Source: Candidatus Omnitrophota bacterium (GTDB lineage: Bacteria > Omnitrophota > Gorgyraeia > Zapsychrales > Zapsychraceae). Taken from it: a stretch of 64,000 nucleotides of DNA. The stretch spans positions 40,885 to 104,884 of the forward strand of contig JADFYJ010000007.1 in the NCBI GenBank assembly GCA_015233115.1, given 5' to 3'. This document shows positions 1-64,000 of this stretch, one piece after another; the stretch's first letter is position 1; every line of letters starts with the position of its first letter. The notes under the pieces were generated by a model. That model had not been told where the DNA came from. It did not search any database and saw nothing but the letters and a program-made list of their open reading frames with translations. Both the position numbers and the translations under genes were made by a program.

Positions 1-387
1 GCAATCCACCATAAACCCAATATTTTCTTCGCCGGTTTTAATCGACATTGATCATGACAGCAAATTAGAAATTGCGCTTAATTCCACAAATGGTAAGATT
101 TATTTATGGAAATACGACGGATCTGCCGTAGCCGGGTGGCCTAAACAAACCAATAGCGTATTTCTTACCTCTCCCGTTTTTGGTGATTTTGATAACGATG
201 GCAAACTCAATCTCATCGCGGCAGGGAACAAGTCCATTTATAAATGGAAATTACCATGAATGATAAGATAATTTAAAAATTCAAGTCATGAATAATGGTT
301 CCCTGTTTTCTAAAACAATAAAAACAAATACTTTTAAGGTTGAATAAACAGCATAACCCAAAATTCATAATTTTTTATATTTCTTGC

Positions 388-411
388 ATAGTATAGGGGG
401 GTATGGTATAT
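388..411 (+). promoter_or_regulatory. Candidate CsoR operator (G-tract pseudo-palindrome ATAGTATAGGGGGGTATGGTATAT) overlapping the putative csoR promoter
   Basis: GC-rich pseudo-palindrome with a central G6 tract in an otherwise AT-rich leader, about 70 bp upstream of the csoR start. It resembles the Bacillus CsoR box (TACCC-N-GGGGGTA type) as recalled from memory. A -35-like cttgca lies just upstream. Confidence 0.5.
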
Positions 412-478
412 TTACATTGGAAGAAGTGAAAAGGAAAAAGTGAGAGTAAAGCAGAAGCGATTGACAAAAGAAAGGCCA

Positions 479-766
479 CATATGCCGCAAATGACGACCC
501 ATGAAGAACAGTTGACCTACTTAAAAAAAATTGAAGGCCAGATTCGCGGTGTCCAAAAGATGATTGACGAAAAACGCTATTGCGTGGATATTATTACTCA
601 GATTCACTCGATCATCGGAGCGCTTTACCGGGTGGAAGGCGAAGTAATGAAAAAGCACATCGAAGGATGTGTGGCTGGCACGTTAAGCGGACAATCTAAA
701 GCAGAAAAAGAGAAAAAGATTCAGGAGATTGTGGAATTGCTGATAAGATCTAGGAGAGCAACTTAG
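479..766 (+). CDS. csoR: CsoR/RcnR family metal-sensing transcriptional repressor
   Basis: Motif YCVDIITQIHSIIGAL plus a conserved H...C arrangement typical of CsoR (DUF156). The start is chosen at the ATG with an aaagaaagg RBS; the track ORF begins at GTG 440. Confidence 0.75.
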   Translation, partial: HMPQMTTHEEQLTYLKKIEGQIRGVQKMIDEKRYCVDIITQIHSIIGALYRVEGEVMKKHIEGCVAGTLSGQSKAEKEKKIQEIVELLIRSRRAT

Positions 767-814
767 AAAGTGGTAAACGTGGTAGAGGTATAAAGGTGAT
801 AAAGGTTGGTAGAA
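766..814 (+). repeat. GT/AG-rich oligo-repeat (gtggtaaacgtgg...aaaggtgat), homologous to the arm at 40343-40378
   Basis: Direct sequence similarity to the repeat upstream of tRNA-Gly. It lies between the csoR stop and the cusB RBS. Confidence 0.5.
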
Positions 815-828
815 GCGAAAGAGGCGTT

Positions 829-1992
829 ATGAAAAAGGCGAATTATTTTCCAGTAATTATTATCATCACGGTTTTAATCATCGGCGGATATTTTGTGATG
901 CGCAATAACTTTTTTCCGAAAACGCAGGCACAAATGACTTATCAGGAAAAGGATATTTATTATTGTCCGATGCATCCTAATTTTACTTCGGACAAGCCTG
1001 GAAGCTGTTCGATCTGCGGGATGAATTTGGTCAAAAAAGAAAGGGCTGAAGCGCCTAAAACCAAATCTGAAAAAAAATTATTATATTACCGGAATCCTAT
1101 GGATCCGACTGTGACTTCGCCGGTAGCGATGAAAGACTCGATGGGCATGGATTATGTGCCGGTTTATTCCGAGGAAGCAACTGCCAACGAACCCGGCGTG
1201 TACGTCAGTCCCGAAAAGCAGCAACTCATTGGAGTCGCTACGGAAAAAATTGCCAAAAAGCATTTGATCTATTCCATCAATACCGTCGGGAAAGTGGCTT
1301 ATCCTTTGGATTTTTACGCAGATCAAGCTCAATATATATTAGACTTGAAAACAGCTCTAAATTCATTCAACGGATCGTTAAGAGCTTTTAGTTTGCAAGC
1401 CAATCCGTCCATTCAAGCCAGCCGGAAAAAACTTCTTTTACAAGGCATGACGCAATCGGATATCGATCTGTTAGTTAAAAATCGTAAGTTGCAGAATAAT
1501 ATTCCCTGGCAGAGTTTGAGCGAAAGAACCATTGTTTATATGACGATCTATGAATACGAAATCAGCCAGATTAAAAATGGCGCTGCGGTTGAGATCAGCG
1601 CGTCTGCTTATCCGGGTGAAATATTTAAAGGAAGCATAAGCGCTGTTCCGGAAGTGCTTAATCCGGAAACCCGGTCCTTACAAGTCCGCGCTGAAGTCAG
1701 TGATCCCGGACGTAAACTTAAACCGGATATGTTTGTCGATGCCAAAATCTTAACTGATTTGGGAGAGAAATTAGCTTTGCCGGTATCTGCTGTGCTGGAT
1801 ACAGGGACAAAGAAAATTGTTTATATCAAAACCGACAACGATAGAATTTCTCCACAGGAAGTCGTTACCGGACAAAAAACGGATGATTATTATGAAATCA
1901 TCAGCGGAGTTCATGAAGGGGACGATGTCATAACCAGCGGAAATTTTCTCATTGATTCAGAATCAAAGTTAAACAGTATGATAAAAAATTAA
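829..1992 (+). CDS. cusB: Efflux RND transporter periplasmic adaptor subunit, CusB-like with an N-terminal metal-binding motif
   Basis: YYCPMHP...CSICGMNL heavy-metal-binding motif characteristic of CusB/CzcB adaptors, an N-terminal TM anchor and a C-terminal HlyD-like beta-barrel region. The start is set at MKKANYF after a gaaagagg RBS. Confidence 0.8.
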   Translation: MKKANYFPVIIIITVLIIGGYFVMRNNFFPKTQAQMTYQEKDIYYCPMHPNFTSDKPGSCSICGMNLVKKERAEAPKTKSEKKLLYYRNPMDPTVTSPVAMKDSMGMDYVPVYSEEATANEPGVYVSPEKQQLIGVATEKIAKKHLIYSINTVGKVAYPLDFYADQAQYILDLKTALNSFNGSLRAFSLQANPSIQASRKKLLLQGMTQSDIDLLVKNRKLQNNIPWQSLSERTIVYMTIYEYEISQIKNGAAVEISASAYPGEIFKGSISAVPEVLNPETRSLQVRAEVSDPGRKLKPDMFVDAKILTDLGEKLALPVSAVLDTGTKKIVYIKTDNDRISPQEVVTGQKTDDYYEIISGVHEGDDVITSGNFLIDSESKLNSMIKN

Positions 1993-2006
1993 TAACCTAT
2001 AACACT

Positions 2007-2038
2007 CCGCGTCGGTGGACTTTGGTCCACCGACGCGG
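2007..2038 (+). other. Perfect 14-bp-stem hairpin (ccgcgtcggtggac-tttg-gtccaccgacgcgg) in the cusB-cusA intercistronic region
   Basis: Exact inverted repeat read directly from the sequence. It sits immediately after the cusB stop and before the MIEK start of cusA. Confidence 0.7.
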
Positions 2039-2050
2039 TGGTCCATCGGT

Positions 2051-5000
2051 ATGATAGAAAAAATTATAGAATTTTCAGCTAAAAATAAGTATCTCATCAT
2101 TATCCTGGCGATTGTCGCCATGCTGGGGGCCGTATATTGCATAAAAAATATTCCCCTCGATGCCATTCCTGATTTGTCAGACACTCAAGTCATAATTTAT
2201 TCCAAATGGGACAGATCACCGGATATTATCGAAGACCAGGTGACTTATCCGATCATTACCGCCATGCTGGGTGCGCCTAAGGTTAAAGCAATCCGCGGAT
2301 TTTCAGATTTTGGATTTTCGTATGTTTATGTGATTTTTCAGGATGGGACCGATATTTATTGGGCACGCAGCCGTGTTCTTGAATATTTAAGCAAAATTAA
2401 TTCCCGTCTTCCGGAAGGTGTTAAAACCGAATTAGGGCCGGATGCTACCGGCGTAGGATGGGTATATGAATATGCCTTAGTTGATAAAACCGGAAAAAAT
2501 AATCTGGCGCAATTGCGCACTTTCCAGGATTGGTATATGCGCTATTGGCTGCAAAGCGTGCCGGGTGTAGCGGAGGTCGCGTCGATCGGCGGCTTCCAGA
2601 AACAATATCAGGTCAATATCAATCCCAATGCCCTCTTGGCTTACAATATCCCTTTGACTAAAGTCATGGATGCAGTCCGCAAAGGAAATAATGATGTGGG
2701 CGGGCGGGTCGTGGAATTCTCCGGTGCGGAATATATGGTGAGGGGCAGAGGATATATTAAATCTGTCAAAGATATAGAAAACATTTCTATCGGCAATACA
2801 ACCAACGGAACGCCCATCTTTATTAAAAACGTTGCCTCAGTCGTATTAGGCCCGGATATCCGACGCGGAGTGGCTGATCTTGACGGCCAGGGTGATACAG
2901 TTGGCGGTATTGTGGTCATGCGTTCCGGCGAAAATGCTTTAAATGTCATTAACCGCGTCAAAGCCAAAATTCAAGATGTTAAAGCCTCACTTCCCCCGGG
3001 TGTAGAAGTTGTGACCACCTATGACCGTTCAGACCTTATTAAACGCTCTATTGATACATTGAAACATCAACTAATCGAAGAGATGATTATCGTCAGCTTT
3101 GTAATTTTATTATTTTTGTGGCACTTTCCGTCAGCCGTCATTCCCATTGTGACCATTCCGATTGCCGTACTTTTATCGTTTATCCCTATGTTTGGTCTGA
3201 AACTAACATCTAATATTATGTCCTTGTCCGGTATAGCAATATCAATCGGGGTACTTGTCGACGGCGCGATTGTTGAGGTAGAAAATGCTTACAAAAAACT
3301 TCAGCTTTGGGAAGAAGGGGGACGAAAGGGTGATTTCAAAGTTATCCGCTTAAACGCGCTTAAAGAAGTCGGGCCGTCGGTATTTTTTTCCCTTTTAGTC
3401 ATTGCCGTCGCTTTTATTCCGGTTTTTACATTAATTGACCAGGAAGGCAGACTGTTCAAACCTTTAGCGTTCAGCAAAACTTTTGCCATGGCTATCGCCG
3501 CGATCTTAGCCATTACGCTCGATCCAGCTATGCGAATGTTGTTTACCAGAATGGACCATAAAAATTTTAAACCTGCCTGGCTGTCAAAAATTTTTAATGC
3601 CGTTACAGTGGGAAAATATTATCCGGAAGAAAAACATCCGGTCAGTAAAATATTGTTCAAAATTTATGAACCAGTTTGCAGCTGGGTTTTAAAATACCGC
3701 AAAACCACTATTATCGCTGCTATTCTCCTTGTGCTCGCGACTGTGCCAGTTTTTTTAAAACTCGGTACTGAATTCATGCCGCCATTAAATGAGGGAAGTA
3801 TCTTATATATGCCGACTACCTTGCCCGGTATATCCGTCACAGAAAGCCAGAAACTACTGCAAAAAATGGATCAGGTTATTAAAACCGTTCCCGAAGTTGA
3901 ACGCGTGTTCGGTAAAGCCGGACGAGCGGAAACCTCGACTGACCCAGCGCCGTTTTCCATGATGGAAACAACCATTGTGCTGAAACCTGAAGACCAATGG
4001 AGAAAAATTGACCGCTGGTATTCCAAACTGCCTTCATTTTTGCAAACGCCGTTTAAGCCAATCTGGAAAGAACATATCAGCATAGAAGACGTAGTAGCTG
4101 ATCTCGACCAGAGAATGAGATTTCCCGGAGTAACGAACGCGTGGACCATGCCGATCAAAGCCAGAATAGATATGCTCTCGACCGGCGTGCGAACTCCTAT
4201 CGGCATTAAAGTGTTTGGCTCTGATTTAAAACAGATTGAGATCATCGGTTTGCAACTAGAAAAAATCATGAAAAAAATAAAGGGTACCCGTTCTGTTTAT
4301 GCCGAACGCGTGACCGGCGGATACTTTGTTGATTTCGATATTAAACGCGAAGCCATTGCCCGTTATGGTTTATCAATTTCTGATGTTGAAGAAATAATTA
4401 CATCCGCGATCGGTGGCGATACCTTAACAACCACAGTAGAAGGAAGGGAGCGTTATTCGGTTAATGTCCGTTATGCCCGCGCGTTTCGCGATGATTTGGA
4501 TAAATTGCGTCGGGTGCTTGTACCAACTGCTGCAGGCCAGCAAATTCCTTTAGGTCAATTGGCAGATATTCATTTAAGCCTGGGTCCGGCCATGATCCGG
4601 GATGAAAACGGCATGTTATCCGGCTATGTTTACGTTGATATCGCTGATCGTGACGTCGGAAGTTTTGTCGCTGAAGCCAAAACCATCACCCAGCAGACTC
4701 TTAAAATTCCCACCGGTTATTCTCTTATCTGGAGCGGCCAATATGAAAATATGCTGCGGGTTAGGGAACGCTTAAAAATTGTTATCCCGATTACTTTATT
4801 CATCATTTTTATGCTTCTTTATATGAATACAAAATCGCCGGTTAAAGCCGGGATTGTTATGCTGGCCGTTCCATTTTCTTTGGTCGGTGCTGTTTGGTTT
4901 TTATATTTTCTTCACTACAATGTTTCCATCGCGGTATGGGTCGGCATGATCGCGCTCATGGGTTTGGACGCAGAAACCGGAGTATTCATGCTCATGTTTT

Positions 5001-5320
5001 TGGATATGTCATATAATGATGCTGTCTTGCGCGGTAAAATGAACACAGACGCAGATCTTAAAGCCGCGATTATTCATGGCGCGGTTAAACGCATCCGCCC
5101 GAAAATGATGACAGTCATGGCCATGTTTATGGGTTTAATTCCCATCATGTGGTCATTAGGAACAGGCGCTGATATGATGAAACGCATTGCCGCGCCCATG
5201 ATCGGCGGCGTGTTTACCAGTTTTATTATGGAACTATTGGTTTTCCCGCCAATATACGCGATTTGGAAGAAGCGGGAAATGAAAAAGTCAGAAGTCAAAC
5301 GTCAGAAGTCAGAAATATAA
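2051..5320 (+). CDS. cusA: Heavy-metal efflux RND permease (CusA/CzcA family, HME-RND)
   Basis: About 1090 aa with a 12-TM RND architecture. Conserved HME-RND segments include GIAISIGVLVDGAIVEVEN and AxMxxxMxxM-like methionine-rich regions. The C-terminal tail is encoded by a gtcagaag repeat. Confidence 0.85.
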   Translation: MIEKIIEFSAKNKYLIIILAIVAMLGAVYCIKNIPLDAIPDLSDTQVIIYSKWDRSPDIIEDQVTYPIITAMLGAPKVKAIRGFSDFGFSYVYVIFQDGTDIYWARSRVLEYLSKINSRLPEGVKTELGPDATGVGWVYEYALVDKTGKNNLAQLRTFQDWYMRYWLQSVPGVAEVASIGGFQKQYQVNINPNALLAYNIPLTKVMDAVRKGNNDVGGRVVEFSGAEYMVRGRGYIKSVKDIENISIGNTTNGTPIFIKNVASVVLGPDIRRGVADLDGQGDTVGGIVVMRSGENALNVINRVKAKIQDVKASLPPGVEVVTTYDRSDLIKRSIDTLKHQLIEEMIIVSFVILLFLWHFPSAVIPIVTIPIAVLLSFIPMFGLKLTSNIMSLSGIAISIGVLVDGAIVEVENAYKKLQLWEEGGRKGDFKVIRLNALKEVGPSVFFSLLVIAVAFIPVFTLIDQEGRLFKPLAFSKTFAMAIAAILAITLDPAMRMLFTRMDHKNFKPAWLSKIFNAVTVGKYYPEEKHPVSKILFKIYEPVCSWVLKYRKTTIIAAILLVLATVPVFLKLGTEFMPPLNEGSILYMPTTLPGISVTESQKLLQKMDQVIKTVPEVERVFGKAGRAETSTDPAPFSMMETTIVLKPEDQWRKIDRWYSKLPSFLQTPFKPIWKEHISIEDVVADLDQRMRFPGVTNAWTMPIKARIDMLSTGVRTPIGIKVFGSDLKQIEIIGLQLEKIMKKIKGTRSVYAERVTGGYFVDFDIKREAIARYGLSISDVEEIITSAIGGDTLTTTVEGRERYSVNVRYARAFRDDLDKLRRVLVPTAAGQQIPLGQLADIHLSLGPAMIRDENGMLSGYVYVDIADRDVGSFVAEAKTITQQTLKIPTGYSLIWSGQYENMLRVRERLKIVIPITLFIIFMLLYMNTKSPVKAGIVMLAVPFSLVGAVWFLYFLHYNVSIAVWVGMIALMGLDAETGVFMLMFLDMSYNDAVLRGKMNTDADLKAAIIHGAVKRIRPKMMTVMAMFMGLIPIMWSLGTGADMMKRIAAPMIGGVFTSFIMELLVFPPIYAIWKKREMKKSEVKRQKSEI

Positions 5321-5375
5321 AAAAAATTTAAAAATTGTTTACCAAAAACCAACAACCAAAAACTATCAACCAACA
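5287..5375 (+). repeat. Composite element: gtcagaag-type oligo-repeat plus ccaaaaacc-type AC repeat (copy 1), overlapping the cusA 3' end
   Basis: gtcagaagtcaaacgtcagaagtcagaa followed by accaaaaaccaacaaccaaaaac. The same bipartite arrangement recurs at 39113-39176 upstream of another gene start. Confidence 0.6.
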
Positions 5376-5400
5376 TATTAAACATGTAAAGGAGCATTAA

Positions 5401-5736
5401 ATGTCAAAAAAATTTTTAATTATCGCAGGAACTGTAACGTTCGTATTAGCATTGAGTCATTTGTCATTTGCGGATGATATGGCTAACAATTGTCCCATGA
5501 AAAAACCTGCCGCGACGGCTGACGCCACAAAGGCAGCTGCTGTAAATGTTGGCAACAAGATTTGTCCTGTGTCAGGCATGAATGTTAACAGCATGAGCCC
5601 GGTCACTTACGAATATGAAGGGAAGATTTACAATTTCTGCTGTGCCGGATGTATTGACGAATTCAAGAAAGATCCTAAAAAATACATACAAAAAATTGAA
5701 GCTGAGCTTAAAAACCCGGCCGAACAAAAAAAATAA
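5401..5736 (+). CDS. Secreted YHS-domain metal-binding protein
   Basis: Signal peptide followed by ICPVSG...YEYEGKIYNFCCAGCIDEFKKDPKKY (YHS/TRASH-type Cys motif). Confidence 0.7.
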   Translation: MSKKFLIIAGTVTFVLALSHLSFADDMANNCPMKKPAATADATKAAAVNVGNKICPVSGMNVNSMSPVTYEYEGKIYNFCCAGCIDEFKKDPKKYIQKIEAELKNPAEQKK

Positions 5737-5773
5737 CGTACCCCTTGCATCAGGTCTTTGTCCATGCTATGCT

Positions 5774-5793
5774 TAGTATGAAATTTCATACTA
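5774..5793 (+). promoter_or_regulatory. Perfect 20-bp palindrome TAGTATGAAATTTCATACTA upstream of the AbrB-family gene (candidate operator)
   Basis: Exact palindrome read from the sequence, about 30 bp upstream of the ATG at 5821. Confidence 0.6.
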
Positions 5794-5820
5794 ATCAGAT
5801 AAATCAAACCTGGAGCAAGC

Positions 5821-6039
5821 ATGAACAAAGACCTGAATAAAAAAATTTTTGGTTCTGTTAACGTCGGCGAACGTGGACAAGTTGTAATCCCGGCGGACAT
5901 CCGTAAATCGCTCAATATCAAAGCGGGTGACAAATTGATCGTGATTTCAAAACCAAACATGATTAGTTTGATCCCCACGGATACTTTTGATGAATTTTTA
6001 ACCCAAGCCACCGAACTTTCTAAAAAAATAAAAAAATAG
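5821..6039 (+). CDS. AbrB/MazE/SpoVT family DNA-binding protein
   Basis: GERGQVVIPADIRKSLNIKAGDKL swapped-hairpin beta-barrel motif, 72 aa. Confidence 0.7.
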   Translation: MNKDLNKKIFGSVNVGERGQVVIPADIRKSLNIKAGDKLIVISKPNMISLIPTDTFDEFLTQATELSKKIKK

Positions 6040-6044
6040 ATCTT

Positions 6045-7316
6045 ATGAAAAAGTTTATTTCTCTATTAATGTTGATCGGACTGTTTCCGGCCTTATGTCT
6101 TGGTAATGAACCAACCATATTGTCGTGGACCGATTGCCTCAAAGAAACAGTCAAAAATAATCCGGATTTAATTGTCGCAGAAAAAAGCCTGGAGCAAACC
6201 CGGGCCGCCAAAGATATTACGGCCAGCGGATTGTACCCGCAAATTGACGCGAGCGCGTCAGCGTCACGGACTAAAAACAAATCCAGCAACGCCTCAACAA
6301 TCGGCAATTCATTCGGATATGGCGCATCTGCCCGCCAACTTATTTTTGACGGGTTTAAGACCATCAATAATGTTAATGCGGCAAAACAAAATATCCTCGC
6401 GGCAAAACAAACGTATCGATTCGCGTCCGTTGATATCCGACTCAACCTTAAACAAGCGTACATAAATTTAATGCGAGCCCAGGAGATGATTAAAGTTGAC
6501 GAAGAAATTGTCCAGATCCGTAAAGGTTCATTAGATCTCGTGACTCTACAGTATGAGTCCGGATTGGAACATCAGGGAGCGTTACTGACCGCGCAAGCCA
6601 GTATGGCGCAAGCCGAAGCGTCGCTTCATGCCGCTGAGCGCGACCTTGAATTAGCCCAGCGCCAATTGAACCGCCAAATCGGTCGAAAAGAATTCACATT
6701 TATTGCTGTTAATGCCAATTTTAAATTAGCTGAACCAACGGCTCAAAAGCCGGATTTCGACGCTATTATCAAAAATCATCCGTCTGTCTTACAAGCCATT
6801 GCCAGACATAATGCGGCTCAATACAATTTAAAAAGTGCGTACGCGAATTTTCTTCCGTCCATTTCCGCCCAAGCTGACGCGGGTAAAAGTGGGGCAAAAT
6901 GGACGCCGCAAAACGAACAACTCGGCGCAGGATTTACCGTAACTATGCCTATTTTTGAAGGCGGTTTGCATAAAGCTCAAACTGTTCAAGCGTCAGCCGC
7001 TTTAGCCCAAGCCGCATTCCAGGAACAAATCACGGCCGAAGATACACTATTAACCATGCGGCAAAACTGGAATATCTTACTTAATTCATCCGAAAACGTC
7101 GACGTTCAATTTAAATCACTCAATGCCGCGCAAGAACGATCTAAAATCGCGCAAATGCAATATTCAACCGGCTTTATTACCTATGATAACTGGACCATCA
7201 TTGAAGATAATCTGGTGCAAGCTAAAAATACTTATTTATCAGCTCAAGTGAATGCGTTGTTAGCGGAAGCCAATTGGATTCACGCGAAAGGAGAAACGTT
7301 AGAATATGCGAATTAA
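6045..7316 (+). CDS. TolC-family outer membrane efflux protein
   Basis: Signal peptide, a two-repeat OEP architecture, and a length and coiled-coil-rich composition typical of TolC/CusC. Confidence 0.75.
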   Translation: MKKFISLLMLIGLFPALCLGNEPTILSWTDCLKETVKNNPDLIVAEKSLEQTRAAKDITASGLYPQIDASASASRTKNKSSNASTIGNSFGYGASARQLIFDGFKTINNVNAAKQNILAAKQTYRFASVDIRLNLKQAYINLMRAQEMIKVDEEIVQIRKGSLDLVTLQYESGLEHQGALLTAQASMAQAEASLHAAERDLELAQRQLNRQIGRKEFTFIAVNANFKLAEPTAQKPDFDAIIKNHPSVLQAIARHNAAQYNLKSAYANFLPSISAQADAGKSGAKWTPQNEQLGAGFTVTMPIFEGGLHKAQTVQASAALAQAAFQEQITAEDTLLTMRQNWNILLNSSENVDVQFKSLNAAQERSKIAQMQYSTGFITYDNWTIIEDNLVQAKNTYLSAQVNALLAEANWIHAKGETLEYAN

Positions 7317-8259
7317 TAAATTTTTAATAATGACCATTTTGATATGCTTTATTGCTGGAGGTTTTTGGTTCGTAAAAACGCGTAATAAAGCGAATGCCAA
7401 TACATCTAGCCAGGAAATTGCGCCAACCATTGGCAAGATTCAAACTTTTATTTCTACCACTGGAGATATCCTGCCGAAAAACCGTCTGGAAGTCAAGCCG
7501 CCGGTCAATGGCAGAATTGAAAGCGTAACAGTCAAAGAAGGCGACCATGTTAAAACCGGACAAATCGTAGCCTGGATGAGTTCAACCGACCGCGCCGCTT
7601 TACTCGATGCCGCTAGGGGAAAAAATGATCAATCATTAGAATATTGGCAAAATATATATAAACCGATTGCTTTAGTCGCGCCCATTGATGGCGACATAAT
7701 TGTCGCGACCATCCAACCTGGGCAAACCGTCACTGTATCCGATGCTGTTGTGGTCATATCTGATCAGCTGATCGCCCGCGCTCAAGTGGATGAAACAGAT
7801 ATAGGGAAAATCGTTTTAGGGCAAAAAGCAACTGTCACCTTGGACGCTTATCCGGACACCAAACTTAAAGCTGTGGTTGAACATTTATATTATGAATCAA
7901 CAACCGTCAACAATGTGACCATTTATAACGTTGATTTAACACTCGCGAATATTCCCGCGTTTTGCCGGTCAGGCATGAACGCGACGATTGATTTTAGAGA
8001 TAAATTTAAAAAAGATATTATGCTTTTGCCCGTAGATGTTGTTAAAGTTCAAAAAACCGGTGCTTACGTTATGGTTAAGACCGGACCAGGAAAGTCTGAA
8101 AAACGCACAGTCACAGTCGGGATAACGGACAATACCAATATAGAAATCGTCTCCGGCCTGACCACAAATGATATTGTGGTGGCCCAAAATAAAAAATTCG
8201 TTATGCCAAAATCAACCGGCGCAAATCCATTTATGCCGGCGAGACGGCCAAATAAATAA
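7306..8259 (+). CDS. Efflux transporter periplasmic adaptor subunit (HlyD/MacA-like)
   Basis: N-terminal TM anchor with biotinyl-lipoyl-like and beta-barrel segments. It lies immediately upstream of the macB-like gene. Confidence 0.65.
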   Translation: MRINKFLIMTILICFIAGGFWFVKTRNKANANTSSQEIAPTIGKIQTFISTTGDILPKNRLEVKPPVNGRIESVTVKEGDHVKTGQIVAWMSSTDRAALLDAARGKNDQSLEYWQNIYKPIALVAPIDGDIIVATIQPGQTVTVSDAVVVISDQLIARAQVDETDIGKIVLGQKATVTLDAYPDTKLKAVVEHLYYESTTVNNVTIYNVDLTLANIPAFCRSGMNATIDFRDKFKKDIMLLPVDVVKVQKTGAYVMVKTGPGKSEKRTVTVGITDNTNIEIVSGLTTNDIVVAQNKKFVMPKSTGANPFMPARRPNK

Positions 8260-8263
8260 GCAG

Positions 8264-8423
8264 GTAGTATGTAGCATGTCGTATGTAGTAAAAAAAATTG
8301 ATTTAAAAAATAAAAAACAAAAAAATGATAATTAAAAACCAAAAACTCATATTTCACGTTTTATATTTAAGCTTTTGTTTGTTTTTGTTTTTCTCTACAT
8401 ACTACATACTACGAACCACATAC
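8264..8423 (+). repeat. Inverted oligo-repeat pair (gtagtatgtagcatgtcgtatgtagta / ctacatactacatactacgaaccacatac) flanking an AT-rich spacer, with nested aaaaccaaaaac/gtttgtttttgttt arms
   Basis: The arms are reverse complements, read directly. They lie between the adaptor stop and the macB start. Confidence 0.7.
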
Positions 8424-8440
8424 TTATAAAATTGATACAT

Positions 8441-10411
8441 ATGAATACGATCGAAATTAAAAAAGTTAATAAAACTTATGGGACTGGCAAGATCGAAGTC
8501 CATGCTTTGCAGGATATTTCTTTGACGATCCAGCAGGGGGAATTTGTGGCGATCATGGGCGCTTCCGGATCTGGCAAGTCCACGCTGATGCATATTTTAG
8601 GCCTTTTGGACCGGCCTGATTCCGGCGAATATTTTCTCAATGGCCAGGAGGTCAGCAAGCTAACTGACCAAAATTGGGCTGTTTTACGCAACCAAAGCAT
8701 AGGTTTTGTATTTCAGCAATTTCATTTATTGGCTAGAATGAGCGCGTTCGATAACGTGGCCTTGCCATTGATTTACGGCGGAGACATGCAGTTAAAAGAT
8801 AATGCGCGGCTGCGGCTGATCGATGTTGGCTTAGAAGAGCGGATGAACCACAATCCCAATGAATTATCCGGCGGGCAGCAGCAGAGGGTGGCGATCGCCC
8901 GGGCCTTGATCCATGATCCATTGCTGATTTTAGCAGACGAACCAACTGGAAACCTGGATTCCAAAAGCAAGGAAGAAATTCTCGGTCTTTTTGAAAAATT
9001 AAATCAGCAAGGCAAAACTATTGTCATCGTGACTCATGAACCAGAAGTCGCGCGCCACGCCAAACGCGTCATTACTATGCGCGACGGAAAAGTGTTATCA
9101 GACATAACTTCAGCTCCACTAACTAAAGTTAAAATGACCAGCACAGCCCCTAATATCCCGCCTGCGCTTAAACCCGCAACAAAACAAAGCAGTATGAAAT
9201 TCCTGGATTATTCCCGGCAAGCTATCACCGCCATGATTGCTCATAAAATGCGCGCATTCTTATCCATTTTAGGAATTCTGATCGGCGTTGCCGCCGTAAT
9301 TGCCATGGTCGCGTTAGGCAGCGGAGCCCAGGAATCCATTGAGAAACAATTGGCGTCTTTAGGATCAAACCTTTTACTCGTTATGCCGGGATCATCCCAT
9401 GAGCATGGCGTATCTATGCAATCCGGCGCTAACACTAAATTTACTTTTCAAGATATTACGGCACTAAGTCAAGATTCGGAAAATATTGAACGTGTCAGTC
9501 CTGCAGTTTCCGGACGGACGCAAGTCGTATATGGTAGTAAAAACTGGAACACGTCCGTGGAAGGTTCTACCGCCAATTATGAACAGGTCAGAGCTGCCAC
9601 CCCTATGGCCGGTCGCTTTTTTACGGATGAAGAGGTCACCAGCCGCACCAAAGTTGTATTACTGGGAACAACCGTGGTTAAACAACTTTTTGATACAGAA
9701 GATCCTATCGGCAAAACCATTAAAATTAACCTCATCAATTTTCAAGTGATTGGCATTTTGCCCTCACATGGCGCAAACACGTTCCGTGACCAAGATGACA
9801 CGATGTTAGTTCCTATTACCACTGCCATGTACCGCTTGCTTGGCAAACAATATATTGATACAATCTACGTTCAAGCTCGGGGGCCACAGTTTGTTGATCC
9901 TGCGCAGGACGATATTGCCAAGATCATGAGTAAACAACACCATTTAGCTCCTAAAGATGAAGACAGCGCGTTTCAAGTTAGAAACATGAGTGATATGAAA
10001 GCCGCTTTAGAGTCCAGTACCAAGACTATGAGCATGCTCATTGGCGCGATCGCCGCGATTTCATTGCTGGTCGGTGGAATTGGAATCATGAACATTATGT
10101 TGGTTTCCGTTACAGAGCGAACCCGCGAAATTGGTTTGCGAAAAGCATTGGGTGCGAATAATAAAGATATTATGACCCAATTTCTAATTGAATCAATTTT
10201 GACCTCTTTAATCGGAGGGATATTAGGAATCATTGTGGGGACTGGAATTTCCGCGTTAATCACGATCGCGGCTGGCTGGGCGGTTAAAGTATCAATCATT
10301 TCGATGATCACCGCCACTTTGTTTTCCATGTTAGTTGGGCTTGTGTTTGGACTTTGGCCGGCACGGCAAGCATCTCGTTTAAATCCTATAGAAGCGTTGA
10401 GATATGAATAA
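8441..10411 (+). CDS. macB: MacB-type ABC transporter (fused ATPase and FtsX-like permease)
   Basis: Walker [10 protein letters not shown], the signature [15 protein letters not shown], and a C-terminal four-TM FtsX domain. The start is at MNTIEIKK; the track ORF extends upstream into the repeat. Confidence 0.85.
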
Positions 10412-11762
10412 AACTAAATTAACATTTATCTTTTTAATATTATTTTTTCTTTGTCAAAATAATATATCGAGAGCAGATCAACCTGCTCCGCAACAAATAG
10501 CAATTGTTCAGCAGTCCCTAAGTCTTAATGAAGCGATTCACTTTGCGTTGAAAAACAACCTCATCATGCGGTTAGCCAGGGAACGGATCAACGAAGCCAA
10601 AGGAAAAAGCACGTCCGGCAATTCTGATTTGTTGCCGCACATAGGCATAGAAGGGTATCAAATGAAAGTTCAGCGGTTTAATTTGCAAACCATGGGACTA
10701 CCCGGCCTTCTAGGGCCGTTCGACGCGTTTGATGCTCGTCTACAACTGGAACAACGGATCTTTGATTTGAGCGCCTTTTCTAAATCCAAAGCAGAAAACC
10801 TGGCGGTCGAAATCGCGCGTTATGGCGAAGATCTTGCTCACCGGCAGGTTATGACCCAAGCCATTATGGCGTATCTGAATGTTTTAAAGAATGCCGAATC
10901 GCTCAAAACCATTGATGAAAATATCAGCGTAGCCGAAAAATTTGTAAAACTTTCTGAACATCAACGGGCTGTCGGCATGGCCACTCAGGTTGATGAAGTC
11001 CGGGCAGAGACCCGTTTGGCGCAGGAAAAAGCGGCACGCGAAAAAATTTTATTTAATTTACAATCCGCGGATTTTAACCTGAAACGCGTGACTGGCATTG
11101 CCTTAGACTGCCCGTTACGCTTAACCGATACATTGCTATTTTTTGTCGAGCCTGCGTATCCGGTTCAAAAAACTCTTGATGAGGCATTCAATAACCGGGT
11201 AGAAATCACGATCGCGGAACAAAGAGTTGAGTATAAAAAATTAAAACTGCAGGAAGCTAAAAGCCTTCATCTGCCTAAGATATCATTAGTCGGTGATTAT
11301 GGAACATCAGGAGTTCGCATCAACCGGGACAAGCATGAAGTGGGAGAATTTGGCATCAAAGCCAGTTTCCCTATATTTGAAGGCGGAGCCATCGAAGGGC
11401 AGATCATGCAAGAAACCAGTATCAAGAAGCAGGAAGAAATGACCCGCGATGATGTGTCAATACAAATTGAAGAAGATGTCCGGTTATCTCTACAAATTCT
11501 TCAAACCAGCCTTCAAGCCGTATACGCGAATGACATTGCTCAAAAACTTTCTAGCCGTGAACTGGAATATACAAAAAATCAATATATCAATGGGCTGGAG
11601 GATAATTTAAAAGTCGATGCCGCGCAATCAGACCTTGCCCAAACCAAAGAAAACTATATAACCGCATTAGCTCAATATCATACCGGCCGGGTCAATTATT
11701 ATTCCGCGATTGGAAAATTAGAACAGTTCAGTCTTAATCAACCTGAGGTGAATCATGAGTAA
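10404..11762 (+). CDS. TolC-family outer membrane efflux protein
   Basis: Signal peptide and OEP repeats; overlaps the macB stop. Confidence 0.75.
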   Translation: MNKTKLTFIFLILFFLCQNNISRADQPAPQQIAIVQQSLSLNEAIHFALKNNLIMRLARERINEAKGKSTSGNSDLLPHIGIEGYQMKVQRFNLQTMGLPGLLGPFDAFDARLQLEQRIFDLSAFSKSKAENLAVEIARYGEDLAHRQVMTQAIMAYLNVLKNAESLKTIDENISVAEKFVKLSEHQRAVGMATQVDEVRAETRLAQEKAAREKILFNLQSADFNLKRVTGIALDCPLRLTDTLLFFVEPAYPVQKTLDEAFNNRVEITIAEQRVEYKKLKLQEAKSLHLPKISLVGDYGTSGVRINRDKHEVGEFGIKASFPIFEGGAIEGQIMQETSIKKQEEMTRDDVSIQIEEDVRLSLQILQTSLQAVYANDIAQKLSSRELEYTKNQYINGLEDNLKVDAAQSDLAQTKENYITALAQYHTGRVNYYSAIGKLEQFSLNQPEVNHE

Positions 11763-12624
11763 AGAAAAAATTAAAGGATTATTACAAAATAAAAAAATCT
11801 TACGCATTTTAATCGTCATCGGTGTTATCGCGGTCATCGGGATCGTCTTAGCCATCAAAAGCCTGGGAGAAGTAACAACGGATGACGCGTTTATTGAAGG
11901 GCATATTATTCCCATCAGCCCTAAAGTAGCGGGATATGTCATAAACATTAATGTCAAAGATAATCAATTGATCAAAGCCGGATATCCATTAATCCTGATT
12001 GATGATAAAGATTACGCGATCAAAGTGGCTTCTGCCGCGGCTGACCTAAAAGCCGCTGAAGCTGAACTTCAACAAGCTAAAGAAGACGCAGACCGTTTTA
12101 AAAAACTGTTTGAAACCGGCGATGTTTCCCAACAGCAATTAGATAAAGCCGCTTTACGAGTCAATATTGCTGACGCCCAAACCTCTGCTAAAGAAGCCGC
12201 CTTGAACCAGGCACAGCTTAATTTATCGTATACAAAAATTACTGCTCCGGCTGACGGGCAAGTAACGCGAAAATCAACCGAAGAAGGGGCATACTTACAG
12301 CCCGGCCAAGTGATTATGGCCATTGTGCCTCCTGAACGCTGGGTGGTGGCTAATTTAAAAGAAACCCAATTAACCCATATTAAACCCGGCCAAAAAGTTT
12401 CCATTAAAATTGACGCTTATCCTCATAAAATATGGCACGGGCATGTGGATAGTGTTCAGCGCGGCACAGGCAGTAAATTCAGCCTTTTGCCGTCAGAGAA
12501 CGCCACAGGCAATTTCATAAAAGTTGTCCAACGTGTCCCGGTCAAAATTTTGATTGATGATGCCATTGATTCAACGACAATATCTTTAGGCATGTCCGTT
12601 GTCCCGACAATAAAAATCGAATAA
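11755..12624 (+). CDS. HlyD-family membrane fusion protein (EmrA-like)
   Basis: Single TM, coiled-coil segment and HlyD beta-barrel region. Confidence 0.75.
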   Translation: MSKEKIKGLLQNKKILRILIVIGVIAVIGIVLAIKSLGEVTTDDAFIEGHIIPISPKVAGYVININVKDNQLIKAGYPLILIDDKDYAIKVASAAADLKAAEAELQQAKEDADRFKKLFETGDVSQQQLDKAALRVNIADAQTSAKEAALNQAQLNLSYTKITAPADGQVTRKSTEEGAYLQPGQVIMAIVPPERWVVANLKETQLTHIKPGQKVSIKIDAYPHKIWHGHVDSVQRGTGSKFSLLPSENATGNFIKVVQRVPVKILIDDAIDSTTISLGMSVVPTIKIE

Positions 12625-12628
12625 ATTC

Positions 12629-14218
12629 ATGGCTATAACACCTGAAGACACAACAGCCGCCCCTTTACCTGACCCTAACCGCTGGATGATCGCGATGGCG
12701 GTTATGTTCGGCGCTGTTATGGCTGTTATGGACATCAGTGTCGTTAATGTGGCTCTGCCGCATATGATGGGGAATTTCGGACAAAATATTTCTTCCATCA
12801 CCTGGGTCGCGACCGCGTATAGTATCGCGGCCGTTATTATGGTCACCATGTCCAATTGGTGGTCCACGTTACTCGGCCGAAAATATTTTTATCTGCTGTC
12901 CTTTGTCATTTTTACAGTCGGTTCAATTCTGTGCGGCTTTGCCCACACTTTTCCGGAAATGATCATTTACCGCATTATTCAAGGGATAGGGGGAGGCAGC
13001 CTCATCCCGATCGCGCAAGCTATTATCCGCGAAACTTTTCCCAGAAAAGAACAAGGCATGGCTATGGCTGTTTTTTCCATGGGTGTAGTCGTTGCTCCGG
13101 CTATCGGGCCGGTGCTCGGCGGCTGGCTGACTGACCAGCTAGGCTGGCCCTGGATTTTTTTCATTAATATCCCTATCAGCATTATCGGCATGTTTTTAGT
13201 TTGGCTTTATGTGCATGACCCTGTATATCTCCGCCGAGGAATACAGAAAGTTGATGTGCCAGGAATTGTGTTATTAACATTAGGATTGACAGGCTTACAG
13301 ACCATATTAGAACGCGGACAACAGGAAAACTGGTTTGACTCCAATTTTATTGTATGGGGAACCATTTTTACCATAACGACGTTAACACTGCTTGTTCTCT
13401 GGGAACTACGCGTCAAAGAACCCATTGTCAATTTTAGAGTATTTAAAAACGAACAATTCAGTTTAGGCTGTATGGTCATATTTTTATTCGGTATCGCTTT
13501 GTTCGGAACCACATTTATTTTGCCGCAATTTACTCAACGGCTTTTAAATTATCCCGCGTTCCAGGCCGGCCTGACACTCATGCCCCGCGCGATCGCCCTG
13601 ATCATTGTGCTTCCGCTGGTAGGAAAACTATATAATCACAGCGATCCGCGCGCTTTAATGCTATTCGGCATTGTTGTTGTCTGCATTTCCTATTTTCAGT
13701 TAGCGCATTTGGCTACGATAGCTGGTTCAAGCAACATTATCAGTATTTTACTTTTAATGGGTGCAGGCATGCCTTTTTTATTTATTCCTCTGTCTACACT
13801 GACTTTAAATTCTGTGCCCAAGGAAAGCTCAACTGCCGCGACCGGATTATTTAATCTCACTCAGCAAATAGGAGGGAATGTCGGTTACGCGCTCATGGCG
13901 ACACTGCTCGACCGTTTTTCTACAATACACCATGCCTATTTATCCGAAAATATTAGTCCATATAATCCCAATTACACTCTGTTCGCCCAACAAGCATCAG
14001 CCACACTAGCCTCCAAAGGCATGGCCGCAGGAGGGCAAGGACAATCCAGTATTCTCGCGATCGTCAATCGCCTAGTCACCCAACAAGCAGAGATGATGGC
14101 CTACAACGACCTTTCCATCGTCCTCATGTTTCTTTTCCTATGCTGCATCCCGCTCATCATAATCATGCGCGCCCCTAAAGGAGGCATGCATTCCAATCCG
14201 CATGTCGGAGAAATGTAA
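12629..14218 (+). CDS. MFS transporter, DHA2 (EmrB/QacA) family, 14 TMS
   Basis: DISVVNVALPHM motif, a GxLaDrxGrkxxl-like motif and about 14 hydrophobic segments. Confidence 0.8.
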   Translation: MAITPEDTTAAPLPDPNRWMIAMAVMFGAVMAVMDISVVNVALPHMMGNFGQNISSITWVATAYSIAAVIMVTMSNWWSTLLGRKYFYLLSFVIFTVGSILCGFAHTFPEMIIYRIIQGIGGGSLIPIAQAIIRETFPRKEQGMAMAVFSMGVVVAPAIGPVLGGWLTDQLGWPWIFFINIPISIIGMFLVWLYVHDPVYLRRGIQKVDVPGIVLLTLGLTGLQTILERGQQENWFDSNFIVWGTIFTITTLTLLVLWELRVKEPIVNFRVFKNEQFSLGCMVIFLFGIALFGTTFILPQFTQRLLNYPAFQAGLTLMPRAIALIIVLPLVGKLYNHSDPRALMLFGIVVVCISYFQLAHLATIAGSSNIISILLLMGAGMPFLFIPLSTLTLNSVPKESSTAATGLFNLTQQIGGNVGYALMATLLDRFSTIHHAYLSENISPYNPNYTLFAQQASATLASKGMAAGGQGQSSILAIVNRLVTQQAEMMAYNDLSIVLMFLFLCCIPLIIIMRAPKGGMHSNPHVGEM

Positions 14219-14233
14219 TAAAAGCAGTATGTA

Positions 14234-14270
14234 AATCCTTTCTAAATCCTTTCTAAATCCTTTCTAAATC
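14234..14270 (+). repeat. Tandem 11-bp repeat (aaatcctttct), about 3.4 copies
   Basis: Read directly from the sequence, downstream of the MFS stop. Confidence 0.8.
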
Positions 14271-14303
14271 AATTGCTGAAAATTTGTATTCATATTAGAA
14301 TAT

Positions 14304-14963
14304 GTGCCTATGAAAGAGCGACACATTCTTATTTCTGATTTTGACGGCACTATGACCAAATATGATTTTTATGATTTGGTCTGCGCGGAATTTCCAGAGA
14401 TTGCCGGAACTTATTGGCATCAATATGAAGAAGGGAAGATTACGCATTTTGAAGCCTTACGATCGATATTTGCCGGTATACGCGCGGACGAATCACGCCT
14501 TTTAAAAATAATAGAAAAAATGCAGATTGAACCAAAATTATTGGCATGCGTGGCTGATCTCCATAAATCCGGTTGGGAAATTACCGTTGCCTCAGCCGGC
14601 TGTGACTGGTATATTAAACGCCTTTTAAAAACTGCTCAGGTATCTATAAACGTCTATGCCAATCCGGGTGAATTTTATCCGGATAAAGGACTGCTGATGA
14701 GATTGCCTGAAAGATCACCATTTTTTTCACCTGATCTAGGCGTCAACAAAGTCGCGGTCGTGCGTGATGCTTTAAACCGATCAAATGTCGTGGCATTCGC
14801 TGGCGATGGTAGGCCAGATCTGGCTCCGGCACTACTGGTACCAGCTAAACGACGTTTCGCGAAAAGCTGGTTAGCGCAAAAACTCAAAGAAATAGGGGAA
14901 GACTTTCAGCCATTTATCCAATGGTCGGAGGTGGCCCAACAACTGCAAAAAAATAAATTATAA
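14304..14963 (+). CDS. HAD-IB family hydrolase (MtnX-like phosphatase)
   Basis: ISDFDGTMT motif I (DxDGT) with later HAD motifs (SAGCD..., AGDGRPD). Confidence 0.6.
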   Translation: MPMKERHILISDFDGTMTKYDFYDLVCAEFPEIAGTYWHQYEEGKITHFEALRSIFAGIRADESRLLKIIEKMQIEPKLLACVADLHKSGWEITVASAGCDWYIKRLLKTAQVSINVYANPGEFYPDKGLLMRLPERSPFFSPDLGVNKVAVVRDALNRSNVVAFAGDGRPDLAPALLVPAKRRFAKSWLAQKLKEIGEDFQPFIQWSEVAQQLQKNKL

Positions 14964-14976
14964 AAGCGATTGATGC

Positions 14977-15108
14977 GGGCGATCAGGAGATCGCCCCTAC
15001 GAAGGACATAATGTCCGCGTAGTACTGGAGGCACCTGCGAGCAGCACAAAAATGTACATGATTTAAAAAAATAATCGTAATTTCGTAGGGGAGATCTCCT
15101 GATCTCCC
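14977..15108 (+). promoter_or_regulatory. GATC-rich double palindrome: hairpin gggcgatc-agga-gatcgccc + ctacgaa ... ttcgtag + hairpin gggagatc-tcct-gatctccc
   Basis: Two self-complementary 20-bp hairpins that are also near reverse complements of each other, with 7-bp complementary flanks. Four GATC sites fall within them. The spacer holds further small palindromes (ggacataatgtcc, atgtacat). The element lies between the HAD gene and the G1P dehydrogenase gene. Confidence 0.65.
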
Positions 15109-15150
15109 GTAACAAAATTATCGTTTTAAAAAACGAAAGAAAGATACCGC

Positions 15151-16197
15151 GTGAAAACTACTTCCATTTCTATACCAACTTTAGTCCGCATTAAACGCGG
15201 TGCGCTTGACCGGCTGGGAGTTTATGCCCGACGAAACCAGCTATACAAAGTCGTATTATTTTATAACAAAGAATTAGACCCTGCTTTGGTCGAACGCGTT
15301 GATGAAGCCATGCACGAAGAAGGCATAGAAATACTTCAACATTTCGAAGTCGTTTCCTCATCGTTTGACCAGGCCCAGGAACTTTTCCAGGCCATGCCGT
15401 CATCCGCTAATGCCATTTTCGCTTTCGGCGGGGGGAAAGCTCTGGACATCGCGAAATACGTTGCTTTTCTCGGACAAATACCTTATGTTGCTTCGCCTAC
15501 GGCATTATCAAACGACGCATTTTGCAGTCCTCAATCCAGCCTGGAATTTAAAGGCAAAAAACGTTCATTTCCCGCAGCCATTCCGTATGGCGTAGTCATT
15601 GACACGGAAGTCTGCTTAAACGCGCCCATGATCCTGTGGCTGTCCGGAATAGGAGACTTGGTTTCAAAGATCACCGCGGTTTACGACTGGAAATTGGCCC
15701 ATAAAATTAAAGGCACACAAGTCGACGATTTTGCCGCGTTGCTTTCCGATGCTACCGTATTTCAACTTATGGCCAAACCTGAGCATGATCTGGACGGGAT
15801 AAAATTATTAGGCACAGCACTCATGTTAAACGGCATTGCCATGGCCATATGCGGATCATCGCGGCCCGCGAGCGGAAGCGAACATTTAATCTCGCATGCC
15901 TTAGATCAAATCTGTAAAAAACCGCGATTACACGGTTTACAAGTTGGCACAGCGACCTATTTAATTAGTCAATTGCAAGGGCAAGGAACCACAAAAATCG
16001 CTAAACTTCTTGATGACACCGGATTTTGGGATATGATTAAAACTGATCCATTTATAAAAGAAGAATGGGTGGCTGCTTTCAAAATGGCGCCAACAATTAA
16101 AAATGATTTTTATACAATCTTATCTGAAAAAGACCAGGTGCCTGATTTGATCAAAATCATGGAAACAGACCCTCGGTTGAAAAACATTTTTACTTAA
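15151..16197 (+). CDS. egsA: sn-glycerol-1-phosphate dehydrogenase (EgsA/AraM family, iron-containing alcohol dehydrogenase fold)
   Basis: GGGKALDIAKYVA and PTALSNDAFCSP motifs match the G1PDH family; GTG start. Confidence 0.65.
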   Translation: MKTTSISIPTLVRIKRGALDRLGVYARRNQLYKVVLFYNKELDPALVERVDEAMHEEGIEILQHFEVVSSSFDQAQELFQAMPSSANAIFAFGGGKALDIAKYVAFLGQIPYVASPTALSNDAFCSPQSSLEFKGKKRSFPAAIPYGVVIDTEVCLNAPMILWLSGIGDLVSKITAVYDWKLAHKIKGTQVDDFAALLSDATVFQLMAKPEHDLDGIKLLGTALMLNGIAMAICGSSRPASGSEHLISHALDQICKKPRLHGLQVGTATYLISQLQGQGTTKIAKLLDDTGFWDMIKTDPFIKEEWVAAFKMAPTIKNDFYTILSEKDQVPDLIKIMETDPRLKNIFT

Positions 16198-16199
16198 CT

Positions 16200-16802
16200 A
16201 TGACCATACTCGAAAATATTTTTCCACCTCCGACTATAAATGGATTTTTTGGCGATAGCGCGTCATTTTATTTTATCCTAAATTTATCAATTCTTATCTG
16301 GCTTGTAATCGTTTTAAGGAGCCGCGCCTTTTTAATAAAATCAAATCAATTCCAAACTGATAAATTTCAAACAAGCGTATTTCATTCCTTAATAATAGTC
16401 ATGCTGCTTATCAATTTGGCCCAACTCATTCAACACCAAAACTATTTTCGCGCATTTTATAATGCGCTAGCAAGAAAAGAAACTCCGGAAAAACTTAAAT
16501 ACATGATCGGCTTTCCCTATAAATTTGCCGTAAACTGCCGGAGTAAATATATAAATGGTCACACTAATGGCCGTTTACTGACAGACTGGGATATACAAAG
16601 TAATCCTGGCATGACCTACCAGAGGGAAATCGCCTATTACATTTATCCCATTAAAATTCGAGGAAATAATACAAATATTAAACCTGATTATTTAGTTTTT
16701 TTTGATAAAACTAATGCGGAATCCTTAGTTCCGGCTAACTATGTCATTAAAGTTAAAATGGATGAGCAAAATTTATTAGCAGTGAGGAAGGATTTGTTCT
16801 AA
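16200..16802 (+). CDS. Hypothetical membrane protein (2 N-terminal TMs)
   Basis: ORF with hydrophobic N-terminal segments; no recognised domain. Confidence 0.45.
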   Translation: MTILENIFPPPTINGFFGDSASFYFILNLSILIWLVIVLRSRAFLIKSNQFQTDKFQTSVFHSLIIVMLLINLAQLIQHQNYFRAFYNALARKETPEKLKYMIGFPYKFAVNCRSKYINGHTNGRLLTDWDIQSNPGMTYQREIAYYIYPIKIRGNNTNIKPDYLVFFDKTNAESLVPANYVIKVKMDEQNLLAVRKDLF

Positions 16803-18196
16803 TGATCTGGTTGCGCGTGCTATTCAGTTTTTTAATTCCGGTTTTTCTTGGCATTCAATGCTTGAAATTGATCCTTCAAAATCAAAAATTAGACAAGCTA
16901 TTAACATTGGCATTAGCCTACGGCTTAGGCTGGGGCATATTGACGCATACAATGCTTATCATTGGAATACTTCGAATCCCTTACACATTTTTTAACCTTA
17001 TTGTTGCTTTGGCAGCAGTAAGTTTGATATTATTTTTATCCCTCCGGCTAATTCCCGCCAGACGTGAAGAGATAACCACCTCCCCCACAAATATTGACCC
17101 CGATATTTCTCGCGTTAACATATTTTTTAAATTTGCTATTTATTTTTTTCTGGCCTATTACTCCATTTTTTTAATCTGGTGGAGTTTGAATATTCCCGTC
17201 TACGAATGGGATTCTCTGGCCACCGCTGCGTATAACGCAAAAATATTATTCTTTGAAAAAAATTTATCCGCCCAACAATATTTTGCGCATCAAGCCTATC
17301 CATTATTTGTTCCGTTTGTCTTTACTTGGTTTTCAATTTGCTTAGGCGTATGGGAAGACCAAATCGTAAGATTATTTTTTCCAATTTTATTTTTCATGTT
17401 TGCGATTATATTTTATAACACACTTAAACAGCTCACCTCCCGCGCTAAAGCTCTTATAGGATTATTTATATTAACCTCGTCAAATTTTCTCATGTGGCAA
17501 GCCGGTTCAACCTATCGTGATCTTCCCATGATGTACTTTTTTTGCACAACAGTTTTTTTATTAGTCTTATGGCAAAAGAGCCAAAAAGAAACGTATTTTC
17601 AAATTGCGTCTATTTTTAGCGCCTTCGGAACGTTTGTCAAACTAGAGGGAACCGCCTATTTTGGCCTCACCATCCTGCTGGCCGCCTATATTCTTATACA
17701 AGACAAAACGCTTAGTCTAAAAATAAAAATCAAAAACATATTAAAGTATGCCTATCCCGGAATTCTATTATGCGGAATATATTCCCTATACAAAATTTTC
17801 GCGGGTTATCTCGCCACCGAATATTTACAATACAATTTCGCGCATATTGAATACTATTTTACAAATTCAATTCGCGCCTTTTTCAGCGCCATGTTTTTTA
17901 CTGCTAACTGGAATATCGTTTGGCAAATTTTATTTGTGGGGATTTTCATTAATTTTCATAAAATTAAAACTAACTTTTCGTTAAAAACTCTATTTTTAAC
18001 TTTAATGCTTTTTATAGGATTGTATTTAACTCTGGCGACCATCAGTGGCGCCCAAGTTCCTTATACATCTCCGTTCGGTTTATCACGTTTTCTGATCCAT
18101 TGTTTTCCCATTTCCGTCATCCTTATTGTCCTGCTTTTCGATAACGATATTTCATTGAACCAAGAAACAAAAACTACAAAGGAGAGAGCATCATGA
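16802..18196 (+). CDS. Polytopic membrane protein, possible GT-C (ArnT/PMT-like) glycosyltransferase
   Basis: More than 10 predicted TMs, and an acidic YEWDS motif in the first extracytoplasmic loop as in GT-C enzymes. Confidence 0.4.
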   Translation: MIWLRVLFSFLIPVFLGIQCLKLILQNQKLDKLLTLALAYGLGWGILTHTMLIIGILRIPYTFFNLIVALAAVSLILFLSLRLIPARREEITTSPTNIDPDISRVNIFFKFAIYFFLAYYSIFLIWWSLNIPVYEWDSLATAAYNAKILFFEKNLSAQQYFAHQAYPLFVPFVFTWFSICLGVWEDQIVRLFFPILFFMFAIIFYNTLKQLTSRAKALIGLFILTSSNFLMWQAGSTYRDLPMMYFFCTTVFLLVLWQKSQKETYFQIASIFSAFGTFVKLEGTAYFGLTILLAAYILIQDKTLSLKIKIKNILKYAYPGILLCGIYSLYKIFAGYLATEYLQYNFAHIEYYFTNSIRAFFSAMFFTANWNIVWQILFVGIFINFHKIKTNFSLKTLFLTLMLFIGLYLTLATISGAQVPYTSPFGLSRFLIHCFPISVILIVLLFDNDISLNQETKTTKERAS

Positions 18197-18825
18197 TTGA
18201 TTTTGTCATCCATATTCAACGGCATTTACATGAAATTATCCAACATTTTGGAGTATGGTCGTACTTAATTTTATTTTTAATTGTTTTTTGCGAAACCGGT
18301 TTAGTCGTAACGCCATTTTTGCCGGGTGATTCACTATTATTTACAGCCGGCACTTTTGCCGCGATCGGTTCATTTAAAGTACTCTGGCTATGGGCTATTT
18401 TAGTACTGGCCGCCATACTCGGGGACAACACTAATTATTTTATTGGTAAAATATTTGGCGAACGATGGATCAAAAACGAGAAATCAAAATTGTTTAAAAA
18501 AGAAAATATTGAAAAAACCCACGGGTTCTTTGAAAAATATGGAGGGAAAACGCTTATTCTAGCGCAGTTTGTCCCAATAATCAGAACCTTTGCCCCGTTT
18601 GTCGCCGGCGTAGGCTTAATGAGCTATAAAAAATTCTTATTTTTTAACGTCAGTGGTGTGCTGTTATGGGTCAGTTTGTTTGTCTTTGGCGGATATTATT
18701 TCGGAAACATCCCCATCGTCAAAGAACATTTTTCTGTCGTAATCTTAATGATCATCGTCATATCCATGCTCCCCGCGGTGTGGGAAATTTACAAAGCCAG
18801 GAGTCACAAATCAGGCCAAAAGTAA
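18193..18825 (+). CDS. DedA/TVP38 family membrane protein
   Basis: VTPFLPGDSLLFTAG and GKTLILAQFVPIIRTFAPFVAG motifs. Confidence 0.8.
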   Translation: MIDFVIHIQRHLHEIIQHFGVWSYLILFLIVFCETGLVVTPFLPGDSLLFTAGTFAAIGSFKVLWLWAILVLAAILGDNTNYFIGKIFGERWIKNEKSKLFKKENIEKTHGFFEKYGGKTLILAQFVPIIRTFAPFVAGVGLMSYKKFLFFNVSGVLLWVSLFVFGGYYFGNIPIVKEHFSVVILMIIVISMLPAVWEIYKARSHKSGQK

Positions 18826-18832
18826 AATACCC

Positions 18833-19807
18833 TCATTTCACGGCTTCCTGGGCATATTCTGGCACGATTAGCTCATTGACAACCTTTGTCACATCAACCG
18901 TATCGGCGATAACCCCATTCTTCTTGAGCACTTCTCCGGCTGCGGCAATGACTGACTTCTGTATTTCACCGATCTTTGAATCACTAATGTCCGTACGTTC
19001 ACCGAGCACCTTTTCAGCAACCGGTCCAGTAACTTTGGCCTGCGCTTCAAACAAAGTCTTAAATTCCAGCGGATTAGCGATTGCCCAGAGACGCGCCTTT
19101 TCATAAGCTTGCAATACCCGGGTGATCATCCCTGGATGATTTTGAATAAAATCTTCTCTCGTATTCAGGAGTCCATAGGTGTTCAGGTCCGCGTCACGAT
19201 GGAACAGGATAGCGCCATTATCAACTTCAGCCTGAGCCAATAAAGGATCAAGCCCTGCCCACGCATCCACCTCGCCGCGCAATAGTGCATCTTTACCGTC
19301 GGCATGTTGTAACGCTACAAATTGGATGTCTTTCAAGGTCATCCCATCTTCAGCTAAAGCTCTCACCAAAAACACGAAGGGATCCGTACCGAGCGTTGCC
19401 GCGACTTTTTTGCCTTTCAGATCAGCTACTGTCTTGATTCCGCTCTTATTCAAAGTGACAAGGGCAGTCCATTCTGGCTTGGAAAATACGTAAATCGACT
19501 TGACCGGATTATCCTTGGCACGGGAAATGAACGCAGCCGCACCAGCGGCAGAGGCGAAGTCCACAGTTTTACTATTCAAAGCTTCCAGCGCTTTATTACT
19601 ACCCTGACTCAAAACCCATTCGACCTTGATTCCATCGCGGCTTAAGTCTTCTTCCAAAAATCCTTTTTCTTTCAAAACGAGGCTGACCGGATTATAGTTT
19701 GCATAATCCAGCTTTACGACGTTGAGTTTTTCTTCCGCGCACGAACTTTTGATCCCAATGGTCAAGATGGCCATTATTGCAATGATTATTTTCTTGAGTC
19801 TGCTCAT
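18833..19807 (-). CDS. ABC transporter substrate-binding protein, NMT1/THI5-SsuA/TauA-like (orphan)
   Basis: Signal peptide and NitT/TauT-type SBP fold features. No permease or ATPase gene is adjacent. Confidence 0.6.
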   Translation of the reverse strand: MSRLKKIIIAIMAILTIGIKSSCAEEKLNVVKLDYANYNPVSLVLKEKGFLEEDLSRDGIKVEWVLSQGSNKALEALNSKTVDFASAAGAAAFISRAKDNPVKSIYVFSKPEWTALVTLNKSGIKTVADLKGKKVAATLGTDPFVFLVRALAEDGMTLKDIQFVALQHADGKDALLRGEVDAWAGLDPLLAQAEVDNGAILFHRDADLNTYGLLNTREDFIQNHPGMITRVLQAYEKARLWAIANPLEFKTLFEAQAKVTGPVAEKVLGERTDISDSKIGEIQKSVIAAAGEVLKKNGVIADTVDVTKVVNELIVPEYAQEAVK

Positions 19808-20024
19808 TTTTGTTTTCCTTTCGAATTAATATTATCATGGTTCAGCTGGATTAAATTAAAGGTCAGTTAAAACATTCAAATCAATTTAATTTTTATTTTC
19901 GGTGATAAATCATCGTTTGTAAATATAAATTTTTTTTATATAATTGATAAATAAAATGCTGTAAATATTTAATAATAAGCAATTTATTCGCGATGGAATT
20001 TTGAGTAACCGCAAAGGAGACAGC

Positions 20025-21944
20025 ATGTGGAAAAATATGAGTTTGTCAATGAAGCTGGGCTTGGGCTTTGGAGTCGTGCTTTTCATTACAATCATATTAG
20101 GCGTTACAGCGGTGGTGAACATGAAAACCGCTGCGCAAACAGCTAATATACTGGTGAAAGAGAACGTCCCTGAAGTCGAGGTGGCCCACAACATCGAACG
20201 TTGGTCGCTCAAAACATTGCACGAAATGCGCGGTTATGCCTATACAGAGGAAGTAAAATTTTTGGATCAGGCCAGGTTTAACCTGGCCCAAACGAAAAAA
20301 TATCTAGCTGATGCCAAGGCCGACGGAGAAAGATTTCCGCGGTTGACAAAGTTGAAAGAAGCTGCCCAAAAAGCGGAAACCGCTGTATCGAGGTATGAAA
20401 CCCTTGTTGGCGCAACAATAGATCTTACCACTCGGCTGCAAGAGTATCGCAGGACGGCCGAGTTTGCCGCCGTGGTATACATTGACAGTTGTTATAAATT
20501 GTTAGATTCGCAAGAAAAGCAAATGAATCAAAATTTGAATAAGGACATTATTGATAAAAAGGCCATTGAACTTGATCTGAGACAGTCTCAATTAAGCCAT
20601 GACCTTATTGATGTTGTCAACAGGATCATCGCCGGGACATGGAAATCGCAGTTTCTCCGTGACGCGAAACAATTCTCACAAGTTCAAATGCTTTTTGATA
20701 ATCTTTATAAAAAATCAGACGCGCTTCGAGCCGTCACCACGAACCCTGAGGAGATCAAGCTTATCGATAAGAATTTAGCGGCTGCCAAAAAATACCAAGC
20801 TCAGATGGTTAGCTTGTCGAAAGGATGGGTCAAAAGTGATGAACTTGGTAAAAAACGTCTAGAAGTTGCTGGCGAAGTCATTGAATTAGCAAAAACTACG
20901 GCTGAGCTCGGAATGGCGGATACGAAAATGAGTTCAGAGAACGCCGCAAAAGCTTTGGAAACGTCGTCAGCCATAATGATCATTGGTCTTATGATCGGCA
21001 CTATAATCGCGATTATTTTTGCATTTATTCTCACCGCTGCCATCACAAATCCCATCTTTAAAAATGTTCGAGTCATGAAGGCCATGGCGGAAGGCAACTT
21101 GACGCAGCGGCTCGGGTTCAACAGCAAGGATGAAATCGGAACAATGGCCAAATCTGTAGATACTCTGTCAGATAACCTGTCTAAGATGATCGGTCAGATC
21201 CAAACTTCAGCAGAACAACTCATAGTTGCGACCGAAGAGGTGACGGCCTCATCTCAACAGATTTCCGATGGCGCTCAGCAGCAATCAGCGTCCTTTGAAA
21301 CTCTGTCAAGTTCAGTTCAAATCAATGCAAGAAATGTGCAAGACGCCAACCAAATCTCTCAACAAATGGCCCAAGAAGCACAAAAAGCCGGACAGGCTAT
21401 AGAAAAAAATGTTGAGGCTATGTCAGGTATTAAAAAAGGATCTGAACAAATGACTGATGCGGTGGACTTGATTACAGATATAGCCGATCAGACTAACCTA
21501 CTAGCCTTAAACGCTGCCATCGAAGCAGCACGTGCCGGTGAGAATGGAAAAGGGTTTGCGGTTGTGGCAGATGAAGTGCGCAAGCTAGCCGAGCGTTCTG
21601 CCACAGCGGCCAAAGAGATACAAAACCTTATAAAAATGAATCTTCATCAGGTTCAGACCGGTGTGACAATTTCTAAAGAAGTTGGGCAGATCGTGAGAGG
21701 CATCATTGAAAACATCAAGAAGGTGGCAGATCAATTGCAGTCAGCGGCTGACTCCTCACAAGAGCAGGCTGCCGCCATGGAACAAAACACGTCCATAACG
21801 GATTCTAATGCTTCAGCTGCCGAACAATTGGCCAGTTCCGCTGAAGAGATGTCTTCTCAGGCAGAGATTTTGCGAAATATGGTCGCACGCTTTAAGACAA
21901 ATAAAACTAAAGAAAATAGTGAAGAATCTTTACGCATTCTCTAA
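20025..21944 (+). CDS. Methyl-accepting chemotaxis protein
   Basis: Two TMs, a HAMP domain and a conserved signalling domain ([32 protein letters not shown]). The start is at MWKN after a ggaga RBS. Confidence 0.85.
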
Positions 21945-22044
21945 TTTTTTCTGATTTTTTTACTTTTCTCTTTCCAATCATTAAATTTTGTGTAAAATAG
22001 AAAAGGTTTAAAAATCCAAAACTCTATATTAAAGGAAATAAATT

Positions 22045-22671
22045 ATGTTCGCCGCCTTTTTACCCAAAGAATTCAATTTCTTCGATCTTTTTGAAAAACA
22101 AGTCGGATTTGCCGGAGACGCGGCGCGATATTTCAAAGAATTAGTCACCAAAGGCGCTATTGATGAAAATTCGCTCAGCAAAATGCATGACATTGAACAC
22201 CAAAGCGATGACGTATCCCACGAAATCATTGACCGCTTAAATAAAACCTTTATTACTCCGTTTGACCGGGAAGATATTCATTCGCTAACTAAAGAGCTGG
22301 ATGATATCATTGACATGCTTTATACCATTGTCAGCCGGATGAAAGTTTATAAAATTTCTGGAGCCAACAAACAACTGATCGATTTCGCGGTTGTCATCGA
22401 ACAGTCTGTTGCCAGCGTTGCCGCGGCTGTTAAAGCTATGCGCCACATGAAACACTCTAAAACTATTACGGATGCCTGTGTAGAAGTCAACCGGTTAGAA
22501 AATGTTGGCGATACCATGCGGGATAAAGCGTTAGAGCAATTATTCGAAAATGAAAAAGATCCTATTGTGGTTATCAAATGGAAAGAAATCTTCCAATACT
22601 CAGAAACAGTTCTGGATATCTGCGAAGACGTCGTCCACGTCATTGAATCAATCTTTGTGAAACAGGCATAA
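22045..22671 (+). CDS. DUF47 family (PhoU-like) Pit accessory protein
   Basis: TIGR00153-like sequence located immediately upstream of the PiT gene. Confidence 0.65.
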   Translation: MFAAFLPKEFNFFDLFEKQVGFAGDAARYFKELVTKGAIDENSLSKMHDIEHQSDDVSHEIIDRLNKTFITPFDREDIHSLTKELDDIIDMLYTIVSRMKVYKISGANKQLIDFAVVIEQSVASVAAAVKAMRHMKHSKTITDACVEVNRLENVGDTMRDKALEQLFENEKDPIVVIKWKEIFQYSETVLDICEDVVHVIESIFVKQA

Positions 22672-22673
22672 TT

Positions 22674-23657
22674 ATGACCATCAGCTTAATTTTATTAATA
22701 CTCCTGGCGCTGGTTTTTGATTTTTTAAATGGATTTCATGATTCAGCCAATTCCATAGCCACAGTTGTTTCAACCAGAGTTTTATCTCCCCGTTATGCTG
22801 TGATGTGGGCCGCTTTCTTTAATTTTATCGCGTTTTTATTCTTCGGAACTCATGTCGCGAATACTATCGGAAAAGGCATCATTGATATCACCATTGTTGA
22901 CCAGAATATTATTTTGGGAGTATTGGTGAGCGCCTGCACTTGGAACATACTCACCTGGTATCTTGGTTTGCCGACAAGTTCCTCTCATGCCTTGATCGGA
23001 GGGATGATTGGCGCCGCGCTCGTTAAAGCCGGGCCAAAATCTTTGGTTTGGGCTGGCATTTTTAAAACTGTCACGTTTATTATCATTGCTCCGTTAATTG
23101 GACTTTTTTTAGGTTTGTCACTCGGAATAATCATTTATTGGGTTTGCCGTAAAAGTACCCCGCTAAAAGTAGATAATTTTTTTAGAAAAGGCCAGCTATT
23201 TTCTGCCTCGCTATATAGTTTAGGCCACGGTGGCAATGACGCGCAGAAAACCATGGGGATCATTGGCGTTTTACTTTTTAGCGCGGGTTTGCTGGGCCCC
23301 AAATTCCATATTCCTTTCTGGGTCGTCATTGTCTGTCAAGCGGCGATTGCGTTAGGCACTTTATTCGGGGGATGGCGCATTGTTAAAACTATGGGACAAA
23401 AAGTTGCTAAACTTAAACCCATCGACGGTTTTTGCGCTGAGTCAGGGGCCGCTATCACACTTTTCGCATCTTCATATTTTGGCATCCCGGTCAGCACAAC
23501 CCATACTATTACCGGCGCGATTATGGGCATTGGTTCCTTAAAACGCTTAAGCGCGGTCAAATGGGGGGTAGCTGGCCGCATAATCTGGGCCTGGATTTTA
23601 ACCATTCCCTGTTCCGCGGCTATTTCTGCCGCTGTTTACTACTTTACGACAAAGTAA
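22674..23657 (+). CDS. pitA: Inorganic phosphate transporter, PiT family
   Basis: GFHDSANSIAT and GGNDAQKTMGII PiT signature repeats. Confidence 0.85.
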   Translation: MTISLILLILLALVFDFLNGFHDSANSIATVVSTRVLSPRYAVMWAAFFNFIAFLFFGTHVANTIGKGIIDITIVDQNIILGVLVSACTWNILTWYLGLPTSSSHALIGGMIGAALVKAGPKSLVWAGIFKTVTFIIIAPLIGLFLGLSLGIIIYWVCRKSTPLKVDNFFRKGQLFSASLYSLGHGGNDAQKTMGIIGVLLFSAGLLGPKFHIPFWVVIVCQAAIALGTLFGGWRIVKTMGQKVAKLKPIDGFCAESGAAITLFASSYFGIPVSTTHTITGAIMGIGSLKRLSAVKWGVAGRIIWAWILTIPCSAAISAAVYYFTTK

Positions 23658-23681
23658 TAAAACGAAGAGAAAGGCCCACCA

Positions 23682-24419
23682 TTGAAAAAAAATTTGATTT
23701 TATTTTTTCTCATGCCGCTGCTTTTAACTGGCTGCGTTTCAACATTACGAACCTCACCGGATTACACGCGTTCTATTCCCGCAATTAAAACCATTGCCGT
23801 CATGCCCATCGACATCAAAGTTTGGAGTTTAACGGCTGGAGGAGTAAAAGAGCTCCGCGATGACTGGTCTGAACAAGCCAATCATTTTGTCCTGCAAGCT
23901 TTAATGACAAATCTTCAATCAATACCCGGTATACAGGTTAAATTTATTAACAAAGATTGGATGAATTCACACTTAAATGATAAGTGGAAAAAAAATTGGG
24001 CGTTGTATCAAGCTGTCGCATTTTCCGCCAGTACACATGCTTTTGCCAATTCCCAATATTATTCTCAGCCGTTTTCCACAAAAATAAAAAAATTTGATTA
24101 TACGTTAGGCGCTGAAATTACCGCTATATCTAGAGATTTAAATGCTGACGCAATACTTTTTGTTTATGGATTTGATCATGAAGCAACCTTAGGCAGAAAG
24201 GCTAGCCTTTGGTGGAATGTGTTTATGGGCGCGTTTACGGGCATAACCATGATACCGTTAAATCCCAGTTTCATGTCACTGGGGCTGGTCAACGCGTCGA
24301 ATGGAAACCTGGATTGGTACAAAACTACCCCGCCTGATAATGAGTACAGTTTTCGCAACCCTCACCATATAGAAGACATAATCAAATGGCTCACGCGCGA
24401 TTTTTTGACACAAAAATAA
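23682..24419 (+). CDS. Hypothetical lipoprotein
   Basis: Lipobox LLTGC; TTG start. Confidence 0.45.
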   Translation: MKKNLILFFLMPLLLTGCVSTLRTSPDYTRSIPAIKTIAVMPIDIKVWSLTAGGVKELRDDWSEQANHFVLQALMTNLQSIPGIQVKFINKDWMNSHLNDKWKKNWALYQAVAFSASTHAFANSQYYSQPFSTKIKKFDYTLGAEITAISRDLNADAILFVYGFDHEATLGRKASLWWNVFMGAFTGITMIPLNPSFMSLGLVNASNGNLDWYKTTPPDNEYSFRNPHHIEDIIKWLTRDFLTQK

Positions 24420-25582
24420 TTCTGTTCATCAGTTTACTATCCCTAGCCGGATGCGCGACTGTTAATGTTGCCAACGTAGGAGAAAAAGGGTACAAACTTG
24501 CCGATGATGAGCAACGTCTGATTAAACGCGTGGAAGAATTTTCTGAAATACTAGATGGTTCTGATTATATTTACCATAATCAGGCCTTAGAAGATTATTT
24601 GCGCCAAATGGCCAGCCAATTACTCCCAGCCCGAGCTAGGGAAAGTGGAATATCCATTAACGTAAAAATGTTAAAAGATCCGGAATTTAACGCATTTTCA
24701 TTTTCAAACGGAAAAATTTATATCCACTCGGGAATTATCGCTGCCTGTGAAAATGAAGCGCAGCTGGCTGCTCTGCTTGGCCATGAAATCGGGCACGTGG
24801 TCAACAGACACGCGTTAAAAGAATTTCGGGCCACAATCAATAAATCCGCTTTTATGTCTGCCATGTCCGGGTTGGGATTAGCCGGCGCCATTATGCAAAT
24901 TGGAACAATGTCGTCAGCAGCAGGATATTCTCAACATTTAGAATTCGAAGCTGATGAATTAGGTTTCACGATGATGAAAGATAACGGATATGATGTTCAC
25001 GAAAGCAAAATATTATTCCAAAGCCTGGAAAAACACCTCGCGGAGGAAGAAATCAAAACGCCTTTTTTCTTTTCGTCGCATCCTCAAGTCAAAAGTAGAA
25101 TCAGCAGTTTTCAGCATCTCATCGATCAAACCGGAATGCTCCCCGCCACCAGAATTCAGAATAACCAAATTTTCTATAATCTCACCAAAGATATCCGGAA
25201 AATTAATATTGAATTATGCCTTATGCGCGGTTATTTCAAAACAGCAGAACGGTTTCTTAATCAATACATTAATCTATTTCCAAATGAAGGAAACGGTTAT
25301 TTTCTGAAAGGCGAACTTTTCCGTCAGCGAACCGATATTACCCAAGGCCGGAAAGAGAGAGCAAAATCTGATGATTGGAACACTGCTATCTCCCTTTACG
25401 AACACGCATTAAATCTGGATCCGTCCTTGACAAAAATTTATAAATTTGAGGGGTACATCTACGAAAAAACAAAACAAATGCCCAAAGCGCGGGATGTTTT
25501 TACAAAATATCTTGAGCATAATCCTCAAGCTGAGGACCGCGCGTATATTCAACATTATTTGGATGGAAAGGAAAAGCTCTAA
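24386..25582 (+). CDS. M48-family zinc metallopeptidase with TPR region (BepA/YfgC-like), lipoprotein
   Basis: HEIGHVVNRH (HExxH) and C-terminal TPR-like repeats. Confidence 0.7.
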   Translation: MAHARFFDTKIILFISLLSLAGCATVNVANVGEKGYKLADDEQRLIKRVEEFSEILDGSDYIYHNQALEDYLRQMASQLLPARARESGISINVKMLKDPEFNAFSFSNGKIYIHSGIIAACENEAQLAALLGHEIGHVVNRHALKEFRATINKSAFMSAMSGLGLAGAIMQIGTMSSAAGYSQHLEFEADELGFTMMKDNGYDVHESKILFQSLEKHLAEEEIKTPFFFSSHPQVKSRISSFQHLIDQTGMLPATRIQNNQIFYNLTKDIRKINIELCLMRGYFKTAERFLNQYINLFPNEGNGYFLKGELFRQRTDITQGRKERAKSDDWNTAISLYEHALNLDPSLTKIYKFEGYIYEKTKQMPKARDVFTKYLEHNPQAEDRAYIQHYLDGKEKL

Positions 25583-26145
25583 TGAAAACGGGCAAAATTT
25601 TATTTTTTATCATGACCAGTGCATTTCTTTTTTCTGGATGCGCCCTACCTTTGTGGACGCATCTTAATGAACAGGATTACCGCGACAACTCCAGATCATT
25701 CAGCGCAAGACTTCCGCAGGATTGGATGAAATTAAATTTTAACAAGAATTTTTTTATTACCAAAGACGGACTTTCCCTTAACCTGATCATGGTTAGCAGA
25801 TTGTCTATAAAAGACCGCCTCGAATTTACCAATAAAAAATATGAACGCGACATGCTGGTCACCGATTTGGCTGAAATTGAAAAAGATAACTTGAGCTTAA
25901 ATAAAAACTGGCTGCAATTCAAAATTTTGTCCAATGAGCCTCTGAGAATTTCCAATTATGACGGTTACAGGCTGGAATATTCTTATGAAACCAAAAACGG
26001 GCTTCCAATACGCGGAATTTTATGCGGTTTTCAACATAATGCATGGATTTACCAAATACGTTTTGAAGCGACAGAACAACATTATTACGAGGAAAATGTC
26101 AAAATCTTTGAAAAATTTCTAAGCTCCTTTAGACTCATAAAATAA
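25582..26145 (+). CDS. Hypothetical lipoprotein
   Basis: Lipobox FSGC. Confidence 0.45.
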   Translation: MKTGKILFFIMTSAFLFSGCALPLWTHLNEQDYRDNSRSFSARLPQDWMKLNFNKNFFITKDGLSLNLIMVSRLSIKDRLEFTNKKYERDMLVTDLAEIEKDNLSLNKNWLQFKILSNEPLRISNYDGYRLEYSYETKNGLPIRGILCGFQHNAWIYQIRFEATEQHYYEENVKIFEKFLSSFRLIK

Positions 26146-26179
26146 AAGTTGTATCAAAATTATTTTCAATTAATATATT

Positions 26180-27220
26180 GTGATGAACGCTTCCTCAACA
26201 CCATCAACCATCAAAACAAACGACTATTTACACGTCGTTACACAAATCCGGGAAATTTTGCGCAAAGCCAAAACAAAATCCGCGATTTCTTCTGATGACC
26301 ATTTTATCGATATGTATTGGCAGATTGGACGGTGCATGTATCAATATGTTGATACAGACAAGACCCGTTATGGTAAACTTTTTGCCAAACGTCTGGCCCA
26401 GGATGTAGGGGTGGATCGAACTGATTTAATCCGTTCTCTGCAATTCTTCCGTGAATACCATGTTAAAGATGCCCGCTCTAAATTAACTTGGACACATTAC
26501 CGCGTTCTCATGACAGTCAAAGACCTGCAAATCCGCAGAGAATTGGAGCAGCGGGCTTTGCGGGAGACCTGGAGTTCTCGGCAATTAATGGCTCATTCCG
26601 CCCAATACAAAAAACCAGCGCATAAAAAAACAACTGAACAACAAAATCAGACTGAATCGCCTGAATTTAAAATAGGCTGGTTATATACCTACCGGATTAT
26701 CCGCGATCATAATTCGTTGTCTAAATTCTGGATTGATTTAGGATTTAATTTGCGTTTAAGGGTCCCGGAAACAGAACATGTGCATGAAAACGACATTGTA
26801 AGCGCCAATTGGGAAAATGGCAGAATCCTTTTACAAGAAATGCTGGGCCTGGAAGAAAAACTTTTATTCACCTATGGCGCGACTATAGAAAAATTAGGGC
26901 AAGACGGTTCTTTATCTCTTGAAATTGACTGTGGATTCGGGATTCTTTTCCGTCATAAAATCTGGCTTAAAGGGCTCCAGACTATTTTCGTTGATCCCGC
27001 CAAAAATAAAAGAGCTGTTACTTTCCTGGAAAGAAAATTAGCTCCTGGTCAAAAAATTGTCATTAAAATGTTTTGGGAAGAAGGGCAGCGCCCAGCCGCG
27101 AATATATTTTATCATCAGGAAGAAAAAAAATTCAGCGCCATTGCCAAAAACGGTATTTGCCTTAATACAGAAATGCTAGAAATAAAATTCCGGAAACAAA
27201 CCTTAAATTATCTTCATTAA
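26180..27220 (+). CDS. DUF1016 (YhcG N-terminal)-like domain protein with an unrecognised C-terminal domain
   Basis: The N-terminal motifs YWQIGRCMY...RYGKLFAKRLAQDVG...LTWTHYRVL resemble YhcG N-terminal domains. No clear PD-(D/E)xK motif is seen. Confidence 0.35.
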   Translation: MMNASSTPSTIKTNDYLHVVTQIREILRKAKTKSAISSDDHFIDMYWQIGRCMYQYVDTDKTRYGKLFAKRLAQDVGVDRTDLIRSLQFFREYHVKDARSKLTWTHYRVLMTVKDLQIRRELEQRALRETWSSRQLMAHSAQYKKPAHKKTTEQQNQTESPEFKIGWLYTYRIIRDHNSLSKFWIDLGFNLRLRVPETEHVHENDIVSANWENGRILLQEMLGLEEKLLFTYGATIEKLGQDGSLSLEIDCGFGILFRHKIWLKGLQTIFVDPAKNKRAVTFLERKLAPGQKIVIKMFWEEGQRPAANIFYHQEEKKFSAIAKNGICLNTEMLEIKFRKQTLNYLH

Positions 27221-27233
27221 ACGGAGAGCAGTC

Positions 27234-30200
27234 ATGAAAAAATTTTTAAAAATTCTTGGGATTATTTTTTTAATCCTATTCACTTTATTCCTGATCGCGG
27301 TCATTGGAATTTTTATCTTTCTCAAAAATTTTAATATTGTCCAATATAAACCACAAATTATTAAGGCTGCCAGCCAAGCATTAGGCAGGCCGGTTGATTT
27401 TAAAAATATTGATCTCAAAGTTTCATTTAACGATGGGGTTTGGCTGCATTTATCCGATTTAAAAATTGAAGAAAATCCTGATTTTGGTACAGACTCCTTT
27501 TTAACAGCCCAAAACATTCGCGTCGGTGTCGACATCCGCTCCTATATATTTTTCCGCCAAATAAACATACCCAACATTTTAATCGATTCGCCCAAAATAA
27601 ATATTATCCGCGATACGAAAGGAATGTTAAGCGTTCAGACCATAGGTCAGTCGACGACCCCGGCTAAAGAAAAACTGCAAACGCCATCCGCGTCTGCCGC
27701 GGTTCTTCCGGCCATCTTCATTAATTCCTTTAAAATTAATAATGCTGAAATACATATGATCGACAAATCAGTTCTCCCTCAACGCGCAATCGCCGTCACT
27801 CAACTAAATTTATCCACCAAAAATTTTTCCTTAACCAATCCGTTTGACCTGATGGTCGAAGGCGCCTTATTTTCACCTCAACCAGATCTGCGTTTGACTG
27901 GAAAAATTCAACTTAATTTGCCGTCGAATCAAATCAAATTATCGGATTTTGAAATCAACGCTGATCTGAATCAACTTTCCCTGAACGATCTAAAAAATTT
28001 CCCCATGCTAAAAGGGATTCCGTTGCCCACCACACTCAAAGGCCAATTAATAACCAAAATTCAACAAGCAGAAATTTCTGACAAAGGGTTAGGCCCGATT
28101 ATCATGAACATTGAATTCACCAACGGTATCATAATTGCTCCAGACATAACCCCTGGCATAACCTTTGAAGCCAATCATTTGAATTTTTCAGTTAATAATC
28201 TTTCTTTAAGCGGCCAAACCCCGTTTCAGGTCAATCTTAAAGCCGCACTCTACCAAGATCAAACCAATATCAATTTTTCTGGACAAATTTTATTTAATCT
28301 CCAAACTCTAGCCATGAGTTTAGAAAAAGCGCATTTTGAAACTGATTTAGCGCTGTGGCCACTGAAAAAAATCCAAGAATCAATTACTCCTTTAAAAAAT
28401 ATTCCTATCCCAGAACATTTGACCGGTAAATTCCAGACCGATATCCATCAACTGGATGCAACCGCATCTGGTCTAAACAGCGTGTTGCTTGACGCCAAAT
28501 GGGATGACGGAGCATTTGAGCTCAACAATGTTATTCCCGGAAAATCGATCGCGATCAGCAAAACAACTTTAGCCGTTCAAAATTTCTCTATCAACAAACC
28601 ATTTACAATTTCGTTCAAAACAGCTTATTTGAGCGATACTCCCAACATTTCTATTGATGGCAATTCCATTTTTGATATTAAAAATCAATCCATAAATATT
28701 ATAAATATGACTTTGGGTTTAGATCTGGATAATTTTCCGCTTGATCGTTTAAAAGCGACCGGTTTTATCCCGTCGAACGTGCCATTTCCTCAAATCCTGG
28801 GAGGAAAAATCCAAACCCGCATTAACAATTTAGCCGCTTCACCCAAATCCATTGATAACATGAGCATTGACTTGCAATGGCAAAAAGGCAAGATTACGGT
28901 TAATGATATTGCGCCCGGTATTTCCGTCACCGCAAACAATATTAACCTGGATGTTAAAAATTTTTCACTTAAAAATCCATTTGATGTCACCGCCACCCTG
29001 GGTTATGAATCTGAAGAACCAAATATCTACTTCAATGGCACAGCCGCTCTTGATCCTGACACACAAAATATTAAATTAACCAATTCCACGATAAAAACTG
29101 ACTTAGCAAAAATATCTTTGGATCGTTTAAAAGAAACGATCACACCTTTAAAAACCGCCTCTTTACCGGAAATTCTTAAAGGTCAACTTGAACTCGTGAT
29201 TAAAAATTTAACAGCCGGAGCAAAGGGTGTGACGGCCATAGAGGCCAACGCGTCGTTTAAAGATGGAGAGATCAGCATGAAGAATGCCGCCCCGGGTATT
29301 TCATTTGCCGCGTCCCATATTGATATTGATCTAAAAAATTTAGGGCTGGGTACACCCATTGATTTTAATGTCAGCTTGGGTTATCTCCATGATGAGCCCA
29401 ATATCCATGTTAAAGGGACAGCGACTCTAAATTTAACTGATCAAACGGTGTCTCTGAAAAATACCAACTTTAATACGGATCTATCCTCATTCGCGTTGGA
29501 TAAACTGCCATCATCCATTGCCGCGTTAAAAAACGCGTCTTTACCCGAAAAACTACACGGTCAATTTGAAATCAATATTAGTGAGGCGCTGGCAGGACCC
29601 AAAGGATTGTTAACCCTATCCAGTAAAGGATCATTAAAAGACGGTGAAGTCAAACTTAAAGAACTGACAGTCCCCATCAAAGGATTAGATACCACGTTTG
29701 ACTTAACGCAAAATGATTTTACTATGACTGCCATCAAAGCCAATTTAGGAAAAGGTGAAATCACGGCCCAAGCTGATGTGTCCAATTATTTAACTGAACA
29801 AAATTTTAATATAAAAGCTGAAGTTAAAGGAATTGATCTCGCAGAAATCCTTGATCAGCAAAAAGCTTCCGTCAAGATTCAAGGACTGCTATCAGGAGAC
29901 ATCAAAGCGCAAGGGAAGGGGGCGGACCTCAATTCCATAACTGGCAACGGGAAGTTAGATATTAAAGAAGCTAAATTAAAAGATTTAAATGTCTTAAAAA
30001 CGATTTTGGATAAAATCTCTTTTATACCTAACGCATCTTCTCAAATTCAAACCAACCTGCCGGATAAATATAAACAAAAGCTCAATCAACCTGACACAGA
30101 CATCAATAAGATTGCCGTGACTTGCGCCATTGCCAACAGCCAGATTACCATTGATCCCATCGCGGTTGAAGCCGATGAATTTATATTTTCAGGAAAAAGT

Positions 30201-30587
30201 TTAGCTGATTTTAATCAAAAATATACTGTTGATGGAACATTCAAAATTCCAGCCGATTTATCAACATCCATGGCACAAAGTGTAAAAGCCATGGAATATC
30301 TTTACGATACGGACAATAACATCAGCATACCCGTCCATGTCAGCGGACAAGGAGCCAAACAACCCGTTTTCGAAGTTACCAAAACCGCCGTTGATATGGG
30401 AAAAAATGCCATTCGAAACGAAGGGAAAAAACAACTTGAAAAACTGTTAAATAAGTATATCGGAGGAAATCAAACCACTACTACGACAAATGCTGATCAA
30501 CAAGAGCAACCACCTCCGGCTGCGCAGGATAATCAATCATCAGGAACTCAAGTTATCGGCAATATTTTAAATAATATCTTTAAATAA
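27234..30587 (+). CDS. AsmA-family outer-membrane-biogenesis-like protein with about six internal 110-aa repeats
   Basis: N-terminal TM plus AsmA-like start, and repeated modules (TPLKxxxLPExLxGxxxxxI...GxxxxxNxxPGxSxxAxxxxxxxxNxxL). The C-terminus is Q/T-rich. Confidence 0.6.
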   Translation: MKKFLKILGIIFLILFTLFLIAVIGIFIFLKNFNIVQYKPQIIKAASQALGRPVDFKNIDLKVSFNDGVWLHLSDLKIEENPDFGTDSFLTAQNIRVGVDIRSYIFFRQINIPNILIDSPKINIIRDTKGMLSVQTIGQSTTPAKEKLQTPSASAAVLPAIFINSFKINNAEIHMIDKSVLPQRAIAVTQLNLSTKNFSLTNPFDLMVEGALFSPQPDLRLTGKIQLNLPSNQIKLSDFEINADLNQLSLNDLKNFPMLKGIPLPTTLKGQLITKIQQAEISDKGLGPIIMNIEFTNGIIIAPDITPGITFEANHLNFSVNNLSLSGQTPFQVNLKAALYQDQTNINFSGQILFNLQTLAMSLEKAHFETDLALWPLKKIQESITPLKNIPIPEHLTGKFQTDIHQLDATASGLNSVLLDAKWDDGAFELNNVIPGKSIAISKTTLAVQNFSINKPFTISFKTAYLSDTPNISIDGNSIFDIKNQSINIINMTLGLDLDNFPLDRLKATGFIPSNVPFPQILGGKIQTRINNLAASPKSIDNMSIDLQWQKGKITVNDIAPGISVTANNINLDVKNFSLKNPFDVTATLGYESEEPNIYFNGTAALDPDTQNIKLTNSTIKTDLAKISLDRLKETITPLKTASLPEILKGQLELVIKNLTAGAKGVTAIEANASFKDGEISMKNAAPGISFAASHIDIDLKNLGLGTPIDFNVSLGYLHDEPNIHVKGTATLNLTDQTVSLKNTNFNTDLSSFALDKLPSSIAALKNASLPEKLHGQFEINISEALAGPKGLLTLSSKGSLKDGEVKLKELTVPIKGLDTTFDLTQNDFTMTAIKANLGKGEITAQADVSNYLTEQNFNIKAEVKGIDLAEILDQQKASVKIQGLLSGDIKAQGKGADLNSITGNGKLDIKEAKLKDLNVLKTILDKISFIPNASSQIQTNLPDKYKQKLNQPDTDINKIAVTCAIANSQITIDPIAVEADEFIFSGKSLADFNQKYTVDGTFKIPADLSTSMAQSVKAMEYLYDTDNNISIPVHVSGQGAKQPVFEVTKTAVDMGKNAIRNEGKKQLEKLLNKYIGGNQTTTTTNADQQEQPPPAAQDNQSSGTQVIGNILNNIFK

Positions 30588-30650
30588 TATAAATAAGACA
30601 GTAGACTTTGTGCTTATAGCCATTTAAAAAAAATTAAGTAGACTTAAGTC

Positions 30651-31400
30651 ATGAAAAAAATTCTGATTGTTGATGATAATGAAGACCTCCGAAGCGAAAT
30701 GCGCGATTTTCTTGATGAATACGAAACCATTGAAGCTTCAACAGGCGAAGAAGCTTTAAAAATATTAGGACGCGCGCATAATATTGGACTGGTCATTTTA
30801 GACGTTCGTATGCCCGGCATAACTGGTATTGATGTGCTGGAAGAACTCCGAAAAACTGAGCCCGAACTTGGCGTTATCATATTAACCGGCTTCAGTTCTA
30901 AAGATGTCGTCATTGATGCCTTAAAATCGCAAGCGAACGATTATATTGAGAAACCCATCAACATCCAAAAATTTCATGAATCTGTCAAAAAGATCATGGC
31001 TAAACAAAATGGCGAAAAAAATATCTCTGATCTCGACCTCTCTGGAAAAATGGCAAAAATTAAAGAATTTTTAGAAATTAACTGTTTCAAAAAAGTTTGC
31101 TTAGAAGATGCCGCCAGTATCGTTAATATGAGTCCTAAATACCTAAGCCGTATTTTTAAAGAGTCCCTAGGAGTAGGCTTCAACGATTACAAATTAAAAA
31201 TCAAAATTGAACGTGCACAAGAACTATTAACCCAATATGGCTATACTGTAAATCAAATATCATCAAAACTCGCCTATGAAAATACTGAATCATTTATCCG
31301 GCAATTTAAAAGATTTTGTGGAACCACCCCGTCAAGCTACCGACAAAGCATGAGCAAAACAAGCAAAATCAAGTCAAAAGCATTAGGCCAACGACCATAA
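30651..31400 (+). CDS. Response regulator with a C-terminal AraC-type HTH
   Basis: Receiver (DDxxxxR...D...MPGxxG...K) followed by an AraC HTH (SPKYLSRIFKE). Confidence 0.8.
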   Translation: MKKILIVDDNEDLRSEMRDFLDEYETIEASTGEEALKILGRAHNIGLVILDVRMPGITGIDVLEELRKTEPELGVIILTGFSSKDVVIDALKSQANDYIEKPINIQKFHESVKKIMAKQNGEKNISDLDLSGKMAKIKEFLEINCFKKVCLEDAASIVNMSPKYLSRIFKESLGVGFNDYKLKIKIERAQELLTQYGYTVNQISSKLAYENTESFIRQFKRFCGTTPSSYRQSMSKTSKIKSKALGQRP

Positions 31401-31548
31401 CTTATAACCTATAACCGATTACCTTCTTGTTATCCTGCCTTTTGTAGTAGAAATAAGTCAATAAATAGACGAACCCGCCAATTACCATTTTTTTGCTGCA
31501 AGATATAATGTCCCTAATTATAAAAATAATTTCTATTAAGAATGTACT

Positions 31549-31917
31549 ATGCCAAATAAACGAATACTGATTGTTGATAATGATAAAACATTTTTATCTG
31601 AATTAGGCGAAACTTTAGAACTTAGCGGATATGATATGGTCGTGGTTGACGATCCGCGAAAAACTATTGAAATGGCAGATCTATATGATATAAGTTTATT
31701 TTTGCTTGATCTAAAAATGCCCGCTCTCACTGGTTTTGAATTGGCCCATGAATTAAACCATATTTCACGTTTTTCGCATATTCCTATAATCGCCATGTCC
31801 GGTTACTACAAAACTGAATACGAATCAATATTTGAAACTTGTGGAATCAGAAAATGTTTAAAAAAGCCTTTTAAACCATTGGATTTAATCACGCAAATTG
31901 AAACCATTTTATTATAA
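31549..31917 (+). CDS. Single-domain response regulator (CheY-like)
   Basis: Receiver-domain motifs (IVDND, LDLKMP). Confidence 0.7.
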   Translation: MPNKRILIVDNDKTFLSELGETLELSGYDMVVVDDPRKTIEMADLYDISLFLLDLKMPALTGFELAHELNHISRFSHIPIIAMSGYYKTEYESIFETCGIRKCLKKPFKPLDLITQIETILL

Positions 31918-31941
31918 ACAATATTAATCAATGAGGTCATC

Positions 31942-32382
31942 ATGGAAAACATTAAAAATGAGTTGGTTAAACTTCTTAATCAGGCTTTAGAATTAGAACA
32001 TGCCGCGCGAATCCAGTATCTTGCTCATGCAGAACTGATTAAAGGCTTAAACGCCGAAAAAATCATTGAACGTCTTACTGAAATTGCCGCAGATGAAGAC
32101 AAGCACGAAAAAAAAATCCGCAATCTGATAGGCAACTATCTCGGAGGAGAACCGTCAATGGCCCTGGCTGCTACACATCGCGCTACTGAGATGATTGAAA
32201 TTCTTCAGACCAATTTAAAAGACGAGAAAGACGCCATAAATTTTTATAAAAAAATTTATAAAACAATTACTGAAAATAAAGAAAATTTACCTTATGAATT
32301 CGAAACGCTGGAACATGAAATTCGGCATATTATTTTAGATGAACAAGAGCATGCCAGCGAACTTTCCGTTTTATTGGAATAA
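31942..32382 (+). CDS. Ferritin-like diiron domain protein
   Basis: Paired E...EH/ExxH motifs (LELEHAA, DEDKHEK, LEHEIRH, EQEHASE). Confidence 0.55.
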   Translation: MENIKNELVKLLNQALELEHAARIQYLAHAELIKGLNAEKIIERLTEIAADEDKHEKKIRNLIGNYLGGEPSMALAATHRATEMIEILQTNLKDEKDAINFYKKIYKTITENKENLPYEFETLEHEIRHIILDEQEHASELSVLLE

Positions 32383-32451
32383 ATTTAAACATATTAAAAT
32401 TATCACGAAGCCCAACGTTCGATCAATTCATTAATTTGAAAAAATAAACGC

Positions 32452-34179
32452 ATGGATCCCACACCCACAGAATTTAATATCCGCATCGCAGGTGAAGCCG
32501 GTCAAGGGATAGAAACCTTTGGCTCTGCTTTGTGTCATATTTATAAAAAATCCGGCTTCCATATTTTCGCCAACCAAGATTATATGTCCCGAATCCGCGG
32601 CGGTAATAACTATTTTCAAATTAGAGTATCCGAAGCTGAAATTTTTTCTTGCCGGGAAAAAATTGATATCTTGGTCGCGTTAGATCTGCCCAGCATCTCA
32701 CTTCATCAATCAAACTTGCATAAAAACGGAATCATTCTATTAGATAAAGCAAAATTTAATATGACTCAAAATGAACCCAATTACTTTGATATTCCTTTAT
32801 TTGCCCTAGCACAAAAAATGGGGGGAAGCGAACTTTATGTTAATTCCATCATGTGCGGCATCATGGCTTATATTACCTCAGCAGAACTATCCCTTTTGCT
32901 TAAAACTACGCGAATCATCTTTAAAGACAAAACCGAAGAAATCATTAATAAAAATATTCTAGCCGTCAAGGCCGGATTTGATTTTGCTCAAAATTATTAT
33001 AAAGGAAAACTATTTAAAATTAATCCATCTGTCACAATTCCTCACTTATTGATGAACGGAAATGATGCCATAGCACTCGGAGCGATCAAAGCCGGATGCA
33101 AATTTTATTCCGCTTATCCGATGTCACCATCAACCAGCATTATGACAGTTGTCGCCCATTATGCTAAAAAATTTAATATCATTGTGGAACAAGCAGAAGA
33201 TGAAATTGCGGCGGTCAACATGGTCATTGGCGCCTCATTTGCCGGCGTTCGCTCCATGACGGCCACTTCTGGAGGAGGATTTGCTCTTATGGCTGAAGGC
33301 GTCAGTTTAGCAGCCATGACAGAAACTCCCCTGGTCATCGTTGACGCTCAAAGGCCAGCTCCAGCCACTGGTTTGCCAACGCGGACTGAACAAGCCGACC
33401 TTAATTTCCTGATCCATGCCGGTCATGGGGAATTTGCTAAAATTATTTTGGCTCCTGGAACGATTGAAGAAGCATTTACACTAACGATCCGGGCCTTTGA
33501 GTTGGCAGAACAATATCAAATTCCAGTTTTTATTCTCACAGATCAGCATCTAGCGGATTCATATAAAGACATTGACAATTTGGAAGGAAGGAATCAAAAA
33601 ATGGTTCGACACATAATCTCCAAAAATGAATCTATTAATTTACTAAACTACAAACGTTACCAAATGACCGAAACAGGAATTTCCCCCCGCGCTATCCCAT
33701 CATGGATTTCTCAACCGATTTATGTGGATAGTGATGAACATACCGAAGAAGGACATATCACCGAAGACGCAGACATACGTCGAAAAATGGTGGAAAAAAG
33801 GCTTTACCTAAAAAATAAGGGACTGCGAAACGAAATTTTAAAACAAAAAGCTTTTCAGCTTGAAAATGCTGATCTGATTTTACTAGGGTTTGGATCCACT
33901 TTTGGTGTGATGAAAGAAGCGTGTGAAAAAATTTCAAATCATCGCGTAGGATTCATCCATCTATCCCAAGTATGGCCCTTTCCCACAGATGAAATATTGG
34001 AATATTTAAAAGGAGCAAAAAAAATATATACCATCGAAAATAATGCGACAGGACAACTGGCAGGAATTATCCGACAAGAAACTACCTTAAAAATTCATGG
34101 TTCTATTTTAAAATTTGATGGCAGGCCATTTAATTTAGATTTGGTTATTGAAATAATAAACAAGGCTTTCAACAAATGA
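32452..34179 (+). CDS. korA: 2-oxoacid:ferredoxin oxidoreductase subunit alpha (KorA-like, fused gamma/alpha)
   Basis: A 575-aa OFOR alpha architecture, co-transcribed with the TPP-binding beta subunit. Confidence 0.75.
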   Translation: MDPTPTEFNIRIAGEAGQGIETFGSALCHIYKKSGFHIFANQDYMSRIRGGNNYFQIRVSEAEIFSCREKIDILVALDLPSISLHQSNLHKNGIILLDKAKFNMTQNEPNYFDIPLFALAQKMGGSELYVNSIMCGIMAYITSAELSLLLKTTRIIFKDKTEEIINKNILAVKAGFDFAQNYYKGKLFKINPSVTIPHLLMNGNDAIALGAIKAGCKFYSAYPMSPSTSIMTVVAHYAKKFNIIVEQAEDEIAAVNMVIGASFAGVRSMTATSGGGFALMAEGVSLAAMTETPLVIVDAQRPAPATGLPTRTEQADLNFLIHAGHGEFAKIILAPGTIEEAFTLTIRAFELAEQYQIPVFILTDQHLADSYKDIDNLEGRNQKMVRHIISKNESINLLNYKRYQMTETGISPRAIPSWISQPIYVDSDEHTEEGHITEDADIRRKMVEKRLYLKNKGLRNEILKQKAFQLENADLILLGFGSTFGVMKEACEKISNHRVGFIHLSQVWPFPTDEILEYLKGAKKIYTIENNATGQLAGIIRQETTLKIHGSILKFDGRPFNLDLVIEIINKAFNK

Positions 34180-35033
34180 ACGTATCCGATTTACAATCTC
34201 ATGACGAAATTGCCTGGTGTCCAGGATGCGGCGATTTTGGAATTTTAAATGCCGTCAAAAAAGCCCTGGTTAAACACAACCGCGACCCAAAAGATATTTT
34301 ATTAGTTTCAGGCATAGGGCAGGCAGCCAAGCTTCCACACTATATCCGCTGCAATTGTTTTAATGGCCTGCATGGACGCGCGCTTCCTCCGGCAGTAGCC
34401 GCTAAAATTGTAAACCGGAACCTTACCGTTATCGTCACAACAGGTGAAGGAGATTGCTACGGAGAAGGGGGCAATCATTTTTTACATAATATTAGAAGGA
34501 ATGTTGATATTACAGTCATTGTTCATGACAACCACATTTATGGTTTAACTAAAGGCCAAGCCTCTCCCACGACAGACCTGGGATATCAAACAAAAATCCA
34601 AACTTCTGGTGTTATTGTGGAGCCATTTAATCCCTTAGAAGTCGCGATCGCTTTGGGCTGTGGTTTTGTGGCACGTGGATACTCCGCGGACTCCGATCAT
34701 CTGGCAGAACTTATTCTAGCGGGAATAAATCACCGAGGTTTTTCTTTAATCAATGTATTACAGCCCTGCGTTTCTTTTAATCATAAAAATACGTATGAAT
34801 GGTATTCAAAAAGAATTTATAAAGTAGATCAGGAAGCTGATTATGATGTCTCCAATAAATTTTCCGCTTACCATAAATGTGGTGAATGGGATGACCGCAT
34901 TCCCATCGGAATTATTTATAAAACCGAAAGAACCACTTATGAAGATCGAAGCGGGATCAATGAAAAACAACCTTTAGTGGACGAGATAATAAATAATATA
35001 AACATCGAAAATATACTCGATGATTTTATATAA
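34176..35033 (+). CDS. korB: 2-oxoacid:ferredoxin oxidoreductase subunit beta (TPP-binding)
   Basis: CPGCGDFG and GDG...E TPP-binding motifs. Confidence 0.8.
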   Translation: MNVSDLQSHDEIAWCPGCGDFGILNAVKKALVKHNRDPKDILLVSGIGQAAKLPHYIRCNCFNGLHGRALPPAVAAKIVNRNLTVIVTTGEGDCYGEGGNHFLHNIRRNVDITVIVHDNHIYGLTKGQASPTTDLGYQTKIQTSGVIVEPFNPLEVAIALGCGFVARGYSADSDHLAELILAGINHRGFSLINVLQPCVSFNHKNTYEWYSKRIYKVDQEADYDVSNKFSAYHKCGEWDDRIPIGIIYKTERTTYEDRSGINEKQPLVDEIINNINIENILDDFI

Positions 35034-35178
35034 TATGATCCCGCTACGGTCACTGGGTCGTGACCTTGCTTGAACAGCAAGCTTCGCGTTGCTCAGCTCC
35101 GCGGGATAAATTCGTGCGGCTGACTTGATGTCGCGATAAACGCTCCATAAGTCAGGCACTCATAATAAGGAGGTAAGT

Positions 35179-35520
35179 ATGTCACCATGTGATCCCAAAA
35201 CCGGCGTTTGTGAAGTTCCACAAAGCAGTTCTAGCCCAGCATCGTCTTGCGCTAGCAAATGCGCCTGCGGCAGTGAATCTTGCTGCACTGACCCAATCGC
35301 GTGTCAAACGAAAATGTTGACCTGCGCTTTTTGGGAAGCTAAAAAAGCCGTGATGGTGGATATTCTCAAATTAAAAATCCAGAAAAGCTGCGGCAAAAAA
35401 ATGGAAATGGCTGCTGATGCCATCGTGGAAGCTATGGAAGTCAAAAAAGATTCCATGATCGCAATGGCCAAAGCCAAAGAAGAATTCATGAATAAACTAA
35501 AAAGTATGTGCAAAGAATAA
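35179..35520 (+). CDS. Cysteine-rich small protein (14 Cys in 113 aa), function unknown
   Basis: Strong RBS aaggagg. N-terminal C-x-C-rich region followed by a Lys/Met/Ala-rich helical region. Confidence 0.55.
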   Translation: MSPCDPKTGVCEVPQSSSSPASSCASKCACGSESCCTDPIACQTKMLTCAFWEAKKAVMVDILKLKIQKSCGKKMEMAADAIVEAMEVKKDSMIAMAKAKEEFMNKLKSMCKE

Positions 35521-35528
35521 CAAAAATA

Positions 35529-35745
35529 GCATGTAGTATGTCGTATGTGGTATGTAGCAAAAACAAAAAACGTAGAAGAAAATTAATAGGCTGTCATTCC
35601 CGCGAAAGCGGGAATCCAAAAAAAAAATTATTTATTACTGGATCCCCGATTTAAACACTCGGGGATGACAAAACGAACTTTTCGACTTATTTTAAATTTC
35701 ACTTTCGTTTTTCTCGCTACATACCACATACGACATACTACATGC
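35529..35745 (+). repeat. Inverted oligo-repeat pair (gcatgtagtatgtcgtatgtggtatgtagc / gctacataccacatacgacatactacatgc) enclosing the double-hairpin element at 35592-35670
   Basis: Near-perfect 30-bp reverse-complement arms, read directly. Confidence 0.75.
35592..35670 (+). repeat. Double-hairpin repeat element, copy 1 (tgtcattcccgcgaaagcgggaatcca...tggatccccga...tcggggatgaca)
   Basis: Three copies share more than 85% identity in the hairpin modules. Hairpin 1 is tcccgc-GAAA-gcggga (GNRA loop); hairpin 2 is ccccga-N8-tcgggg; the outer tgtcat/atgaca closing pair is conserved. Confidence 0.8.
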
Positions 35746-35759
35746 TTTAAAGGAGTTCT

Positions 35760-36260
35760 ATGGATATCTACGATTATGCCATGCAATTAGAAAAAGAAGG
35801 CGAGGATCTTTATAAAAAATTTGCTGATACGACAAACGATCCGATGTTAACTAATATTTTTACTTGGCTGGCCCAACAGGAAAAACAGCACTATGACATA
35901 TTTAAAAAAATGAAAGAAGATCAGCCGATCCGTTTAGATCCGCCGGTTTCATTCATAAATGATGTTAAAAACATATTTTCTGAATGGAAAAAACAAAAAG
36001 TACCATCACTCGCCACTCAAGCACAGGCTGATGTTTACCGGACGGCGTTGACTGTTGAACAAAAAAGTATTGATCTTTACACTAAAGATGCGATTCTTAT
36101 TCATGAACCTGAAAAAGAAAAAATTTTTCTTCGTCTGGCGTCAGAAGAAAAAAAACATTTTGTCATAGTTGAAAATATTATTGAATTTATCAGTAAGCCT
36201 GAACACTGGGTGGAACACGCCGAATTCACCCATGATTTGGAAAAAGATTATTATTTATAA
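35760..36260 (+). CDS. Ferritin-like/rubrerythrin-family domain protein
   Basis: ExxH pairs (QQEKQHYD, EEKKHFV) on a four-helix bundle pattern. Confidence 0.5.
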   Translation: MDIYDYAMQLEKEGEDLYKKFADTTNDPMLTNIFTWLAQQEKQHYDIFKKMKEDQPIRLDPPVSFINDVKNIFSEWKKQKVPSLATQAQADVYRTALTVEQKSIDLYTKDAILIHEPEKEKIFLRLASEEKKHFVIVENIIEFISKPEHWVEHAEFTHDLEKDYYL

Positions 36261-36273
36261 AAAAGCGGTTTTT

Positions 36274-36347
36274 AGTTGTTGGTTGGTGGTTGTTGGTAAA
36301 AAATTCGATTCACTTTTCCAAAAACCAAAAACAATCAACCATAAACC
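36274..36347 (+). repeat. Inverted oligo-repeat pair (agttgttggttggtggttgttggt / ccaaaaaccaaaaacaatcaaccataaacc)
   Basis: G/T-rich arm and its A/C-rich approximate reverse complement, read directly. Confidence 0.6.
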
Positions 36348-36467
36348 AATATTTCCAAATTTATTTAATAAGTCTTGACGATTTCTAATTATGCGCAACA
36401 ATAGCATAATTAACATTTCGATGGATGATAGATGATGGCTTAACCACAAACCAACCGTATTTATCTG

Positions 36468-37430
36468 ATGAATCGCCCTTACCATAATCCGACAAATAAT
36501 TATAATCAGCGCCGTTCTATGCAGCGTCCAGCGTATCATCCGCCGGTTCGCAATTTAAGCGACGCCGAGAAAAAATTCATGAGCGGAACAGTCATTGATC
36601 CATGCCCACGGATCCGCTTAGAAGACGGCTCTGACAAACTCAGCATGCGCGCCATGGATTTGATTTGTCCGATCGGCATGGGACAGAGGGGATTGATTGT
36701 CGCGCCGCCCGGATCAGGGAAAACCACCTTTCTTAAAGATATTTGTCAAGCCGTCATTAAAAGCTGTCCACAAATCAAACTGTATTGCCTGCTGATTGAC
36801 GAAAGGCCGGAAGAAGTCACTGACTTTAAACGCGCGGTATCAGCAGAAATCCGCTCATCGTCTTCTGATCAGAGCTATGATCAACATGTGGCGGTCGCTG
36901 ATGAATTAATGAGGCAAGTGGTCAGCGAAGCAGGGAATGGAGAGAATGTGATGGTGTTAATTGATTCACTGACTCGTCTTTCCAGAGTCCATAACGCGGA
37001 GCAGCGTAACAGCGGCAGGACGTTATCTGGCGGCATGGATGCCCGCGCGCTTGAAGTCCCCAGACGTATTTTTGGTTCAGCCCGTAAAATCGAAAACGGA
37101 GGATCACTTTCCATTCTGGCTACTATTTTAATCGAAACCGGCAGCCGCATGGATGAAGTGATATTTGAAGAATTCAAAGGCACAGGGAACATGGAAATTG
37201 TACTTTCCCGTGAAATCGCTAACCATAGAATTTATCCAGCCATTAACATTAGCCGCAGTGCCACCCGCAAAGAAGAATTGCTTTTAAGCCCTGATGAGCT
37301 TGAACCTGTCCGCAATATCAGGCGTGCCTTAATCGGATTAAACCAGGTTGAAGCCGCCCAAACCTTGGTTGATATGCTTCGAAAATTTCCCACCAATAAA
37401 GAACTTCTGCAACGACAAAGTACAGAGTAG
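36468..37430 (+). CDS. rho: Transcription termination factor Rho, lacking the N-terminal OB-fold RNA-binding domain
   Basis: GQRGLIVAPPGSGKTT (Walker A), LIDERPEEVT, Q-loop and R-loop regions and a C-terminal GTGNMEIVLSR are all present. Only about 45 residues precede the ATPase core, against about 130 in canonical Rho. Confidence 0.8.
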   Translation: MNRPYHNPTNNYNQRRSMQRPAYHPPVRNLSDAEKKFMSGTVIDPCPRIRLEDGSDKLSMRAMDLICPIGMGQRGLIVAPPGSGKTTFLKDICQAVIKSCPQIKLYCLLIDERPEEVTDFKRAVSAEIRSSSSDQSYDQHVAVADELMRQVVSEAGNGENVMVLIDSLTRLSRVHNAEQRNSGRTLSGGMDARALEVPRRIFGSARKIENGGSLSILATILIETGSRMDEVIFEEFKGTGNMEIVLSREIANHRIYPAINISRSATRKEELLLSPDELEPVRNIRRALIGLNQVEAAQTLVDMLRKFPTNKELLQRQSTE

Positions 37431-37600
37431 AGAGTACAAAGTACAGAGTAAAAAACAAGACAAAATATTTTAAAAAATATAATTATAAAATCTAAAAATT
37501 TTTTTAAATTTCGATCCAAATCAACTTATTTGCTCACTCCAATTTAATCTATTTTTTTAATTTTCACTCTGTACTCTGCGTACTCTGCGTCTCTGTACTG
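37419..37600 (+). repeat. Inverted oligo-repeat pair (agtacagagtagagagtacaaagtacagagta / cactctgtactctgcgtactctgcgtctctgtactg) flanking a 110-bp AT-rich spacer; the left arm overlaps the rho stop
   Basis: Reverse-complementary gtacagagta units, read directly. Confidence 0.7.
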
Positions 37601-37683
37601 TATTTGTAACTCTTGACAGTCGCGGGTCTTTGGATATAATATTTGATATAAGCTATTTAAAACATTAACTTTAGGAGGGGATC

Positions 37684-37890
37684 ATGGCAACATTAAACAA
37701 GGAAGAATTACTTAAAAACCCAAAAGTCAAAGCAGAAATTGACCGATATAAATGGTGCGAAAGCGAAAAAGCCGGACATGATATCGGTATTGATAAAGCT
37801 GTCAATGACTGGTTTAAAATTCATGCTGAAAAATGGGTAGCCAAAAATCTACCTGCGCCTAAAAAAACTCCGACATTTAAATTATTCTAA
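37684..37890 (+). CDS. Small hypothetical protein (68 aa)
   Basis: Strong RBS ggagggg; KWCESEKAGHDIG motif not assigned to a family. Confidence 0.5.
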   Translation: MATLNKEELLKNPKVKAEIDRYKWCESEKAGHDIGIDKAVNDWFKIHAEKWVAKNLPAPKKTPTFKLF

Positions 37891-37946
37891 GCTATAGCAT
37901 TTCGGACATTAGAAACGAGGGGCACAAAACTTAATAAGCTAGTTTA

Positions 37947-38018
37947 TAGTTGTTGGCTTGTAGTTGTTAGCTATCAAATTTTTTTCTCCAAACACCAAAA
38001 ACAATCAACCATCAACAA
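37947..38018 (+). repeat. Inverted oligo-repeat pair (tagttgttggcttgtagttgttagc / ccaaacaccaaaaacaatcaaccatcaacaa)
   Basis: Same unit family as 36274-36347. Confidence 0.6.
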
Positions 38019-38054
38019 TAAATATTTTACTGTTAAGTATTGTGTCCCCGTTAA

Positions 38055-38807
38055 CTAATAAGCAATCAAATCTTTAATAACTTCACCTGCCATAATAAGG
38101 CCTGCAACTGACGGCACAAAAGATATGCTTCCAGGAATGCTCCTACGGGAGGTACATTTGCGTACTGTGCCTTTAGGGCAGATACAGTTAATCTGACAAT
38201 TTGCATCGTCCGCTTCAAGAGGTTTAATAACTTCTTCCAGGGAATAAACAACTTTAAGTGCCGTTATTCCTCTTATACGTAATTCTCTGCGCATAACTTT
38301 ACAAAGAGGGCAGGTAGAGGTTGAAAACAAATCTGCCACTTGAAACCGGGTAGGATCAAGTTTGTTTCCCGCGCCCATGCAACTAATGACCGGAATATTC
38401 ATTTCTTTAGCCCGGATCACAATATCAATTTTCGCGGTGACTGTATCAACCGCATCTACGATATAATCGTAATCCTTACGGATTAAATTCTCGCCGCATT
38501 CAGGCAAATAAAAGGTTTGAAATATTTCCACTTCAGCGTGCGGATTAATCTCCAAAATTCTTTCTTTCATCACTTCGACCTTGAATCTACCTACAGTTTT
38601 TCTGGTCGCGTGTAATTGTCGATTAATATTGGTCAAACAAATCCGGTCATCATCTACCAAAACAAATTTTCCCACACCGGATCTCACTAATCCTTCAACC
38701 GTAAAACTACCGACACCTCCAATACCAAATATTGCCACTTTAGATGTCTTAAGTTTTTTCAATGCATCTTTTCCGATTAACAATTCAGTTCTAGAAAATT
38801 CGTGCAT
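38055..38807 (-). CDS. tcdA: tRNA threonylcarbamoyladenosine dehydratase (ThiF/MoeB-family E1-like, TcdA/CsdL)
   Basis: GIGGVGS Rossmann motif and a short ThiF-fold with a Cys-rich C-terminus, matching the TcdA architecture. Confidence 0.7.
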   Translation of the reverse strand: MHEFSRTELLIGKDALKKLKTSKVAIFGIGGVGSFTVEGLVRSGVGKFVLVDDDRICLTNINRQLHATRKTVGRFKVEVMKERILEINPHAEVEIFQTFYLPECGENLIRKDYDYIVDAVDTVTAKIDIVIRAKEMNIPVISCMGAGNKLDPTRFQVADLFSTSTCPLCKVMRRELRIRGITALKVVYSLEEVIKPLEADDANCQINCICPKGTVRKCTSRRSIPGSISFVPSVAGLIMAGEVIKDLIAY

Positions 38808-38849
38808 ATAAACCTTTTTTTCAGTAAAATATGTTATACTTTTTTAATT

Positions 38850-39110
38850 ATGAACATTATCTGGGAAAAAGACACAGAATGCAAATTTAAAGAACTCCTG
38901 GAAAAAATTCCCGTGTTTATGCGGAGCTTTGCCGAGGAGAAGGTTTCCAAAAGGATCAAGATTATTCTCGAGCAAGATCAACGCGCTGAAATTACCGAAA
39001 AAGATCTGGTCGACGCGTTTTTTAAAGAAACTCCTTTTGGTTTTCATGGCCCCATGAAAACAGACATGAATAATGCGGGTATTGATTATACAAAATATGG
39101 ATATAAATGA
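38850..39110 (+). CDS. PCP_red (BchB C-terminal-like) domain small protein
   Basis: WEKD...ELLEKIPVFMRSFAEEKVSKRIKII...ITEKDLVDAFFKE resembles standalone PCP reductase-family domains. The start is moved to MNIIW to avoid overlap with the divergent tcdA. Confidence 0.45.
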   Translation: MNIIWEKDTECKFKELLEKIPVFMRSFAEEKVSKRIKIILEQDQRAEITEKDLVDAFFKETPFGFHGPMKTDMNNAGIDYTKYGYK

Positions 39111-39112
39111 AG

Positions 39113-39176
39113 GTCGGAAGTCAAAAGTCAGACGTCAGAAGAAAAAACAATAAACAAAAACCACCAAAACTAACAA
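39113..39176 (+). repeat. Composite element: gtcagaag-type plus caaaaacc-type repeats (copy 2) immediately upstream of the gene at 39181
   Basis: ggtcggaagtcaaaagtcagacgtcagaag followed by aaacaataaacaaaaaccaccaaaactaacaa. Same arrangement as 5287-5375. Confidence 0.6.
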
Positions 39177-39180
39177 TTAA

Positions 39181-39906
39181 ATGTCAAAAATATTAGAACC
39201 GGTTACAATTCTCATTCCAAGTCGCTATAACAATCGTTTGATTCTTGAATTGAACATTAAAACCATACGAAAATATACAACCGATTATCCTTATAAAATT
39301 ATTATTGGTGATGCTGGCATTGATAAAGAAACCATGGATTTTTTAACTCAACAAAACGATATTGAAATTGTCGTTTGCCCTGACCAAAAACGGCCTAAAG
39401 ACCATTTAGCCCGTATCTGTAATACCAAATATTTTATTTTTTTCCATGATGATATTCATATCTTACGCCCTGGATGGTTATCTCGGCGCGTCGAAATAAT
39501 GGAAACAAATCCACAAATCGGAGTGTCCGGAGTTATGGGCAATAATTTAATCCCTGGCTGGAAATGGAAACAGTTTATTCCGTTTTTGCCCGTATTATAC
39601 AAACGCTTTTTCCCGCTTATGCTTATGGTCAGAAATGAAACACAAAAAGAATTAGATCTAACTTGGTCAAAAATAAAGGGATTTGATACCGGAGCCATTG
39701 CTTATTATCAATTCTGCCGTCAAAAAAAATGGAAATTTAAGCCATATCCGTTTAAACATGATATCAAACATTGGGGGGCGATGACCTGGGTTGTTCAGCA
39801 TAAAACAGACCATCAACCGTCGAAATTGGATCTCAATAATTTACTGCTGATTCGGACGGAAAAAGAACAGCTCATAAAAAAGATATTGGAAAGCGGCCAA
39901 TTTTAA
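39181..39906 (+). CDS. Hypothetical protein, possible GT-A fold glycosyltransferase
   Basis: The ILIPSRYN...IIIGDAG N-terminus resembles GT2 nucleotide-binding motifs; weak. Confidence 0.35.
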   Translation: MSKILEPVTILIPSRYNNRLILELNIKTIRKYTTDYPYKIIIGDAGIDKETMDFLTQQNDIEIVVCPDQKRPKDHLARICNTKYFIFFHDDIHILRPGWLSRRVEIMETNPQIGVSGVMGNNLIPGWKWKQFIPFLPVLYKRFFPLMLMVRNETQKELDLTWSKIKGFDTGAIAYYQFCRQKKWKFKPYPFKHDIKHWGAMTWVVQHKTDHQPSKLDLNNLLLIRTEKEQLIKKILESGQF

Positions 39907-39961
39907 AAAATCCCCCTTTACAGGCACAAAAAAATCTGGTATAAATGGCTTCCATTTTAAT

Positions 39962-39993
39962 GCCGGCGTAGCCCGTTCGACATCGCTCAGGAC
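39962..39993 (+). repeat. Conserved element duplicating the first 11 nt of the downstream tRNA (upstream of tRNA-Thr)
   Basis: gccggcgtagc (identical to tRNA-Thr nt 1-11) followed by ccgttcgacatcgctcaggac. The paralogous unit at 50168-50199 carries the tRNA-Pro 5' end instead. Confidence 0.7.
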
Positions 39994-40017
39994 TTGCCGG
40001 AAAATATAAAATTTTGT

Positions 40018-40090
40018 GCCGGCGTAGCTCAGTTGGTAGAGCAATTGACTTGTAATCAATAGGTCGGGGGTTCGAAGCCTCTCGCCGGCT
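40018..40090 (+). tRNA. tRNA-Thr (anticodon TGT)
   Basis: Cloverleaf: acceptor gccggcg/cgccggc, anticodon stem attga/tcaat, loop cttgtaa, T-loop ttcgaag; no encoded CCA. Confidence 0.85.
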
Positions 40091-40113
40091 TTTATCGCTC
40101 TTTTTAAATTTTT

Positions 40114-40196
40114 GGGTAGGTACTCAAGTGGTCAAAGAGGACAGACTGTAAATCTGTTGCGCTTGCGCTTCCAAGGTTCGAATCCTTGCCTGCCCA
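40114..40196 (+). tRNA. tRNA-Tyr (anticodon GTA), long variable arm
   Basis: Acceptor gggtagg/cctgccc, anticodon stem acaga/tctgt, loop ctgtaaa, variable arm gcgcttgcgc, T-loop ttcgaat. Confidence 0.85.
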
Positions 40197-40330
40197 TTTT
40201 TAAAAATTAATCTAGTAAGGCAGTGAAGGATGAGAAGAGAGCTCTGCTTATAACTACGACGAATAGGAGTAGTTATAGAGCGAGTGGCCGACCGAAGCAA
40301 CGCGGAGGCGCCAGAATCCTTGCCTGCCCA
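40197..40330 (+). ncRNA. tRNA-Tyr-linked 3' element: conserved hairpin (actac-GACGAATAGGAG-gtagt) + gcgagtggccgaccgaag + ggcgcc + duplicate of the last 17 nt of tRNA-Tyr + T-run
   Basis: Shares its core with 40559-40669. The stem shows compensatory changes and the loop is conserved. The 3' end repeats gaatccttgcctgccca. Confidence 0.55.
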
Positions 40331-40342
40331 TTTATAAATTTT

Positions 40343-40478
40343 GTAAGTGGTAAACGTGGCAAAGGCAGTAAAGGTGATTGAATGGCGATTCATGAATCGC
40401 CCACTAAAAAAATATCGTTTTTTCAATTATCTGTTTTTATTACCTTTACCTCGTTTACCACCTTTATCACCTTTACAA
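40343..40478 (+). repeat. Inverted oligo-repeat pair (gtaagtggtaaacgtggcaaaggcagtaaaggtgat / tacctttacctcgtttaccacctttatcacctttacaa) with a central perfect 18-bp palindrome ggcgattcatgaatcgcc (40384-40401)
   Basis: Read directly from the sequence; lies upstream of tRNA-Gly. Confidence 0.7.
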
Positions 40479-40487
40479 CTTATTCGT

Positions 40488-40558
40488 GCGGGCGTAGTTC
40501 AGTGGTAGAATGCAAGCCTTCCAAGCTTGTTACGTGGGTTCGATTCCCATCGCCCGCT
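40488..40558 (+). tRNA. tRNA-Gly (anticodon TCC)
   Basis: Acceptor gcgggcg/cgcccgc, anticodon stem caagc/gcttg, loop cttccaa, T-loop ttcgatt. Confidence 0.85.
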
Positions 40559-40669
40559 TTTTTTCCCGGAAAGGGAATCGAAGGGAGCGGAGCAAGATGC
40601 GACGAATAGGAGCATCTGGCTTGCGAAGCGAGTGGCCGACCCGAAGGGCGCCGATTCCCATCGCCCGCT
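40559..40669 (+). ncRNA. tRNA-Gly-linked 3' element: hairpin (gatgc-GACGAATAGGAG-gcatc) + gcgagtggccgacccgaag + ggcgcc + duplicate of the last 17 nt of tRNA-Gly + T-run
   Basis: Same architecture as the tRNA-Tyr element. The 3' end repeats gattcccatcgcccgct, followed by tttttt. Confidence 0.55.
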
Positions 40670-40701
40670 TTTTTATTTCATCATCCACCTACGGCTTTCA
40701 T

Positions 40702-41301
40702 ATGAAAAATCTCAGACCCCTTATCTTGACTTTAATCCTTGTTTTATCAAGTCCCATCGTATACGCTGCACCTGTTAATTATTTGATCACTCCTAACAAA
40801 ACTGAATTGATATTTTTAGGTACCTCTACACTGCATGCATTTCATGGCGACTGTAAATCGTTTAAAGGCGAACTCCAATTTACTGAAAAACCACAATCAG
40901 CTCCTGACATTTCCGGCAGAGTCGTTGTTGATGTGAACATGATGACCACGGGTAATAAAACGATGGATCTTAAAATGTTTCAAATGCTTCAAAACGACCA
41001 ATTTCCCATTATTGTATATGAAATCCAAAAATTTATTCCAACAACAAAAACATTAACTGAAGAATCCATACCGGGAAAACTGATCGGACAATTAACGATC
41101 CGTAAAATAACTTTGCCCATTGAATGTGAAGTTGTTGTTAGAAAAACAGTCCGCGGTGAATACGATCTGGAAGGGAAGTCAAAATTAAGTTTAATTGAAT
41201 TCCAAATGAAACCGCCAACCGTATTAAAAATTCTTAACGTGCATGATCCTGTTGGAATTATTTTTACAGCAACCCTGGAACCCAATCTTCAAAAACCGTG
41301 A
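40702..41301 (+). CDS. YceI-family periplasmic protein
   Basis: Signal peptide plus ...TELIFLGTSTLHAFHGDCKSFKGEL..., characteristic of YceI-like domains. The track ORF's N-terminal extension overlaps tRNA-Gly and is rejected. Confidence 0.6.
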   Translation: MKNLRPLILTLILVLSSPIVYAAPVNYLITPNKTELIFLGTSTLHAFHGDCKSFKGELQFTEKPQSAPDISGRVVVDVNMMTTGNKTMDLKMFQMLQNDQFPIIVYEIQKFIPTTKTLTEESIPGKLIGQLTIRKITLPIECEVVVRKTVRGEYDLEGKSKLSLIEFQMKPPTVLKILNVHDPVGIIFTATLEPNLQKP

Positions 41302-41379
41302 CAATGTGACAATGCAAAAACAAAAAACGATTGTTGGCAAAACGAAAATTTTTATTAAGACAAACTAGTTAGGAAACGC

Positions 41380-42084
41380 ATGAAAGTAACTCTTTTAATT
41401 CCGACTTTAAATGAAATCGACGGCATGAAAACTATTATGCCCAAGGTTAAACGCGAATGGATCGATCAGATCCTGGTCGTTGATGGGCAATCCACTGACG
41501 GAACTGCTGACTATGCGCGAGCGCAAGGTTATGATGTGGTCATCCAACAGCAAAAAGGCATCCGCCACGCTTACATGGAAGCTTTGCCGCACATTCAAGG
41601 CGATATTATTCTGACCTTTAGTCCGGATGGAAATTCAATTCCCGAATTGATCCCGGAGTGTCTCAATAAAATGAAAGAAGGATACGATATGGTTATCGTA
41701 TCTCGCTACGCCAAAGGCGCGAAAAGTTATGATGATGATGCCATTACCGCTTTTGGAAATAAAGTTTTCACCACTTCAATCAGTTTATTACATGGTTTTC
41801 CCTATACTGACGCCATGGTCATTTACCGGGCCTACAAAAAAAGTTTAATCACTGAACTCGATCTAGATAAAGATGAAAGTTATGCCTTTCCAGAAAAACT
41901 ATTTAATACTAAAATAAGCTGGGAACCGTTATTATCGATTAGAGCGGCAAAACGTAAATTAAAGATCGCCGAAATTCCTGGAGATGAACCAGTCCGCGAA
42001 GGCGGCGAACGCAAACTCCAAGTCATGAAATGGGGCGCGGCATACATGTATCAAGTGATCAGTGAAGTATTTATTTGGAAGTAA
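41380..42084 (+). CDS. Glycosyltransferase family 2 (dolichyl/polyprenyl-phosphate sugar synthase-like)
   Basis: LLIPTLNE...VVDGQSTDGT...SPDGN GT2 motifs. Confidence 0.7.
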   Translation: MKVTLLIPTLNEIDGMKTIMPKVKREWIDQILVVDGQSTDGTADYARAQGYDVVIQQQKGIRHAYMEALPHIQGDIILTFSPDGNSIPELIPECLNKMKEGYDMVIVSRYAKGAKSYDDDAITAFGNKVFTTSISLLHGFPYTDAMVIYRAYKKSLITELDLDKDESYAFPEKLFNTKISWEPLLSIRAAKRKLKIAEIPGDEPVREGGERKLQVMKWGAAYMYQVISEVFIWK

Positions 42085-42103
42085 AAAGGAAAAATACATT
42101 AAT

Positions 42104-43099
42104 ATGAAACATATATCAATTATCGGCGACGGCGGGTGGGGGACCACTTTAGCTGTTCATTTGGCAAAAAAAAATTATTCCATCAAACTCTGGGGAGCGT
42201 TCGCGCCTTATGTGGCGGAAGTATCGCAAACCCGGATTAATTCAAAATTTTTACCCGGCATAAGATTACCGGTGAGTATTGAATTATCTTCTGACCTCAA
42301 ATATATATTATCCCAATCAGACCTTTGGGTATTTGCCGTGCCATCCAAATATGCGGCGGATGTGTTAAAGCAGATTAAATCTTCCAAAATTAATTTACAT
42401 GGGAAAACCATAGTCAGCGTAACTAAAGGGTTAGATACCAAAACTCTTAAACGCATGTCCGAGATCATAGCAGATCAACTCCAAGGGATACAAGTTGCTG
42501 TCTTATCCGGGCCGACGATTGCCATGGAAGTCGCGCAAGGAATCCCGTCCACTGCCGTCGTTGCGTCTAAAAAGTTAAGCACAGCTAAAGCCATTCAAGA
42601 AATCTTTAATTCTTCGACCTTCCGCATTTATACCAATACAGATGTTATCGGTGTTGAGCTGGGAGGAACTGTAAAAAATATTATCGCGATAGCTTGCGGT
42701 GTATGCGACGGATTAAAATTCGGCACAAATACCAAATCTGCCATTGTCACCCGCGGCTTGGCAGAAATGTCCCGGCTGGGAAAAGCCATGGGCGCCAAAC
42801 AACGCACCTTGATCGGTTTAACCGGTTTAGGTGATCTGGTTACAACCTGTTTTAGCCCGCGCAGTCGCAACCGCACCTTTGGTGAACAACTGGGTTCTGG
42901 AAAAAAAGCCAAAGATATTTTAGCGTCTATGGAAATGGTAGCAGAGGGAGCGGAGTCTGTTCAAGCTGTGCATAAACTGAGTCAAAAACTCGACGTATCC
43001 ATGCCGATTACAACCGAAGTTTTCAATATCGTGTACAAAGACAAAAACCCGATGCAAGCTGTGACAGATTTAATGACTCGCAAAACGAAATCCGAATAA
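42104..43099 (+). CDS. gpsA: NAD(P)H-dependent glycerol-3-phosphate dehydrogenase
   Basis: ISIIGDGGWGTTLA Rossmann motif and conserved GpsA blocks (VTKGL, GLGDL). Confidence 0.85.
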   Translation: MKHISIIGDGGWGTTLAVHLAKKNYSIKLWGAFAPYVAEVSQTRINSKFLPGIRLPVSIELSSDLKYILSQSDLWVFAVPSKYAADVLKQIKSSKINLHGKTIVSVTKGLDTKTLKRMSEIIADQLQGIQVAVLSGPTIAMEVAQGIPSTAVVASKKLSTAKAIQEIFNSSTFRIYTNTDVIGVELGGTVKNIIAIACGVCDGLKFGTNTKSAIVTRGLAEMSRLGKAMGAKQRTLIGLTGLGDLVTTCFSPRSRNRTFGEQLGSGKKAKDILASMEMVAEGAESVQAVHKLSQKLDVSMPITTEVFNIVYKDKNPMQAVTDLMTRKTKSE

Positions 43100-43104
43100 A
43101 TGTC

Positions 43105-44028
43105 ATGTCCGATTTATTCAATCATATCCATAAGGATTCCCCTGCCAAAATTATCAGCGTGAGCCGGCGCACAGATATTCCCGCGTTTTATACTGATTGG
43201 TTCATAAACCGGGTCAGAGCAGGTTTTTGTGAAGTCGCCAATCCGTTTAATCCCCAGCAGGTCGCCACAGTCAGCTTAAAACCTGAACATGTCATTATTT
43301 TTATTTTTTGGACCAGAGATCCAAAACCATTAATGAAATATCTCCCTGAACTTGACGAAAAAGGTTATCAATACTATTTTCTTTACACAATTACGGGCTA
43401 TCCCAAGCCTTTGGAAAAATCATCGCCTTCCTATGATGTCGCCATAAAAACATTCCGGGAACTCAGCCGAATGATCGGCAAAGAGAAAGTTATCTGGCGA
43501 TACGATCCATTGATTTTATCTAACTTAACTCCAGTTAAATGGCACATGGAAAACATTTCACAATTTTTAAATGATCTAAGCGGTTATACGGACCGCATGA
43601 TGATCAGCATTGTTGAACCGTACAAAAAAACGCTGAACCGGCTGAAAACTGAAACAGATGATCATTTCACTTTAATGACAGACACGTTTTCGTCTGAACC
43701 ATATGCCCCCATTTTTAAATATATAGGCGAGACTGCTCCCCAAAAAGGCATCACACCTATGACGTGCGCCCAGCGCTATGACCTGAAACAATTTGGAATC
43801 CAACATGGTTCATGCATAGACACGGAACTGATTAATAAAATTACCGGAATCAAACGGACTTTTGCGAAAGATCCGTATCAGCGCGAATTTTGCCATTGTG
43901 CCGCGGCCAAAGATATTGGAGCGCCAAATACTTGTTTATTTGGATGCCCGTATTGTTATGCTACAATCAGTCATAAAACAGCGGTTAACAATTATAGGAA
44001 ACATGATAAAATAGCACCACATATGTAA
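43105..44028 (+). CDS. DUF1848 domain protein with a C-terminal Cys cluster
   Basis: ISVSRRTDIPAFYTDWF N-terminus, and a C-terminal CHC...CLFGCPYCYA motif. Confidence 0.45.
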   Translation: MSDLFNHIHKDSPAKIISVSRRTDIPAFYTDWFINRVRAGFCEVANPFNPQQVATVSLKPEHVIIFIFWTRDPKPLMKYLPELDEKGYQYYFLYTITGYPKPLEKSSPSYDVAIKTFRELSRMIGKEKVIWRYDPLILSNLTPVKWHMENISQFLNDLSGYTDRMMISIVEPYKKTLNRLKTETDDHFTLMTDTFSSEPYAPIFKYIGETAPQKGITPMTCAQRYDLKQFGIQHGSCIDTELINKITGIKRTFAKDPYQREFCHCAAAKDIGAPNTCLFGCPYCYATISHKTAVNNYRKHDKIAPHM

Positions 44029-44044
44029 AATTATTGTCATTCCC

Positions 44045-44128
44045 GCGAAAGCGGGAATCCAAAAATAAATTATATTTTATTATTACTGGATCCCCGAATC
44101 AAACACTCGGGGATGACAACTTTAAGTA
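44045..44128 (+). repeat. Double-hairpin repeat element, copy 2
   Basis: tgtcattcccgcgaaagcgggaatcca...tggatccccgaatcaaacactcggggatgaca, near-identical to copy 1 apart from the spacer. Confidence 0.8.
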
Positions 44129-44149
44129 TGTTTGGTTAGGACAGAATAA

Positions 44150-44899
44150 ATGAACTTTTTAAAATCATTACTTGCCTGGTTTTTACGAATAATTTTATTG
44201 CTCTGTATTATCGCAATCTGCGGCTATAAAATTTTAACCTCTTCAAAATGGACGGAAAAATTTGCCGGGCAAATTATCAACCGTCAAGTCACTAACGCCA
44301 GTCTTAAAGATCTAAAAATCAAAAAAATAATTCTCACCCCGAATGATTATATTTGGGAAAAAGTCTCTTTTCATGTGACAACCCAAGGCCAGGATTTCTT
44401 CGTCAACGTTGACCGCGCACAAATTCACAATTTAACTTCTGAAAAATGGGACGTATTCATCACAGACTTACACTTAACTAATACCAATATCTCGCTCAGC
44501 AATGCCAATTTATATGGCAAATTTCAATGGAAGGGACCCCTGACATTTAAAGGCCTGGTTTATGCCAAAGTCCTGAATGACAATTATAAAGGAATAGTTG
44601 CCGGGCCCCTGGCATTTAAAGGAACAGCAAAATCAATCTCCAAATTTAATGCTCATTTAACCTCAACACAGGGGGATATAGCCTCTTCCTTAATCCGCTA
44701 TTTAATGGGAGACGTGAACAATAATTTATCTTTTCTGCCTTTTGAAAACCAACTCAACAAGAAAAAATTTATACGGCTTGAAAATTTAAACCTTACCATT
44801 CATAATAGAACCCAAGATAAATTTGAGATTCAGATGTCATTAAACAGTAATGAATTAAATTTAAAACTGAATCCGACCTTAACCATTAATTTGAGGTAA
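44150..44899 (+). CDS. Hypothetical membrane-anchored protein (possibly a YdbH-like fragment)
   Basis: N-terminal TM; positioned upstream of the ynbE and ydbL homologs as ydbH is in E. coli, but much shorter. Confidence 0.35.
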   Translation: MNFLKSLLAWFLRIILLLCIIAICGYKILTSSKWTEKFAGQIINRQVTNASLKDLKIKKIILTPNDYIWEKVSFHVTTQGQDFFVNVDRAQIHNLTSEKWDVFITDLHLTNTNISLSNANLYGKFQWKGPLTFKGLVYAKVLNDNYKGIVAGPLAFKGTAKSISKFNAHLTSTQGDIASSLIRYLMGDVNNNLSFLPFENQLNKKKFIRLENLNLTIHNRTQDKFEIQMSLNSNELNLKLNPTLTINLR

Positions 44900-44903
44900 A
44901 CCC

Positions 44904-45107
44904 GTGAAAAATTATTTGTTGTCATTTTGCATTTTGGGCATCGCGGTTTTATTTTCCGGATGTACCGTGAAAGCTGTCGGAGACCCCAACCGCCCCATCA
45001 CGATTAACGCGCGCATCACGATCGACGTTAATGGATTAAAAGACACCGCCGCCAACATTGAAGATTATGTCAGCGGAAAAAAAGAACAAATTAAAGTTAA
45101 GAAATAG
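44904..45107 (+). CDS. YnbE-like lipoprotein
   Basis: Lipobox FSGC followed by PITINARITIDV, as in the YnbE family. Confidence 0.5.
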   Translation: MKNYLLSFCILGIAVLFSGCTVKAVGDPNRPITINARITIDVNGLKDTAANIEDYVSGKKEQIKVKK

Positions 45108-45116
45108 GAGATATCC

Positions 45117-45524
45117 ATGAAAAAAATATCAATACTTTCACTTTTAGTTTTAGGATTAATGTTAGCAAACGCTGGTTTAGTTTTTGCCGCGCAATATGAT
45201 CTCAAACAAATGACCCCTGAAGTTCAGCAAGCATTAGACAGCCGAAAATCCCGTTTTAGCGAATTAGAAAGCCTTAAAACAGCAGGGAAAATTGGTGAAA
45301 CTAACCAAGGTTATGTACAGGCTTTATCCGGCGACTCTCAAGCTGCGTCTGTTGCGTCCCAAGAAAACTCTGACCGCCGAGTTGTTTATCAAACGATTGC
45401 TGAACAAAACGGTATCGCCGATCAAATATCGATAGTGGAGCGCGTTTTTGGCCAAGTCCAAAAAGACAAAGCCGCACCTGGCGTCAAAGTTCAAAACGAA
45501 GATGGCTCCTGGGTTACAAAATAA
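45117..45524 (+). CDS. YdbL-like periplasmic protein (DUF1318)
   Basis: Signal peptide and a motif pattern similar to YdbL; the gene context matches. Confidence 0.5.
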   Translation: MKKISILSLLVLGLMLANAGLVFAAQYDLKQMTPEVQQALDSRKSRFSELESLKTAGKIGETNQGYVQALSGDSQAASVASQENSDRRVVYQTIAEQNGIADQISIVERVFGQVQKDKAAPGVKVQNEDGSWVTK

Positions 45525-45561
45525 ATTTAATTACTGATTTTCTTAGAAAAGGAAAATAATA

Positions 45562-46089
45562 ATGGCAGGGGAAATTGTGCACGATAAATGGTTACGCTGG
45601 GTAGCGCTCACGACAACAATTCTGGCAGTTATTACTGCGATATTCTCCATGAAAGCATCTGGATTTAGCACCAAGGTGCAAATTTTAACGACTAAAGAAA
45701 ACAACCAGTGGGGCTATTTCCAATCTAAAAGTATCAAACAACACAGCCTAGAACTGCAAAAAGACCTGTTTATTCTGGAAAAATCCCGTGATGGCAACAA
45801 TTCGCAATTTACAGAGTATTTGTCCAAAAAAACTGACGAATATCAAAAAGACCTTGATCGATACAACAAAGAAAAGGCGGAAATTAAAAAAAGCGCGGAA
45901 GACACTATCAAAGAAGAAGAAAAATTTAAGAATAAAGGGGCAAGTCTAGGTCTAGGCGTTATGTTCTTACAAATCTCAATCATGCTATCGTCCGTAGGCG
46001 CCCTCATTAAAAAGCAAGAACTTTGGATTATTGGTTTGTGTTTTGGATTAATCGGAGTTTTTTACGGTGTAATCGGACTTATAAAATAA
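45562..46089 (+). CDS. Hypothetical membrane protein (DUF4337-like)
   Basis: One N-terminal and two C-terminal TMs with a central coiled coil. Confidence 0.4.
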   Translation: MAGEIVHDKWLRWVALTTTILAVITAIFSMKASGFSTKVQILTTKENNQWGYFQSKSIKQHSLELQKDLFILEKSRDGNNSQFTEYLSKKTDEYQKDLDRYNKEKAEIKKSAEDTIKEEEKFKNKGASLGLGVMFLQISIMLSSVGALIKKQELWIIGLCFGLIGVFYGVIGLIK

Positions 46090-46098
46090 GGGTTAACT

Positions 46099-46665
46099 TT
46101 GCAAGCTTTCTTAACATCATTTATATTCGTATTTTTGGCAGAGATGGGTGATAAAACCCAGCTTTTGGCCATGGCATTTGCCAGTAAATATAATCCCTAT
46201 AAAGTTCTTATCGCCATTTGTATTGCGACACTCATCAATCACAGTTTGGCTGTGGCCGCAGGGAAATTATTAAGCACGATCATTCCCATGAACATCATTT
46301 CCCTAATCGCAGCTATATCATTTATTATTTTTGGCTTATGGACGATTCGCGGAGATAAACTGGAAGGAGAAGACAAAAAGCAAAGTCGCTTTGGGCCTAT
46401 TCTAACCGTTGCCATCGCGTTCTTCTTGGCAGAAATGGGAGACAAAACCCAATTAGCCACCATGAGCTTAGCCATTGAATTCAAAAATCCATTTTTCGTT
46501 CTCATAGGTACTACTTTTGGCATGATCATTGCGGACGCATTTGGAATTATTGCCGGTGTAGTATTGCATAAACACATTCCCGAAAAAACCATCAAATGGG
46601 CTTCAGCCAGCATTTTCATCTTATTTGGCATCTTCAGCATCTATCAAATCGTAACAGGCCGTTGA
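46099..46665 (+). CDS. UPF0016/GDT1 (TMEM165) family cation transporter
   Basis: Two EMGDKTQL (E-x-G-D-K-T) motifs. Confidence 0.75.
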   Translation: MQAFLTSFIFVFLAEMGDKTQLLAMAFASKYNPYKVLIAICIATLINHSLAVAAGKLLSTIIPMNIISLIAAISFIIFGLWTIRGDKLEGEDKKQSRFGPILTVAIAFFLAEMGDKTQLATMSLAIEFKNPFFVLIGTTFGMIIADAFGIIAGVVLHKHIPEKTIKWASASIFILFGIFSIYQIVTGR

Positions 46666-46746
46666 CCTTGTCTTTTGTCAATTATATGTTATATTTTCCC
46701 ATAGCCTCCTTGGTTATCTAATATTAATAACGCTGATTTAAATATT

Positions 46747-49700
46747 ATGAATTTAAAAAATTTTAAACAAACTCAGTTTTTCCGTCTCATTGCTTGCTGG
46801 ATTTTATGCAATTTTTTAATTGCATCTTTTATGCCGCCGCAAGGGGCTTGGGCGCAGACTGTTCTGAATTTGCCAATTCCAGGCACAATGCTGACAACTA
46901 CGCCAGCATATACGCCAATCATGGTAAAAGGTCTGCAGATTCACCCTGAAAACCCGCTGTTATTCGATTTTATTGTTGATACAGGCAAGTCCGGGCTTAA
47001 AGTAGATAGCTCCAATTTTAAAACCGAATCTCAAAAACTTATTAAATATTTTTTAGCTTCCCTGACTATCAAAGAGGAAAATTTATGGGTCAACTTATCG
47101 CCCTATGAAAAAAACCGGATTATGCCTAAAGATTTGAGTCAAACCGAACTCGGACGGGATATGCTGGCGCAAGATTATATTTTAAAACAATTAACCGCGT
47201 CTTTAATTTATCCTGAAAAAGAATTAGGGAAAAAGTTTTGGGACGCCGTATATTTAAAAATTTATGAAAATAGAAGAGAGAAAATAGAAGATAGACCAAC
47301 ACCAAAAAACAAATCGACAACAACGATCGCTTCTAATCTATCTTCTCCCGTCTATCATCTATTATCTGATAATTTAGACCTTCCAACCAACATATTGAGC
47401 AAAGTCTGGATCGTGGCAGATAAAGCTAAAGTGCTTGAAAAAAACAATACAGCCTATATTGTCGGCGCACATCTAAAAGTGCTTTTGGATACCGATTATT
47501 TGGCAAAACAAATGGCACCGGCATCCAAAAGCACAGCCCAAGAACAAATAGAGCCGCAAATCATGCGTCAAATCATCATTCCTGAAATCGAACGCGAAGT
47601 GAACGAAGGCGCGCATTTCGCCCAATTACGCCAAATGTTTCATTCCATGATCTTGGCCGCTTGGTATAAACAAACCATTAAAAATTCACTGCTTAATCAA
47701 GTGTATAGCAATAAATCAAAAACAAATGGCGTTCAGGTTGACGATCTTGCTATTAAAGAAAAAATTTATCAGCAATATTTAGACGCTTATAAAAAAGGTG
47801 TGTTTAACTATATCAAAGAAGATTATGATTCTGCCAACCAGCAAATAACCTCCCGAAAATATTTCTCCGGAGGAGAAGATTTCGCGATGTTAAAAAATGT
47901 CGAACGAGAAACTAAACTTGTAAAAGGAGATCAAAATCCGGACGTCCCAATCGGTGATACCGCCTTGGTATCCTTTGATATTCAAAAAGCTACAAACCCT
48001 GATCGTGCCCTGCTCAACACTTCAGAGTTAACCATGTCCAAATTCTCGACCACAGAAGAACCGGGAATCAAAATTATTGATCATATTATATTTCATTGGG
48101 AAGGGAAAGAAGTGCTGTTGCTTTTAAATGCTGCCCAAAAAATAACTAAAGGGTATAGTTTAATTTATGATGTTTTTATTGATCAAAAAGCAACAAAAAC
48201 TCTGACCGTTCATCTTCATCCAGTAAATGATAAAATGATTGTTAAATCGTTTGATTATATTTTTGAAGAAAACAAAGACTTCGAAAACGTGCTTCATCAC
48301 TGGCTTAACTCACAAATACACTTACCCTGGGATGGCTCTTTCTTTTCTAAATCAACAACTGAACCAACAACTGCGCCAACTCCAGAACTAACGATTTATC
48401 CTAAAACCATATTGCCTAAAGCAACACATCACTTTACATTACAGCATGAAGCGTCTGCTATATTCGAAGAGCAAGGAACAGAACATCCGCTTAAACTTAC
48501 TATAGAAAGAGCTGATGAACGCTATCAGAAACATGTATATTTTGTCAAAAAAGAAAATGGCCATGGTGAACAATCCTATACCCTTCCTCACGAGCCTGAT
48601 GTAGCGGACAGCATTCCGGCTATTTTTTGGAGATACATAGGAGACAGTGATGAAACCGAAATTGTTTTTAACAATAAATCGACGAACCCGTTTATCATGA
48701 CCCTCACAAATCCCATTGATCAAGCCATGATGGATTCATCAAACGATTATTTAACAGCTAACCTGCCATTTTCAATAGCGGAAAGCATTGTTTCGACTGT
48801 TTTAAAACAAAAAAATTTTACTTGGCAAACTAAAGACAAATTAAAAAACGAATTGTTAAATTACATTATCCAACACGTGAATTCAGATAAATTAATAACT
48901 TTTGTAGAAAATGTCCTGACCAATGCTTTAACTCAATATGTCAGCATACCAGAAATTAATCCGCAAAATCCAGCAGAAACTGAGCATTGGCGCATTAATA
49001 ATGAACGAAAACGTCAGATTTTTGAATTTCTCCAAGGGATAAATTCTAGAATTGTAAAAATCGGCCGTTTAAGTGATAAAAAAATTGCTGTCAGCCTTTG
49101 GATCACTCCCATTATTGCCAAACAAACTCAATTTGAACCATATTTTGCTGAAAATATTTTATGGTCCCAAGTGGCATCTGGTGTCGCAGAACAGACTATT
49201 CGTAACCTCCAAGATAGTTTTGTTAAATTAAAATTATTTGATATTAAAAACGACAAACTAACGCTTTCCACTATTAGTAAAAACGAACATGATGAAAATA
49301 TACGCATCTTAAATTTTGATTCCCCTGAAAACTCTGCTAAATTGGAGATTCGCTATAAAGATCCTGAGATGAATGGCAAAGGGGAGAGATCATTATCTTA
49401 CAAATTTATTGTCAAAGGCCAACCCCGAGCTATAAAATTTATTAAAATATTTTCAAATAAAGAAGAAGCAAGGCAAATATTTGACTACCAATATCTGCCC
49501 AATAGACCTACGGATAAAACGTTGAAGTTATTGACAACAGACATACTTTTTCATGGAAAAATGATAGACGCGGCTATGGCCGCTAAAGCAGAAATAAAAC
49601 AAATCAATGGCGGCATTGATCTCAATTCCAAAAATATGAGCATAGATATTACTAACCCTTTGACTATCTCAGGGTCTAAGCCTCTGATTAAATTTGACCC

Positions 49701-49788
49701 GGGTATGATCGCGGAATTTGAAGCTGGCGATTTTTCAGGGGTAACTTTTAAGATAATCAGCATCATACCCATTCAAAATACCCTTTGA
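46747..49788 (+). CDS. Large secreted hypothetical protein (1013 aa); the N-terminal 350 aa are paralogous to the ORF at 62723
   Basis: Signal peptide. The conserved block LIKYFLASLT..ENLWVNLSPYEK.RI.PK...QTE.GRD.LAQDY.LKQ.TASL.YPE is shared with the window-end ORF. Confidence 0.6.
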   Translation: MNLKNFKQTQFFRLIACWILCNFLIASFMPPQGAWAQTVLNLPIPGTMLTTTPAYTPIMVKGLQIHPENPLLFDFIVDTGKSGLKVDSSNFKTESQKLIKYFLASLTIKEENLWVNLSPYEKNRIMPKDLSQTELGRDMLAQDYILKQLTASLIYPEKELGKKFWDAVYLKIYENRREKIEDRPTPKNKSTTTIASNLSSPVYHLLSDNLDLPTNILSKVWIVADKAKVLEKNNTAYIVGAHLKVLLDTDYLAKQMAPASKSTAQEQIEPQIMRQIIIPEIEREVNEGAHFAQLRQMFHSMILAAWYKQTIKNSLLNQVYSNKSKTNGVQVDDLAIKEKIYQQYLDAYKKGVFNYIKEDYDSANQQITSRKYFSGGEDFAMLKNVERETKLVKGDQNPDVPIGDTALVSFDIQKATNPDRALLNTSELTMSKFSTTEEPGIKIIDHIIFHWEGKEVLLLLNAAQKITKGYSLIYDVFIDQKATKTLTVHLHPVNDKMIVKSFDYIFEENKDFENVLHHWLNSQIHLPWDGSFFSKSTTEPTTAPTPELTIYPKTILPKATHHFTLQHEASAIFEEQGTEHPLKLTIERADERYQKHVYFVKKENGHGEQSYTLPHEPDVADSIPAIFWRYIGDSDETEIVFNNKSTNPFIMTLTNPIDQAMMDSSNDYLTANLPFSIAESIVSTVLKQKNFTWQTKDKLKNELLNYIIQHVNSDKLITFVENVLTNALTQYVSIPEINPQNPAETEHWRINNERKRQIFEFLQGINSRIVKIGRLSDKKIAVSLWITPIIAKQTQFEPYFAENILWSQVASGVAEQTIRNLQDSFVKLKLFDIKNDKLTLSTISKNEHDENIRILNFDSPENSAKLEIRYKDPEMNGKGERSLSYKFIVKGQPRAIKFIKIFSNKEEARQIFDYQYLPNRPTDKTLKLLTTDILFHGKMIDAAMAAKAEIKQINGGIDLNSKNMSIDITNPLTISGSKPLIKFDPGMIAEFEAGDFSGVTFKIISIIPIQNTL

Positions 49789-49821
49789 CCCCTAATTACG
49801 AATTTTAATTCGTAATTGGGG
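49789..49821 (+). terminator. Hairpin terminator candidate (cccctaattacgaatt/aattcgtaattgggg)
   Basis: 15-bp inverted repeat immediately after the stop at 49788, followed by gttt. Confidence 0.55.
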
Positions 49822-50167
49822 TTTGACTTAATCCGACAAGTTTTCTTTTGCATTTATGCGATAATTTTGTATAATAACGATCATTTTTTTGATAGAGTAT
49901 ATATCCATTAACAAGTAATAATAATTAAATTAAAATTATATCTGGACAAGTCATAGACCTGTCCAAAAAATAGGACTGTTGAAAAATGCTTAGATACAAG
50001 GCATTTTCTGAATGAGCGCGGAGGCCGTTTTTCTGGATATGTTATTGAAACCGGCACTACGCTAAGATATTAAATATTTATATCTTTTGTCGACGTACAA
50101 TAGTTATATATTGATAGGCGAATGAAGAAATAACGCCGTAGATAAGCGTTTTGCAACAGTCCTTTAT

Positions 50168-50199
50168 CGGAGCGTAGCCCATTCGACTGCGCTCAGGAC
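50168..50199 (+). repeat. Conserved element duplicating the first 11 nt of tRNA-Pro (upstream of tRNA-Pro)
   Basis: cggagcgtagc (identical to tRNA-Pro nt 1-11) followed by ccattcgactgcgctcaggac; paralogous to 39962-39993. Confidence 0.7.
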
Positions 50200-50223
50200 A
50201 TTACTAAACGACAATTTTTTAAA

Positions 50224-50297
50224 CGGAGCGTAGCGCAGCTGGCTAGCGCACTAGTATGGGGTACTAGTGGTCGAGAGTTCGAATCTCTCCGCTCCGA
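50224..50297 (+). tRNA. tRNA-Pro (anticodon GGG)
   Basis: Acceptor cggagcg/cgctccg, anticodon stem ctagt/actag, loop atggggt, T-loop ttcgaat. Confidence 0.85.
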
Positions 50298-50362
50298 CTT
50301 TTTCAACTTTGTACTCTCTACTTTGCGTACTCTGTACTTTAACCTTCAGAAAAGGATGTCCT

Positions 50363-50782
50363 ATGGGATTCTTTGGAAAAGAAACACCTAAAAGCCCGAG
50401 CTCTGATAATCACATTGACAGACGGCATTATCCCAGATTTCAAAAAAATTTTATTTTGAAATATTTTCCTAAAGATAACCCCGCAGATAAAATTGAAACA
50501 ACTCAGCTAAAAAATATCAGCTTTGGAGGGATGTGTTTTATTACCTGCCGAAGATTTGATAAGGGCACAGAACTGCTTCTGGAATTACAAACACCTTATC
50601 TTTCTGAAGTCACTTATTTAGAAGGAGAAGTTCAAGAATCACGTCAAAAAGTTTCGGATATACTATTTGAAACACGTTTAAGTTTAAAAAATATGACCCC
50701 ACAGGCAGAATTTCTGATCGGCAAAATGGTTGAGTTCTTCGCCAATGAAGAAAAGAAAAAAAAGGCAGAAAACCATGAATAA
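50363..50782 (+). CDS. PilZ domain protein
   Basis: RRHYPRF...NISFGGMCF matches the RxxxR / (D/N)xSxGG c-di-GMP-binding motifs. The track ORF's upstream extension overlaps tRNA-Pro and is rejected. Confidence 0.55.
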   Translation: MGFFGKETPKSPSSDNHIDRRHYPRFQKNFILKYFPKDNPADKIETTQLKNISFGGMCFITCRRFDKGTELLLELQTPYLSEVTYLEGEVQESRQKVSDILFETRLSLKNMTPQAEFLIGKMVEFFANEEKKKKAENHE

Positions 50783-52064
50783 AATCAATATCGGTCTTAT
50801 TGGCTTTGGAACAGTCGGTTCCGGGGTCGTAGAGTTTCTTCACACGAAAAAATCTTATATAGCCAATAAATACAACACAGAATTTACGGTTAAAACTGTA
50901 TGCGACTTGTACATTACGCCAGATAAAGTGAAAAAATTCGGAAAAATCAAGACTACAAAAAAATATCAGGAAATCCTCGAAGATCCGGAAATTGATGTGG
51001 TCGTTGAACTGATCGGCGGATTGCATCCAGCCAAAGAAATTGTATTTGGCTCGCTCAATAATGGTAAAGATGTGGTCACGGCTAACAAAGCTTTAATTTC
51101 GCATCACGGGAAAGAATTATTCGAACTTGCTCAGCAAAACGGATTACGACTGTTTTTTGAATCAGCAGTCATGGCGGGTGTACCGACCATTAAAACTGTT
51201 ACTGAAGGCATTATTGGCAATGAATTTAACGGGATCTACGGCATTTTAAACGGTACTTGCAATTATATTCTGACTCAAATGTCAGATAACAACTGTTCTT
51301 TCCCAGACGCGCTTAAGAAAGCTCAGGAGAAAGGTTATGCCGAAGCCGACCCTACGCTCGACATCAGCGGAGGGGACACAGCGCATAAACTTTTAATTAT
51401 GGCCTACTTGGCTTTTGGGAAATTTATCAAATTCAATGAAATTTATACAGAAGGTATTTCGCAAATCTCGCAGAACGATATTGAATACGCGGAACGTTTA
51501 GGTTTAACCATTAAATTATTAGCCATAGCCAAAAAAGTAAATAATACCATTGAAGCACGAGTTCATCCAACGTTGATTCCCAAAGAGCATCCTTTGGCAT
51601 CAATCAATAGCGTCTTTAATGGCATGTTATTAGACTCAGACATGCTGGGTAAAGTGCTATTATCTGGGGAAGGCGCAGGCAAAATGGCAGCCGCTTCAGG
51701 CGTAGTCAGTGACCTCATCAATTTAGCGCATAATCCGGCTCAGCCGATTTTGTCCAATTTAACATATGAAAATAAAGCCTTAACCGTAAAGAAGATCGAC
51801 GATGTGATCAGCAAATTTTATTTACGTTTGCTCGCTGTTAATAAACCCGGCGTTTTATCAAAAATTACCGGAATATTAGGTAAACACGACATCAGCATCA
51901 ATTCTGTGACGCAAAAAGAACAAGACGCCAAATCACCGGTTCCGGTTATTATGCTGACAGACAGCACCTCTGAACGAAATATGCGCAACGCTCTAAAAGA
52001 AATTGAAAAAATGGCTGTAATCAAAAGCAAGCCGGTAGCGATTAGAATGGAGACTTTACAATGA
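50775..52064 (+). CDS. hom: Homoserine dehydrogenase
   Basis: [16 protein letters not shown]-binding motif, a conserved catalytic region and a C-terminal ACT domain. The start is approximate (MNKINIG). Confidence 0.85.
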
Positions 52065-53113
52065 AGTGGACAGGTTTAATTAATAAATACCGTGAATTTT
52101 TACCCGTCACAGATAAAACTCCGGTTGTCACTTTAAATGAAGGAAACACGCCGCTCATTTCATCTCCATACTTTTCTTCTCTAACCGGCATGGAAGTTTA
52201 TTTAAAATATGAAGGGCTTAACCCAACCGGATCATTTAAAGACCGCGGTATGACCATGGCGATTTCCAAAGCTAAAGAAGAAGGCGTTAAAGCGGTCATG
52301 TGCGCGTCAACCGGCAATACCTCTGCATCAGCGTCCGCTTACGCGGCGAGGGCAGGGATGAAAAGTTTTGTGCTGATCCCAGACGGCAATATCGCGCTCG
52401 GCAAACTCGCGCAAGCCATGATTCACAATGCCACGGTTATTGCCATCAAAGGCAATTTTGATCAGGCCCTGGAAATGGTGGTAGAGGTCACTAAAAAATA
52501 TCCAATCGCGTTAGTTAATTCGATCAATCCGTTCCGTATTGAAGGACAAAAAACCGCAGCTTTTGAAATTTGCGATTTTCTGGATGATGCGCCTGAGTTC
52601 CATGCCATTCCAGTCGGAAATGCCGGCAATATTACGGCCTATTGGAAAGGTTATAAAGAATATAAACAAGTTGGAAAATCAAAACAGCTTCCCAAAATGC
52701 TGGGATTTCAGGCCGCAGGTTCCGCGCCGATAGTACTTGGTCATCCGGTTAAGAAACCTGAAACCATTGCCACAGCGATTAAAATTGGCAATCCGGCCAG
52801 CTGGAAATTTGCTGAAGCCGCGCGCGATGAGTCCAAAGGTTTAATTGACATGGTCACAGACGATGAAATTTTGGAAGCTTATAAACTTTTAGCCAAATTC
52901 GACGGAGTTTTTGCTGAACCGGCATCAGCCGCATCCGTTGCTGGCATCATTAAATTGAATAAAAGCGGGTATTTTAAAGGCCAAAAAGGGCGTATCGTGT
53001 GCACATTAACCGGCCACGGCTTAAAAGATCCCAATATCGCGTTAAAATGCGTTGGTGAACCAATGGTCATTAATCCTGACATGAACGAACTTATAAAAAC
53101 TATCGGAATATAA
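52061..53113 (+). CDS. thrC: Threonine synthase
   Basis: PLP-binding SFKDRG motif and fold-type II PLP enzyme blocks. Confidence 0.85.
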
Positions 53114-53116
53114 AAA

Positions 53117-53335
53117 GTCACAAAGACACAAAGTCACAAGGTCACAAAGGGAAATAAAGATAATAAAAGCAATTAATAAAAAAAATGCAAACATTTAAAT
53201 TATTAAGAAGTCGCGTTTAGTTTTTCATAAAATTTAAACAAATACTTTTTTGAAAGCGAATATAGATTTAATTTTTGTTATTCTATTTTTCATTTCTTAA
53301 ACATTGTGACTTTGTGACCTTGTGTCTTTGTGACC
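53117..53335 (+). repeat. Inverted oligo-repeat pair (gtcacaaagacacaaagtcacaaggtcacaaagg / ttgtgactttgtgaccttgtgtctttgtgacc) flanking a 150-bp AT-rich spacer between thrC and coaB
   Basis: Reverse-complement arms with about two mismatches, read directly. Confidence 0.75.
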
Positions 53336-53342
53336 TCTAAAT

Positions 53343-53993
53343 ATGCAAAATAAATCTGTTCTTATTACTTGCGGCCCAACCTGGACGCCGATTGATGACA
53401 TGCGGGTGATCAGCAATAAATCGAGCGGAACGCTGGGGCATATCCTTGCGGATTTATTCTGCAAAAAAGGATTTAAAGTTACTTTGCTGGAAGGACCGGT
53501 GCAGGAGAGGATGAAACCGGTAAAGAATCTAACGATTATCCCATTTCAGTATTATAGCGAATTTCGCGCGGAACTTTTAAAAGCGCTTAAACAAAATTTT
53601 GATATTGTCGTGCACGCGGCAGCTGTGTCTGATTATCAATTAAAGAAACCATTTAACCAAAAAGTCAGTTCTCATTTAAAGGAACTTAAACTCACTTTAG
53701 TGCCGACGGAAAAATTGATTTCTTTGATCAAACAGAAAAGCCCAAAAAGTTGTCTGGTAGGATTTAAGCTGGAATCATCAATTGCCGCAAAATCCGCCAT
53801 TAGAAAAACTGAAGATTTATTTAACCAGGCGCAATGTGATTTAGTCATTTTAAATTCATTAACCGGAAACAAATATTACGGCGTAATTTTAAACAAAAAC
53901 CGCGAAATCCTCGCACAAGCATCAAGCCGCGAAGAAATCGCGAATCACTTGATCAAAATTTTTAACCAAAAACCAACAAATAACGACCTGTAG
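53343..53993 (+). CDS. coaB: Phosphopantothenate--cysteine ligase (standalone CoaB)
   Basis: VLITCGPTWTPIDDMRVISNKSSGTLG matches the CoaB/DFP consensus (ITAGPT.EPID.VR.ISN.SSG). No CoaC flavoprotein domain is fused. Confidence 0.65.
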   Translation: MQNKSVLITCGPTWTPIDDMRVISNKSSGTLGHILADLFCKKGFKVTLLEGPVQERMKPVKNLTIIPFQYYSEFRAELLKALKQNFDIVVHAAAVSDYQLKKPFNQKVSSHLKELKLTLVPTEKLISLIKQKSPKSCLVGFKLESSIAAKSAIRKTEDLFNQAQCDLVILNSLTGNKYYGVILNKNREILAQASSREEIANHLIKIFNQKPTNNDL

Positions 53994-54057
53994 ATTTTTA
54001 TATTTTATTTTTTGACCAAAAACCATCAACCAAAAACCATTAGATTTTTATATTAAA

Positions 54058-55260
54058 ATGAAATACATCGTAATCGTTCCAGACGGCATGACAGATCTGC
54101 CGATTGAATCTTTAGGCGGTAAAACACCGCTGCAAGCTGCCCGTACCACGAATATGGACTATATGGCACAGCATGGTATGTGCGGCATGGTACAGACTAT
54201 TCCGCAAGGGATGCAGCCAGGATCTGATGTCGGCAACATGTCTTTAATGGGCTATGATCCACTCGAATACCATCCGGGCCGGGCGCCTTTGGAAGCCGCC
54301 AGCATGAATATAGAGCTTCAGCCTGAAGAGGTTGCTTTCCGCTGCAATTTAATTACCATGAGCGATCATGTCATGAAAGATTACAGCGCCGGCCATATCA
54401 AAGATAAAGAAGCCAATGTCCTTATTGAATCTCTCAGTAAAGAAATTGATCTTCCTTTTGGAAAATTTTACGCCGGAAAAAGTTACCGTCATTTACTCGT
54501 TTTAAAAGTAAGAGACCCGGAAGCATTTTGCACGATTACTACTGTGCCGCCGCATGATATTTTAAATCAGGATATCCGCGATTACGCGCCTAAAGGGCCG
54601 CATGCGGAGGTTCTGATCAGCATCATGGAACGGGCTTACGCGATTTTACAAAAACATCCTATCAATGATGTCAGGATCGATCTGAAAGAAAATCCGGCGA
54701 ATATGATCTGGTTATGGGGCCAAGGCATGAAACCCCAGCTTCCTAATTTTAAAGAAAAATTTGGATTAACCGGCGGAGTCATTTCCGCGGTAGATCTTGT
54801 CAGAGGCATCGGGAAATTAGCCGGCCTGGAGATTATTGACGTCCCAGGCATAAATGGTTATTATGATACAAATTATCTGGGTAAAGCTGAATACGCCCTT
54901 AAGGCTCTGGAAAAAAATAATTTTGTTTTTATCCACATTGAAGCACCGGATGAAGCTGGTCACAATGGCGATATCGAAAATAAAATTTTATCTTTAGAAA
55001 AAATTGATCAAGATGTTATCGGAACAATCCTTAACCGCGTTGATCCTCATGACACCCGAATCTTGGTCGTTGCGGATCACCCGACTCCGGTAGAAGTACG
55101 CACGCATACGTCTGAACCCGTTAATTTCTTGATGTTTGGAAAAGGCTTTGAACCAAACGGTGCCCCTGATTATTCAGAAAAATCATGCTCAGAACGCGAT
55201 TTAAAATTTGCTAACGGCGAAGACATGTTAAACTTTTTTATAAAAAAATATTTAGACTAA
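54058..55260 (+). CDS. apgM: Cofactor-independent phosphoglycerate mutase, ApgM (archaeal-type) family
   Basis: IVPDGMTD...G.TPL..A.TPN.D N-terminus and metal-binding HIEAPDEAGH motif. Confidence 0.7.
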   Translation: MKYIVIVPDGMTDLPIESLGGKTPLQAARTTNMDYMAQHGMCGMVQTIPQGMQPGSDVGNMSLMGYDPLEYHPGRAPLEAASMNIELQPEEVAFRCNLITMSDHVMKDYSAGHIKDKEANVLIESLSKEIDLPFGKFYAGKSYRHLLVLKVRDPEAFCTITTVPPHDILNQDIRDYAPKGPHAEVLISIMERAYAILQKHPINDVRIDLKENPANMIWLWGQGMKPQLPNFKEKFGLTGGVISAVDLVRGIGKLAGLEIIDVPGINGYYDTNYLGKAEYALKALEKNNFVFIHIEAPDEAGHNGDIENKILSLEKIDQDVIGTILNRVDPHDTRILVVADHPTPVEVRTHTSEPVNFLMFGKGFEPNGAPDYSEKSCSERDLKFANGEDMLNFFIKKYLD

Positions 55261-55288
55261 ATCCGAATTAAAGAAGAAAGGAAGACGC

Positions 55289-56512
55289 ATGGCAAAGAAG
55301 TCTATTGTGGTAATGAAATTCGGCGGCTCTTCCGTCGCTAATGTCGAGCGCATGCAGAACGTCGCGCGCAGAATAGTCGAGACCAAGACCAAGAATACTA
55401 ATGTCGCGGTCGTGGTTTCCGCGATGGGGGATACGACGGATGAATTTGAAGAATTGGCATTTAAATTAAGCAAAAATCCTCCAGTGCGCGAAATGGACAT
55501 GCTGATGTCAACCGGCGAGCAAATTTCCTCTGCACTGTTGGCGATCGCGGTTAAAGAATTAGGACACGACGCGGTTTCTTTTAACGGGAACCAGGTGGGT
55601 ATTGTGACTGATACTAATCATTCCAAAGCCATGATCCAAACGATCAGCGGGGCACGGATTAAGGACGCGTTTAAAGATAATAAAATTGTTATTGTGGCCG
55701 GTTTTCAAGGCATGACGGAAAACAATGAAATCACCACACTCGGCCGCGGCGGATCAGATTTGACGGCAGTTGCGTTGGCTAAAGCTTTGGATGCGGATGT
55801 CTGCGAAATTTATACAGATGTAACTGGCATTTATACGACGGATCCGCGCATTGTCAAAGAAGCGCGTAAACTCAAACAAATCACTTTTGACGAAATGTTG
55901 GAAATGGCTTCTCTAGGGGCGCAAGTTATGCAAGCGCGTTCTATTGAAGTTGCCAAAAGGTTTAACATACCGCTCCATGTTCGCTCAAGTTTAAGTAAGG
56001 AGGAAGGAACCATGATCGTGAAGAAATTAGAAAAAATTGAAGACATTTGCGTCACCGGCGTTACCTTAAATAAAAATGAAGCGAAGATTACAATTTGCGC
56101 GGTTCCGGATAAACCCGGCATTGCCGCCCAGATTTTCGACGAAGTTTCCAAAGCGGATGTTAACGTTGACCTGATTGTCCAGAACGTCAGCCGCGATAAG
56201 ACGACAGATATTTCTTTTACAGTGCCAAAATCTGAATTAGCAAAAGCGACGGCAGCCACTCGCAAGATTTCTGATAAAATCGGTGCTGGTGATGTACTTG
56301 AAGCGAGCAATATTGCCCGCGTATCCATTGTCGGTTCTGGCATGCGCTCTCATCACGGAATTGCAGCCGCCATGTTTAAAACTTTGGCAGACAATAAAAT
56401 CAACATTGATATGATTTCGACGTCAGAAATCAGTATTCAGTGCATCATCAATAAGGAAGACGCGGAAAAAGCTGTCAGTGTTTTGCATAAAGCGTTTGAA
56501 TTAGAAAAATAA
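55289..56512 (+). CDS. lysC: Aspartate kinase
   Basis: VMKFGGSSV, conserved kinase blocks and two C-terminal ACT domains. Confidence 0.85.
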   Translation: MAKKSIVVMKFGGSSVANVERMQNVARRIVETKTKNTNVAVVVSAMGDTTDEFEELAFKLSKNPPVREMDMLMSTGEQISSALLAIAVKELGHDAVSFNGNQVGIVTDTNHSKAMIQTISGARIKDAFKDNKIVIVAGFQGMTENNEITTLGRGGSDLTAVALAKALDADVCEIYTDVTGIYTTDPRIVKEARKLKQITFDEMLEMASLGAQVMQARSIEVAKRFNIPLHVRSSLSKEEGTMIVKKLEKIEDICVTGVTLNKNEAKITICAVPDKPGIAAQIFDEVSKADVNVDLIVQNVSRDKTTDISFTVPKSELAKATAATRKISDKIGAGDVLEASNIARVSIVGSGMRSHHGIAAAMFKTLADNKINIDMISTSEISIQCIINKEDAEKAVSVLHKAFELEK

Positions 56513-56614
56513 TAAAAACAGTATGTGGCATGTCGTATGTAGTATGTAGTAAAAAAAGCGATTGGTTTATAAAATTAACAACCAAAAACCAACAACCAAA
56601 AACCATAAACCCAA

Positions 56615-58207
56615 ATGGCTAATAAATTAAGATCTAATCATCGACAAATTATAATTTACGACACGACATTACGTGATGGTTCTCAGACCGAAGGAGTATC
56701 GTTCACAGTTAACGATAAGCTCAAGATTACTGAGAAACTTGACCAGTTTGGCGTTCATTATATTGAAGGCGGATGGCCGGGTTCTAATCCTAAAGATAAA
56801 GACTATTTTAAAGATGTCCAATCGCTTAAATTAAAAAACGCTAAAATCGCGGCTTTTGGTTCAACCCGCAGGGTTAAGATCAAAGCCAGTGAAGATGTTA
56901 ACTTGGTCGAATTAGTGAAATCCAAAGCTCCTACCATTACAATTTTCGGAAAATGCTGGGACTTGCATGTGACAGACGTGATCCGTACTACTTTGGCAGA
57001 AAACTTAGAAATGATCGCTGACTCAGTCGGCTATTTAAAGAAAAATAAAAGAGAAGTATTTTTCGATGCTGAACATTTTTTTGACGGATACCGCAATAAT
57101 CCAGACTACGCGCTTAAAGCCATCCAGGCCGCTGAACAAGCTGGCGCGGATTGTATCGTGCTTTGTGATACCAACGGCGGAACACTGCCGTCTCAAGTCC
57201 GTTCGATTATTGAAGAGGTTAAAAAACACGTTAAAGCGCCGCTGGGAATTCATGCTCACAATGACATTGATATGGGTGTGGCCAACAGTATCGCGGCTAT
57301 AGAAGCTGGCTGTAACCACGTCCAAGGCACGTTTAATGGCCTGGGTGAAAGATGCGGTAATGCCAATCTTTGCACGATCATTGGTATTCTGGCGACGAAA
57401 CTAAATTTAAAATCGATTCCTGAGCGCAACTTGGAAAACATGAAACAGGTCGCCTATTATGTCAGCGAAATCAGCAATTCCGCGTTAAAAGATAATGCCG
57501 CGTTTGTCGGACATTCCGCGTTTACGCATAAAGCCGGTGTGCATATCGACGCAGTAATTAAAAACCCGTTAGCATATGAACACAGTGATCCAGTTTTTGT
57601 CGGTAACCATCGCCGGTTCATTGCTTCTGAATTGGCAGGAAAAATGCCAATCCTGATCAAAGCGCAGAAAATGAATGTGGATCTGGATAAAAAATCTCCG
57701 GAAGCGAAAAAAATTCTGGAAGAGCTTCAGGTTAAAGAAAATAACGGCTATCAGTTTGAAGCAGCGGACGCGTCCTTTGAATTATTCGTGAAACGTTCGT
57801 TACAAAAATATCCGCCGTTTTTTAAATTGGAAGGTTTTAAAGTCTCGTCTGAAAAACGCTTTGACGGCAAAATTTTTGCTGAAGCATCGGTACGTTTAAA
57901 AGTGAAAAGCGAAGAATTGTTTTGTGCGGCTGAAGGCGATGGTCCGGTGGATTCTCTGGATAAAGCTTTACGGCAAGCCTTGACTAAATTTTATCCAAGG
58001 TTAAAAGAGATGCACTTAAGCGATTACAAAGTCCGCGTTTTAGACACCAAAGACGGCACCGCCGCGAAAGTACGCGTTCTCATTGAATCACAGGATGAAA
58101 CCGATACCTGGACCACAGTCGGCGTCCACGAAAATATCATCGAAGCCAGTTGGGAAGCTTTGACAGATAGTATTGAATATAAATTATTGAAAGATAAGAA
58201 AAAATAA
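56615..58207 (+). CDS. cimA: Citramalate synthase / 2-isopropylmalate synthase (LeuA family)
   Basis: LRDGSQ and HAHND motifs plus a C-terminal LeuA dimerisation/regulatory domain; the 530-aa length suggests CimA. Confidence 0.75.
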   Translation: MANKLRSNHRQIIIYDTTLRDGSQTEGVSFTVNDKLKITEKLDQFGVHYIEGGWPGSNPKDKDYFKDVQSLKLKNAKIAAFGSTRRVKIKASEDVNLVELVKSKAPTITIFGKCWDLHVTDVIRTTLAENLEMIADSVGYLKKNKREVFFDAEHFFDGYRNNPDYALKAIQAAEQAGADCIVLCDTNGGTLPSQVRSIIEEVKKHVKAPLGIHAHNDIDMGVANSIAAIEAGCNHVQGTFNGLGERCGNANLCTIIGILATKLNLKSIPERNLENMKQVAYYVSEISNSALKDNAAFVGHSAFTHKAGVHIDAVIKNPLAYEHSDPVFVGNHRRFIASELAGKMPILIKAQKMNVDLDKKSPEAKKILEELQVKENNGYQFEAADASFELFVKRSLQKYPPFFKLEGFKVSSEKRFDGKIFAEASVRLKVKSEELFCAAEGDGPVDSLDKALRQALTKFYPRLKEMHLSDYKVRVLDTKDGTAAKVRVLIESQDETDTWTTVGVHENIIEASWEALTDSIEYKLLKDKKK

Positions 58208-58235
58208 AGAAACAAAAACTAAATTATTATTGGTA

Positions 58236-58312
58236 TGTCATTCCCGCGGAAGCGGGAATCCAGAAATTCTTCTTCTATCAATGGATCCCCGACTAAAACC
58301 TCGGTGATGACA
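58236..58312 (+). repeat. Double-hairpin repeat element, copy 3
   Basis: tgtcattcccgcgGaagcgggaatcca...tggatccccgactaaaacctcggtgatgaca. The loop is GGAA (still GNRA), and the stem-2 change g>t preserves pairing as a G-U wobble. Confidence 0.75.
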
Positions 58313-58429
58313 ACTCTTACTCGTAGTATACCGAAGATGCGATTGCACGCGGTTAGCAAATTTATTTTTTGGCTTTTACTTTGTTACTCGGTTACTCGGT
58401 TACTTTGTCACTAACAAGAATATAAAAAT

Positions 58430-61054
58430 ATGACTGAACTTGAATCACGCTTTAATTTTAAAGAAATAGATGAGAAGTGGGGTAAATATTGGGAATCCGA
58501 CGGCGTGTTCCGCGCCAAAGTCAATCCTGACAAAAAATCCTTTACTATCGTTATTCCACCGCCTAACGTAACAGGTATTCTGCATATGGGCCACGCGCTC
58601 AATAATACTTTGCAGGATATTTTGATTCGTTATAAACGTATGACCGGATTTGAAACCCTTTGGATGCCGGGTACAGATCACGCGGGTATTGCCACACAAA
58701 ACGTGGTCGAAAAACAACTCGCAAAAGAAGGCAAGACTCGCCAAGACATCGGCCGCGAACAATTTACGGAATTACTCTGGTCCTGGAAAAATAAATACGG
58801 CGATACGATTATTCATCAATTAAAAAAATTGGGCTCATCCTGCGATTGGGATCGTACCCGCTTTACCATGGATGATGAATATTCTTTGGCCGTCAAAGAA
58901 GTGTTTATCCGTCTTTATCACAAAGGTCTGATTTATCGCGGAGAATATATTATTAATTGGTGCCCGCGCTGTCATACGGCACTATCCGACGAAGAGGCTG
59001 AACACAAAGATACAGCCGGTAAACTTTACCATATTAAATATCCCATCAAAGGTGAGACCGGATTTGTTGTCGTAGCTACCACTCGTCCGGAAACCATGCT
59101 GGGGGATACAGCAGTAGCTGTTAATCCTGAAGATCAACGCTATGCGTCCTTGCGGGGAAAAATTTTAATGTTGCCGCTCGTCAATCGCGAGATCCCGATT
59201 ATTGAAGATGCGTTTGTTGATCCGGCTTTTGGTACCGGAGCAGTAAAAGTAACTCCCGCTCATGATCCAAACGATTTTCATATGGGCAGACGCCACAATC
59301 TACGCTTCATTAATATTTTATATCCTGACGGGAAAATTAACCGTAACGGCGGACAGTTCCATAATATGGACCGTTTTGTCGCGCGCAAAGCCGTGGTCGA
59401 AGAATTAGACAAATTAGGTTTATTGGTTAAGATTGACGAACACAGTCACGCGGTTGGCCATTGTTACCGCTGTAATACTGTTGTTGAACCATACCTATCC
59501 AAACAATGGTTTGTTAAAATGGCACCATTGGCTCAGCCTGCGGTTAAAGCGGTTGAAGAGGGACGGATTAAATTTTATCCTGACCGCTGGACCAAAGTTT
59601 ACATGAACTGGATGGAAAACATCCGCGACTGGTGCATTTCCCGTCAGATCTGGTGGGGGCACCGCATTCCGGTTTGGTATTGTCAAAATTGCCCGGAAGA
59701 TAAAAATATGATCGTTACGTCAGACGCTCCTGCAGTGTGCCCCCATTGCGGATCCAAAGATTTGAAACAAGACGAAGACGTCCTTGATACCTGGTTCTCG
59801 TCTTGGTTATGGCCGTTTGCCACTTTAAACTGGCCAAAAGCGAGTAAAGATCTGAAATATTTTTACCCCGGCTCAGCGCTTTTCACTGCATCAGAAATTA
59901 TTTTCTTTTGGGTGGCACGAATGATTATGGCTGGCATTGAATTTATGGGTGATATCCCATTTAGCGAAGTTTATATTCACGGAACTGTCCGCGATGCTTT
60001 GGGAAGAAAAATGTCAAAATCTCTCGGCAACGCGATTGATCCGCTCGAAATCATTAACGAATACGGTGCCGATGCTTTGCGTTTTAGCTTGATCATTAAT
60101 TCAGGACAGGATTTGTATATCTCCAAAGAAAAATTTGAAATCGGCCGCAATTTTGCCAATAAAATCTGGAACGCGTCCCGGCTGATTTTAATGAATGCCA
60201 AGACGATAGATCCCCAATTTGATTTATCAAAAGCGGATTTAGATTTGGCATCCCAGTGGATTGTCTCCCGCATGTTCACCACAGTCAAACGTGTGGGTGA
60301 CTGTATAGACAATTATCGTTATTCTGAAGCTGAATCATTGATTAATGAATTCTTCTGGAGTCAGTTTTGTGACTGGTATTTGGAAATTATCAAAGACCAA
60401 TGGGACAACCCTGTTATACAAAATACAGCGCTGAAAATATTAGAAAATTCTTTAAAAATCATTCATCCGTTTATGCCGTTTGTCACCCAGGAATTGTGGG
60501 CGCACATTCATCCGGAACAAAAAGATTTAGGTTTGCAGAATTGGCCGAAAGTTCAAGAGCGGCTGATACAAACTGAAATTGAAAATAAAATGGCATTAAT
60601 CATTGAATTAGTTACGTCAATCCGAAACACCCGGGCAGAATGGAATGTAAAACCAGCGCAAAAATTAGATTGTGTTTTTGTATCCGACAAACCAACGATT
60701 AAATCATCGTTGAAAGAAACTGAAAACGCTGTGGTCAAACGTTTAGCAGGTTTGAAATCAATTGAGATAAGAGACGATTTCCCCGCGCAAAAAAACATGG
60801 CCAGCGGTGTCATTGCTGATATTAAATTTTATTTGTCTTTAGAAGGCGCGATTGATATGGAAGCAGAGAAGCGCCGTATTCTCAGCCAAATTGAAGAACA
60901 GACCAGATTAATGGACGGATTAAACAAACGTTTATCGAATGAAGCCTTTATCAGCAAGGCTAAACCGGAAGTCGTTGCCAACGACCGTCAGCGCCTGGTT
61001 GAACTTGGCGAAAAAATCAAAAAGTTGAAACAAATCATTGCAGATCTCGAATAA
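58430..61054 (+). CDS. valS: Valine--tRNA ligase
   Basis: PPNVTGILHMGH (HIGH) and KMSKS motifs, CP1 editing domain and C-terminal coiled coil. Confidence 0.9.
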   Translation: MTELESRFNFKEIDEKWGKYWESDGVFRAKVNPDKKSFTIVIPPPNVTGILHMGHALNNTLQDILIRYKRMTGFETLWMPGTDHAGIATQNVVEKQLAKEGKTRQDIGREQFTELLWSWKNKYGDTIIHQLKKLGSSCDWDRTRFTMDDEYSLAVKEVFIRLYHKGLIYRGEYIINWCPRCHTALSDEEAEHKDTAGKLYHIKYPIKGETGFVVVATTRPETMLGDTAVAVNPEDQRYASLRGKILMLPLVNREIPIIEDAFVDPAFGTGAVKVTPAHDPNDFHMGRRHNLRFINILYPDGKINRNGGQFHNMDRFVARKAVVEELDKLGLLVKIDEHSHAVGHCYRCNTVVEPYLSKQWFVKMAPLAQPAVKAVEEGRIKFYPDRWTKVYMNWMENIRDWCISRQIWWGHRIPVWYCQNCPEDKNMIVTSDAPAVCPHCGSKDLKQDEDVLDTWFSSWLWPFATLNWPKASKDLKYFYPGSALFTASEIIFFWVARMIMAGIEFMGDIPFSEVYIHGTVRDALGRKMSKSLGNAIDPLEIINEYGADALRFSLIINSGQDLYISKEKFEIGRNFANKIWNASRLILMNAKTIDPQFDLSKADLDLASQWIVSRMFTTVKRVGDCIDNYRYSEAESLINEFFWSQFCDWYLEIIKDQWDNPVIQNTALKILENSLKIIHPFMPFVTQELWAHIHPEQKDLGLQNWPKVQERLIQTEIENKMALIIELVTSIRNTRAEWNVKPAQKLDCVFVSDKPTIKSSLKETENAVVKRLAGLKSIEIRDDFPAQKNMASGVIADIKFYLSLEGAIDMEAEKRRILSQIEEQTRLMDGLNKRLSNEAFISKAKPEVVANDRQRLVELGEKIKKLKQIIADLE

Positions 61055-61075
61055 AAATAGATAATTAAACTGAAC

Positions 61076-61930
61076 ATGTTAAATCCAAAAGAATTTGATC
61101 ATATTATTCATTTAGCCCTGGTCGAAGATGCCCATGACATGGACATTACGACTAATTTTCTTATTCCCGCTAAACATATCTCGGATGCTTATATTGAAGC
61201 ACGGGAAGCCGGCATATTATGCGGATTGGATATCGTACAGCGGCTCTTCAAAAAACTCGATCCTAAAATGCATTTTAAAGCCAATTTTAACGATGGGGAT
61301 AAAATCACAGCCCATGATAAATTGCTGGAACTCAAAGGAAAAACCCGCGCCATTCTAACCGGTGAACGGACAGCCTTGAATTTTTTATGCCATTTATCCG
61401 GAATAGCGACCAATACCAACCATTTTGTACAAGCCATTAACCCTTATCCAGCTCAAATCCTCAGTACGCGAAAGACCACGCCCAGTTTGCGCAAATTAGA
61501 AAAATACGCGGTCAGATGCGGAGGAGGAGTTAATCATCGTCTAAATTTGAAAGAAATGATCCTTATCAAAGATAATCACCGTGAAATATATCACGGGAAA
61601 ATACCATTACCTGAGGCGATCTTAAAATTTAAAAAAGTCCATAAAGAACCCATCTGCGTTGAAGTCGACACTTTAGAACAGTTTCACGATGTTTTACCAA
61701 CTCATCCCAATATTATTTTGCTGGATAACATGACTTTAGTCCAAATGAAACAAGCTGTTAAAATCCGCAATCGAATGAATCCACAGAAAAAACCGCTTTT
61801 GGAAGCTTCTGGTGGAGTCAATTTAAAAACAGTCCGGAATATCGCGAAAACCGGGGTTGACCGCATTTCAATCGGATCGCTCACGCATACCCACAAAGCC
61901 TTAAATTTATCGATGGAGGTTATTCGATAA
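61076..61930 (+). CDS. nadC: Nicotinate-nucleotide pyrophosphorylase (carboxylating)
   Basis: Conserved QPRTase blocks (TRKT.P..R.L.KYAVR.GGG.NHR, DNH). Confidence 0.8.
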   Translation: MLNPKEFDHIIHLALVEDAHDMDITTNFLIPAKHISDAYIEAREAGILCGLDIVQRLFKKLDPKMHFKANFNDGDKITAHDKLLELKGKTRAILTGERTALNFLCHLSGIATNTNHFVQAINPYPAQILSTRKTTPSLRKLEKYAVRCGGGVNHRLNLKEMILIKDNHREIYHGKIPLPEAILKFKKVHKEPICVEVDTLEQFHDVLPTHPNIILLDNMTLVQMKQAVKIRNRMNPQKKPLLEASGGVNLKTVRNIAKTGVDRISIGSLTHTHKALNLSMEVIR

Positions 61931-62604
61931 TGTTTCGCTTAATCTGTTTTATTTTCACATTTATTTGTCTTGGACTTATCTCCTCCGCAGCAGATCAACC
62001 CGCAGCTGTTTCAGCTGTTCACGATTATTTACTCGATGACCGTCAACAAATTGACGAATATACAGATAAATTCAAACAGATTCCTAAAGATATTTTGTTG
62101 GAAATGGTGAAAGATGAAACACTTAATCCTCTGAGAATGACGGCAACCATGAGCATCATTAATCAACAATATGTTAAAGAAATGGTTCAATCAGAACGGA
62201 TTCAATACGAACGGGCTCTATTACGCATGCTCTCCCGGACAGACTCATCGTTTGTCCAGGTCGAATCCATGTACGGCCTTTGTGTAGCAGACCGCTACGA
62301 ATATTTCGACTCTATGGTGCCGGCTCTTATTCAAAAACTGAATCACTACAACACTGGGGTTAATCTCCTGGCGTATGAAAACCTGGACCAATTACTCCTG
62401 GATGGACAAAACCGCCAAAGAGAAGCCCGGATAGTCTTTAACACCATCCGAAAAATCCTATTTCTATCACGCCGTAAATTGGAATCCATGAGCACCCCTG
62501 AACCAAAACTTGACCGGCAATTAAAAATTTTACGCTGGTCAATCAAAGTGTTAGGCAATCAGGAGCTTCAACGATTGCCGAGAGAAGTCATTCATCTTTT
62601 GTAA
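61930..62604 (+). CDS. Hypothetical secreted protein
   Basis: Signal peptide; no recognised motifs. Confidence 0.45.
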   Translation: MFRLICFIFTFICLGLISSAADQPAAVSAVHDYLLDDRQQIDEYTDKFKQIPKDILLEMVKDETLNPLRMTATMSIINQQYVKEMVQSERIQYERALLRMLSRTDSSFVQVESMYGLCVADRYEYFDSMVPALIQKLNHYNTGVNLLAYENLDQLLLDGQNRQREARIVFNTIRKILFLSRRKLESMSTPEPKLDRQLKILRWSIKVLGNQELQRLPREVIHLL

Positions 62605-62722
62605 AATTTCAAAATATATCTAATTTATTAAAAAGTAAGTTATGAAGCTTCCAATCTGATGGTTAGTTTTTGATCACGACAAGTAGCATTTCTTTAATAC
62701 ATATGTTATATTTCGCTTAATA

Positions 62723-64000
62723 ATGAAAAAGACATTTTCTATCCTAATCCTTTGCTGTTTTTTGGTCACAAGCATCATGGGGTCTAACCCCATTTTTGCT
62801 CAGGAATTTTATTTGCCGGCTCCTGGGGTCATGGTTCATTTAAGCCCTAAATTTGACCCTCCTATACTACAGGGTATTAAAGTCCATCCTGATAATCCCT
62901 TAAAGTTTGATTTCATCCTTAACAAAGGCGAGAGCCAATTAGGTAATGACCAACTCAAGGAAGAATCTTTAAAGCTAATTAAGTATTTCCTCGCCTCGCT
63001 CACTGTTCCGGAAAACGAATTATGGGTCAACTTATCGCCCTATGAAAAAGGCCGTATTGTGCCGAAAGAGTTTGGTCAGACCGAAATGGGACGAGATCTT
63101 CTTGCTCAAGACTATCTTTTAAAACAAATTACAGCTTCGTTAATGTATCCGGAAAATGAAATTGGTAAAAATTTTTGGGACAAGATTTACACGGAAGCAT
63201 ATAAAAAATTTGGGACAACTAATATTCCGGTTGATACATTCAACAAAGTTTGGATCGTCCCTGGAAAAGCCGTTGTTTATGAAAACATCAAAAATGGAAC
63301 AGCCTACGTGGTTGAAAGTAATTTGAAAGTTATGCTCGATTCAGATTATGTGGCGCTTAATAAAGCGGTTATCCCGCCAAAAAAGACCGGCAATACATCA
63401 ACAGATGAAAAACAAGAATTCAGCAAAAAAATTATCCGTGAAATCATTATCCCGGCAATAGAAACAGAAGTCAACACCGGGAAAAATTTTAGCCAGCTCA
63501 AACAAGTCTATAACTCACTCATACTCGCGGTCTGGTACAAAAAGAAAATTAATGAAAGCCTTTTGAATCAGGTTTACGTTAATAAAAAAAAGACCGCAGG
63601 CATTAATATTAACGACTCTAAAGCCGCGGAAAAAATCTGGGCGCAATATGTCGAGTCATTCAAAAAGGGTGTATTTAATTTTGTCAAAGAAGAACACGAC
63701 CAAACCAGCGGTGATACTATTCCCCGGAAATATTTCTCGGGTGGTTTTAGTTTCAATGGTTTGCCCATACAAACCGTTGACGAAGCCATGCTTTCCAAGT
63801 CAATGACATTTTTAAAGAAGCATTGGGCCCTTAGTATTTTAACCGTAACCTTGGGCATTGTCGGTACCGGCATCGTTGAATTTGAAAATATTCTTAGCTG
63901 GCCGCCTATTCTCAAACACTTAATTATTCCAAACGATATTCATAAAAGAATTACATACAAACAAGGGGTAGTGATAGGCAGTTTTGATGATTCCGGAATT
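62723..64000 (+). CDS. Secreted hypothetical protein, paralog of the 46747-49788 N-terminal region (3' end beyond the window)
   Basis: ATG at 62723 followed by a signal peptide. The frame stays open to the window end. The KYFLASLTVPENELWVNLSPYEKGRIVPKEFGQTEMGRDLLAQDYLLKQITASLMYPE block is shared with the paralog. Confidence 0.55.
   Translation, partial: MKKTFSILILCCFLVTSIMGSNPIFAQEFYLPAPGVMVHLSPKFDPPILQGIKVHPDNPLKFDFILNKGESQLGNDQLKEESLKLIKYFLASLTVPENELWVNLSPYEKGRIVPKEFGQTEMGRDLLAQDYLLKQITASLMYPENEIGKNFWDKIYTEAYKKFGTTNIPVDTFNKVWIVPGKAVVYENIKNGTAYVVESNLKVMLDSDYVALNKAVIPPKKTGNTSTDEKQEFSKKIIREIIIPAIETEVNTGKNFSQLKQVYNSLILAVWYKKKINESLLNQVYVNKKKTAGININDSKAAEKIWAQYVESFKKGVFNFVKEEHDQTSGDTIPRKYFSGGFSFNGLPIQTVDEAMLSKSMTFLKKHWALSILTVTLGIVGTGIVEFENILSWPPILKHLIIPNDIHKRITYKQGVVIGSFDDSGI

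Follow-up and report, generated by a model that had tools for sequence, protein, structure and literature searches.

We found that a contig of a Candidatus Omnitrophota bacterium encodes a Rho-family ATPase that retains the entire Rho motor and has no N-terminal head, and that this headless Rho represents a whole family and not a one-off deletion in the rho of one genome. The gene lies at positions 36468..37430 on the + strand of the 64-kb stretch of DNA analysed here (hereafter the window) and is complete in the ORF list, with an ATG, 320 codons and a stop, exactly where the original prediction, made from the sequence alone, had placed it. Rho is the textbook case of a ring helicase that owes its specificity to a crown of OB folds, which reads C-rich rut RNA ahead of ring closure. 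On balance, we favour the reading that the headless Rho is functional, serving as a specialised second RNA translocase of the Rho type, one that would load without rut-specific recognition.

The ORF is 100% identical to NCBI MBF0478882.1 across the 303 aa of the latter. This annotated product (P0001) begins MQRPAYH, taking as its start an alternative ATG at Met18 (36519..36521, + strand). The L083 protein, which is 79% identical, and other homologues begin with an MRPY/MRNF motif equivalent to the ATG at 36468, and this comparison favours the latter as the probable true start over Met18, in agreement with the original prediction. In the 320-aa protein, PF00006 at aa 60–265 was the sole Pfam match, and neither the OB domain (PF07497) nor the helix bundle (PF07498) was matched even at E <= 1; a positive control for the OB domain, P0122, scored 118 bits. 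The NCBIfam Rho models aligned only to aa 34–315, through their profile positions 130–411/413 (NF006886: 371 bits versus a cut-off of 315, profile coverage 130–411), the alignment with PDB Rho chains opened at E. coli residue 137, corresponding to aa 41, and E. coli Rho 133–414 was matched by tblastn at 46% identity. Based on these alignment starts, 33–40 residues stand ahead of the Rho-homologous part, compared with about 45 in the original prediction; that the N-terminal helical/OB domain is missing and Rho homology runs only from the linker onward (profile position 130, E. coli ~133–137) was borne out. In the AF2 model, the linker is preceded by no more than 28 disordered residues and a single short helix. 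The score with the TIGR00767 equivalog was 355.1 bits, under its trusted cut-off of 509.45. The best FliI model reached 75.5 bits versus a cut-off of 619, F1 models gave ~20 bits, and T3SS ATPases in the PDB matched at E = 1e-14 versus 1e-81 for Rho. Membership in a defence system was also considered and rejected, as the PADLOC match, to mad8 at 23.8 bits, was at the level of the P-loop only.

The ATPase and secondary-site core is complete, as had been predicted. Its elements on the + strand are a Walker A/P-loop APPGSGKTT (36702..36728; APPKAGKTM in E. coli), in columns that do not vary across the family; DERPEEV (36798..36818), which contains the catalytic Glu (E. coli E211) next to an Arg (R212) and is the same in E. 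coli and canonical Omnitrophota Rho; Walker B VLIDSLTR (36954..36977; LLDSITR in E. coli), in which D166, S167, T169 and R170 are family-invariant; a Q-loop, NAEQRNSGRTLSGGMD, of the secondary (translocation) RNA site (36993..37040), which aligns to E. coli 275–290 with K283 replaced by R and T286 by S; an R-loop TGSRMD (37137..37154; TGSKMD in E. coli), in which K326 is replaced by R, likewise in canonical Omnitrophota Rho; and an Arg-finger segment SATRKEE (37257..37277; SGTRKEE with R366 in E. coli), in which T266 and R267 are family-invariant. R353 of E. coli Rho is also conserved. The AF2 monomer model adopts the Rho-CTD fold with a pLDDT of 90.8 and fits onto the CTD of E. coli Rho with an rmsd of 1.4 A over ~283 columns; confidence was reduced in the Q-loop, as expected of a flexible loop. 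The surface helices differ from those of canonical Rho (STFDEP is replaced by SSSDQSY and W381 is lost), and the altered positions could include partner-binding sites. Upstream of the motor, the inter-domain linker and CTD entry (TVIDPCPRIRLEDGS...MRAMDLICPIGMGQRG; 36588..36692, + strand) align to E. coli Rho 137–175 and form a clade-specific signature, from which probe A1 was taken. They are preceded by a conserved short helix motif, NLSDAEKKFMSG (36552..36587, + strand; family consensus xDEAExxFxAG with an invariant F37), which aligns to '...RNKILFENL' of E. coli Rho, is modelled by AF2 as a helix at aa 32–39 and stands where canonical Rho has the last residues of its NTD and the start of the linker.

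The place of the head is occupied by an N-terminal tail of 28 residues (MNRPYHNPTNNYNQRRSMQRPAYHPPVR; 36468..36551, + strand), which is predicted to be disordered (AF2 pLDDT 53–54 for aa 1–20) and has a net charge of +5. It opens with the family motif M-[RK]-[NP]-[FY]-[NHR], bearing an aromatic F/Y at position 4. A tail was found in nearly all of 89 loci, with a family composition of R 20%, P 15%, S 10%, N 9% and H 8%, almost no D/E, a median net charge of +6 and a dN/dS of ~0.27. More divergent, independent OB-less Rho-like proteins with Arg/Gly-rich tails were also found (P0241, P0248, P0253, P0276, P0284 and P0320). The MAG labels of the more divergent OB-less examples are Hydrogenedentes and Sericytochromatia.

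The headless layout is common to >200 relatives in Candidatus Omnitrophota, counted as the best 120 database matches (69–100% identity) plus 88 fetched loci. The best 120 matches among 5.8 billion database proteins were all 285–376 aa long and PF00006-only, and nearly all named entries among them are labelled Omnitrophica/Omnitrophota. Probe A1 retrieved 314 relatives from JGI metagenomes, and the architecture recurs in NCBI, JGI, ENA and Logan assemblies. In 89/89 independent loci a stop codon stands 22–112 codons ahead of the conserved DPSPR motif, which excludes a frameshift or assembly artefact as the source of the short form. The core evolves under strong purifying selection (dN/dS 0.054), and among 69 homologues 97 alignment columns show no variation. 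As a member of this large Omnitrophota family, the gene in the window is thus neither broken nor an assembly error. The first candidate of the original prediction, a Rho variant that lacks the N domain and loads RNA differently, is therefore supported by a conserved family with intact motor motifs, the change in loading being what such an architecture would entail.

Compared with known systems, the protein shares the linker and the whole RecA-type CTD with canonical Rho (E. coli; PDB 1PV4, 3ICE, 5JJI, 8Q3N; TIGR00767/NF006886) but lacks the equivalent of E. coli residues 1–~130 (helix bundle PF07498 and OB PF07497), carries the ~28-aa cationic disordered tail instead, lies outside the coaE-rho-rpmE-prfA locus and falls below the TIGR00767 cut-off. 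A parallel in layout is offered by short Rho forms that have already been described as 'group B' (D'Heygere et al. 2013) or Type 4 (PMC11347177) and are modelled as NF041509 paralog_Rho2; these are likewise N-terminally shortened, are often a second copy beside a conserved canonical Rho and are frequent in the PVC group, a related group in which two rho genes are common (PMC11347177). However, they are without the helix bundle but keep the OB domain (P0311, PF07497 59.6 bits), whereas the headless family is without the OB domain too, and NF041509 gave only 316.4 bits versus its cut-off of 628 on the headless Rho, aligning at positions 77–358 of 360. In a tree of CTD sequences, short, OB-less and Type-4-like (group B/Type 4) proteins grouped together, split from all canonical Rho with 81% bootstrap, a result of simple NJ, a fast distance method in which long-branch attraction could create such a non-canonical cluster. 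The signature residues DS[IL]TR and TD[MF] were tried as separators of the paralogue types and rejected, since they did not divide them cleanly. By having the Rho ATPase domain alone, the headless protein fits the definition of 'Rho-like' (Moreira et al. 2024), a class of ATPase-domain-only proteins set apart from 'functional Rho' (PMC11347177). The available text of that census, which covers 2730 genomes, treats 'Rho-like' proteins in the supplement only, presumably as non-functional, and makes no mention of Omnitrophota (PMC11347177); the conservation, the tail and the breadth of the headless family are not described in that text. Disordered segments are also known from Type 2 Rho (Bacteroides thetaiotaomicron, Mycobacterium tuberculosis NID, the Clostridium botulinum prion-like domain), where low-complexity R/N/Q-rich regions lie near the RNA-entry face; proposals for their role are an increase in RNA affinity without specificity, or phase separation (PMC11347177; PMC12360218). 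Type 2 Rho has these regions on top of a complete NTD and OB, whereas the headless tail is much shorter and replaces both.

Canonical Rho (418 aa) is abundant and extremely conserved across Omnitrophota, and both Rho forms are present in MAGs labelled Omnitrophota. The headless Rho is 52–54% identical to the canonical Rho of the phylum, no closer than to the Rho of other phyla. The two forms also differ in genomic context. Canonical Omnitrophota rho was always found in the arrangement GT5-coaE-rho-rpmE-prfA, whereas short rho occupied several other contexts and never coaE-rho-rpmE-prfA in the window and 88 loci; coaE, rpmE and prfA were absent near short rho throughout this set, and no flanks were common to canonical and short rho loci. 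Because canonical rho exists in Omnitrophota, the headless family is probably a paralogous lineage. No conserved operon partner, that is, no universal neighbour, was seen across the short rho loci; lineage-specific neighbours were a 336-aa secreted protein, ABC-F, Kdp genes, AsmA and a 68-aa ORF. The last lies downstream in the window (37684..37890, + strand), has a weak DUF4032-like match (PF13224, E = 4e-4, below cut-off) and is 78% identical to a 68-aa gene directly after short rho in L083, the closest relative. It was not found beside short rho in lineages other than these two, and it is a possible operon partner.

By homology with canonical Rho, the headless protein would form a Rho-like hexameric ring, hydrolyse ATP in an RNA-dependent manner, translocate 5'->3' on RNA via the secondary site and presumably terminate transcription. 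Since it has no crown of six YC-binding clefts, YC-rich rut sites would be unreadable to it. First capture of RNA could instead be driven by charge and lack specificity, with six cationic tails (~+36 per ring) at the usual place of the crown. Alternatively or additionally, loading may be helped by partners, through NusG-type ring closure or contact with RNAP, and in some lineages a neighbouring cold-shock protein may possibly aid it. In most genomes the headless Rho would be a second, specialised paralogue alongside canonical Rho, with a task such as the termination or clearance, in certain conditions, of RNAs that have little structure, are not translated or form R-loops, and it is probably not the housekeeping terminator. 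In E. coli, removal of the first 27 residues of Rho abolishes RNA binding (PMC11347177), so a Rho with no head at all might have lost its classical function, barring compensation by the tail or a partner. On the other hand, E. coli PBS mutants terminate genome-wide with the help of NusG (Shashni et al. 2014, PMC4150792), a precedent for rut/PBS recognition being largely dispensable with NusG-assisted ring closure, although these are point mutants with the head present in a laboratory situation, whereas the headless Rho is a natural architecture.

Another possibility, which we hold tentatively, is that canonical rho has been lost in the carrier lineages including this genome, leaving the headless protein as the sole Rho and the only housekeeping terminator, acting rut-free. 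A second rho was detected in the 64-kb window neither by tblastn nor by an NTD HMM, the ~0.9 Mb of flanks of 89 short rho loci contained neither canonical rho nor coaE/rpmE/prfA, and ~200 short and 240 canonical Rho entries had no contig, assembly or accession in common. In NCBI, the accession batches of the two forms do not overlap, short forms being in MBF04/05 and canonical ones in MDD, MCM and MCK, among others. The core dN/dS is as expected for an essential gene, and a Type-4 short Rho is reportedly the sole Rho of Fusobacterium (PMC11347177). Sampling is weak, however: each Rho list compared shows the best 120 entries of a family that is far larger, and ~1% of a genome is covered by the flanks. 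The short rho was never at the canonical locus, is only about half identical to canonical Rho and clusters with paralogue-type Rho, which fits an old paralogue and not in-situ truncation of the orthologue, and the abundance and extreme conservation of canonical Rho across the phylum also argue against its replacement. As to provenance, the widely sampled short Rho P0073 comes from peat and the canonical Rho P0223 from groundwater; the canonical Rho P0429, on a long contig, belongs to a different assembly.

A broader reading, of which we are more doubtful, would make these proteins a distinct class of Rho motor spanning Omnitrophota and the divergent examples labelled Hydrogenedentes and Sericytochromatia, in which the OB crown was replaced by an Arg-rich disordered tail. 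Such motors would be the sole Rho in at least some lineages and would carry out sequence-blind termination, loaded by electrostatics, by NusG/RNAP or by a cold-shock protein in trans that would serve as a detachable primary binding site.

It seems unlikely that the headless protein works as a modulator subunit, entering mixed hexamers with canonical Rho in which the PBS crown would be thinned, so as to tune or inhibit rut-dependent termination, or in which heads would be borrowed in trans. The CTD, which holds the hexamer interfaces, is 46–54% identical to that of canonical Rho with a superposable fold, and hetero-hexamers of long and short Rho have been proposed in the literature (PMC11347177). 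However, its divergence from the canonical CTD of the phylum together with the surface changes suggests that the interfaces have diverged, a conserved cationic tail with an aromatic motif is hard to explain for a 'blank' subunit, and the two forms shared no contig, assembly or accession among the entries compared.

We consider it very unlikely that the protein is one half of a split Rho, with the head supplied in trans by a separate OB/cold-shock protein docking on the ring. The primary site of Rho is itself a cold-shock-like OB fold, and a 66-aa CSD (PF00313) gene was found on the same strand within 10 kb of short rho, mostly 0.5–3.3 kb downstream, in 5/16 lineage groups with enough flank, including 13/13 such loci of the largest group, against a rough chance expectation of ~3% per lineage group. 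However, there was no CSD gene in the 64-kb window or near short rho in 11/16 lineage groups, and a single syntenic lineage contributes the bulk of the signal. In sequence, the CSD proteins are of the ordinary CspA-like kind and do not match the Rho NTD profile, and no standalone Rho_N/Rho_RNA_bind gene was present in any short rho flank examined.

Finally, the DNA around the gene was searched for a missing head. The gene upstream encodes a rubrerythrin-like protein and ends at 36260, leaving an intergenic spacer of 207 bp (36261..36467) in which no Rho-like coding was found in any frame. The E. coli NTD gave no tblastn match in the 64-kb window, and an NTD profile HMM of 236 sequences, run against six-frame translations of the window and flanks, was negative over their 1.0 Mb (best E = 0.72), the best match within the window (E = 5.4) lying away from short rho. 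The same HMM recovered 8/8 positive controls and picked up a genuinely frameshifted rho, L008, at E = 3e-51. As the original prediction had stated, then, the upstream DNA supplies no head in any frame, and the split or frameshifted NTD that it had proposed to look for around 36260–36470 is not there. The oligo-repeat pair that it had pointed out in the spacer corresponds to an imperfect GT-rich/AC-rich hairpin at ~36267–36347 (−21.2 kcal/mol), which is too weak (z = −1.9) to be retained as a regulatory element and has no evident bearing on the gene; a promoter-like site at 36375–36402 (9/12 match) is no better than chance for the region. Although the product is ~100 aa shorter than canonical Rho and the window derives from a metagenome-assembled genome, a decaying duplicate, a pseudogene or a frameshift/assembly artefact of a normal rho, as had been raised originally, can be practically dismissed, given the same architecture in >200 independent sequences, a dN/dS of 0.05, the invariant columns, intact motifs and confident fold, the upstream stop in every locus and the lack of any NTD remnant in any frame by a search that detects a real frameshift. 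The accompanying proposal that a full-length rho elsewhere would make this copy a decaying duplicate fails even if a second rho exists, because the short rho is not decaying.

Should the headless Rho of Omnitrophota be merely a second paralogue with a minor role, it would extend the known range of Rho variants only incrementally. Censuses of 'functional Rho' count only proteins with both RNA-binding and ATPase domains, so the headless family would be missed or mis-scored in surveys of which bacteria have Rho. A large family that keeps the motor and discards the crown under strong purifying selection is a natural experiment, and at ~300 aa its members are compact enough to serve as constructs in which ring closure can be dissected free of PBS allostery. 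The family further suggests that a folded RNA-binding domain can be replaced by a short, cationic, disordered tail.

The 320-aa ORF at 36468..37430 (+) was present exactly as described in the original prediction, and searches with Pfam, NCBIfam, solved structures and tblastn confirmed that the N-terminal domain (NTD) of Rho is missing, only the part corresponding to the C-terminal ATPase/translocase domain (CTD) being aligned. The only Pfam match, at aa 60-265, was the generic nucleotide-binding domain ATP-synt_ab, and Rho_N (PF07498) and Rho_RNA_bind (PF07497) were absent from the ORF even at E <= 1. The NCBIfam Rho equivalog NF006886 gave 371 bits (cut-off 315) but matched aa 34-315 only to profile positions 130-411 of 413, and TIGR00767 gave 355 bits, under its cut-off of 509. 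Alignment to solved Rho structures began at E. coli residue 137, and tblastn with an E. coli Rho sequence matched residues 133-414 to the ORF at 46% identity, with no other match in the 64-kb window. The upstream rubrerythrin-like gene ends at 36260, leaving 207 bp, less than a 130-aa domain would need, and this stretch held no Rho-like frame, as had been predicted. The protein is NCBI MBF0478882.1, annotated from Met18; since the N-terminal tail of the family starts M-[RK]-[NP]-[FY]-[NHR], comparison of the sequences favours the ATG at 36468 (MNRPYHNP...) as the true start.

The best 120 matches among 5.8 billion proteins were all 285-376 aa long, 69-100% identical and PF00006-only, and the named entries among them were nearly all Candidatus Omnitrophica/Omnitrophota. 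A 43-aa probe from the clade-specific linker region (A1) retrieved 314 relatives in JGI metagenomes, of which 80 were combined with 8 from other look-ups and the window into 89 loci, with 10-kb flanks retrieved around them.

Omnitrophota also encode a textbook Rho (419-470 aa, GFGFLR OB motif), found in four GTDB species representatives so labelled (L021, L026, L027 and L069). Two seeded searches gave at least 240 close relatives of it (78-100% identity); many of the 240 listed are named Omnitrophica/Omnitrophota, and all but one, a truncated 387-aa match, carry PF07498, PF07497 and PF00006. Every canonical locus examined showed the context GT5-coaE-rho-rpmE-prfA-prmC, in which short rho was never found (89 loci). 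The short CTD was 52-54% identical to canonical Omnitrophota Rho and equally distant from the Rho of other phyla, and neighbour-joining of 62 sequences over 279 columns (100 bootstraps) separated the short clade, other OB-less proteins and Type-4-like Rho from all canonical Rho including that of Omnitrophota, with 81% support, long-branch attraction being possible. This identity and this split point to an old paralogue rather than in-situ truncation of canonical rho. We consider it fairly likely that both genes co-occur in one genome; it seems unlikely that short Rho serves as the sole Rho of its lineages.

A two-rho situation as reported for the PVC group (PMC11347177) is illustrated by a Verrucomicrobiae MAG (L022), in which two rho-like genes lie ~8 kb apart (10001-10816 (+) and 19438-18716 (-)), one a 718-aa form and the other a second, divergent copy scoring 197 bits against the query. 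In one Omnitrophota lineage, the canonical gene (L021, 9419-10858) has a frame that stays open for ~50 codons before the helix bundle, so that the first ATG gives 469 aa and the NCBI start 417 aa; if translated, this would be an R/P/K/E-rich N-terminal extension (MKPQKTERPERPERPKPTRADSNSRYPTHNSRPK...) whose composition recalls the short Rho tail.

A frameshift or assembly artefact, one alternative to a genuine variant, predicts a detached NTD in an adjacent frame. Such a case was found in an uncultured Bacteroidetes long-read MAG (L008), where rho is split over adjacent, overlapping frames (NTD at 9541-9975, HMM E = 3e-51; CTD at 9962-10852), a frameshift or sequencing error mimicking a short Rho. 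The HMM used there, a profile of 236 canonical Rho NTDs run on six-frame translations, also recovered the NTD in 8/8 control loci of other phyla, whereas no match was obtained in 1.0 Mb of short-rho loci including the window (best E = 0.72). In 89/89 loci a stop closed the frame 22-112 codons ahead of the conserved DPSPR motif. The artefact was therefore rejected. A pseudogene remnant was rejected likewise, because family members compared pairwise give a dN/dS of 0.054 in the core (0.27 in the tail; values approximate, dS ~1.3) and an alignment of 69 sequences has 97 invariant columns.

When aligned with E. coli Rho and the canonical Rho of Omnitrophota, the protein showed an intact motor: Walker A (APPGSGKTT), DERPEEV with the catalytic Glu and Arg, Walker B (DSLTR), the Q-loop (SGRTLSGG, with K283 -> R and T286 -> S relative to E. 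coli), the R-loop (TGSRMD), the R353-equivalent and the Arg finger (TRKEE). Surface helices carry family-specific changes (STFDEP -> SSSDQSY, W381 lost). AlphaFold2 with the family alignment gave a model (pLDDT 90.8, pTM 0.86) with residues 1-~28 unstructured, a short helix at 32-39 and reduced confidence at the Q-loop, which Foldseek superposed on the E. coli Rho CTD (rmsd 1.4 A, ~283 columns). The tail, usually ~27 aa, is characteristic of the short-Rho family, rich in Arg (20%), Pro (15%), Ser (10%), Asn (9%) and His (8%) with acidic residues nearly nil, and has a median net charge of +6. Family, selection, motif and NTD-search evidence thus support the reading preferred in the original prediction, an N-domain-less Rho variant.

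In the largest (peat) lineage the gene order is kdpFABC-kdpDE, a 336-aa secreted protein, short rho, ABC-F, csp and dsbD; in other lineages AsmA/DUF748 lies upstream. The 336-aa protein (L081, 8988-9998; L084, 9001-10011) begins with a signal-peptide-like segment and matched no Pfam family. In 29/89 loci its ORF, preceded by kdpFABC-kdpD-kdpE, either stops a few bases from the start codon of short rho or overlaps it, an arrangement that suggests translational coupling in that lineage. In one lineage (L087, 1-15400) short rho lies inside an island rich in toxin-antitoxin/restriction-type genes (two ParE, BrnT, Fic, NmeDI_C, Smr), a hint that it can sit in accessory regions.

The window order PhoU-PHO4...DUF1016-AsmA agrees with that of the closest relative, L083, where an AsmA-family gene directly adjoins short rho (7152-10004), whereas in the window (30651-36260) a ~5.9-kb block is inserted between them. 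It encodes two response regulators, a ferritin-like protein, 2-oxoacid:ferredoxin oxidoreductase (PFOR) alpha/beta, a Cys-rich 113-aa ORF and the rubrerythrin-like protein. The 113-aa ORF (35179-35520), whose N-terminal half is Cys/Ser-rich (…CASKCACGSESCCTDPIAC…), matched nothing in Pfam or PADLOC and is a possible metal-binding protein. Downstream of short rho, a 68-aa ORF (37684-37890) shows 78% identity to its positional counterpart in L083 and matches DUF4032 weakly, below the threshold. The two intergenic spacers that flank the rubrerythrin-rho pair contain long imperfect inverted repeats of short oligo 'words' (GTATGT..., AGTACAGAG...), one at 35528-35573/35701-35746 (46-nt arms, 87% complementary, 127 nt apart) and another at 37437-37469/37546-37578, also 37415-37450 (33-nt arms, 76% complementary, 76 nt apart); their length and spacing are too great for simple intrinsic terminators. 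Elsewhere in the window, tRNA-Gly(tcc) (40488-40558) runs into the 5' end of the YceI-like gene if its longest ORF (40510-41301) is taken, so that the gene probably starts further downstream, and a 1013-aa ORF (46747-49788) matched no Pfam family at E <= 1e-5.

In 5 of the 16 lineage groups whose flanks are long enough, short rho has a CspA-like gene on its own strand at a distance of at most 10 kb; in the largest group this holds for 13/13 such loci. This 66-aa cold-shock-domain gene (L081, 11420-11620; L084, 13093-13293; L086, 8395-8595; also L099, L114, L117/L119 and others) is mostly 0.5-3.3 kb downstream, and provides a lead for RNA binding to short Rho in trans. No cold-shock-domain gene was found in the 64-kb window, so a trans-acting Csp would not be a general solution.

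The established base is an intact headless motor with a conserved cationic tail under strong selection. From this we infer that short Rho would form a hexameric ring translocating on RNA through its Q and R loops, and would be unable to read YC/rut signals. Six tails (~+36 per ring), emerging where the crown of OB sites usually lies, might capture RNA non-specifically; alternatively or additionally, partners might load the ring, for which there is a precedent in E. coli: Rho defective in the primary RNA-binding site continues to terminate at most sites if NusG helps with isomerisation (PMC4150792).

Rho is divided in the literature into Type 1 (typical), Type 2 (disordered insertions), Type 3 (C-terminal extension) and Type 4 or 'group B', which lacks the N-terminal helix bundle but keeps the OB domain, proteins with a single Rho domain being classed apart as 'Rho-like' (PMC11347177). 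The NCBIfam 'paralog_Rho2, short form' also keeps the OB domain, whereas the window protein lacks it and scores half the cut-off. Our literature search found no paper tying Rho to Omnitrophota. Beyond the short clade, HMMER matches among 1.84 billion cluster representatives were almost all full-length Rho (~50-53% identity), but a few were further OB-less, PF00006-only proteins with Arg/Gly-rich tails (P0241, P0244, P0248, P0253, P0276, P0284 and P0320), some of them labelled as coming from Sericytochromatia and Hydrogenedentes MAGs. Replacement of the head by a cationic low-complexity tail is thus recurrent, which supports a functional role for the tail. The window gene belongs to a large OB-less branch of the Rho family that had not been characterised before. 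Current schemes would catalogue the gene at best as 'Rho-like', and its interest would be higher if some lineages depend on short Rho alone.

Follow-up and report, generated by a model that had tools for sequence, protein, structure and literature searches.

The genes for tRNA-Thr(UGU) and tRNA-Pro(GGG) of an uncultured Candidatus Omnitrophota bacterium are each preceded by a 56-nt unit that opens with an exact copy of the first 11 nt of the tRNA gene itself. We give about an even chance to the reading that mobile DNA recombined into the 5' part of each tRNA gene and left these units behind, as att-type scars or as miniature non-autonomous elements. On our best reading they are a mirror image of classical tRNA integration, in which the 3' end is duplicated; integration of that classical kind would also have left the 3' units found after tRNA-Tyr and tRNA-Gly. 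The window, by which we mean the whole stretch of DNA analysed, comprises 64,000 nt of assembly GCA_015233115.1 (JADFYJ010000007.1:40,885-104,884, forward strand), and positions below are those of the window.

Duplicated tRNA ends in the window

The two 5' units and their tRNA genes are laid out as follows:

39962-39972, + strand: displaced or duplicated tRNA-Thr nt 1-11, GCCGGCGTAGC (exact 11-mer)
39973-39993, + strand: 21-nt core of the Thr unit, CCGTTCGACATCGCTCAGGAC, a copy of a multi-phylum bacterial repeat
39994-40017, + strand: 24-nt AT-rich spacer from the core to tRNA-Thr
40018-40090, + strand: intact tRNA-Thr(UGU) (ARAGORN and Rfam, 69.3 bits)
50168-50178, + strand: displaced or duplicated tRNA-Pro nt 1-11, CGGAGCGTAGC (exact 11-mer)
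50179-50199, + strand: 21-nt core of the Pro unit, CCATTCGACTGCGCTCAGGAC, the second of two window copies
50200-50223, + strand: 24-nt AT-rich spacer from the core to tRNA-Pro
50224-50298, + strand: intact tRNA-Pro(GGG) (ARAGORN and Rfam, 61.1 bits)

Within the window, GCCGGCGTAGC occurs solely at 39962-39972 and at the tRNA-Thr start (40018-40028), and CGGAGCGTAGC solely at 50168-50178 and at the tRNA-Pro start (50224-50234), as compared to 0.04 and 0.00 occurrences expected from shuffles, respectively. The 5'-end copies described in the sequence-only reading, with their 24-nt gap and shared core, are thus real, and the 11-nt matches lie above the chance level that it had named as telling against it. 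Nucleotides 5-11 (GCGTAGC) are common to the two tRNAs, and the tRNA-specific part, nt 1-4, is exact in both. The Thr repeat reaches 1 nt further upstream (T at 39961; TGCCGGCGTAGC), and the Pro repeat runs on at 14 of 15 matches (CGGAGCGTAGCnCA). Both copies begin exactly 56 nt upstream of their own tRNA, with 24 nt from the core end to tRNA nt 1, and at both tRNAs the bounded DNA measures 45 nt, flanked by exact direct repeats of 11-12 nt. The cores agree at 18 of 21 positions and have no other copy in the window with three mismatches allowed; the two spacers are unrelated (8 of 24 matches, counted by eye). Searched against the units and the motif, the Rfam 15 covariance models gave no match even at E = 10, returning tRNAs and one tmRNA only.

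These exact, non-random repeats and the identical geometry at two tRNAs support a reading by insertion. Each 32-nt element of the sequence-only reading may be the left junction of a small insertion that consists of 45 nt of foreign DNA and an 11-nt direct repeat. Mobile DNA would have recombined into the acceptor strand and the start of the D-stem; the upstream copy of nt 1-11 would be the displaced, attL-like fragment, the intact tRNA downstream the regenerated, attR-like gene, and the conserved core the junction-proximal end of the inserted DNA. Because the units are far too small to encode the enzyme, they would be either scars left by larger elements or miniature, non-autonomous derivatives that were moved in trans; the 56-nt unit itself cannot serve as a circular substrate for recombination. 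The old upstream promoter most likely still drives transcription, which would pass through the unit, and RNase P would trim the transcript at the true 5' end.

The 3'-end-duplicating units that had been proposed as companions are likewise present:

40198-40338, + strand: 3' unit after tRNA-Tyr, ~110 nt inserted, followed by a second copy of the tRNA 3' end that starts at the T-loop (40314-40338)
40559-40674, + strand: 3' unit after tRNA-Gly, ~88 nt inserted and then a duplicate of the tRNA 3' end (40652-40674)

The Tyr repeat spans 25 nt (40180-40204 and 40314-40338, 24/25 identical) and the Gly repeat 23 nt (40541-40563 and 40652-40674, 23/23 identical), and GACGAATAGGAG and AGCGAGTGGCCGACC are common to the two 3' units. 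Classical 3' scars, whose flanking repeats span the T-loop through the 3' end, are present in the window and in relatives, and by their sequences the Tyr and Gly units fit that integration pattern. Similar small 3' units are also found in Acidobacteriota and Planctomycetia.

Relatives and integrase elements at tRNA-Pro

Two further features lie just upstream of the Thr unit:

39899-39961, + strand: weak integrase-like remnant, translation KKSPFTGTKKSGINGFHFN (tblastn E = 0.008-0.009)
39917-39945, + strand: sigma-70-like promoter, TTTACA-17 nt-TATAAA, in conserved alignment columns

The two closest relatives, L121 (the closest, with a Hom protein 90% identical) and L122, keep the gene order, all four tRNAs and the upstream promoter as in the window, and at their orthologous loci both the 5' units and the 3' units are absent. 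An empty site therefore exists, and presence of the inserted DNA varies from one related genome to another. Because synteny and promoter are kept there without the units, the Thr and Pro units are, as judged from these alignments, recent lineage-specific insertions. MAFFT places the Thr insertion relative to L121 and L122 as 48 nt within the leader, not at tRNA nt 11/12, and the true insertion junction is therefore ambiguous.

An array in another Omnitrophota genome (L243) shows that the 5'-end duplication behaviour recurs at tRNA-Pro. There, 4.2 tandem units of 117 nt precede the gene, each opening with tRNA-Pro nt 1-13 followed by CCTTCTGCTGCGCTCAG, a diverged core; the Pro unit of the window is 86% identical to these units over 29 nt. 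The repeat measures 11 or 12 nt in the window, as against 13-17 nt in L243. Each of the three independent identity blocks starts at tRNA nt 1 or -1, as expected if only the tRNA part of an attP mimic is under selection.

In two groundwater Omnitrophota species the 5' half of tRNA-Pro is replaced by integrase-bearing elements, for which both empty and filled alleles occur; the elements stand at tRNA-Pro(GGG) in L344 and L351, and attL in L364 and L365. The integrase is full-length (359 or 363 aa), is accompanied by an HTH_17 partner and ends 0-12 nt upstream of tRNA-Pro. In one of the species the filled allele begins CGGGGCG and the empty allele CGGAGCG, with the 3' strand CGCTCCG unchanged; the element therefore supplies its own 5' part of tRNA-Pro. 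The matching attL runs in the order host promoter, host tRNA nt 1-40, element DNA. Comparison of these alleles shows that Omnitrophota integrase elements replace the 5' part of tRNA-Pro. In the mapped full elements the crossover falls within the anticodon loop and not within the D-arm, the repeat is ~40 nt as against 11 nt, and the core is absent from their left end.

Taken together, the empty loci of relatives, the L243 array and the integrase alleles support the earlier suggestion of elements that insert at tRNA genes and copy their termini, and we infer that a recombinase of this kind, not a target-duplicating nuclease or transposase, made the window units. The responsible enzyme could be an integrase, or the duplication could come from a mechanism that generates target-site duplications. 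The remnant KKSPFTGTKKSGINGFHFN matches integrase residues 257-277 at 13 of 21 residues and ends 1 nt before the Thr unit; this borderline match is a lead only. Apart from this 21-aa remnant, which lies outside the bounded DNA, the 64-kb window has no integrase, Y1 transposase or GIY-YIG gene, and we found neither an integrase inside the 45-nt bounded DNA nor a demonstrable source integrase.

The core repeat and alternative explanations

The core is part of a 24-26-nt repeat (consensus gCCCTTCGACTnCGCTCAGGACAgGC) present at >240 loci in many bacterial phyla, and CCATTCGACTGCGCTCAGGAC, the Pro core 21-mer, recurs identically in Planctomycete-like contigs. It is an independent module of ~25 nt, as seen in its unconserved flanks, its 24-nt tandem arrays and its insertion inside other repeats; copies are short, numerous, mostly intergenic and disruptive to assembly, and some lie in hairpins. 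A stem test on the motif came out barely above control. GTAG shows no enrichment upstream of the motif (8, against 8 in the control), and the GTAG within the units is the tRNA's own G7-G10. No Y1/RAYT transposase gene occurs in the motif loci or in the window. Almost all core copies elsewhere are far from any tRNA, and the core cannot be kept as the tRNA-linked motif that it was first taken for; the motif's occurrence at many non-tRNA loci, which the sequence-only reading had listed as counting against itself, holds for the core and does not extend to the tRNA-end duplication.

Against the att reading count the lack of an integrase, Y1 transposase or GIY-YIG gene in the window, the anticodon-loop crossover and coreless left end of the mapped elements, the ambiguous Thr junction and the unfitness of a 56-nt unit as a circular substrate. 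The 24-nt spacers also tell against it, being of exactly the same length although their sequences are unrelated. At four different tRNAs, moreover, related inserted DNA has repeats specific to the tRNA concerned, which one integrase with one attP cannot explain and which a target-duplicating mechanism could. Target-site duplication is accordingly a real, though minority, possibility: a short non-autonomous element based on the core would have been inserted by a nuclease or transposase whose staggered cuts were spaced by 11-13 nt at the tRNA 5' end and by 17-25 nt at the 3' end, and the tRNA-specific repeats would follow automatically from copying of the target. In a variant of the same explanation, double-strand-break repair or template switching would exploit microhomology that the tRNA D-arm (GTAGC / GCTCAG) shares with the motif (gAGC|CC.TTCGAC..CGCTCAG). 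The candidate enzyme would be one of the small GIY-YIG (PF01541) nucleases whose genes the motif family tends to accompany: in L083 such a gene lies between inverted motif copies, at five of the seven motif loci with a GIY-YIG gene the gene is <300 nt from a motif-like copy, and of 15 N-terminally extended GIY-YIG ORFs sampled independently, 6 read through PExVEG or LSxSKG, the translated reverse-complement motif. Several GIY-YIG genes directly follow tmRNA or tRNA genes. The independence of the core as a module and the comparable small 3' units of Acidobacteriota and Planctomycetia favor target duplication as well.

Against it stand the structure and distribution of the repeats. Inspection of the Thr, Pro and L243 sequences shows no terminal inverted repeats, the left end CC.TTCGAC being without an inverted match at the right end in either copy, and the Thr and Pro units are unrelated in their right halves; repeat lengths vary (11-12, 13-17, 23 and 25 nt); and around some 228 motif copies, arrays excepted, flanking duplications are not in general excess. 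Nor does a staggered cut predict that the repeat should begin exactly at tRNA nt 1, as it does in three cases. Neither the window nor the relatives' loci hold a GIY-YIG gene, and we know of no biochemical link between the motif-associated GIY-YIG family and the motif. A broader proposal, which we regard as doubtful, is that the four window units and their likes in Acidobacteriota and Planctomycetia form an undescribed class of miniature mobile elements built on the ~25-nt motif, served in trans by GIY-YIG nucleases and homing to either tRNA end. If so, this would be a partnership like that of REP and RAYT with a different enzyme, in which the units recognise acceptor-stem or D/T-arm sequence and duplicate the tRNA terminus, and the gene survives.

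It is quite improbable that the units are functional leaders or promoters, in which the core, through TTCGAC as a -35 or as a hairpin that binds protein or RNA, would act with a decoy acceptor strand to control tRNA transcription or 5' processing. The distance from core to tRNA nt 1 is indeed identical at both loci despite unrelated spacers, and pairing of the copy with CGCT(C) in the core can give a small hairpin; the fold of the 56-nt Pro unit reaches z = -2.35, whereas the Thr fold is no better than shuffles (z = -1.28, -1.47) and no Rfam family was matched. A promoter scan lists TCGACA-17-GAAAAT in the Thr unit, a match at 9 of 12 positions only, and calls none in the Pro unit. The best -10-like hexamers sit 22-23 nt from TTCGAC, as compared to a sigma-70 spacing of 16-18 nt, leaving the suggested -35 without a properly spaced partner. 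The idea of a conserved promoter or leader module also fails at the orthologous tRNAs of the closest relatives, which do without the units and retain the upstream promoter anyway, and the core copies of other genomes are mostly far from tRNAs. The actual promoter of the tRNA cluster is probably TTTACA-17-TATAAA, kept in L121 and L122, both of which lack the Thr unit; we read it by eye, since the automatic scan omitted it because its second hexamer ends in A.

A decayed tandem tRNA duplicate or pseudogene, whose upstream copy lost nt 12-76, can be set aside as very improbable indeed: the T-loop-like TTCGA and D-arm-like GCTCAG of the core would be its relics, and the minus strand of the Pro unit (GTCGAAT-GGGCTA-CGCTCCG-A) resembles the tRNA-Pro 3' end, but the same core recurs outside tRNAs, in hundreds of contexts across many phyla, two decays independent of each other would not end at the same nucleotide with the same 56-nt period, the units give no tRNA-like match even at E = 10, and the relatives have no tandem tRNA copies.

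Comparison with known systems

The CIMEs of the streptococcal ICE literature are cis-mobilizable, att-flanked remnants of integrative elements without recombination genes; known examples are kilobase-sized and sit at 3' ends. The window units, if our preferred att reading holds, resemble them in being att-bounded at a tRNA without a recombinase of their own, and in that tandem arrays are possible (cf. L243, L049), but are 56 nt long and at 5' ends; mobilizability is not implied by the likeness. REP/REPIN-RAYT systems and MITEs share with the core its shortness, high copy number, mostly intergenic location and partial occurrence in hairpins, whereas the units have no terminal inverted repeats, and the motif shows no GTAG enrichment and no linked Y1/RAYT gene and, unlike species-specific REPs, is conserved across phyla. 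T4 segB is a free-standing GIY-YIG homing endonuclease gene in a phage tRNA cluster. The motif family similarly accompanies small GIY-YIG genes, several adjoining tRNA or tmRNA genes; the motif-associated proteins differ from the segB type in being ~93 aa, with the catalytic domain only and no known homing activity, and none is encoded in the window.

With tyrosine-integrase islands and prophages in tRNA or tmRNA genes (Reiter 1989; Williams 2002, on sublocations; Islander, PMC4383910) the units have in common a regenerated tRNA, a displaced fragment repeat and inserted DNA present or absent among relatives; they differ in duplicating the 5' end, in their 45 nt of bounded DNA, in being integrase-free and in a repeat of 11-12 nt. 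The L344 and L351 elements have the anticodon-loop crossover, the ~40-nt repeat, kilobases of DNA, int and xis-like genes and a coreless left end that set them apart from the units, and are closer in belonging to the same phylum and the same tRNA-Pro(GGG), with the element giving the 5' part and the host 5' fragment displaced upstream. The remark in the sequence-only reading that duplication of a 5' end is unlike classical att sites was right, though a rare precedent exists: in Klebsiella, islands lie upstream of the arg2 tDNA, where they are integrated at a 'D-loop sublocation' (bioRxiv 10.1101/2020.11.02.365908). Those Enterobacteria islands are at least 3.5 kb and carry an integrase, as compared to gene-less 56-nt units with one core at two tRNAs in the window. 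Yet in both systems the tRNA has the element on its 5' side, and the arg2 recombination site consists of the 5' acceptor strand, D-stem and D-loop (bioRxiv 10.1101/2020.11.02.365908), a span like that at which the window units would have recombined.

Duplicated tRNA ends and their absence from close relatives

All four tRNA genes of the window lie on the + strand, and each is accompanied by a small unit that repeats one end of its own tRNA.

tRNA genes and 3' units in the window
40018-40090, + strand: tRNA-Thr(UGU)
40113-40197, + strand: tRNA-Tyr(GUA)
40198-40338: 3' unit after tRNA-Tyr, ~110 nt bounded by a 25-nt repeat of the tRNA 3' end
40488-40558, + strand: tRNA-Gly(UCC)
40559-40674: 3' unit after tRNA-Gly, ~88 nt bounded by a 23-nt repeat of the tRNA 3' end
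50224-50298, + strand: tRNA-Pro(GGG)

The 11-mers GCCGGCGTAGC and CGGAGCGTAGC each occur twice in the 64 kb, as tRNA nt 1-11 and as a copy 56 nt upstream, against 0.04 and 0.00 matches, respectively, expected from shuffles. Directly after each upstream copy comes a 21-nt core (CCGTTCGACATCGCTCAGGAC or CCATTCGACTGCGCTCAGGAC; written as the pattern CC.TTCGAC..CGCTCAGGAC), followed by a 24-nt AT-rich spacer; the Thr and Pro spacers are unrelated, and no further core copy is found in the window with up to 3 mismatches allowed. Exact 11-mers, cores and spacers are thus as the sequence-only reading had described them upstream of tRNA-Thr and tRNA-Pro. Because nt 5-11 are identical in the two tRNAs, the tRNA-specific part of each copy is nt 1-4, which is exact in both. 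The 3' units that had been reported after tRNA-Tyr and tRNA-Gly are also real, with repeats of 25 and 23 nt that span the T-loop to a few bases beyond the tRNA gene. These two units are related, having in common the hairpin loop GACGAATAGGAG (also given as GACGAATAGGA) and AGCGAGTGGCCGACC, while the hairpin stem differs (ataactac/gtagttat versus agatgc/gcatct).

The neighbouring homoserine dehydrogenase (Hom) shares 90% identity with a protein from a Candidatus Omnitrophota MAG, and its remaining best matches are also from Omnitrophota; no exact-protein match was found for two window proteins. In two orthologous contigs, L121 (90% identity) and L122 (65%), the Thr-Tyr-Gly cluster is kept, tRNA-Pro still precedes PilZ-hom-thrC, and tRNA-Thr still has the TTTACA-17-TATAAA promoter in front of it. 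Both 5' and 3' units are absent from the orthologous loci of L121 and L122, which makes all four lineage-specific insertions in the window. At the Thr locus, MAFFT alignment places a single 48-nt gap in the relatives; alternatively, with one outgroup at hand, 56 nt may have been inserted at tRNA nt 11/12 with an 8-nt leader deletion. At the Pro locus, the sequence flanking the upstream copy (AGTCCTTTAT|CGGAGCG) and that flanking the relative's tRNA (AGTCCTACTTTT|CGGAGCG) look alike by eye, suggesting that the upstream copy is the old junction, although MAFFT aligned these flanks differently.

Comparison by eye also shows that the window's tRNA-Thr (40018-40090) differs from that of L121 (666-738) at ~7 of 73 positions, some of them compensating one another within the acceptor and anticodon stems; the same comparison finds no difference in tRNA-Tyr and a single one in tRNA-Pro. 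At position 3, the 11-nt copy upstream of tRNA-Thr has the C derived in the window, where the relatives have T.

The Tyr-Gly spacer measures 290 nt in the window and 6-12 nt in the relatives. Within it (40339-40487) lies a long imperfect palindrome, in which GGTAAAGG/GTGGTAAAC words surround a GGCGATTCATGAATCGCC hairpin; these words are found again at 768-806, and comparable GTGGTAAG...CTTACCAC hairpins adjoin tRNAs in L122 and in L343, another Omnitrophota locus. These palindromes look like a second family of small palindromic insertions. A repeat scan of the window also returned the following, in tandem or nearly so.

Other small repeats in the window
14232-14270: 11-nt TAAATCCTTTC array, 3 repeats
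37415-37450: 15-nt pair, spacing 21 nt
53301-53332: 8-nt ACxTTGTG array
53959-54054: 46-nt pair, spacing 50 nt

Integration on the 5' side of tRNA genes in Omnitrophota

Comparison across Omnitrophota shows repeated use of the 5' side of tRNA genes: at least four lineages have such cases at tRNA-Pro, and one has a case at tRNA-Thr.

5'-side alleles, arrays and junctions in comparison contigs
L243, 2841-3329: tandem array before tRNA-Pro, 4.2 copies of a 117-nt unit, 98% identical, ending in the real tRNA-Pro
L343, L353-L355: empty alleles of the tRNA-Pro(GGG) locus
L344, 2226-3592: filled allele, integrase and HTH_17 element at tRNA-Pro(GGG)
L351, 2388-3815: filled allele, integrase and HTH_17 element at tRNA-Pro(GGG)
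L364, L365, ~100-230 nt after the NTP_transf_3 gene: other junction, with host promoter, host tRNA nt 1-40 and element DNA

The empty and filled alleles of the tRNA-Pro locus were recovered in two groundwater Omnitrophota species. Empty alleles read NTP-transferase gene, promoter, tRNA-Pro, PilZ; filled alleles contain an HTH_17 gene and a full-length tyrosine integrase gene (359 or 363 aa) that reaches, or enters, tRNA nt 1-10; the L351 integrase takes its stop codon from U8-A9-G10 of the tRNA itself. The empty tRNA-Pro of one species opens with CGGAGCG, which pairs with 3' CGCTCCG, and the filled one opens with CGGGGCG against the same, unchanged 3' strand; the element therefore brings its own tRNA 5' part. 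The other junction, in L364 and L365, therefore places the crossover in the anticodon loop, with the 5' half carried by the element, a mirror of the classical arrangement. The 45-nt inserts of the window show no resemblance to the ends of these full integrase elements.

In L243, Hom is 66% identical to the window's. Each unit of the L243 array opens with tRNA-Pro nt 1-13, and the CCTTCTGCTGCGCTCAG that comes next can be recognised as the window's core in diverged form (86% over 29 nt). In a third group (L244), an integrase fragment, an IS200-type gene and an IS110 fragment adjoin the tRNA 5' end. With lineage-specific units and recurrence in the phylum, the earlier proposal of elements that insert at tRNA genes proves largely right.

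Just before the Thr unit, the translation of 39899-39961 (KKSPFTGTKKSGINGFHFN) resembles a conserved region of Omnitrophota integrases immediately preceding the HDLRH box. This stretch (21 residues, 13/21 identical, E ~0.008) ends 1 base before the unit, overlaps the TTTACA-17-TATAAA promoter, and is partly kept in L121. An old integration event in front of tRNA-Thr may have left it behind, and we offer it as a lead only.

The core as a cross-phylum repeat and accompanying GIY-YIG genes

We scanned a genome collection and metagenomes for the core, and counts and distribution apply to the matches listed. Among these, copies come from Acidobacteriota, Planctomycetota, Verrucomicrobiota, Chloroflexota, Nitrospirota, Cyanobacteria, Bacteroidota, Proteobacteria, candidate phyla radiation (CPR) groups and others. 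None of the core matches listed from the genome collection (loose pattern) has the GTAG prefix, and those listed from the metagenomes with a TRGY prefix are dominated by a Planctomycete-like repeat. Conservation is confined to a ~26-nt block (gCCCTTCGACTnCGCTCAGGACAgGC), with flanks not conserved; a nearly invariant 24-26-nt block (GCCCTTCGACTnCGCTCAGGACAGGC) is common to very distant phyla (L001-L120, L123-L242), often near contig ends, and forms 24-nt tandem arrays in L005 (380-430) and L169. In Planctomycete-like sediment contigs the motif looks like a 25-nt insertion within ATTGGGTTTG repeats. Many of those contigs (L144, L159, L167 1-300, and many of L123-L242) carry arrays of ~120-nt modules, each combining ATTGGGTTTG 11-mers with a T-run and a segment, CATTTTCATAATCC, that is conserved. 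Read on the other strand, each module has the potential to encode a ~20-aa peptide preceded by a ribosome-binding site. Some modules contain the 25-nt motif as an insertion and others lack it.

The motif matches no Rfam family, and we found no description of the 24-26-nt block in the literature, a sequence search returning unrelated primers only. One viral scan gave 0 matches and another gave 90 to a 15-mer, none with the extended unit context. Several explanations of the motif were rejected: coding (no preferred reading frame), RAYT/REP (GTAG not enriched beside the motif), flanking hairpins (stems barely exceed the control), and 5' UTRs of a gene family for the Planctomycete copies (downstream ORFs mostly short). 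Likeness to the 5' ends of 16S rRNA and tmRNA, to 5S rRNA and to the class II tRNA D-arm, seen by eye, was judged to be chance.

Among the matches listed, the only motif copy outside the window that directly abuts a tRNA is in L091, where, beyond a 7-nt gap, a second copy of the last 7 tRNA-Ser bases plus the motif follows, with a tmRNA gene 750 nt upstream. Small 3' units of ~80-155 nt bounded by duplicated tRNA 3' ends were found in other phyla and in a related Omnitrophota species; an Acidobacteriota contig and a Planctomycetia contig have small 3' units that contain the motif. The L049 unit is present in two tandem copies with the motif variant CCCTCGGCTGCGCTCGGGAT inside, and in L354 the T-stem of the displaced fragment is unlike that of the resident tRNA.

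Motif copies and small units beside tRNA genes
L091, 7297-7450: tRNA-Ser(UGA) 3' end fused to the motif (..CTCCGCCCATTCGACTACGCTCAGGACGTCGC)
L049, 219-560: small 3' unit after tRNA-Arg
L032 (reverse complement), 1568-1830: small 3' unit after tRNA-Leu
L354, 1606-1720: small 3' unit after tRNA-Pro

Judged by its distribution, the core is no tRNA element: the Thr and Pro elements do share it, as had been noted, but the core itself is not tRNA-specific, and their 'paralogy' stems from a widespread repeat without tRNA specificity.

The motif family tends to accompany small GIY-YIG nuclease genes. Such a gene occurs at seven distinct motif loci, at five of them within 300 nt of a motif-like copy; in Sphingomonas alba, a GIY-YIG pseudogene lies between inverted motif copies.

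Motif and GIY-YIG loci (PF01541, ~93 aa; genes after the reverse-complement motif)
L083, 4150-4800: motif and GIY-YIG locus, gene region 4210-4600
L167, 387-1170: small GIY-YIG gene
L006, 7670-8000: small GIY-YIG gene
P0146, P0149, P0150, P0169, P0186, P0259: such GIY-YIG proteins

Gene callers often extend these ORFs through the motif, producing PExVEG or LSxSKG peptides, the translation of its reverse complement CCTGAGCnnGTCGAAGGG; in an independent sample of 120 GIY-YIG homologues, this read-through appears in 6 of 15 N-terminally extended ORFs. The contigs are mostly very short, as expected for repeated DNA, and several motif-linked genes immediately follow a tmRNA or tRNA gene. In alignment, the window's own 3' units match the motif region that precedes a GIY-YIG gene. 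A link between the cross-phylum motif, GIY-YIG nucleases and tRNA termini is a possibility; the literature search on GIY-YIG and repeats returned fungal mitogenome papers only.

Origin of the units and relation to known integration

In the best-supported reading of the 5' units, each upstream copy would be a tRNA 5' fragment that a small insertion displaced and that now marks its left junction. The core would be the end of the inserted DNA, and each unit would be either a scar left by, or a miniature form of, mobile DNA whose targets are tRNA genes, approached on their 5' side. On whether a recombinase made the window's units we are evenly divided. Their att-like anatomy, the start of the identity blocks at tRNA nt 1, the 5'-side integrase activity seen in the phylum through alleles and junctions, and the classical 3' scars in the same window argue for it; the different crossover point of the mapped integrases, the lack of an integrase in the 64-kb window, and the presence of related inserted DNA with tRNA-specific repeats at four different tRNAs argue against. 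That last observation is better fitted by target copying, through staggered cuts or templated repair and possibly with GIY-YIG nucleases, than by a single attP, and we hold this mechanism as a tentative second choice. The conserved promoter or leader module that the sequence-only reading had offered instead is disfavoured because the 5' units are missing from L121 and L122, their -35/-10-type hexamers are badly spaced, their folding energies are unremarkable and Rfam returns no match; a functional leader is thus a highly improbable explanation. Least probable of all is that the 5' units are a decayed tRNA duplicate.

Such units have practical consequences. Islander-type tools seek tRNA-gene fragments displaced from the 3' end. 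Very small units that bear tRNA-end repeats but no genes can persist and amplify, and with the 5' side also in use, such scars would therefore be missed, or misread as promoters. For uncultured phyla, scars of this kind keep a record of earlier integrations, including their timing and orientation. The motif, a by-product of this analysis, may prove more important than the scars, and it offers a testable handle on the role of an abundant, functionally obscure family of GIY-YIG nucleases.

Duplication of a tRNA 5' end had been set apart from what classical att sites produce; it is indeed uncommon, but it has a precedent in a Klebsiella survey, which found rare islands upstream of arg2 (bioRxiv 10.1101/2020.11.02.365908); their recombination site comprises D-stem, D-loop and the 5' strand of the acceptor. 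Like those rare islands integrated upstream of a tRNA gene, the units described here probably reflect use of the 5' side, and they would belong to tRNA-gene integration, in its rare 5' sublocation and in miniature form.

Follow-up and report, generated by a model that had tools for sequence, protein, structure and literature searches.

A candidate family of structured, tRNA-linked RNA units downstream of tRNA-Tyr and tRNA-Gly in an Omnitrophota genome

The tRNA genes and their downstream units

The window analysed here, a stretch of 64,000 nt from the genome of a Candidatus Omnitrophota bacterium, a placement to which synteny with loci of Omnitrophota MAGs also leads, carries genes for tRNA-Thr, tRNA-Tyr and tRNA-Gly, the last two of which are each followed on the same strand by a structured unit that starts, spacer counted in, 1 nt past the tRNA. 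A sequence-only reading of this region had proposed that both units share one architecture, and this was borne out, with an exact 13-nt block, an exact 15-nt block and a 17-nt copy of the tRNA 3' end present in both. The features are the following.

40018-40090: tRNA-Thr, a real gene according to tRNA searches
40113-40197, plus strand: tRNA-Tyr(GTA), found by ARAGORN and by the Rfam tRNA model (59.5 bits at 40114-40196)
40198-40218, plus strand: spacer between tRNA-Tyr and the Tyr unit, AT-rich and without conservation (spacers vary among relatives)
40219-40231, plus strand: inverted copy B' of the Tyr unit, the 5' strand of helix P1 (sequence, MFE fold and P1 pairing in the family)
40232-40241, plus strand: junction J1/2 of the Tyr unit, GAGAAGAGAG, the 'GAGAA' version of the family junction, also found in E. 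coli RtT (alignments)
40242-40280, plus strand: hairpin P2 of the Tyr unit, with arms CTCTGCTTATAACTA and TAGTTATAGAG and the invariant loop block CGACGAATAGGAG at 40257-40269
40281-40313, plus strand: J2/3 and P3 of the Tyr unit, with invariant CGAGTGGCCGACC, a short variable part, GGCGCC at 40307-40312 and then one extra A
40314-40330, plus strand: direct copy B of the Tyr unit, 17 nt that match tRNA-Tyr exactly, R57 through discriminator (repeat search)
40488-40558, plus strand: tRNA-Gly(TCC), found by tRNA searches (72.2 bits)
40559-40572, plus strand: spacer between tRNA-Gly and the Gly unit, TTTTTTCCCGGAAA (sequence)
40573-40580, plus strand: inverted copy B' of the Gly unit, GGGAATCG (sequence and covariance-model alignment)
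40581-40628, plus strand: junction AAGGGAG and hairpin P2 of the Gly unit, with the loop block at 40600-40612, inner stem AGATG/CATCT and a partly mismatched outer stem
40629-40652, plus strand: CGAGTGGCCGACCCGAAGGGCGCC of the Gly unit, comprising J2/3, P3 in minimal form (CCC-GAA-GGG) and GGCGCC as the end of the scaffold
40653-40669, plus strand: direct copy B of the Gly unit, 17 nt that match tRNA-Gly exactly, R57 through 3' end (repeat search)

The terminal duplications are as exact as had been claimed. The segment GAATCCTTGCCTGCCCA, which runs from R57 to the discriminator of tRNA-Tyr (40180-40196), recurs at 40314-40330, and GATTCCCATCGCCCGCT at the end of tRNA-Gly (40542-40558) recurs at 40653-40669. 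In the Tyr unit the first part of the direct copy forms the 3' strand of P1, and the remainder is left as a tail identical to the tRNA. Other details that had been given for both units hold for one of them: a length of roughly 110 nt with some 95 bp between the repeats fits the Gly unit (about 111 nt, with ~94 nt between its 17-nt repeats) and not the Tyr unit (about 133 nt and ~117 nt), and a T-run after the copy is found in the Gly unit, where TTTTTT follows directly, as it does after tRNA-Gly itself, and not clearly in the Tyr unit. GGCGCC precedes the tRNA copy in both units, with the one extra A in between in the Tyr unit.

Within the 64 kb window, a repeat and pattern search found the two common blocks, CGACGAATAGGAG (13 nt; 40257-40269 and 40600-40612) and AGCGAGTGGCCGACC (15 nt; 40279-40293 and 40627-40641), in the Tyr and Gly units only. 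The stem around the common loop differs in sequence and keeps its complementarity (TATAACTA/TAGTTATA in the Tyr unit, AGATG/CATCT in the Gly unit). An identical loop on differing, complementary stems had thus been described correctly, and its size had not, as the stems proposed would leave 11 nt rather than 12 nt; the loop is better taken as the whole 13-nt block, in which CGAC and GGAG can, judged from their sequence, form a C-G pair and tandem G·A pairs around a GAAUA pentaloop.

A third tRNA-derived part, absent from the sequence-only reading, lies on the 5' side of each unit and is an inverted copy of the 3' half of the T-loop and T-stem whose pairing partner is the direct copy. Within the Tyr unit, GGCAG (40219-40223) complements the acceptor 3' strand CTGCC and, after a 2-nt mismatch, AAGGAT (40226-40231) complements ATCCTT; the MFE fold pairs this copy with 40315-40328 (z = -4.31). 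In the Gly unit, GGGAATCG complements CGATTCCC at 40652-40659 and, equally, 40541-40548 of tRNA-Gly itself.

Distribution and covariation of the family

Scans of public sequence collections yielded about 45 further units, most of them in Omnitrophota-type MAGs, and the same architecture was recovered in 9 genome loci and 22 metagenome loci. A covariance-model search for further copies, as had been suggested, scored the two window units at E values of about 1e-27 and 1e-21, both being members of the seed alignment, and also recovered relatives outside its training set at E values of 1e-22 to 1e-11; in further copies the stems still covary. The occurrence of the unit at other tRNA genes had likewise been raised as a question, and it is present at many of them: units occupy 17 isoacceptors, each with matching tRNA-specific arms around one conserved core. 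Nearly all relatives lie directly downstream of a tRNA on the same strand, with a gap between tRNA and model hit of -14 to +78 nt once the second members of tandems, hits at the edge of a locus and a small number of orphaned or displaced copies are set aside. The window repeats belong to a pattern that exceeds chance by far.

Family units measure about 105-190 nt, with ~100-170 nt between their repeats. The direct copy, of 17-20 nt in relatives and including CCA where this is gene-encoded, always begins right after the TTC of the T-loop and usually stops at the tRNA 3' end. The junction between scaffold and copy is equally precise, always falling after ...GCGCC and before R57, equivalent to UUC|R57 in the tRNA. 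The right edge of the repeat is variable, from the tRNA end to 28 nt of additional flank; it tends to run a few bases beyond the tRNA, more so in genomes without encoded CCA, which would fit a need for 3'-processing context in what is a small sample. A second family of elements was also observed, located between 15-19-nt 5' tRNA copies and the real tRNA.

According to the covariance model, each unit is able to adopt the fold of a three-way junction. Helix P1, which closes it, forms between the inverted copy of the T-loop 3' half and T-stem 3' strand and the direct copy, which extends from R57 to the tRNA 3' end; P2 bears the invariant CGAC-GAAUA-GGAG loop; and P3 opens at an invariant GAGUGGCCGACC and is closed by GGCGCC. 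The acceptor 3' strand, with CCA where encoded, is left over as a tail identical to the tRNA. In a covariance test over 45 units, 89.7% of cells were paired, compared with 73% in shuffles and 35-52% in slid controls, and none of 500 shuffles attained any of five measures. P1 was 87% paired over the 45 units, the five inner pairs of P2 were 96% paired with compensatory changes in all five, and the base of P3 was 96.5% paired, with CC/GG to UU/AA exchanges in relatives. The proposal that compensatory stems with an invariant loop mark a functional RNA rather than debris was upheld in this way on 45 distinct copies, in which 21 of the 27 pairs changed on both sides. G·U outnumbered A·C by 61 to 15 overall and by 15 to 0 in inner P2 and P3, which points to an RNA on the tRNA-sense strand. 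Moreover, a full-length unit at locus L005 folds at z = -6.5, and Tyr units in syntenic Thr-Tyr-Gly clusters, next to which a glycosyltransferase is 72-78% identical, preserve P2 through compensatory exchanges (AACTA/TAGTT, AACCT/AGGTT, AATTG/CAATT), a comparison of sequences that points to selection on this hairpin.

Mismatches of the direct copy to its tRNA are few both in the unpaired tail (3/184) and in the paired part (6/207), without significant difference. The inverted copy mostly stays a perfect complement of the tRNA even where the direct copy has drifted (L003, L018, L023 Tyr, L006), and where C has become T in the direct copies of L003 and L018, the result is a G·U pair. At L007/L008, L016 and L015/L024 the direct copy is missing and the inverted one is kept, with a perfect match to the tRNA that spans 14 nt at L007 and 10 nt at L016. 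The inverted copy of L004 fits the drifted direct copy and not the tRNA, which, like the G·U pairs of L003 and L018, speaks for pairing between the two copies; those of L015/L024 and L020 match either neighbour poorly.

Protein-coding readings were also considered and rejected. The AGGAG of the loop has no start codon at Shine-Dalgarno distance, so that a small ORF is not indicated, and the invariant block GAGTGGCCGACC shows no third-position variation, while length changes in P3 are not multiples of three. Permissive Rfam searches of the window region and of one full-length relative returned tRNAs and noise only.

Likeness to the tRNA-linked repeats of E. coli

A class of RNA that the sequence-only reading left unnamed resembles these units closely. 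The tRNA-linked repeats (TLRs) of E. coli, described in 1978 (PMC8144298, citing Egan and Landy 1978, Rudd 1999), adjoin stable RNA genes in tRNA and rRNA operons on their downstream side in one to five copies per locus, carry 18-19 nt that repeat the upstream tRNA's 3' end without a mismatch and are thought to serve processing, and have a known function only in the case of three 5S-linked sRNAs (PMC8144298). The window units and their relatives likewise lie directly downstream on the same strand, are present singly (as in the window) or also in tandem, and end in a tRNA copy, identical at 17/17 nt in both window units. The TLRs of E. coli tyrT that we examined carry, before their core, the start of the repeat in inverted form (GGGGAAGGAT), which pairs with the repeat as in the new family, and the repeat starts inside the T-loop in both, at A58 in the E. 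coli TLRs and at R57 here. The resemblance extends to RtT RNA or RttR (Rfam RF00391; E. coli tyrT-tyrV), whose consensus structure in Rfam has an outer helix of inverted and direct tRNA-derived segments comparable to P1, internal hairpins and an unpaired tail of acceptor strand plus CCA; the annotated RttR extends from 8 nt after tyrV exactly to the CCA of the repeat, and a GGAU-GAGAA junction after the inverted copy is common to RtT and the window Tyr unit.

The differences are nevertheless considerable. The hosts are Omnitrophota-type MAGs in one case and Enterobacteria in the other, and one conserved core serves 17 isoacceptors here, whereas blastn places the E. coli tyrT core at its own locus only (median of 3 places per genome) and RtT, which has other internal helices and invariant blocks, occurs with tRNA-Tyr only. 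The RtT model (gathering score 45 bits) gave no hit at E <= 10 on positions 39800-40900 of the window or on positions 7100-7800 of L005, compared with 112-137 bits on the E. coli tyrT locus, and the model of the new family had no hit on E. coli TLRs. The only sequence in common is a 13-nt GACCCGAAGGGCG hairpin, with local-alignment z scores of about 5 in certain units and near 0 in others, which alone is too little for a claim of homology; sequence homology was accordingly rejected, and the new family is best described as a widespread, putative Omnitrophota-type counterpart of the E. coli TLRs without detectable sequence homology. Small RNAs from the trailers of stable-RNA operons are also represented by the 5S-linked TLR sRNAs RrA, RrB and RrF and by 3'ETS-leuZ. 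These act through Hfq or CsrA binding or as sRNA sponges. For RrB, it has been proposed that the repeated 3'-end sequence brings about the RNase E cleavage that 5S rRNA also undergoes (PMC8144298). Transcription with the operon and maturation into a discrete RNA have been demonstrated for RttR and for RrA, RrB and RrF.

Altogether, we favour, with a probability of about 0.5, the interpretation that the window units belong to a family of structured RNA modules that reside in tRNA operon trailers, are co-transcribed with the tRNA and have a tRNA-mimicking stem and 3' end, in the manner of TLRs. The earlier option of a tRNA-linked small RNA with a tRNA-like 3' end is thus the one that fits best. 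Each unit would be transcribed together with its tRNA, for which the excess of G·U over A·C on the tRNA strand is indirect evidence, and release of the tRNA would set the 5' end of the unit. Because the unit shares its final 17-20 nt, and often a few bases beyond them, with the tRNA, whatever trims the tRNA at its 3' end would fix the 3' end of the unit as well. The product would be a discrete and stable small RNA, made once per tRNA transcript as is E. coli RttR, in which the invariant core may represent the binding or active site for a putative partner. Within genomes, the units may have spread by duplication and by recombination between tRNA-identical repeats, with modules swapped among copies.

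Several observations speak against this trailer-RNA interpretation. The acceptor 3' strand is unpartnered in most units, and the 3' end therefore departs from the canonical substrates of RNase P and RNase Z. Processing accounts for the direct copy and not for the need of an inverted one, and the units that keep the inverted copy without the direct one count against it as well. Uneven occurrence within syntenic clusters, tandem, orphan and decaying copies, and a unit at L022 that bears the end of another tRNA, look like selfish spread; moreover, an RNA acting in trans would not need copies at many tRNAs. As for partners, neither a protein nor a target emerged from the analysis; csrA and hfq were absent from the sequence searched, a result that is uninformative.

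TLRs have so far been regarded as an enterobacterial oddity. The three-part layout of inverted tRNA copy, structured core and direct 3' copy is now found in a distant uncultured phylum, and since one covarying family sits at at least 17 tRNAs, accidental debris becomes an unlikely origin for such repeats. The family also makes the TLR question testable, as it offers a defined structure, invariant nucleotides that can be mutated, and natural variants, among them a D-loop version and units that carry nested inserts or lack the direct copy. Should the core bind a tRNA-processing factor, gate tRNA folding, or be catalytic or mobile, a general and overlooked layer of tRNA operon biology would come into view.

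Mobile, regulatory and catalytic alternatives

The best placed of the alternatives, possible in our view though rather unlikely, is a non-autonomous mobile element, mediated by RNA or DNA, that inserts at tRNA loops, mainly at C56/R57 of the T-loop and occasionally in the D-loop. The tRNA would be kept intact by duplication of whatever lies between the insertion point and the gene end, and the inverted copy would be made from the target at insertion or would act as a targeting arm. The left edge of the repeat, fixed after TTC, and its variable right edge (0 to 28 nt of flank) suit this idea, as does the presence of one core at 17 isoacceptors with arms matched to the tRNA each time. Tandem pairs occur in L019, L027 and L028/L031, with the spacer included in the period of the array, together with orphan copies in L027 and a decaying copy at L003 Tyr; filled and empty sites are found in syntenic Arg-Lys-Leu-Gly and Thr-Tyr-Gly clusters; at L013 a partial tRNA-Glu copy carries the core within its D-loop; and a different insert of 30 nt occupies the same T-loop breakpoint at L005. 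The second family, next to 5' tRNA copies, can be added to these, and a weak lead in the same direction comes from stressed E. coli, in whose 'mobilome' DNA the tyrT/rttR region is enriched (bioRxiv 10.1101/2024.07.17.603846).

Against mobility, no transposase, integrase, recombinase, reverse transcriptase or nuclease gene was found in or beside about 30 loci. When all ORFs of at least 80 aa from 31 loci were clustered, the recurrent neighbours were syntenic housekeeping genes (CofD, PTS EIIA, NAD(P)HX dehydratase, RlmN, RadC, FtsH), and glycosyltransferases, YceI and ThiF also occurred. Viral contigs carry no copies: a strict pattern had 0 hits and a relaxed one matched 35 loci, none with a tRNA, the top model score being 21.9 bits in apparent coding sequence, and these matches are attributed to chance. 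No near-identical whole units were found at different tRNAs of one genome; P2 is up to 98% identical between units whose P3 interiors differ strongly, which suggests old copies homogenised in modules and not recent jumps. The length of the repeat, furthermore, tracks the tRNA end instead of a fixed stagger, and we know of no bacterial mechanism that produces this layout. The miniature tRNA-targeting element that had been listed among the earlier options thus keeps the part of its case that concerns duplicative spread, to which arrays, orphans and filled/empty polymorphism are suited, and lacks an enzyme or a mechanism.

A bolder version, which we judge unlikely, makes the core itself an RNA with its own activity, either a new ribozyme or an RNA-based mobile element, that works at the tRNA elbow and copies itself beside tRNA genes. 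Such a core might act at C56/R57 of the T-loop and sometimes at the D-loop, duplicating the tRNA terminus and making the target-matched inverted arm, and the E. coli TLRs would then be relics of the same process.

An improbable alternative is a cis-acting switch on tRNA maturation, in which the inverted copy would pair either with the 3' strand of the tRNA T-arm, causing misfolding, or with the downstream mimic, leaving the tRNA free, and the conserved core between the pairing partners would sense a factor and decide between both states. Every full unit does contain three mutually exclusive segments, and a switch accounts for tRNA-specific arms and for one copy per tRNA. The inverted copies that stay perfect complements of the tRNA despite drift of the direct copy (L003, L018, L023 Tyr, L006) or without any direct copy (14 nt in L007, 10 nt in L016) agree with it. 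However, the tRNA is made and folded before the inverted copy, so that kinetics disfavour the invasion of a T-arm already folded; a ligand or factor is not known; and the inverted copies of L004, which fits the direct copy and not the tRNA, and of L015/L024 and L020, which fit neither neighbour well, do not behave as expected of a switch.

We give still less credence to the core as a new small self-cleaving or self-ligating ribozyme acting at the scaffold|R57 junction with P1 as its substrate helix, a suggestion drawn from sequence features. Invariant blocks of 13 nt and 14 nt persist through divergent genomes, GA[stem]GA flanks P2 within a three-way junction, and the junction of GCGCC with R57 is very precise, but no Rfam ribozyme was hit even at E <= 10. 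A hammerhead in particular was rejected, as mapping of the junction yields only GA pairs resembling G8-A9/G12-A13, and C3, U4, G5, A6, A14 and A15.1-U16.1 are absent.

The third earlier option, a terminator mimicking the tRNA 3' end, receives no support: there are 0 terminator-like sites in 39700-40900 and a T-run is absent after the copy in most relatives.

Two further readings are disfavoured as very improbable. One makes the unit a guide RNA whose scaffold is at the 5' side and whose guide is the 3'-terminal 17-20 nt; it would serve an effector of TnpB/Cas12-like or transposon-homing type, with the T-loop GGTTC as TAM/PAM. In its favour, GGCGCC at the scaffold end is followed by the same sequence that comes directly after GGTTC in the tRNA gene, and type V-K CRISPR transposons home to tRNA genes with short guides. 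However, pairing with the inverted copy sequesters the supposed guide in P1, genes for an effector or a transposon are adjacent at none of about 30 loci, transposon ends are missing, and many guides per genome would hit essential genes. TnpB/Cas12k-like guide RNAs and IS110 bridge RNAs were both rejected because the two tRNA-derived arms, which span the same 10 nt, pair with each other and an effector gene is absent.

The other reading, equally improbable, sees relics of integrase insertions, that is, att duplications left by decayed integrative elements in tRNA genes. Direct repeats from the T-loop to the tRNA 3' end are indeed the classical signature of tRNA-targeting integrases. Unlike att duplications, however, the repeats of the family enclose ~100-170 nt of covarying RNA structure, with compensatory and G·U-tolerant changes, and no integrase or cargo genes, nor does an integrase lie nearby; in the window, only 94-117 nt of non-coding structured sequence lies between the repeats. 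The same core is found at 17 different tRNAs, and elements that decayed independently would not all end up as the same 100 nt. The locus that comes closest to such a relic is L020, where a 3.2-kb segment with three ORFs without Pfam match is flanked by direct repeats that consist of the 3' part of tRNA-Leu, the unit and about 90 nt.

Units downstream of tRNA-Tyr and tRNA-Gly

The two units of the window, folded RNA modules placed 3' of tRNAs, lie in a Thr-Tyr-Gly cluster:

40018-40090, + strand, tRNA-Thr gene
40113-40197, + strand, tRNA-Tyr gene, with the Tyr unit downstream
40488-40558, + strand, tRNA-Gly gene, with the Gly unit downstream

The sequence-only reading had described, after both tRNA-Tyr and tRNA-Gly, a module of about 110 nt with a common hairpin loop, conserved blocks and a terminal copy of the tRNA 3' end, and this description was found to be correct except for small points. 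The exact blocks CGACGAATAGGAG and AGCGAGTGGCCGACC are common to both units and absent elsewhere in the 64 kb, the stems of the shared loop differ between the units with complementarity kept, and the 3' part consists of GGCGCC followed by an exact 17-nt copy of the upstream tRNA, from R57 (the fourth T-loop base) to the discriminator. The details corrected are the lengths (~133 nt for the Tyr unit and ~111 nt for the Gly unit), an extra A preceding the direct copy in the Tyr unit, and the T-run, which is clear after the Gly copy only. Missing from that description was a third tRNA-derived segment, an inverted copy of the T-loop/T-stem 3' half on the 5' side of both units (AAGGAT plus GGCAG opposite the acceptor strand in the Tyr unit; GGGAATCG in the Gly unit), which in the minimum free energy fold (z = -4.3 for the Tyr unit) closes the unit as a whole by pairing with the direct copy. 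The observation holds and could be extended considerably, and its interpretation as a tRNA-linked small RNA, a terminator or a miniature mobile element is supported in part.

No Rfam family matched the units, even at E <= 10, and no terminator-like site was found in the unit region of the window. A coding sequence was rejected, the invariant blocks lacking codon-like variation and the indels not being multiples of three. A guide RNA, with a 5' scaffold, a 17-20-nt 3' 'guide' and a PAM-like GGTTC, was also rejected, because the inverted copy sequesters the guide and no effector gene is present. The interval between the Tyr unit and tRNA-Gly (40334-40483) holds a long imperfect inverted repeat with 45-nt arms, 73-85% complementary, and three ACCTTTAC motifs, which may be a MITE, a regulator site or a hairpin RNA.

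Distribution, architecture and RNA structure

Further loci came from a pattern scan of one genome per species (9) and from a metagenome scan (22), the named records among them being mostly Candidatus Omnitrophota MAGs. In two of these MAG loci, the Thr-Tyr-Gly cluster and a following glycosyltransferase (72-78% identical) are syntenic with the window. All pattern matches but one have a same-strand tRNA, or the 3' fragment of a tRNA, just upstream, or else sit at a locus edge with the sequence before them falling beyond the locus limits; the exception is a chance match inside a coding region. A covariance model seeded with 22 units gave 48 matches in the window and the 31 loci, in the window only the two known units, and units outside the seed were recovered at E = 1e-22 to 1e-11. 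Units follow 17 isoacceptors: Val-CAC, Val-TAC, Gly-GCC, Gly-CCC, Gly-TCC, Thr-TGT, Thr-CGT, Arg-CCG, Arg-TCG, Tyr, Leu-TAG, Leu-TAA, Lys-CTT, Trp, Asp, Pro-GGG and Glu. Their common architecture, a three-way junction of helices P1, P2 and P3, has six parts, from 5' to 3':

Part 1, a spacer
Part 2, the inverted copy B', reverse complement of TTC and the initial ~10 nt of B
Part 3, the junction GAAG(N)GAG or GAGAAG
Part 4, hairpin P2, carrying the loop block
Part 5, CGAGUGGCCGACC opening P3, an optional variable hairpin of 0-70 nt, and GGCGCC closing P3
Part 6, the direct copy B

In some units B' has an additional 5 nt opposite the acceptor strand, past a bulge. B always starts immediately 3' of the T-loop TTC and usually ends with the tRNA; it includes CCA only where the tRNA genes of the genome encode it, and where they do not, it continues in several genomes for 4-28 nt into the flanking sequence.

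In a model-based alignment of 45 distinct units, 89.7% of cells hold standard pairs, compared with 73% after shuffling and 35-52% with slid partners, figures that are biased towards the structure to which the alignment was fitted and with which the slid controls and the raw sequences agree. Two-sided changes occur in 21/27 pairs, and on each of the five measures all 500 shuffles fell short. Pairing reaches 96% in the inner P2 helix, all five pairs of which show compensation, and the base of P3 changes from CC/GG to UU/AA. There are 61 G·U pairs against 15 A·C mismatches (15 against 0 in inner P2 and P3), and therefore the structure is selected as RNA on the tRNA-sense strand. The outer helix P1, formed by B' and B, is supported by the inverted copy of L004, which fits GATTCCC of the drifted direct copy rather than GACTCCC of the tRNA, and by C-to-T changes in the direct copies of L003 and L018 that yield G·U pairs. 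A third point in favour of P1 is that its end comes in two versions, ...UUCGAA and ...UGAGAA, which opposite G57-A58 would form Watson-Crick or tandem sheared G·A pairs. The window, L005 and L003 have orthologous Tyr units whose P2 is preserved by compensatory changes, which argues for purifying selection during vertical descent. The full-length L005 unit folds at -69.8 kcal/mol (z = -6.5).

Structural variants were observed in the second unit after tRNA-Lys in L031, L018:611-766, L021:8177-8365 and the Arg-Lys spacer of L002. Some keep the frame of B', GRGAG, GGGTGGCCGAC, GCGCC and B with a different P2 interior and no 13-nt loop; one bears in its P2 loop a nested hairpin with the same loop, and one is a minimal stand-alone hairpin with loop CGACCGAATAGGAAG.

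Relation to the E. coli tRNA-linked repeats

Ten E. coli loci carry tRNA-linked repeats (TLRs), between one and five each and 22 in all. Their description dates from 1978, and functions are known only for three of them, the 5S-linked sRNAs RrA/B/F; the repeat is proposed to guide 3' processing as it occurs in the stable RNA (PMC8144298). In each TLR of tyrT-tyrV, the inverted copy (GGGGAAGGAT) is followed by the junction GAGAAG, a core and finally AATCCTTCCCCCACCACCA, an arrangement with the layout and T-loop breakpoint of the Omnitrophota-type units, and the TLRs of the tyrT region (L033, NC_000913.3 1286900-1288400) show the GGAU-GAGAA junction of the window's Tyr unit. The Rfam RtT consensus structure has an outer helix and an unpaired acceptor/CCA tail, as the units do, and the annotated sRNA RttR begins 8 nt past tyrV and ends at the CCA of the repeat. 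However, neither did the RtT covariance model match the units nor the unit model the E. coli TLRs, and the only common sequence is the 13-nt hairpin GACCCGAAGGGCG. The E. coli tyrT core is found by blastn only at its own locus (median 3 places per genome), unlike the single conserved core present at 17 isoacceptors. Since its defining features of position, tRNA-identical 3' end and copy number are present, the units are assigned to the TLR class; they lie outside the RtT family because its model fails to match them. The units make up a new and well-supported family of structured RNAs, of the tRNA-linked-repeat kind. It would overturn nothing, but it makes of a long-standing E. coli curiosity a problem that is broad in phylogeny, defined in structure and open to direct tests. 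According to a preprint (10.1101/2024.07.17.603846), under stress the exonuclease-resistant 'mobilome' DNA of E. coli is enriched in the tyrT/rttR region.

Proposed function, turnover and neighbouring repeats

What is established of the units is where and on which strand they lie, their structure, their conservation and the origin of their arms and tail from the tRNA. Largely from the E. coli precedent, we consider, with a probability of about 0.5, that the unit is a co-transcribed trailer. It would belong to the tRNA primary transcript, with its 5' end set by release of the tRNA and its 3' end by the 3'-end activities of the tRNA, through the tRNA-identical last 17-20 nt (plus context). The product, made in parallel with the tRNA, would be a small stable RNA whose invariant P2 loop and GAGUGGCCGACC block would form a putative binding site for a partner.

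Why the closing stem is an inverted tRNA copy is left unexplained by such a trailer, and is addressed by two other readings. A selfish or mobile element making its arms from its target is the less improbable of these, though still doubtful. The family clearly spreads and turns over, as seen in tandem arrays (L019, L027, L028/L031), orphan and decaying copies, a core interrupting the D-loop of a partial tRNA-Glu copy (L013), a unit bearing the end of another tRNA (L022), filled and empty sites in syntenic clusters, and mosaic module exchange, with P2 98% identical in units of differing P3. Neither a mechanism nor an enzyme was found, and therefore mobility stays a rival reading: in about 30 loci, no gene for a recombinase, reverse transcriptase or nuclease and no phage gene was found within or next to the units, the adjoining genes being ordinary housekeeping ones, and the viral contigs searched held no genuine copy. 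Mobility is compatible with an RNA function. A switch in which the inverted copy alternates between the tRNA T-arm and the downstream mimic is improbable; it is supported by the inverted copy, which remains complementary to the tRNA when the direct copy drifts, and by units of L007 and L016 that have no direct copy and retain an inverted copy perfectly matching the tRNA. A catalytic or mobile RNA is possible; the unit junctions contain no hammerhead core.

Other arrangements were observed. In L013 (880-1190 and 1260-1760) the family core lies within the D-loop of a duplicated 5' part of tRNA-Glu(CTC), the copy after GGCGCC being tRNA positions ~22-43 and not the 3' end; two further divergent units, one with a nested insertion, lie 3' of the tRNA. 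After tRNA-Gly(TCC), L005:7786-7872 contains a copied T-arm interrupted by a 30-nt insert that consists of two small hairpins (GACGG TT / insert / C GATTCCGTTCTCCCGCTCCA); the T-loop breakpoint is the same, the insert unrelated. L020:1641-5215 contains a 3.2-kb segment with three ORFs (140, 290 and 423 aa), none matching Pfam, between direct repeats each made of a tRNA-Leu 3' part, a unit and ~90 nt. In both units the inverted copy fits the T-loop of the right-hand tRNA fragment and not that of the intact left-hand tRNA; the segment is perhaps a small island that integrated through recombination across the unit.

In one MAG, the same ~250-300-nt element follows the tRNA-Arg and tRNA-Tyr units (L004:5520-5790, L005:7400-7700) and looks MITE-like because of its terminal inverted repeats (TTAACGTGAGTTCGACATA..GGCATGCAAGGATATG / CATATCCTTGCATGCC..TATGTCGAAC..CGTTAA) and variable centre. 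A 'Y' repeat family (L021:7384-7500, 7620-7733 and 7982-8113; L022 ~1398-1440), TTCTGCTayGCCC..GGGCTTCGCAGAA..AAGAGCGAAGCAGAA, has a closing stem of its own and mirrors the 3' units: it lies between a 15-19-nt tRNA 5'-end copy, broken in the D-loop, and the real tRNA-Lys or tRNA-Gly, and also comes immediately after the direct copy in 3' units. The window has tRNA-linked elements of a second kind upstream of tRNA-Thr and tRNA-Pro (39962-39993 and 50168-50199), 56 nt 5' of the real tRNA start, each a direct copy of the tRNA's first 11 nt (GCCGGCGTAGC, CGGAGCGTAGC) followed by conserved CC(R)TTCGACNNCGCTCAGGAC, a pattern absent from shuffles. TCGACA in the Thr copy scores as the -35 hexamer of a promoter-like site, and L012 carries a related upstream version with a 38-nt 5' copy and GCTCGGCAGGAC.
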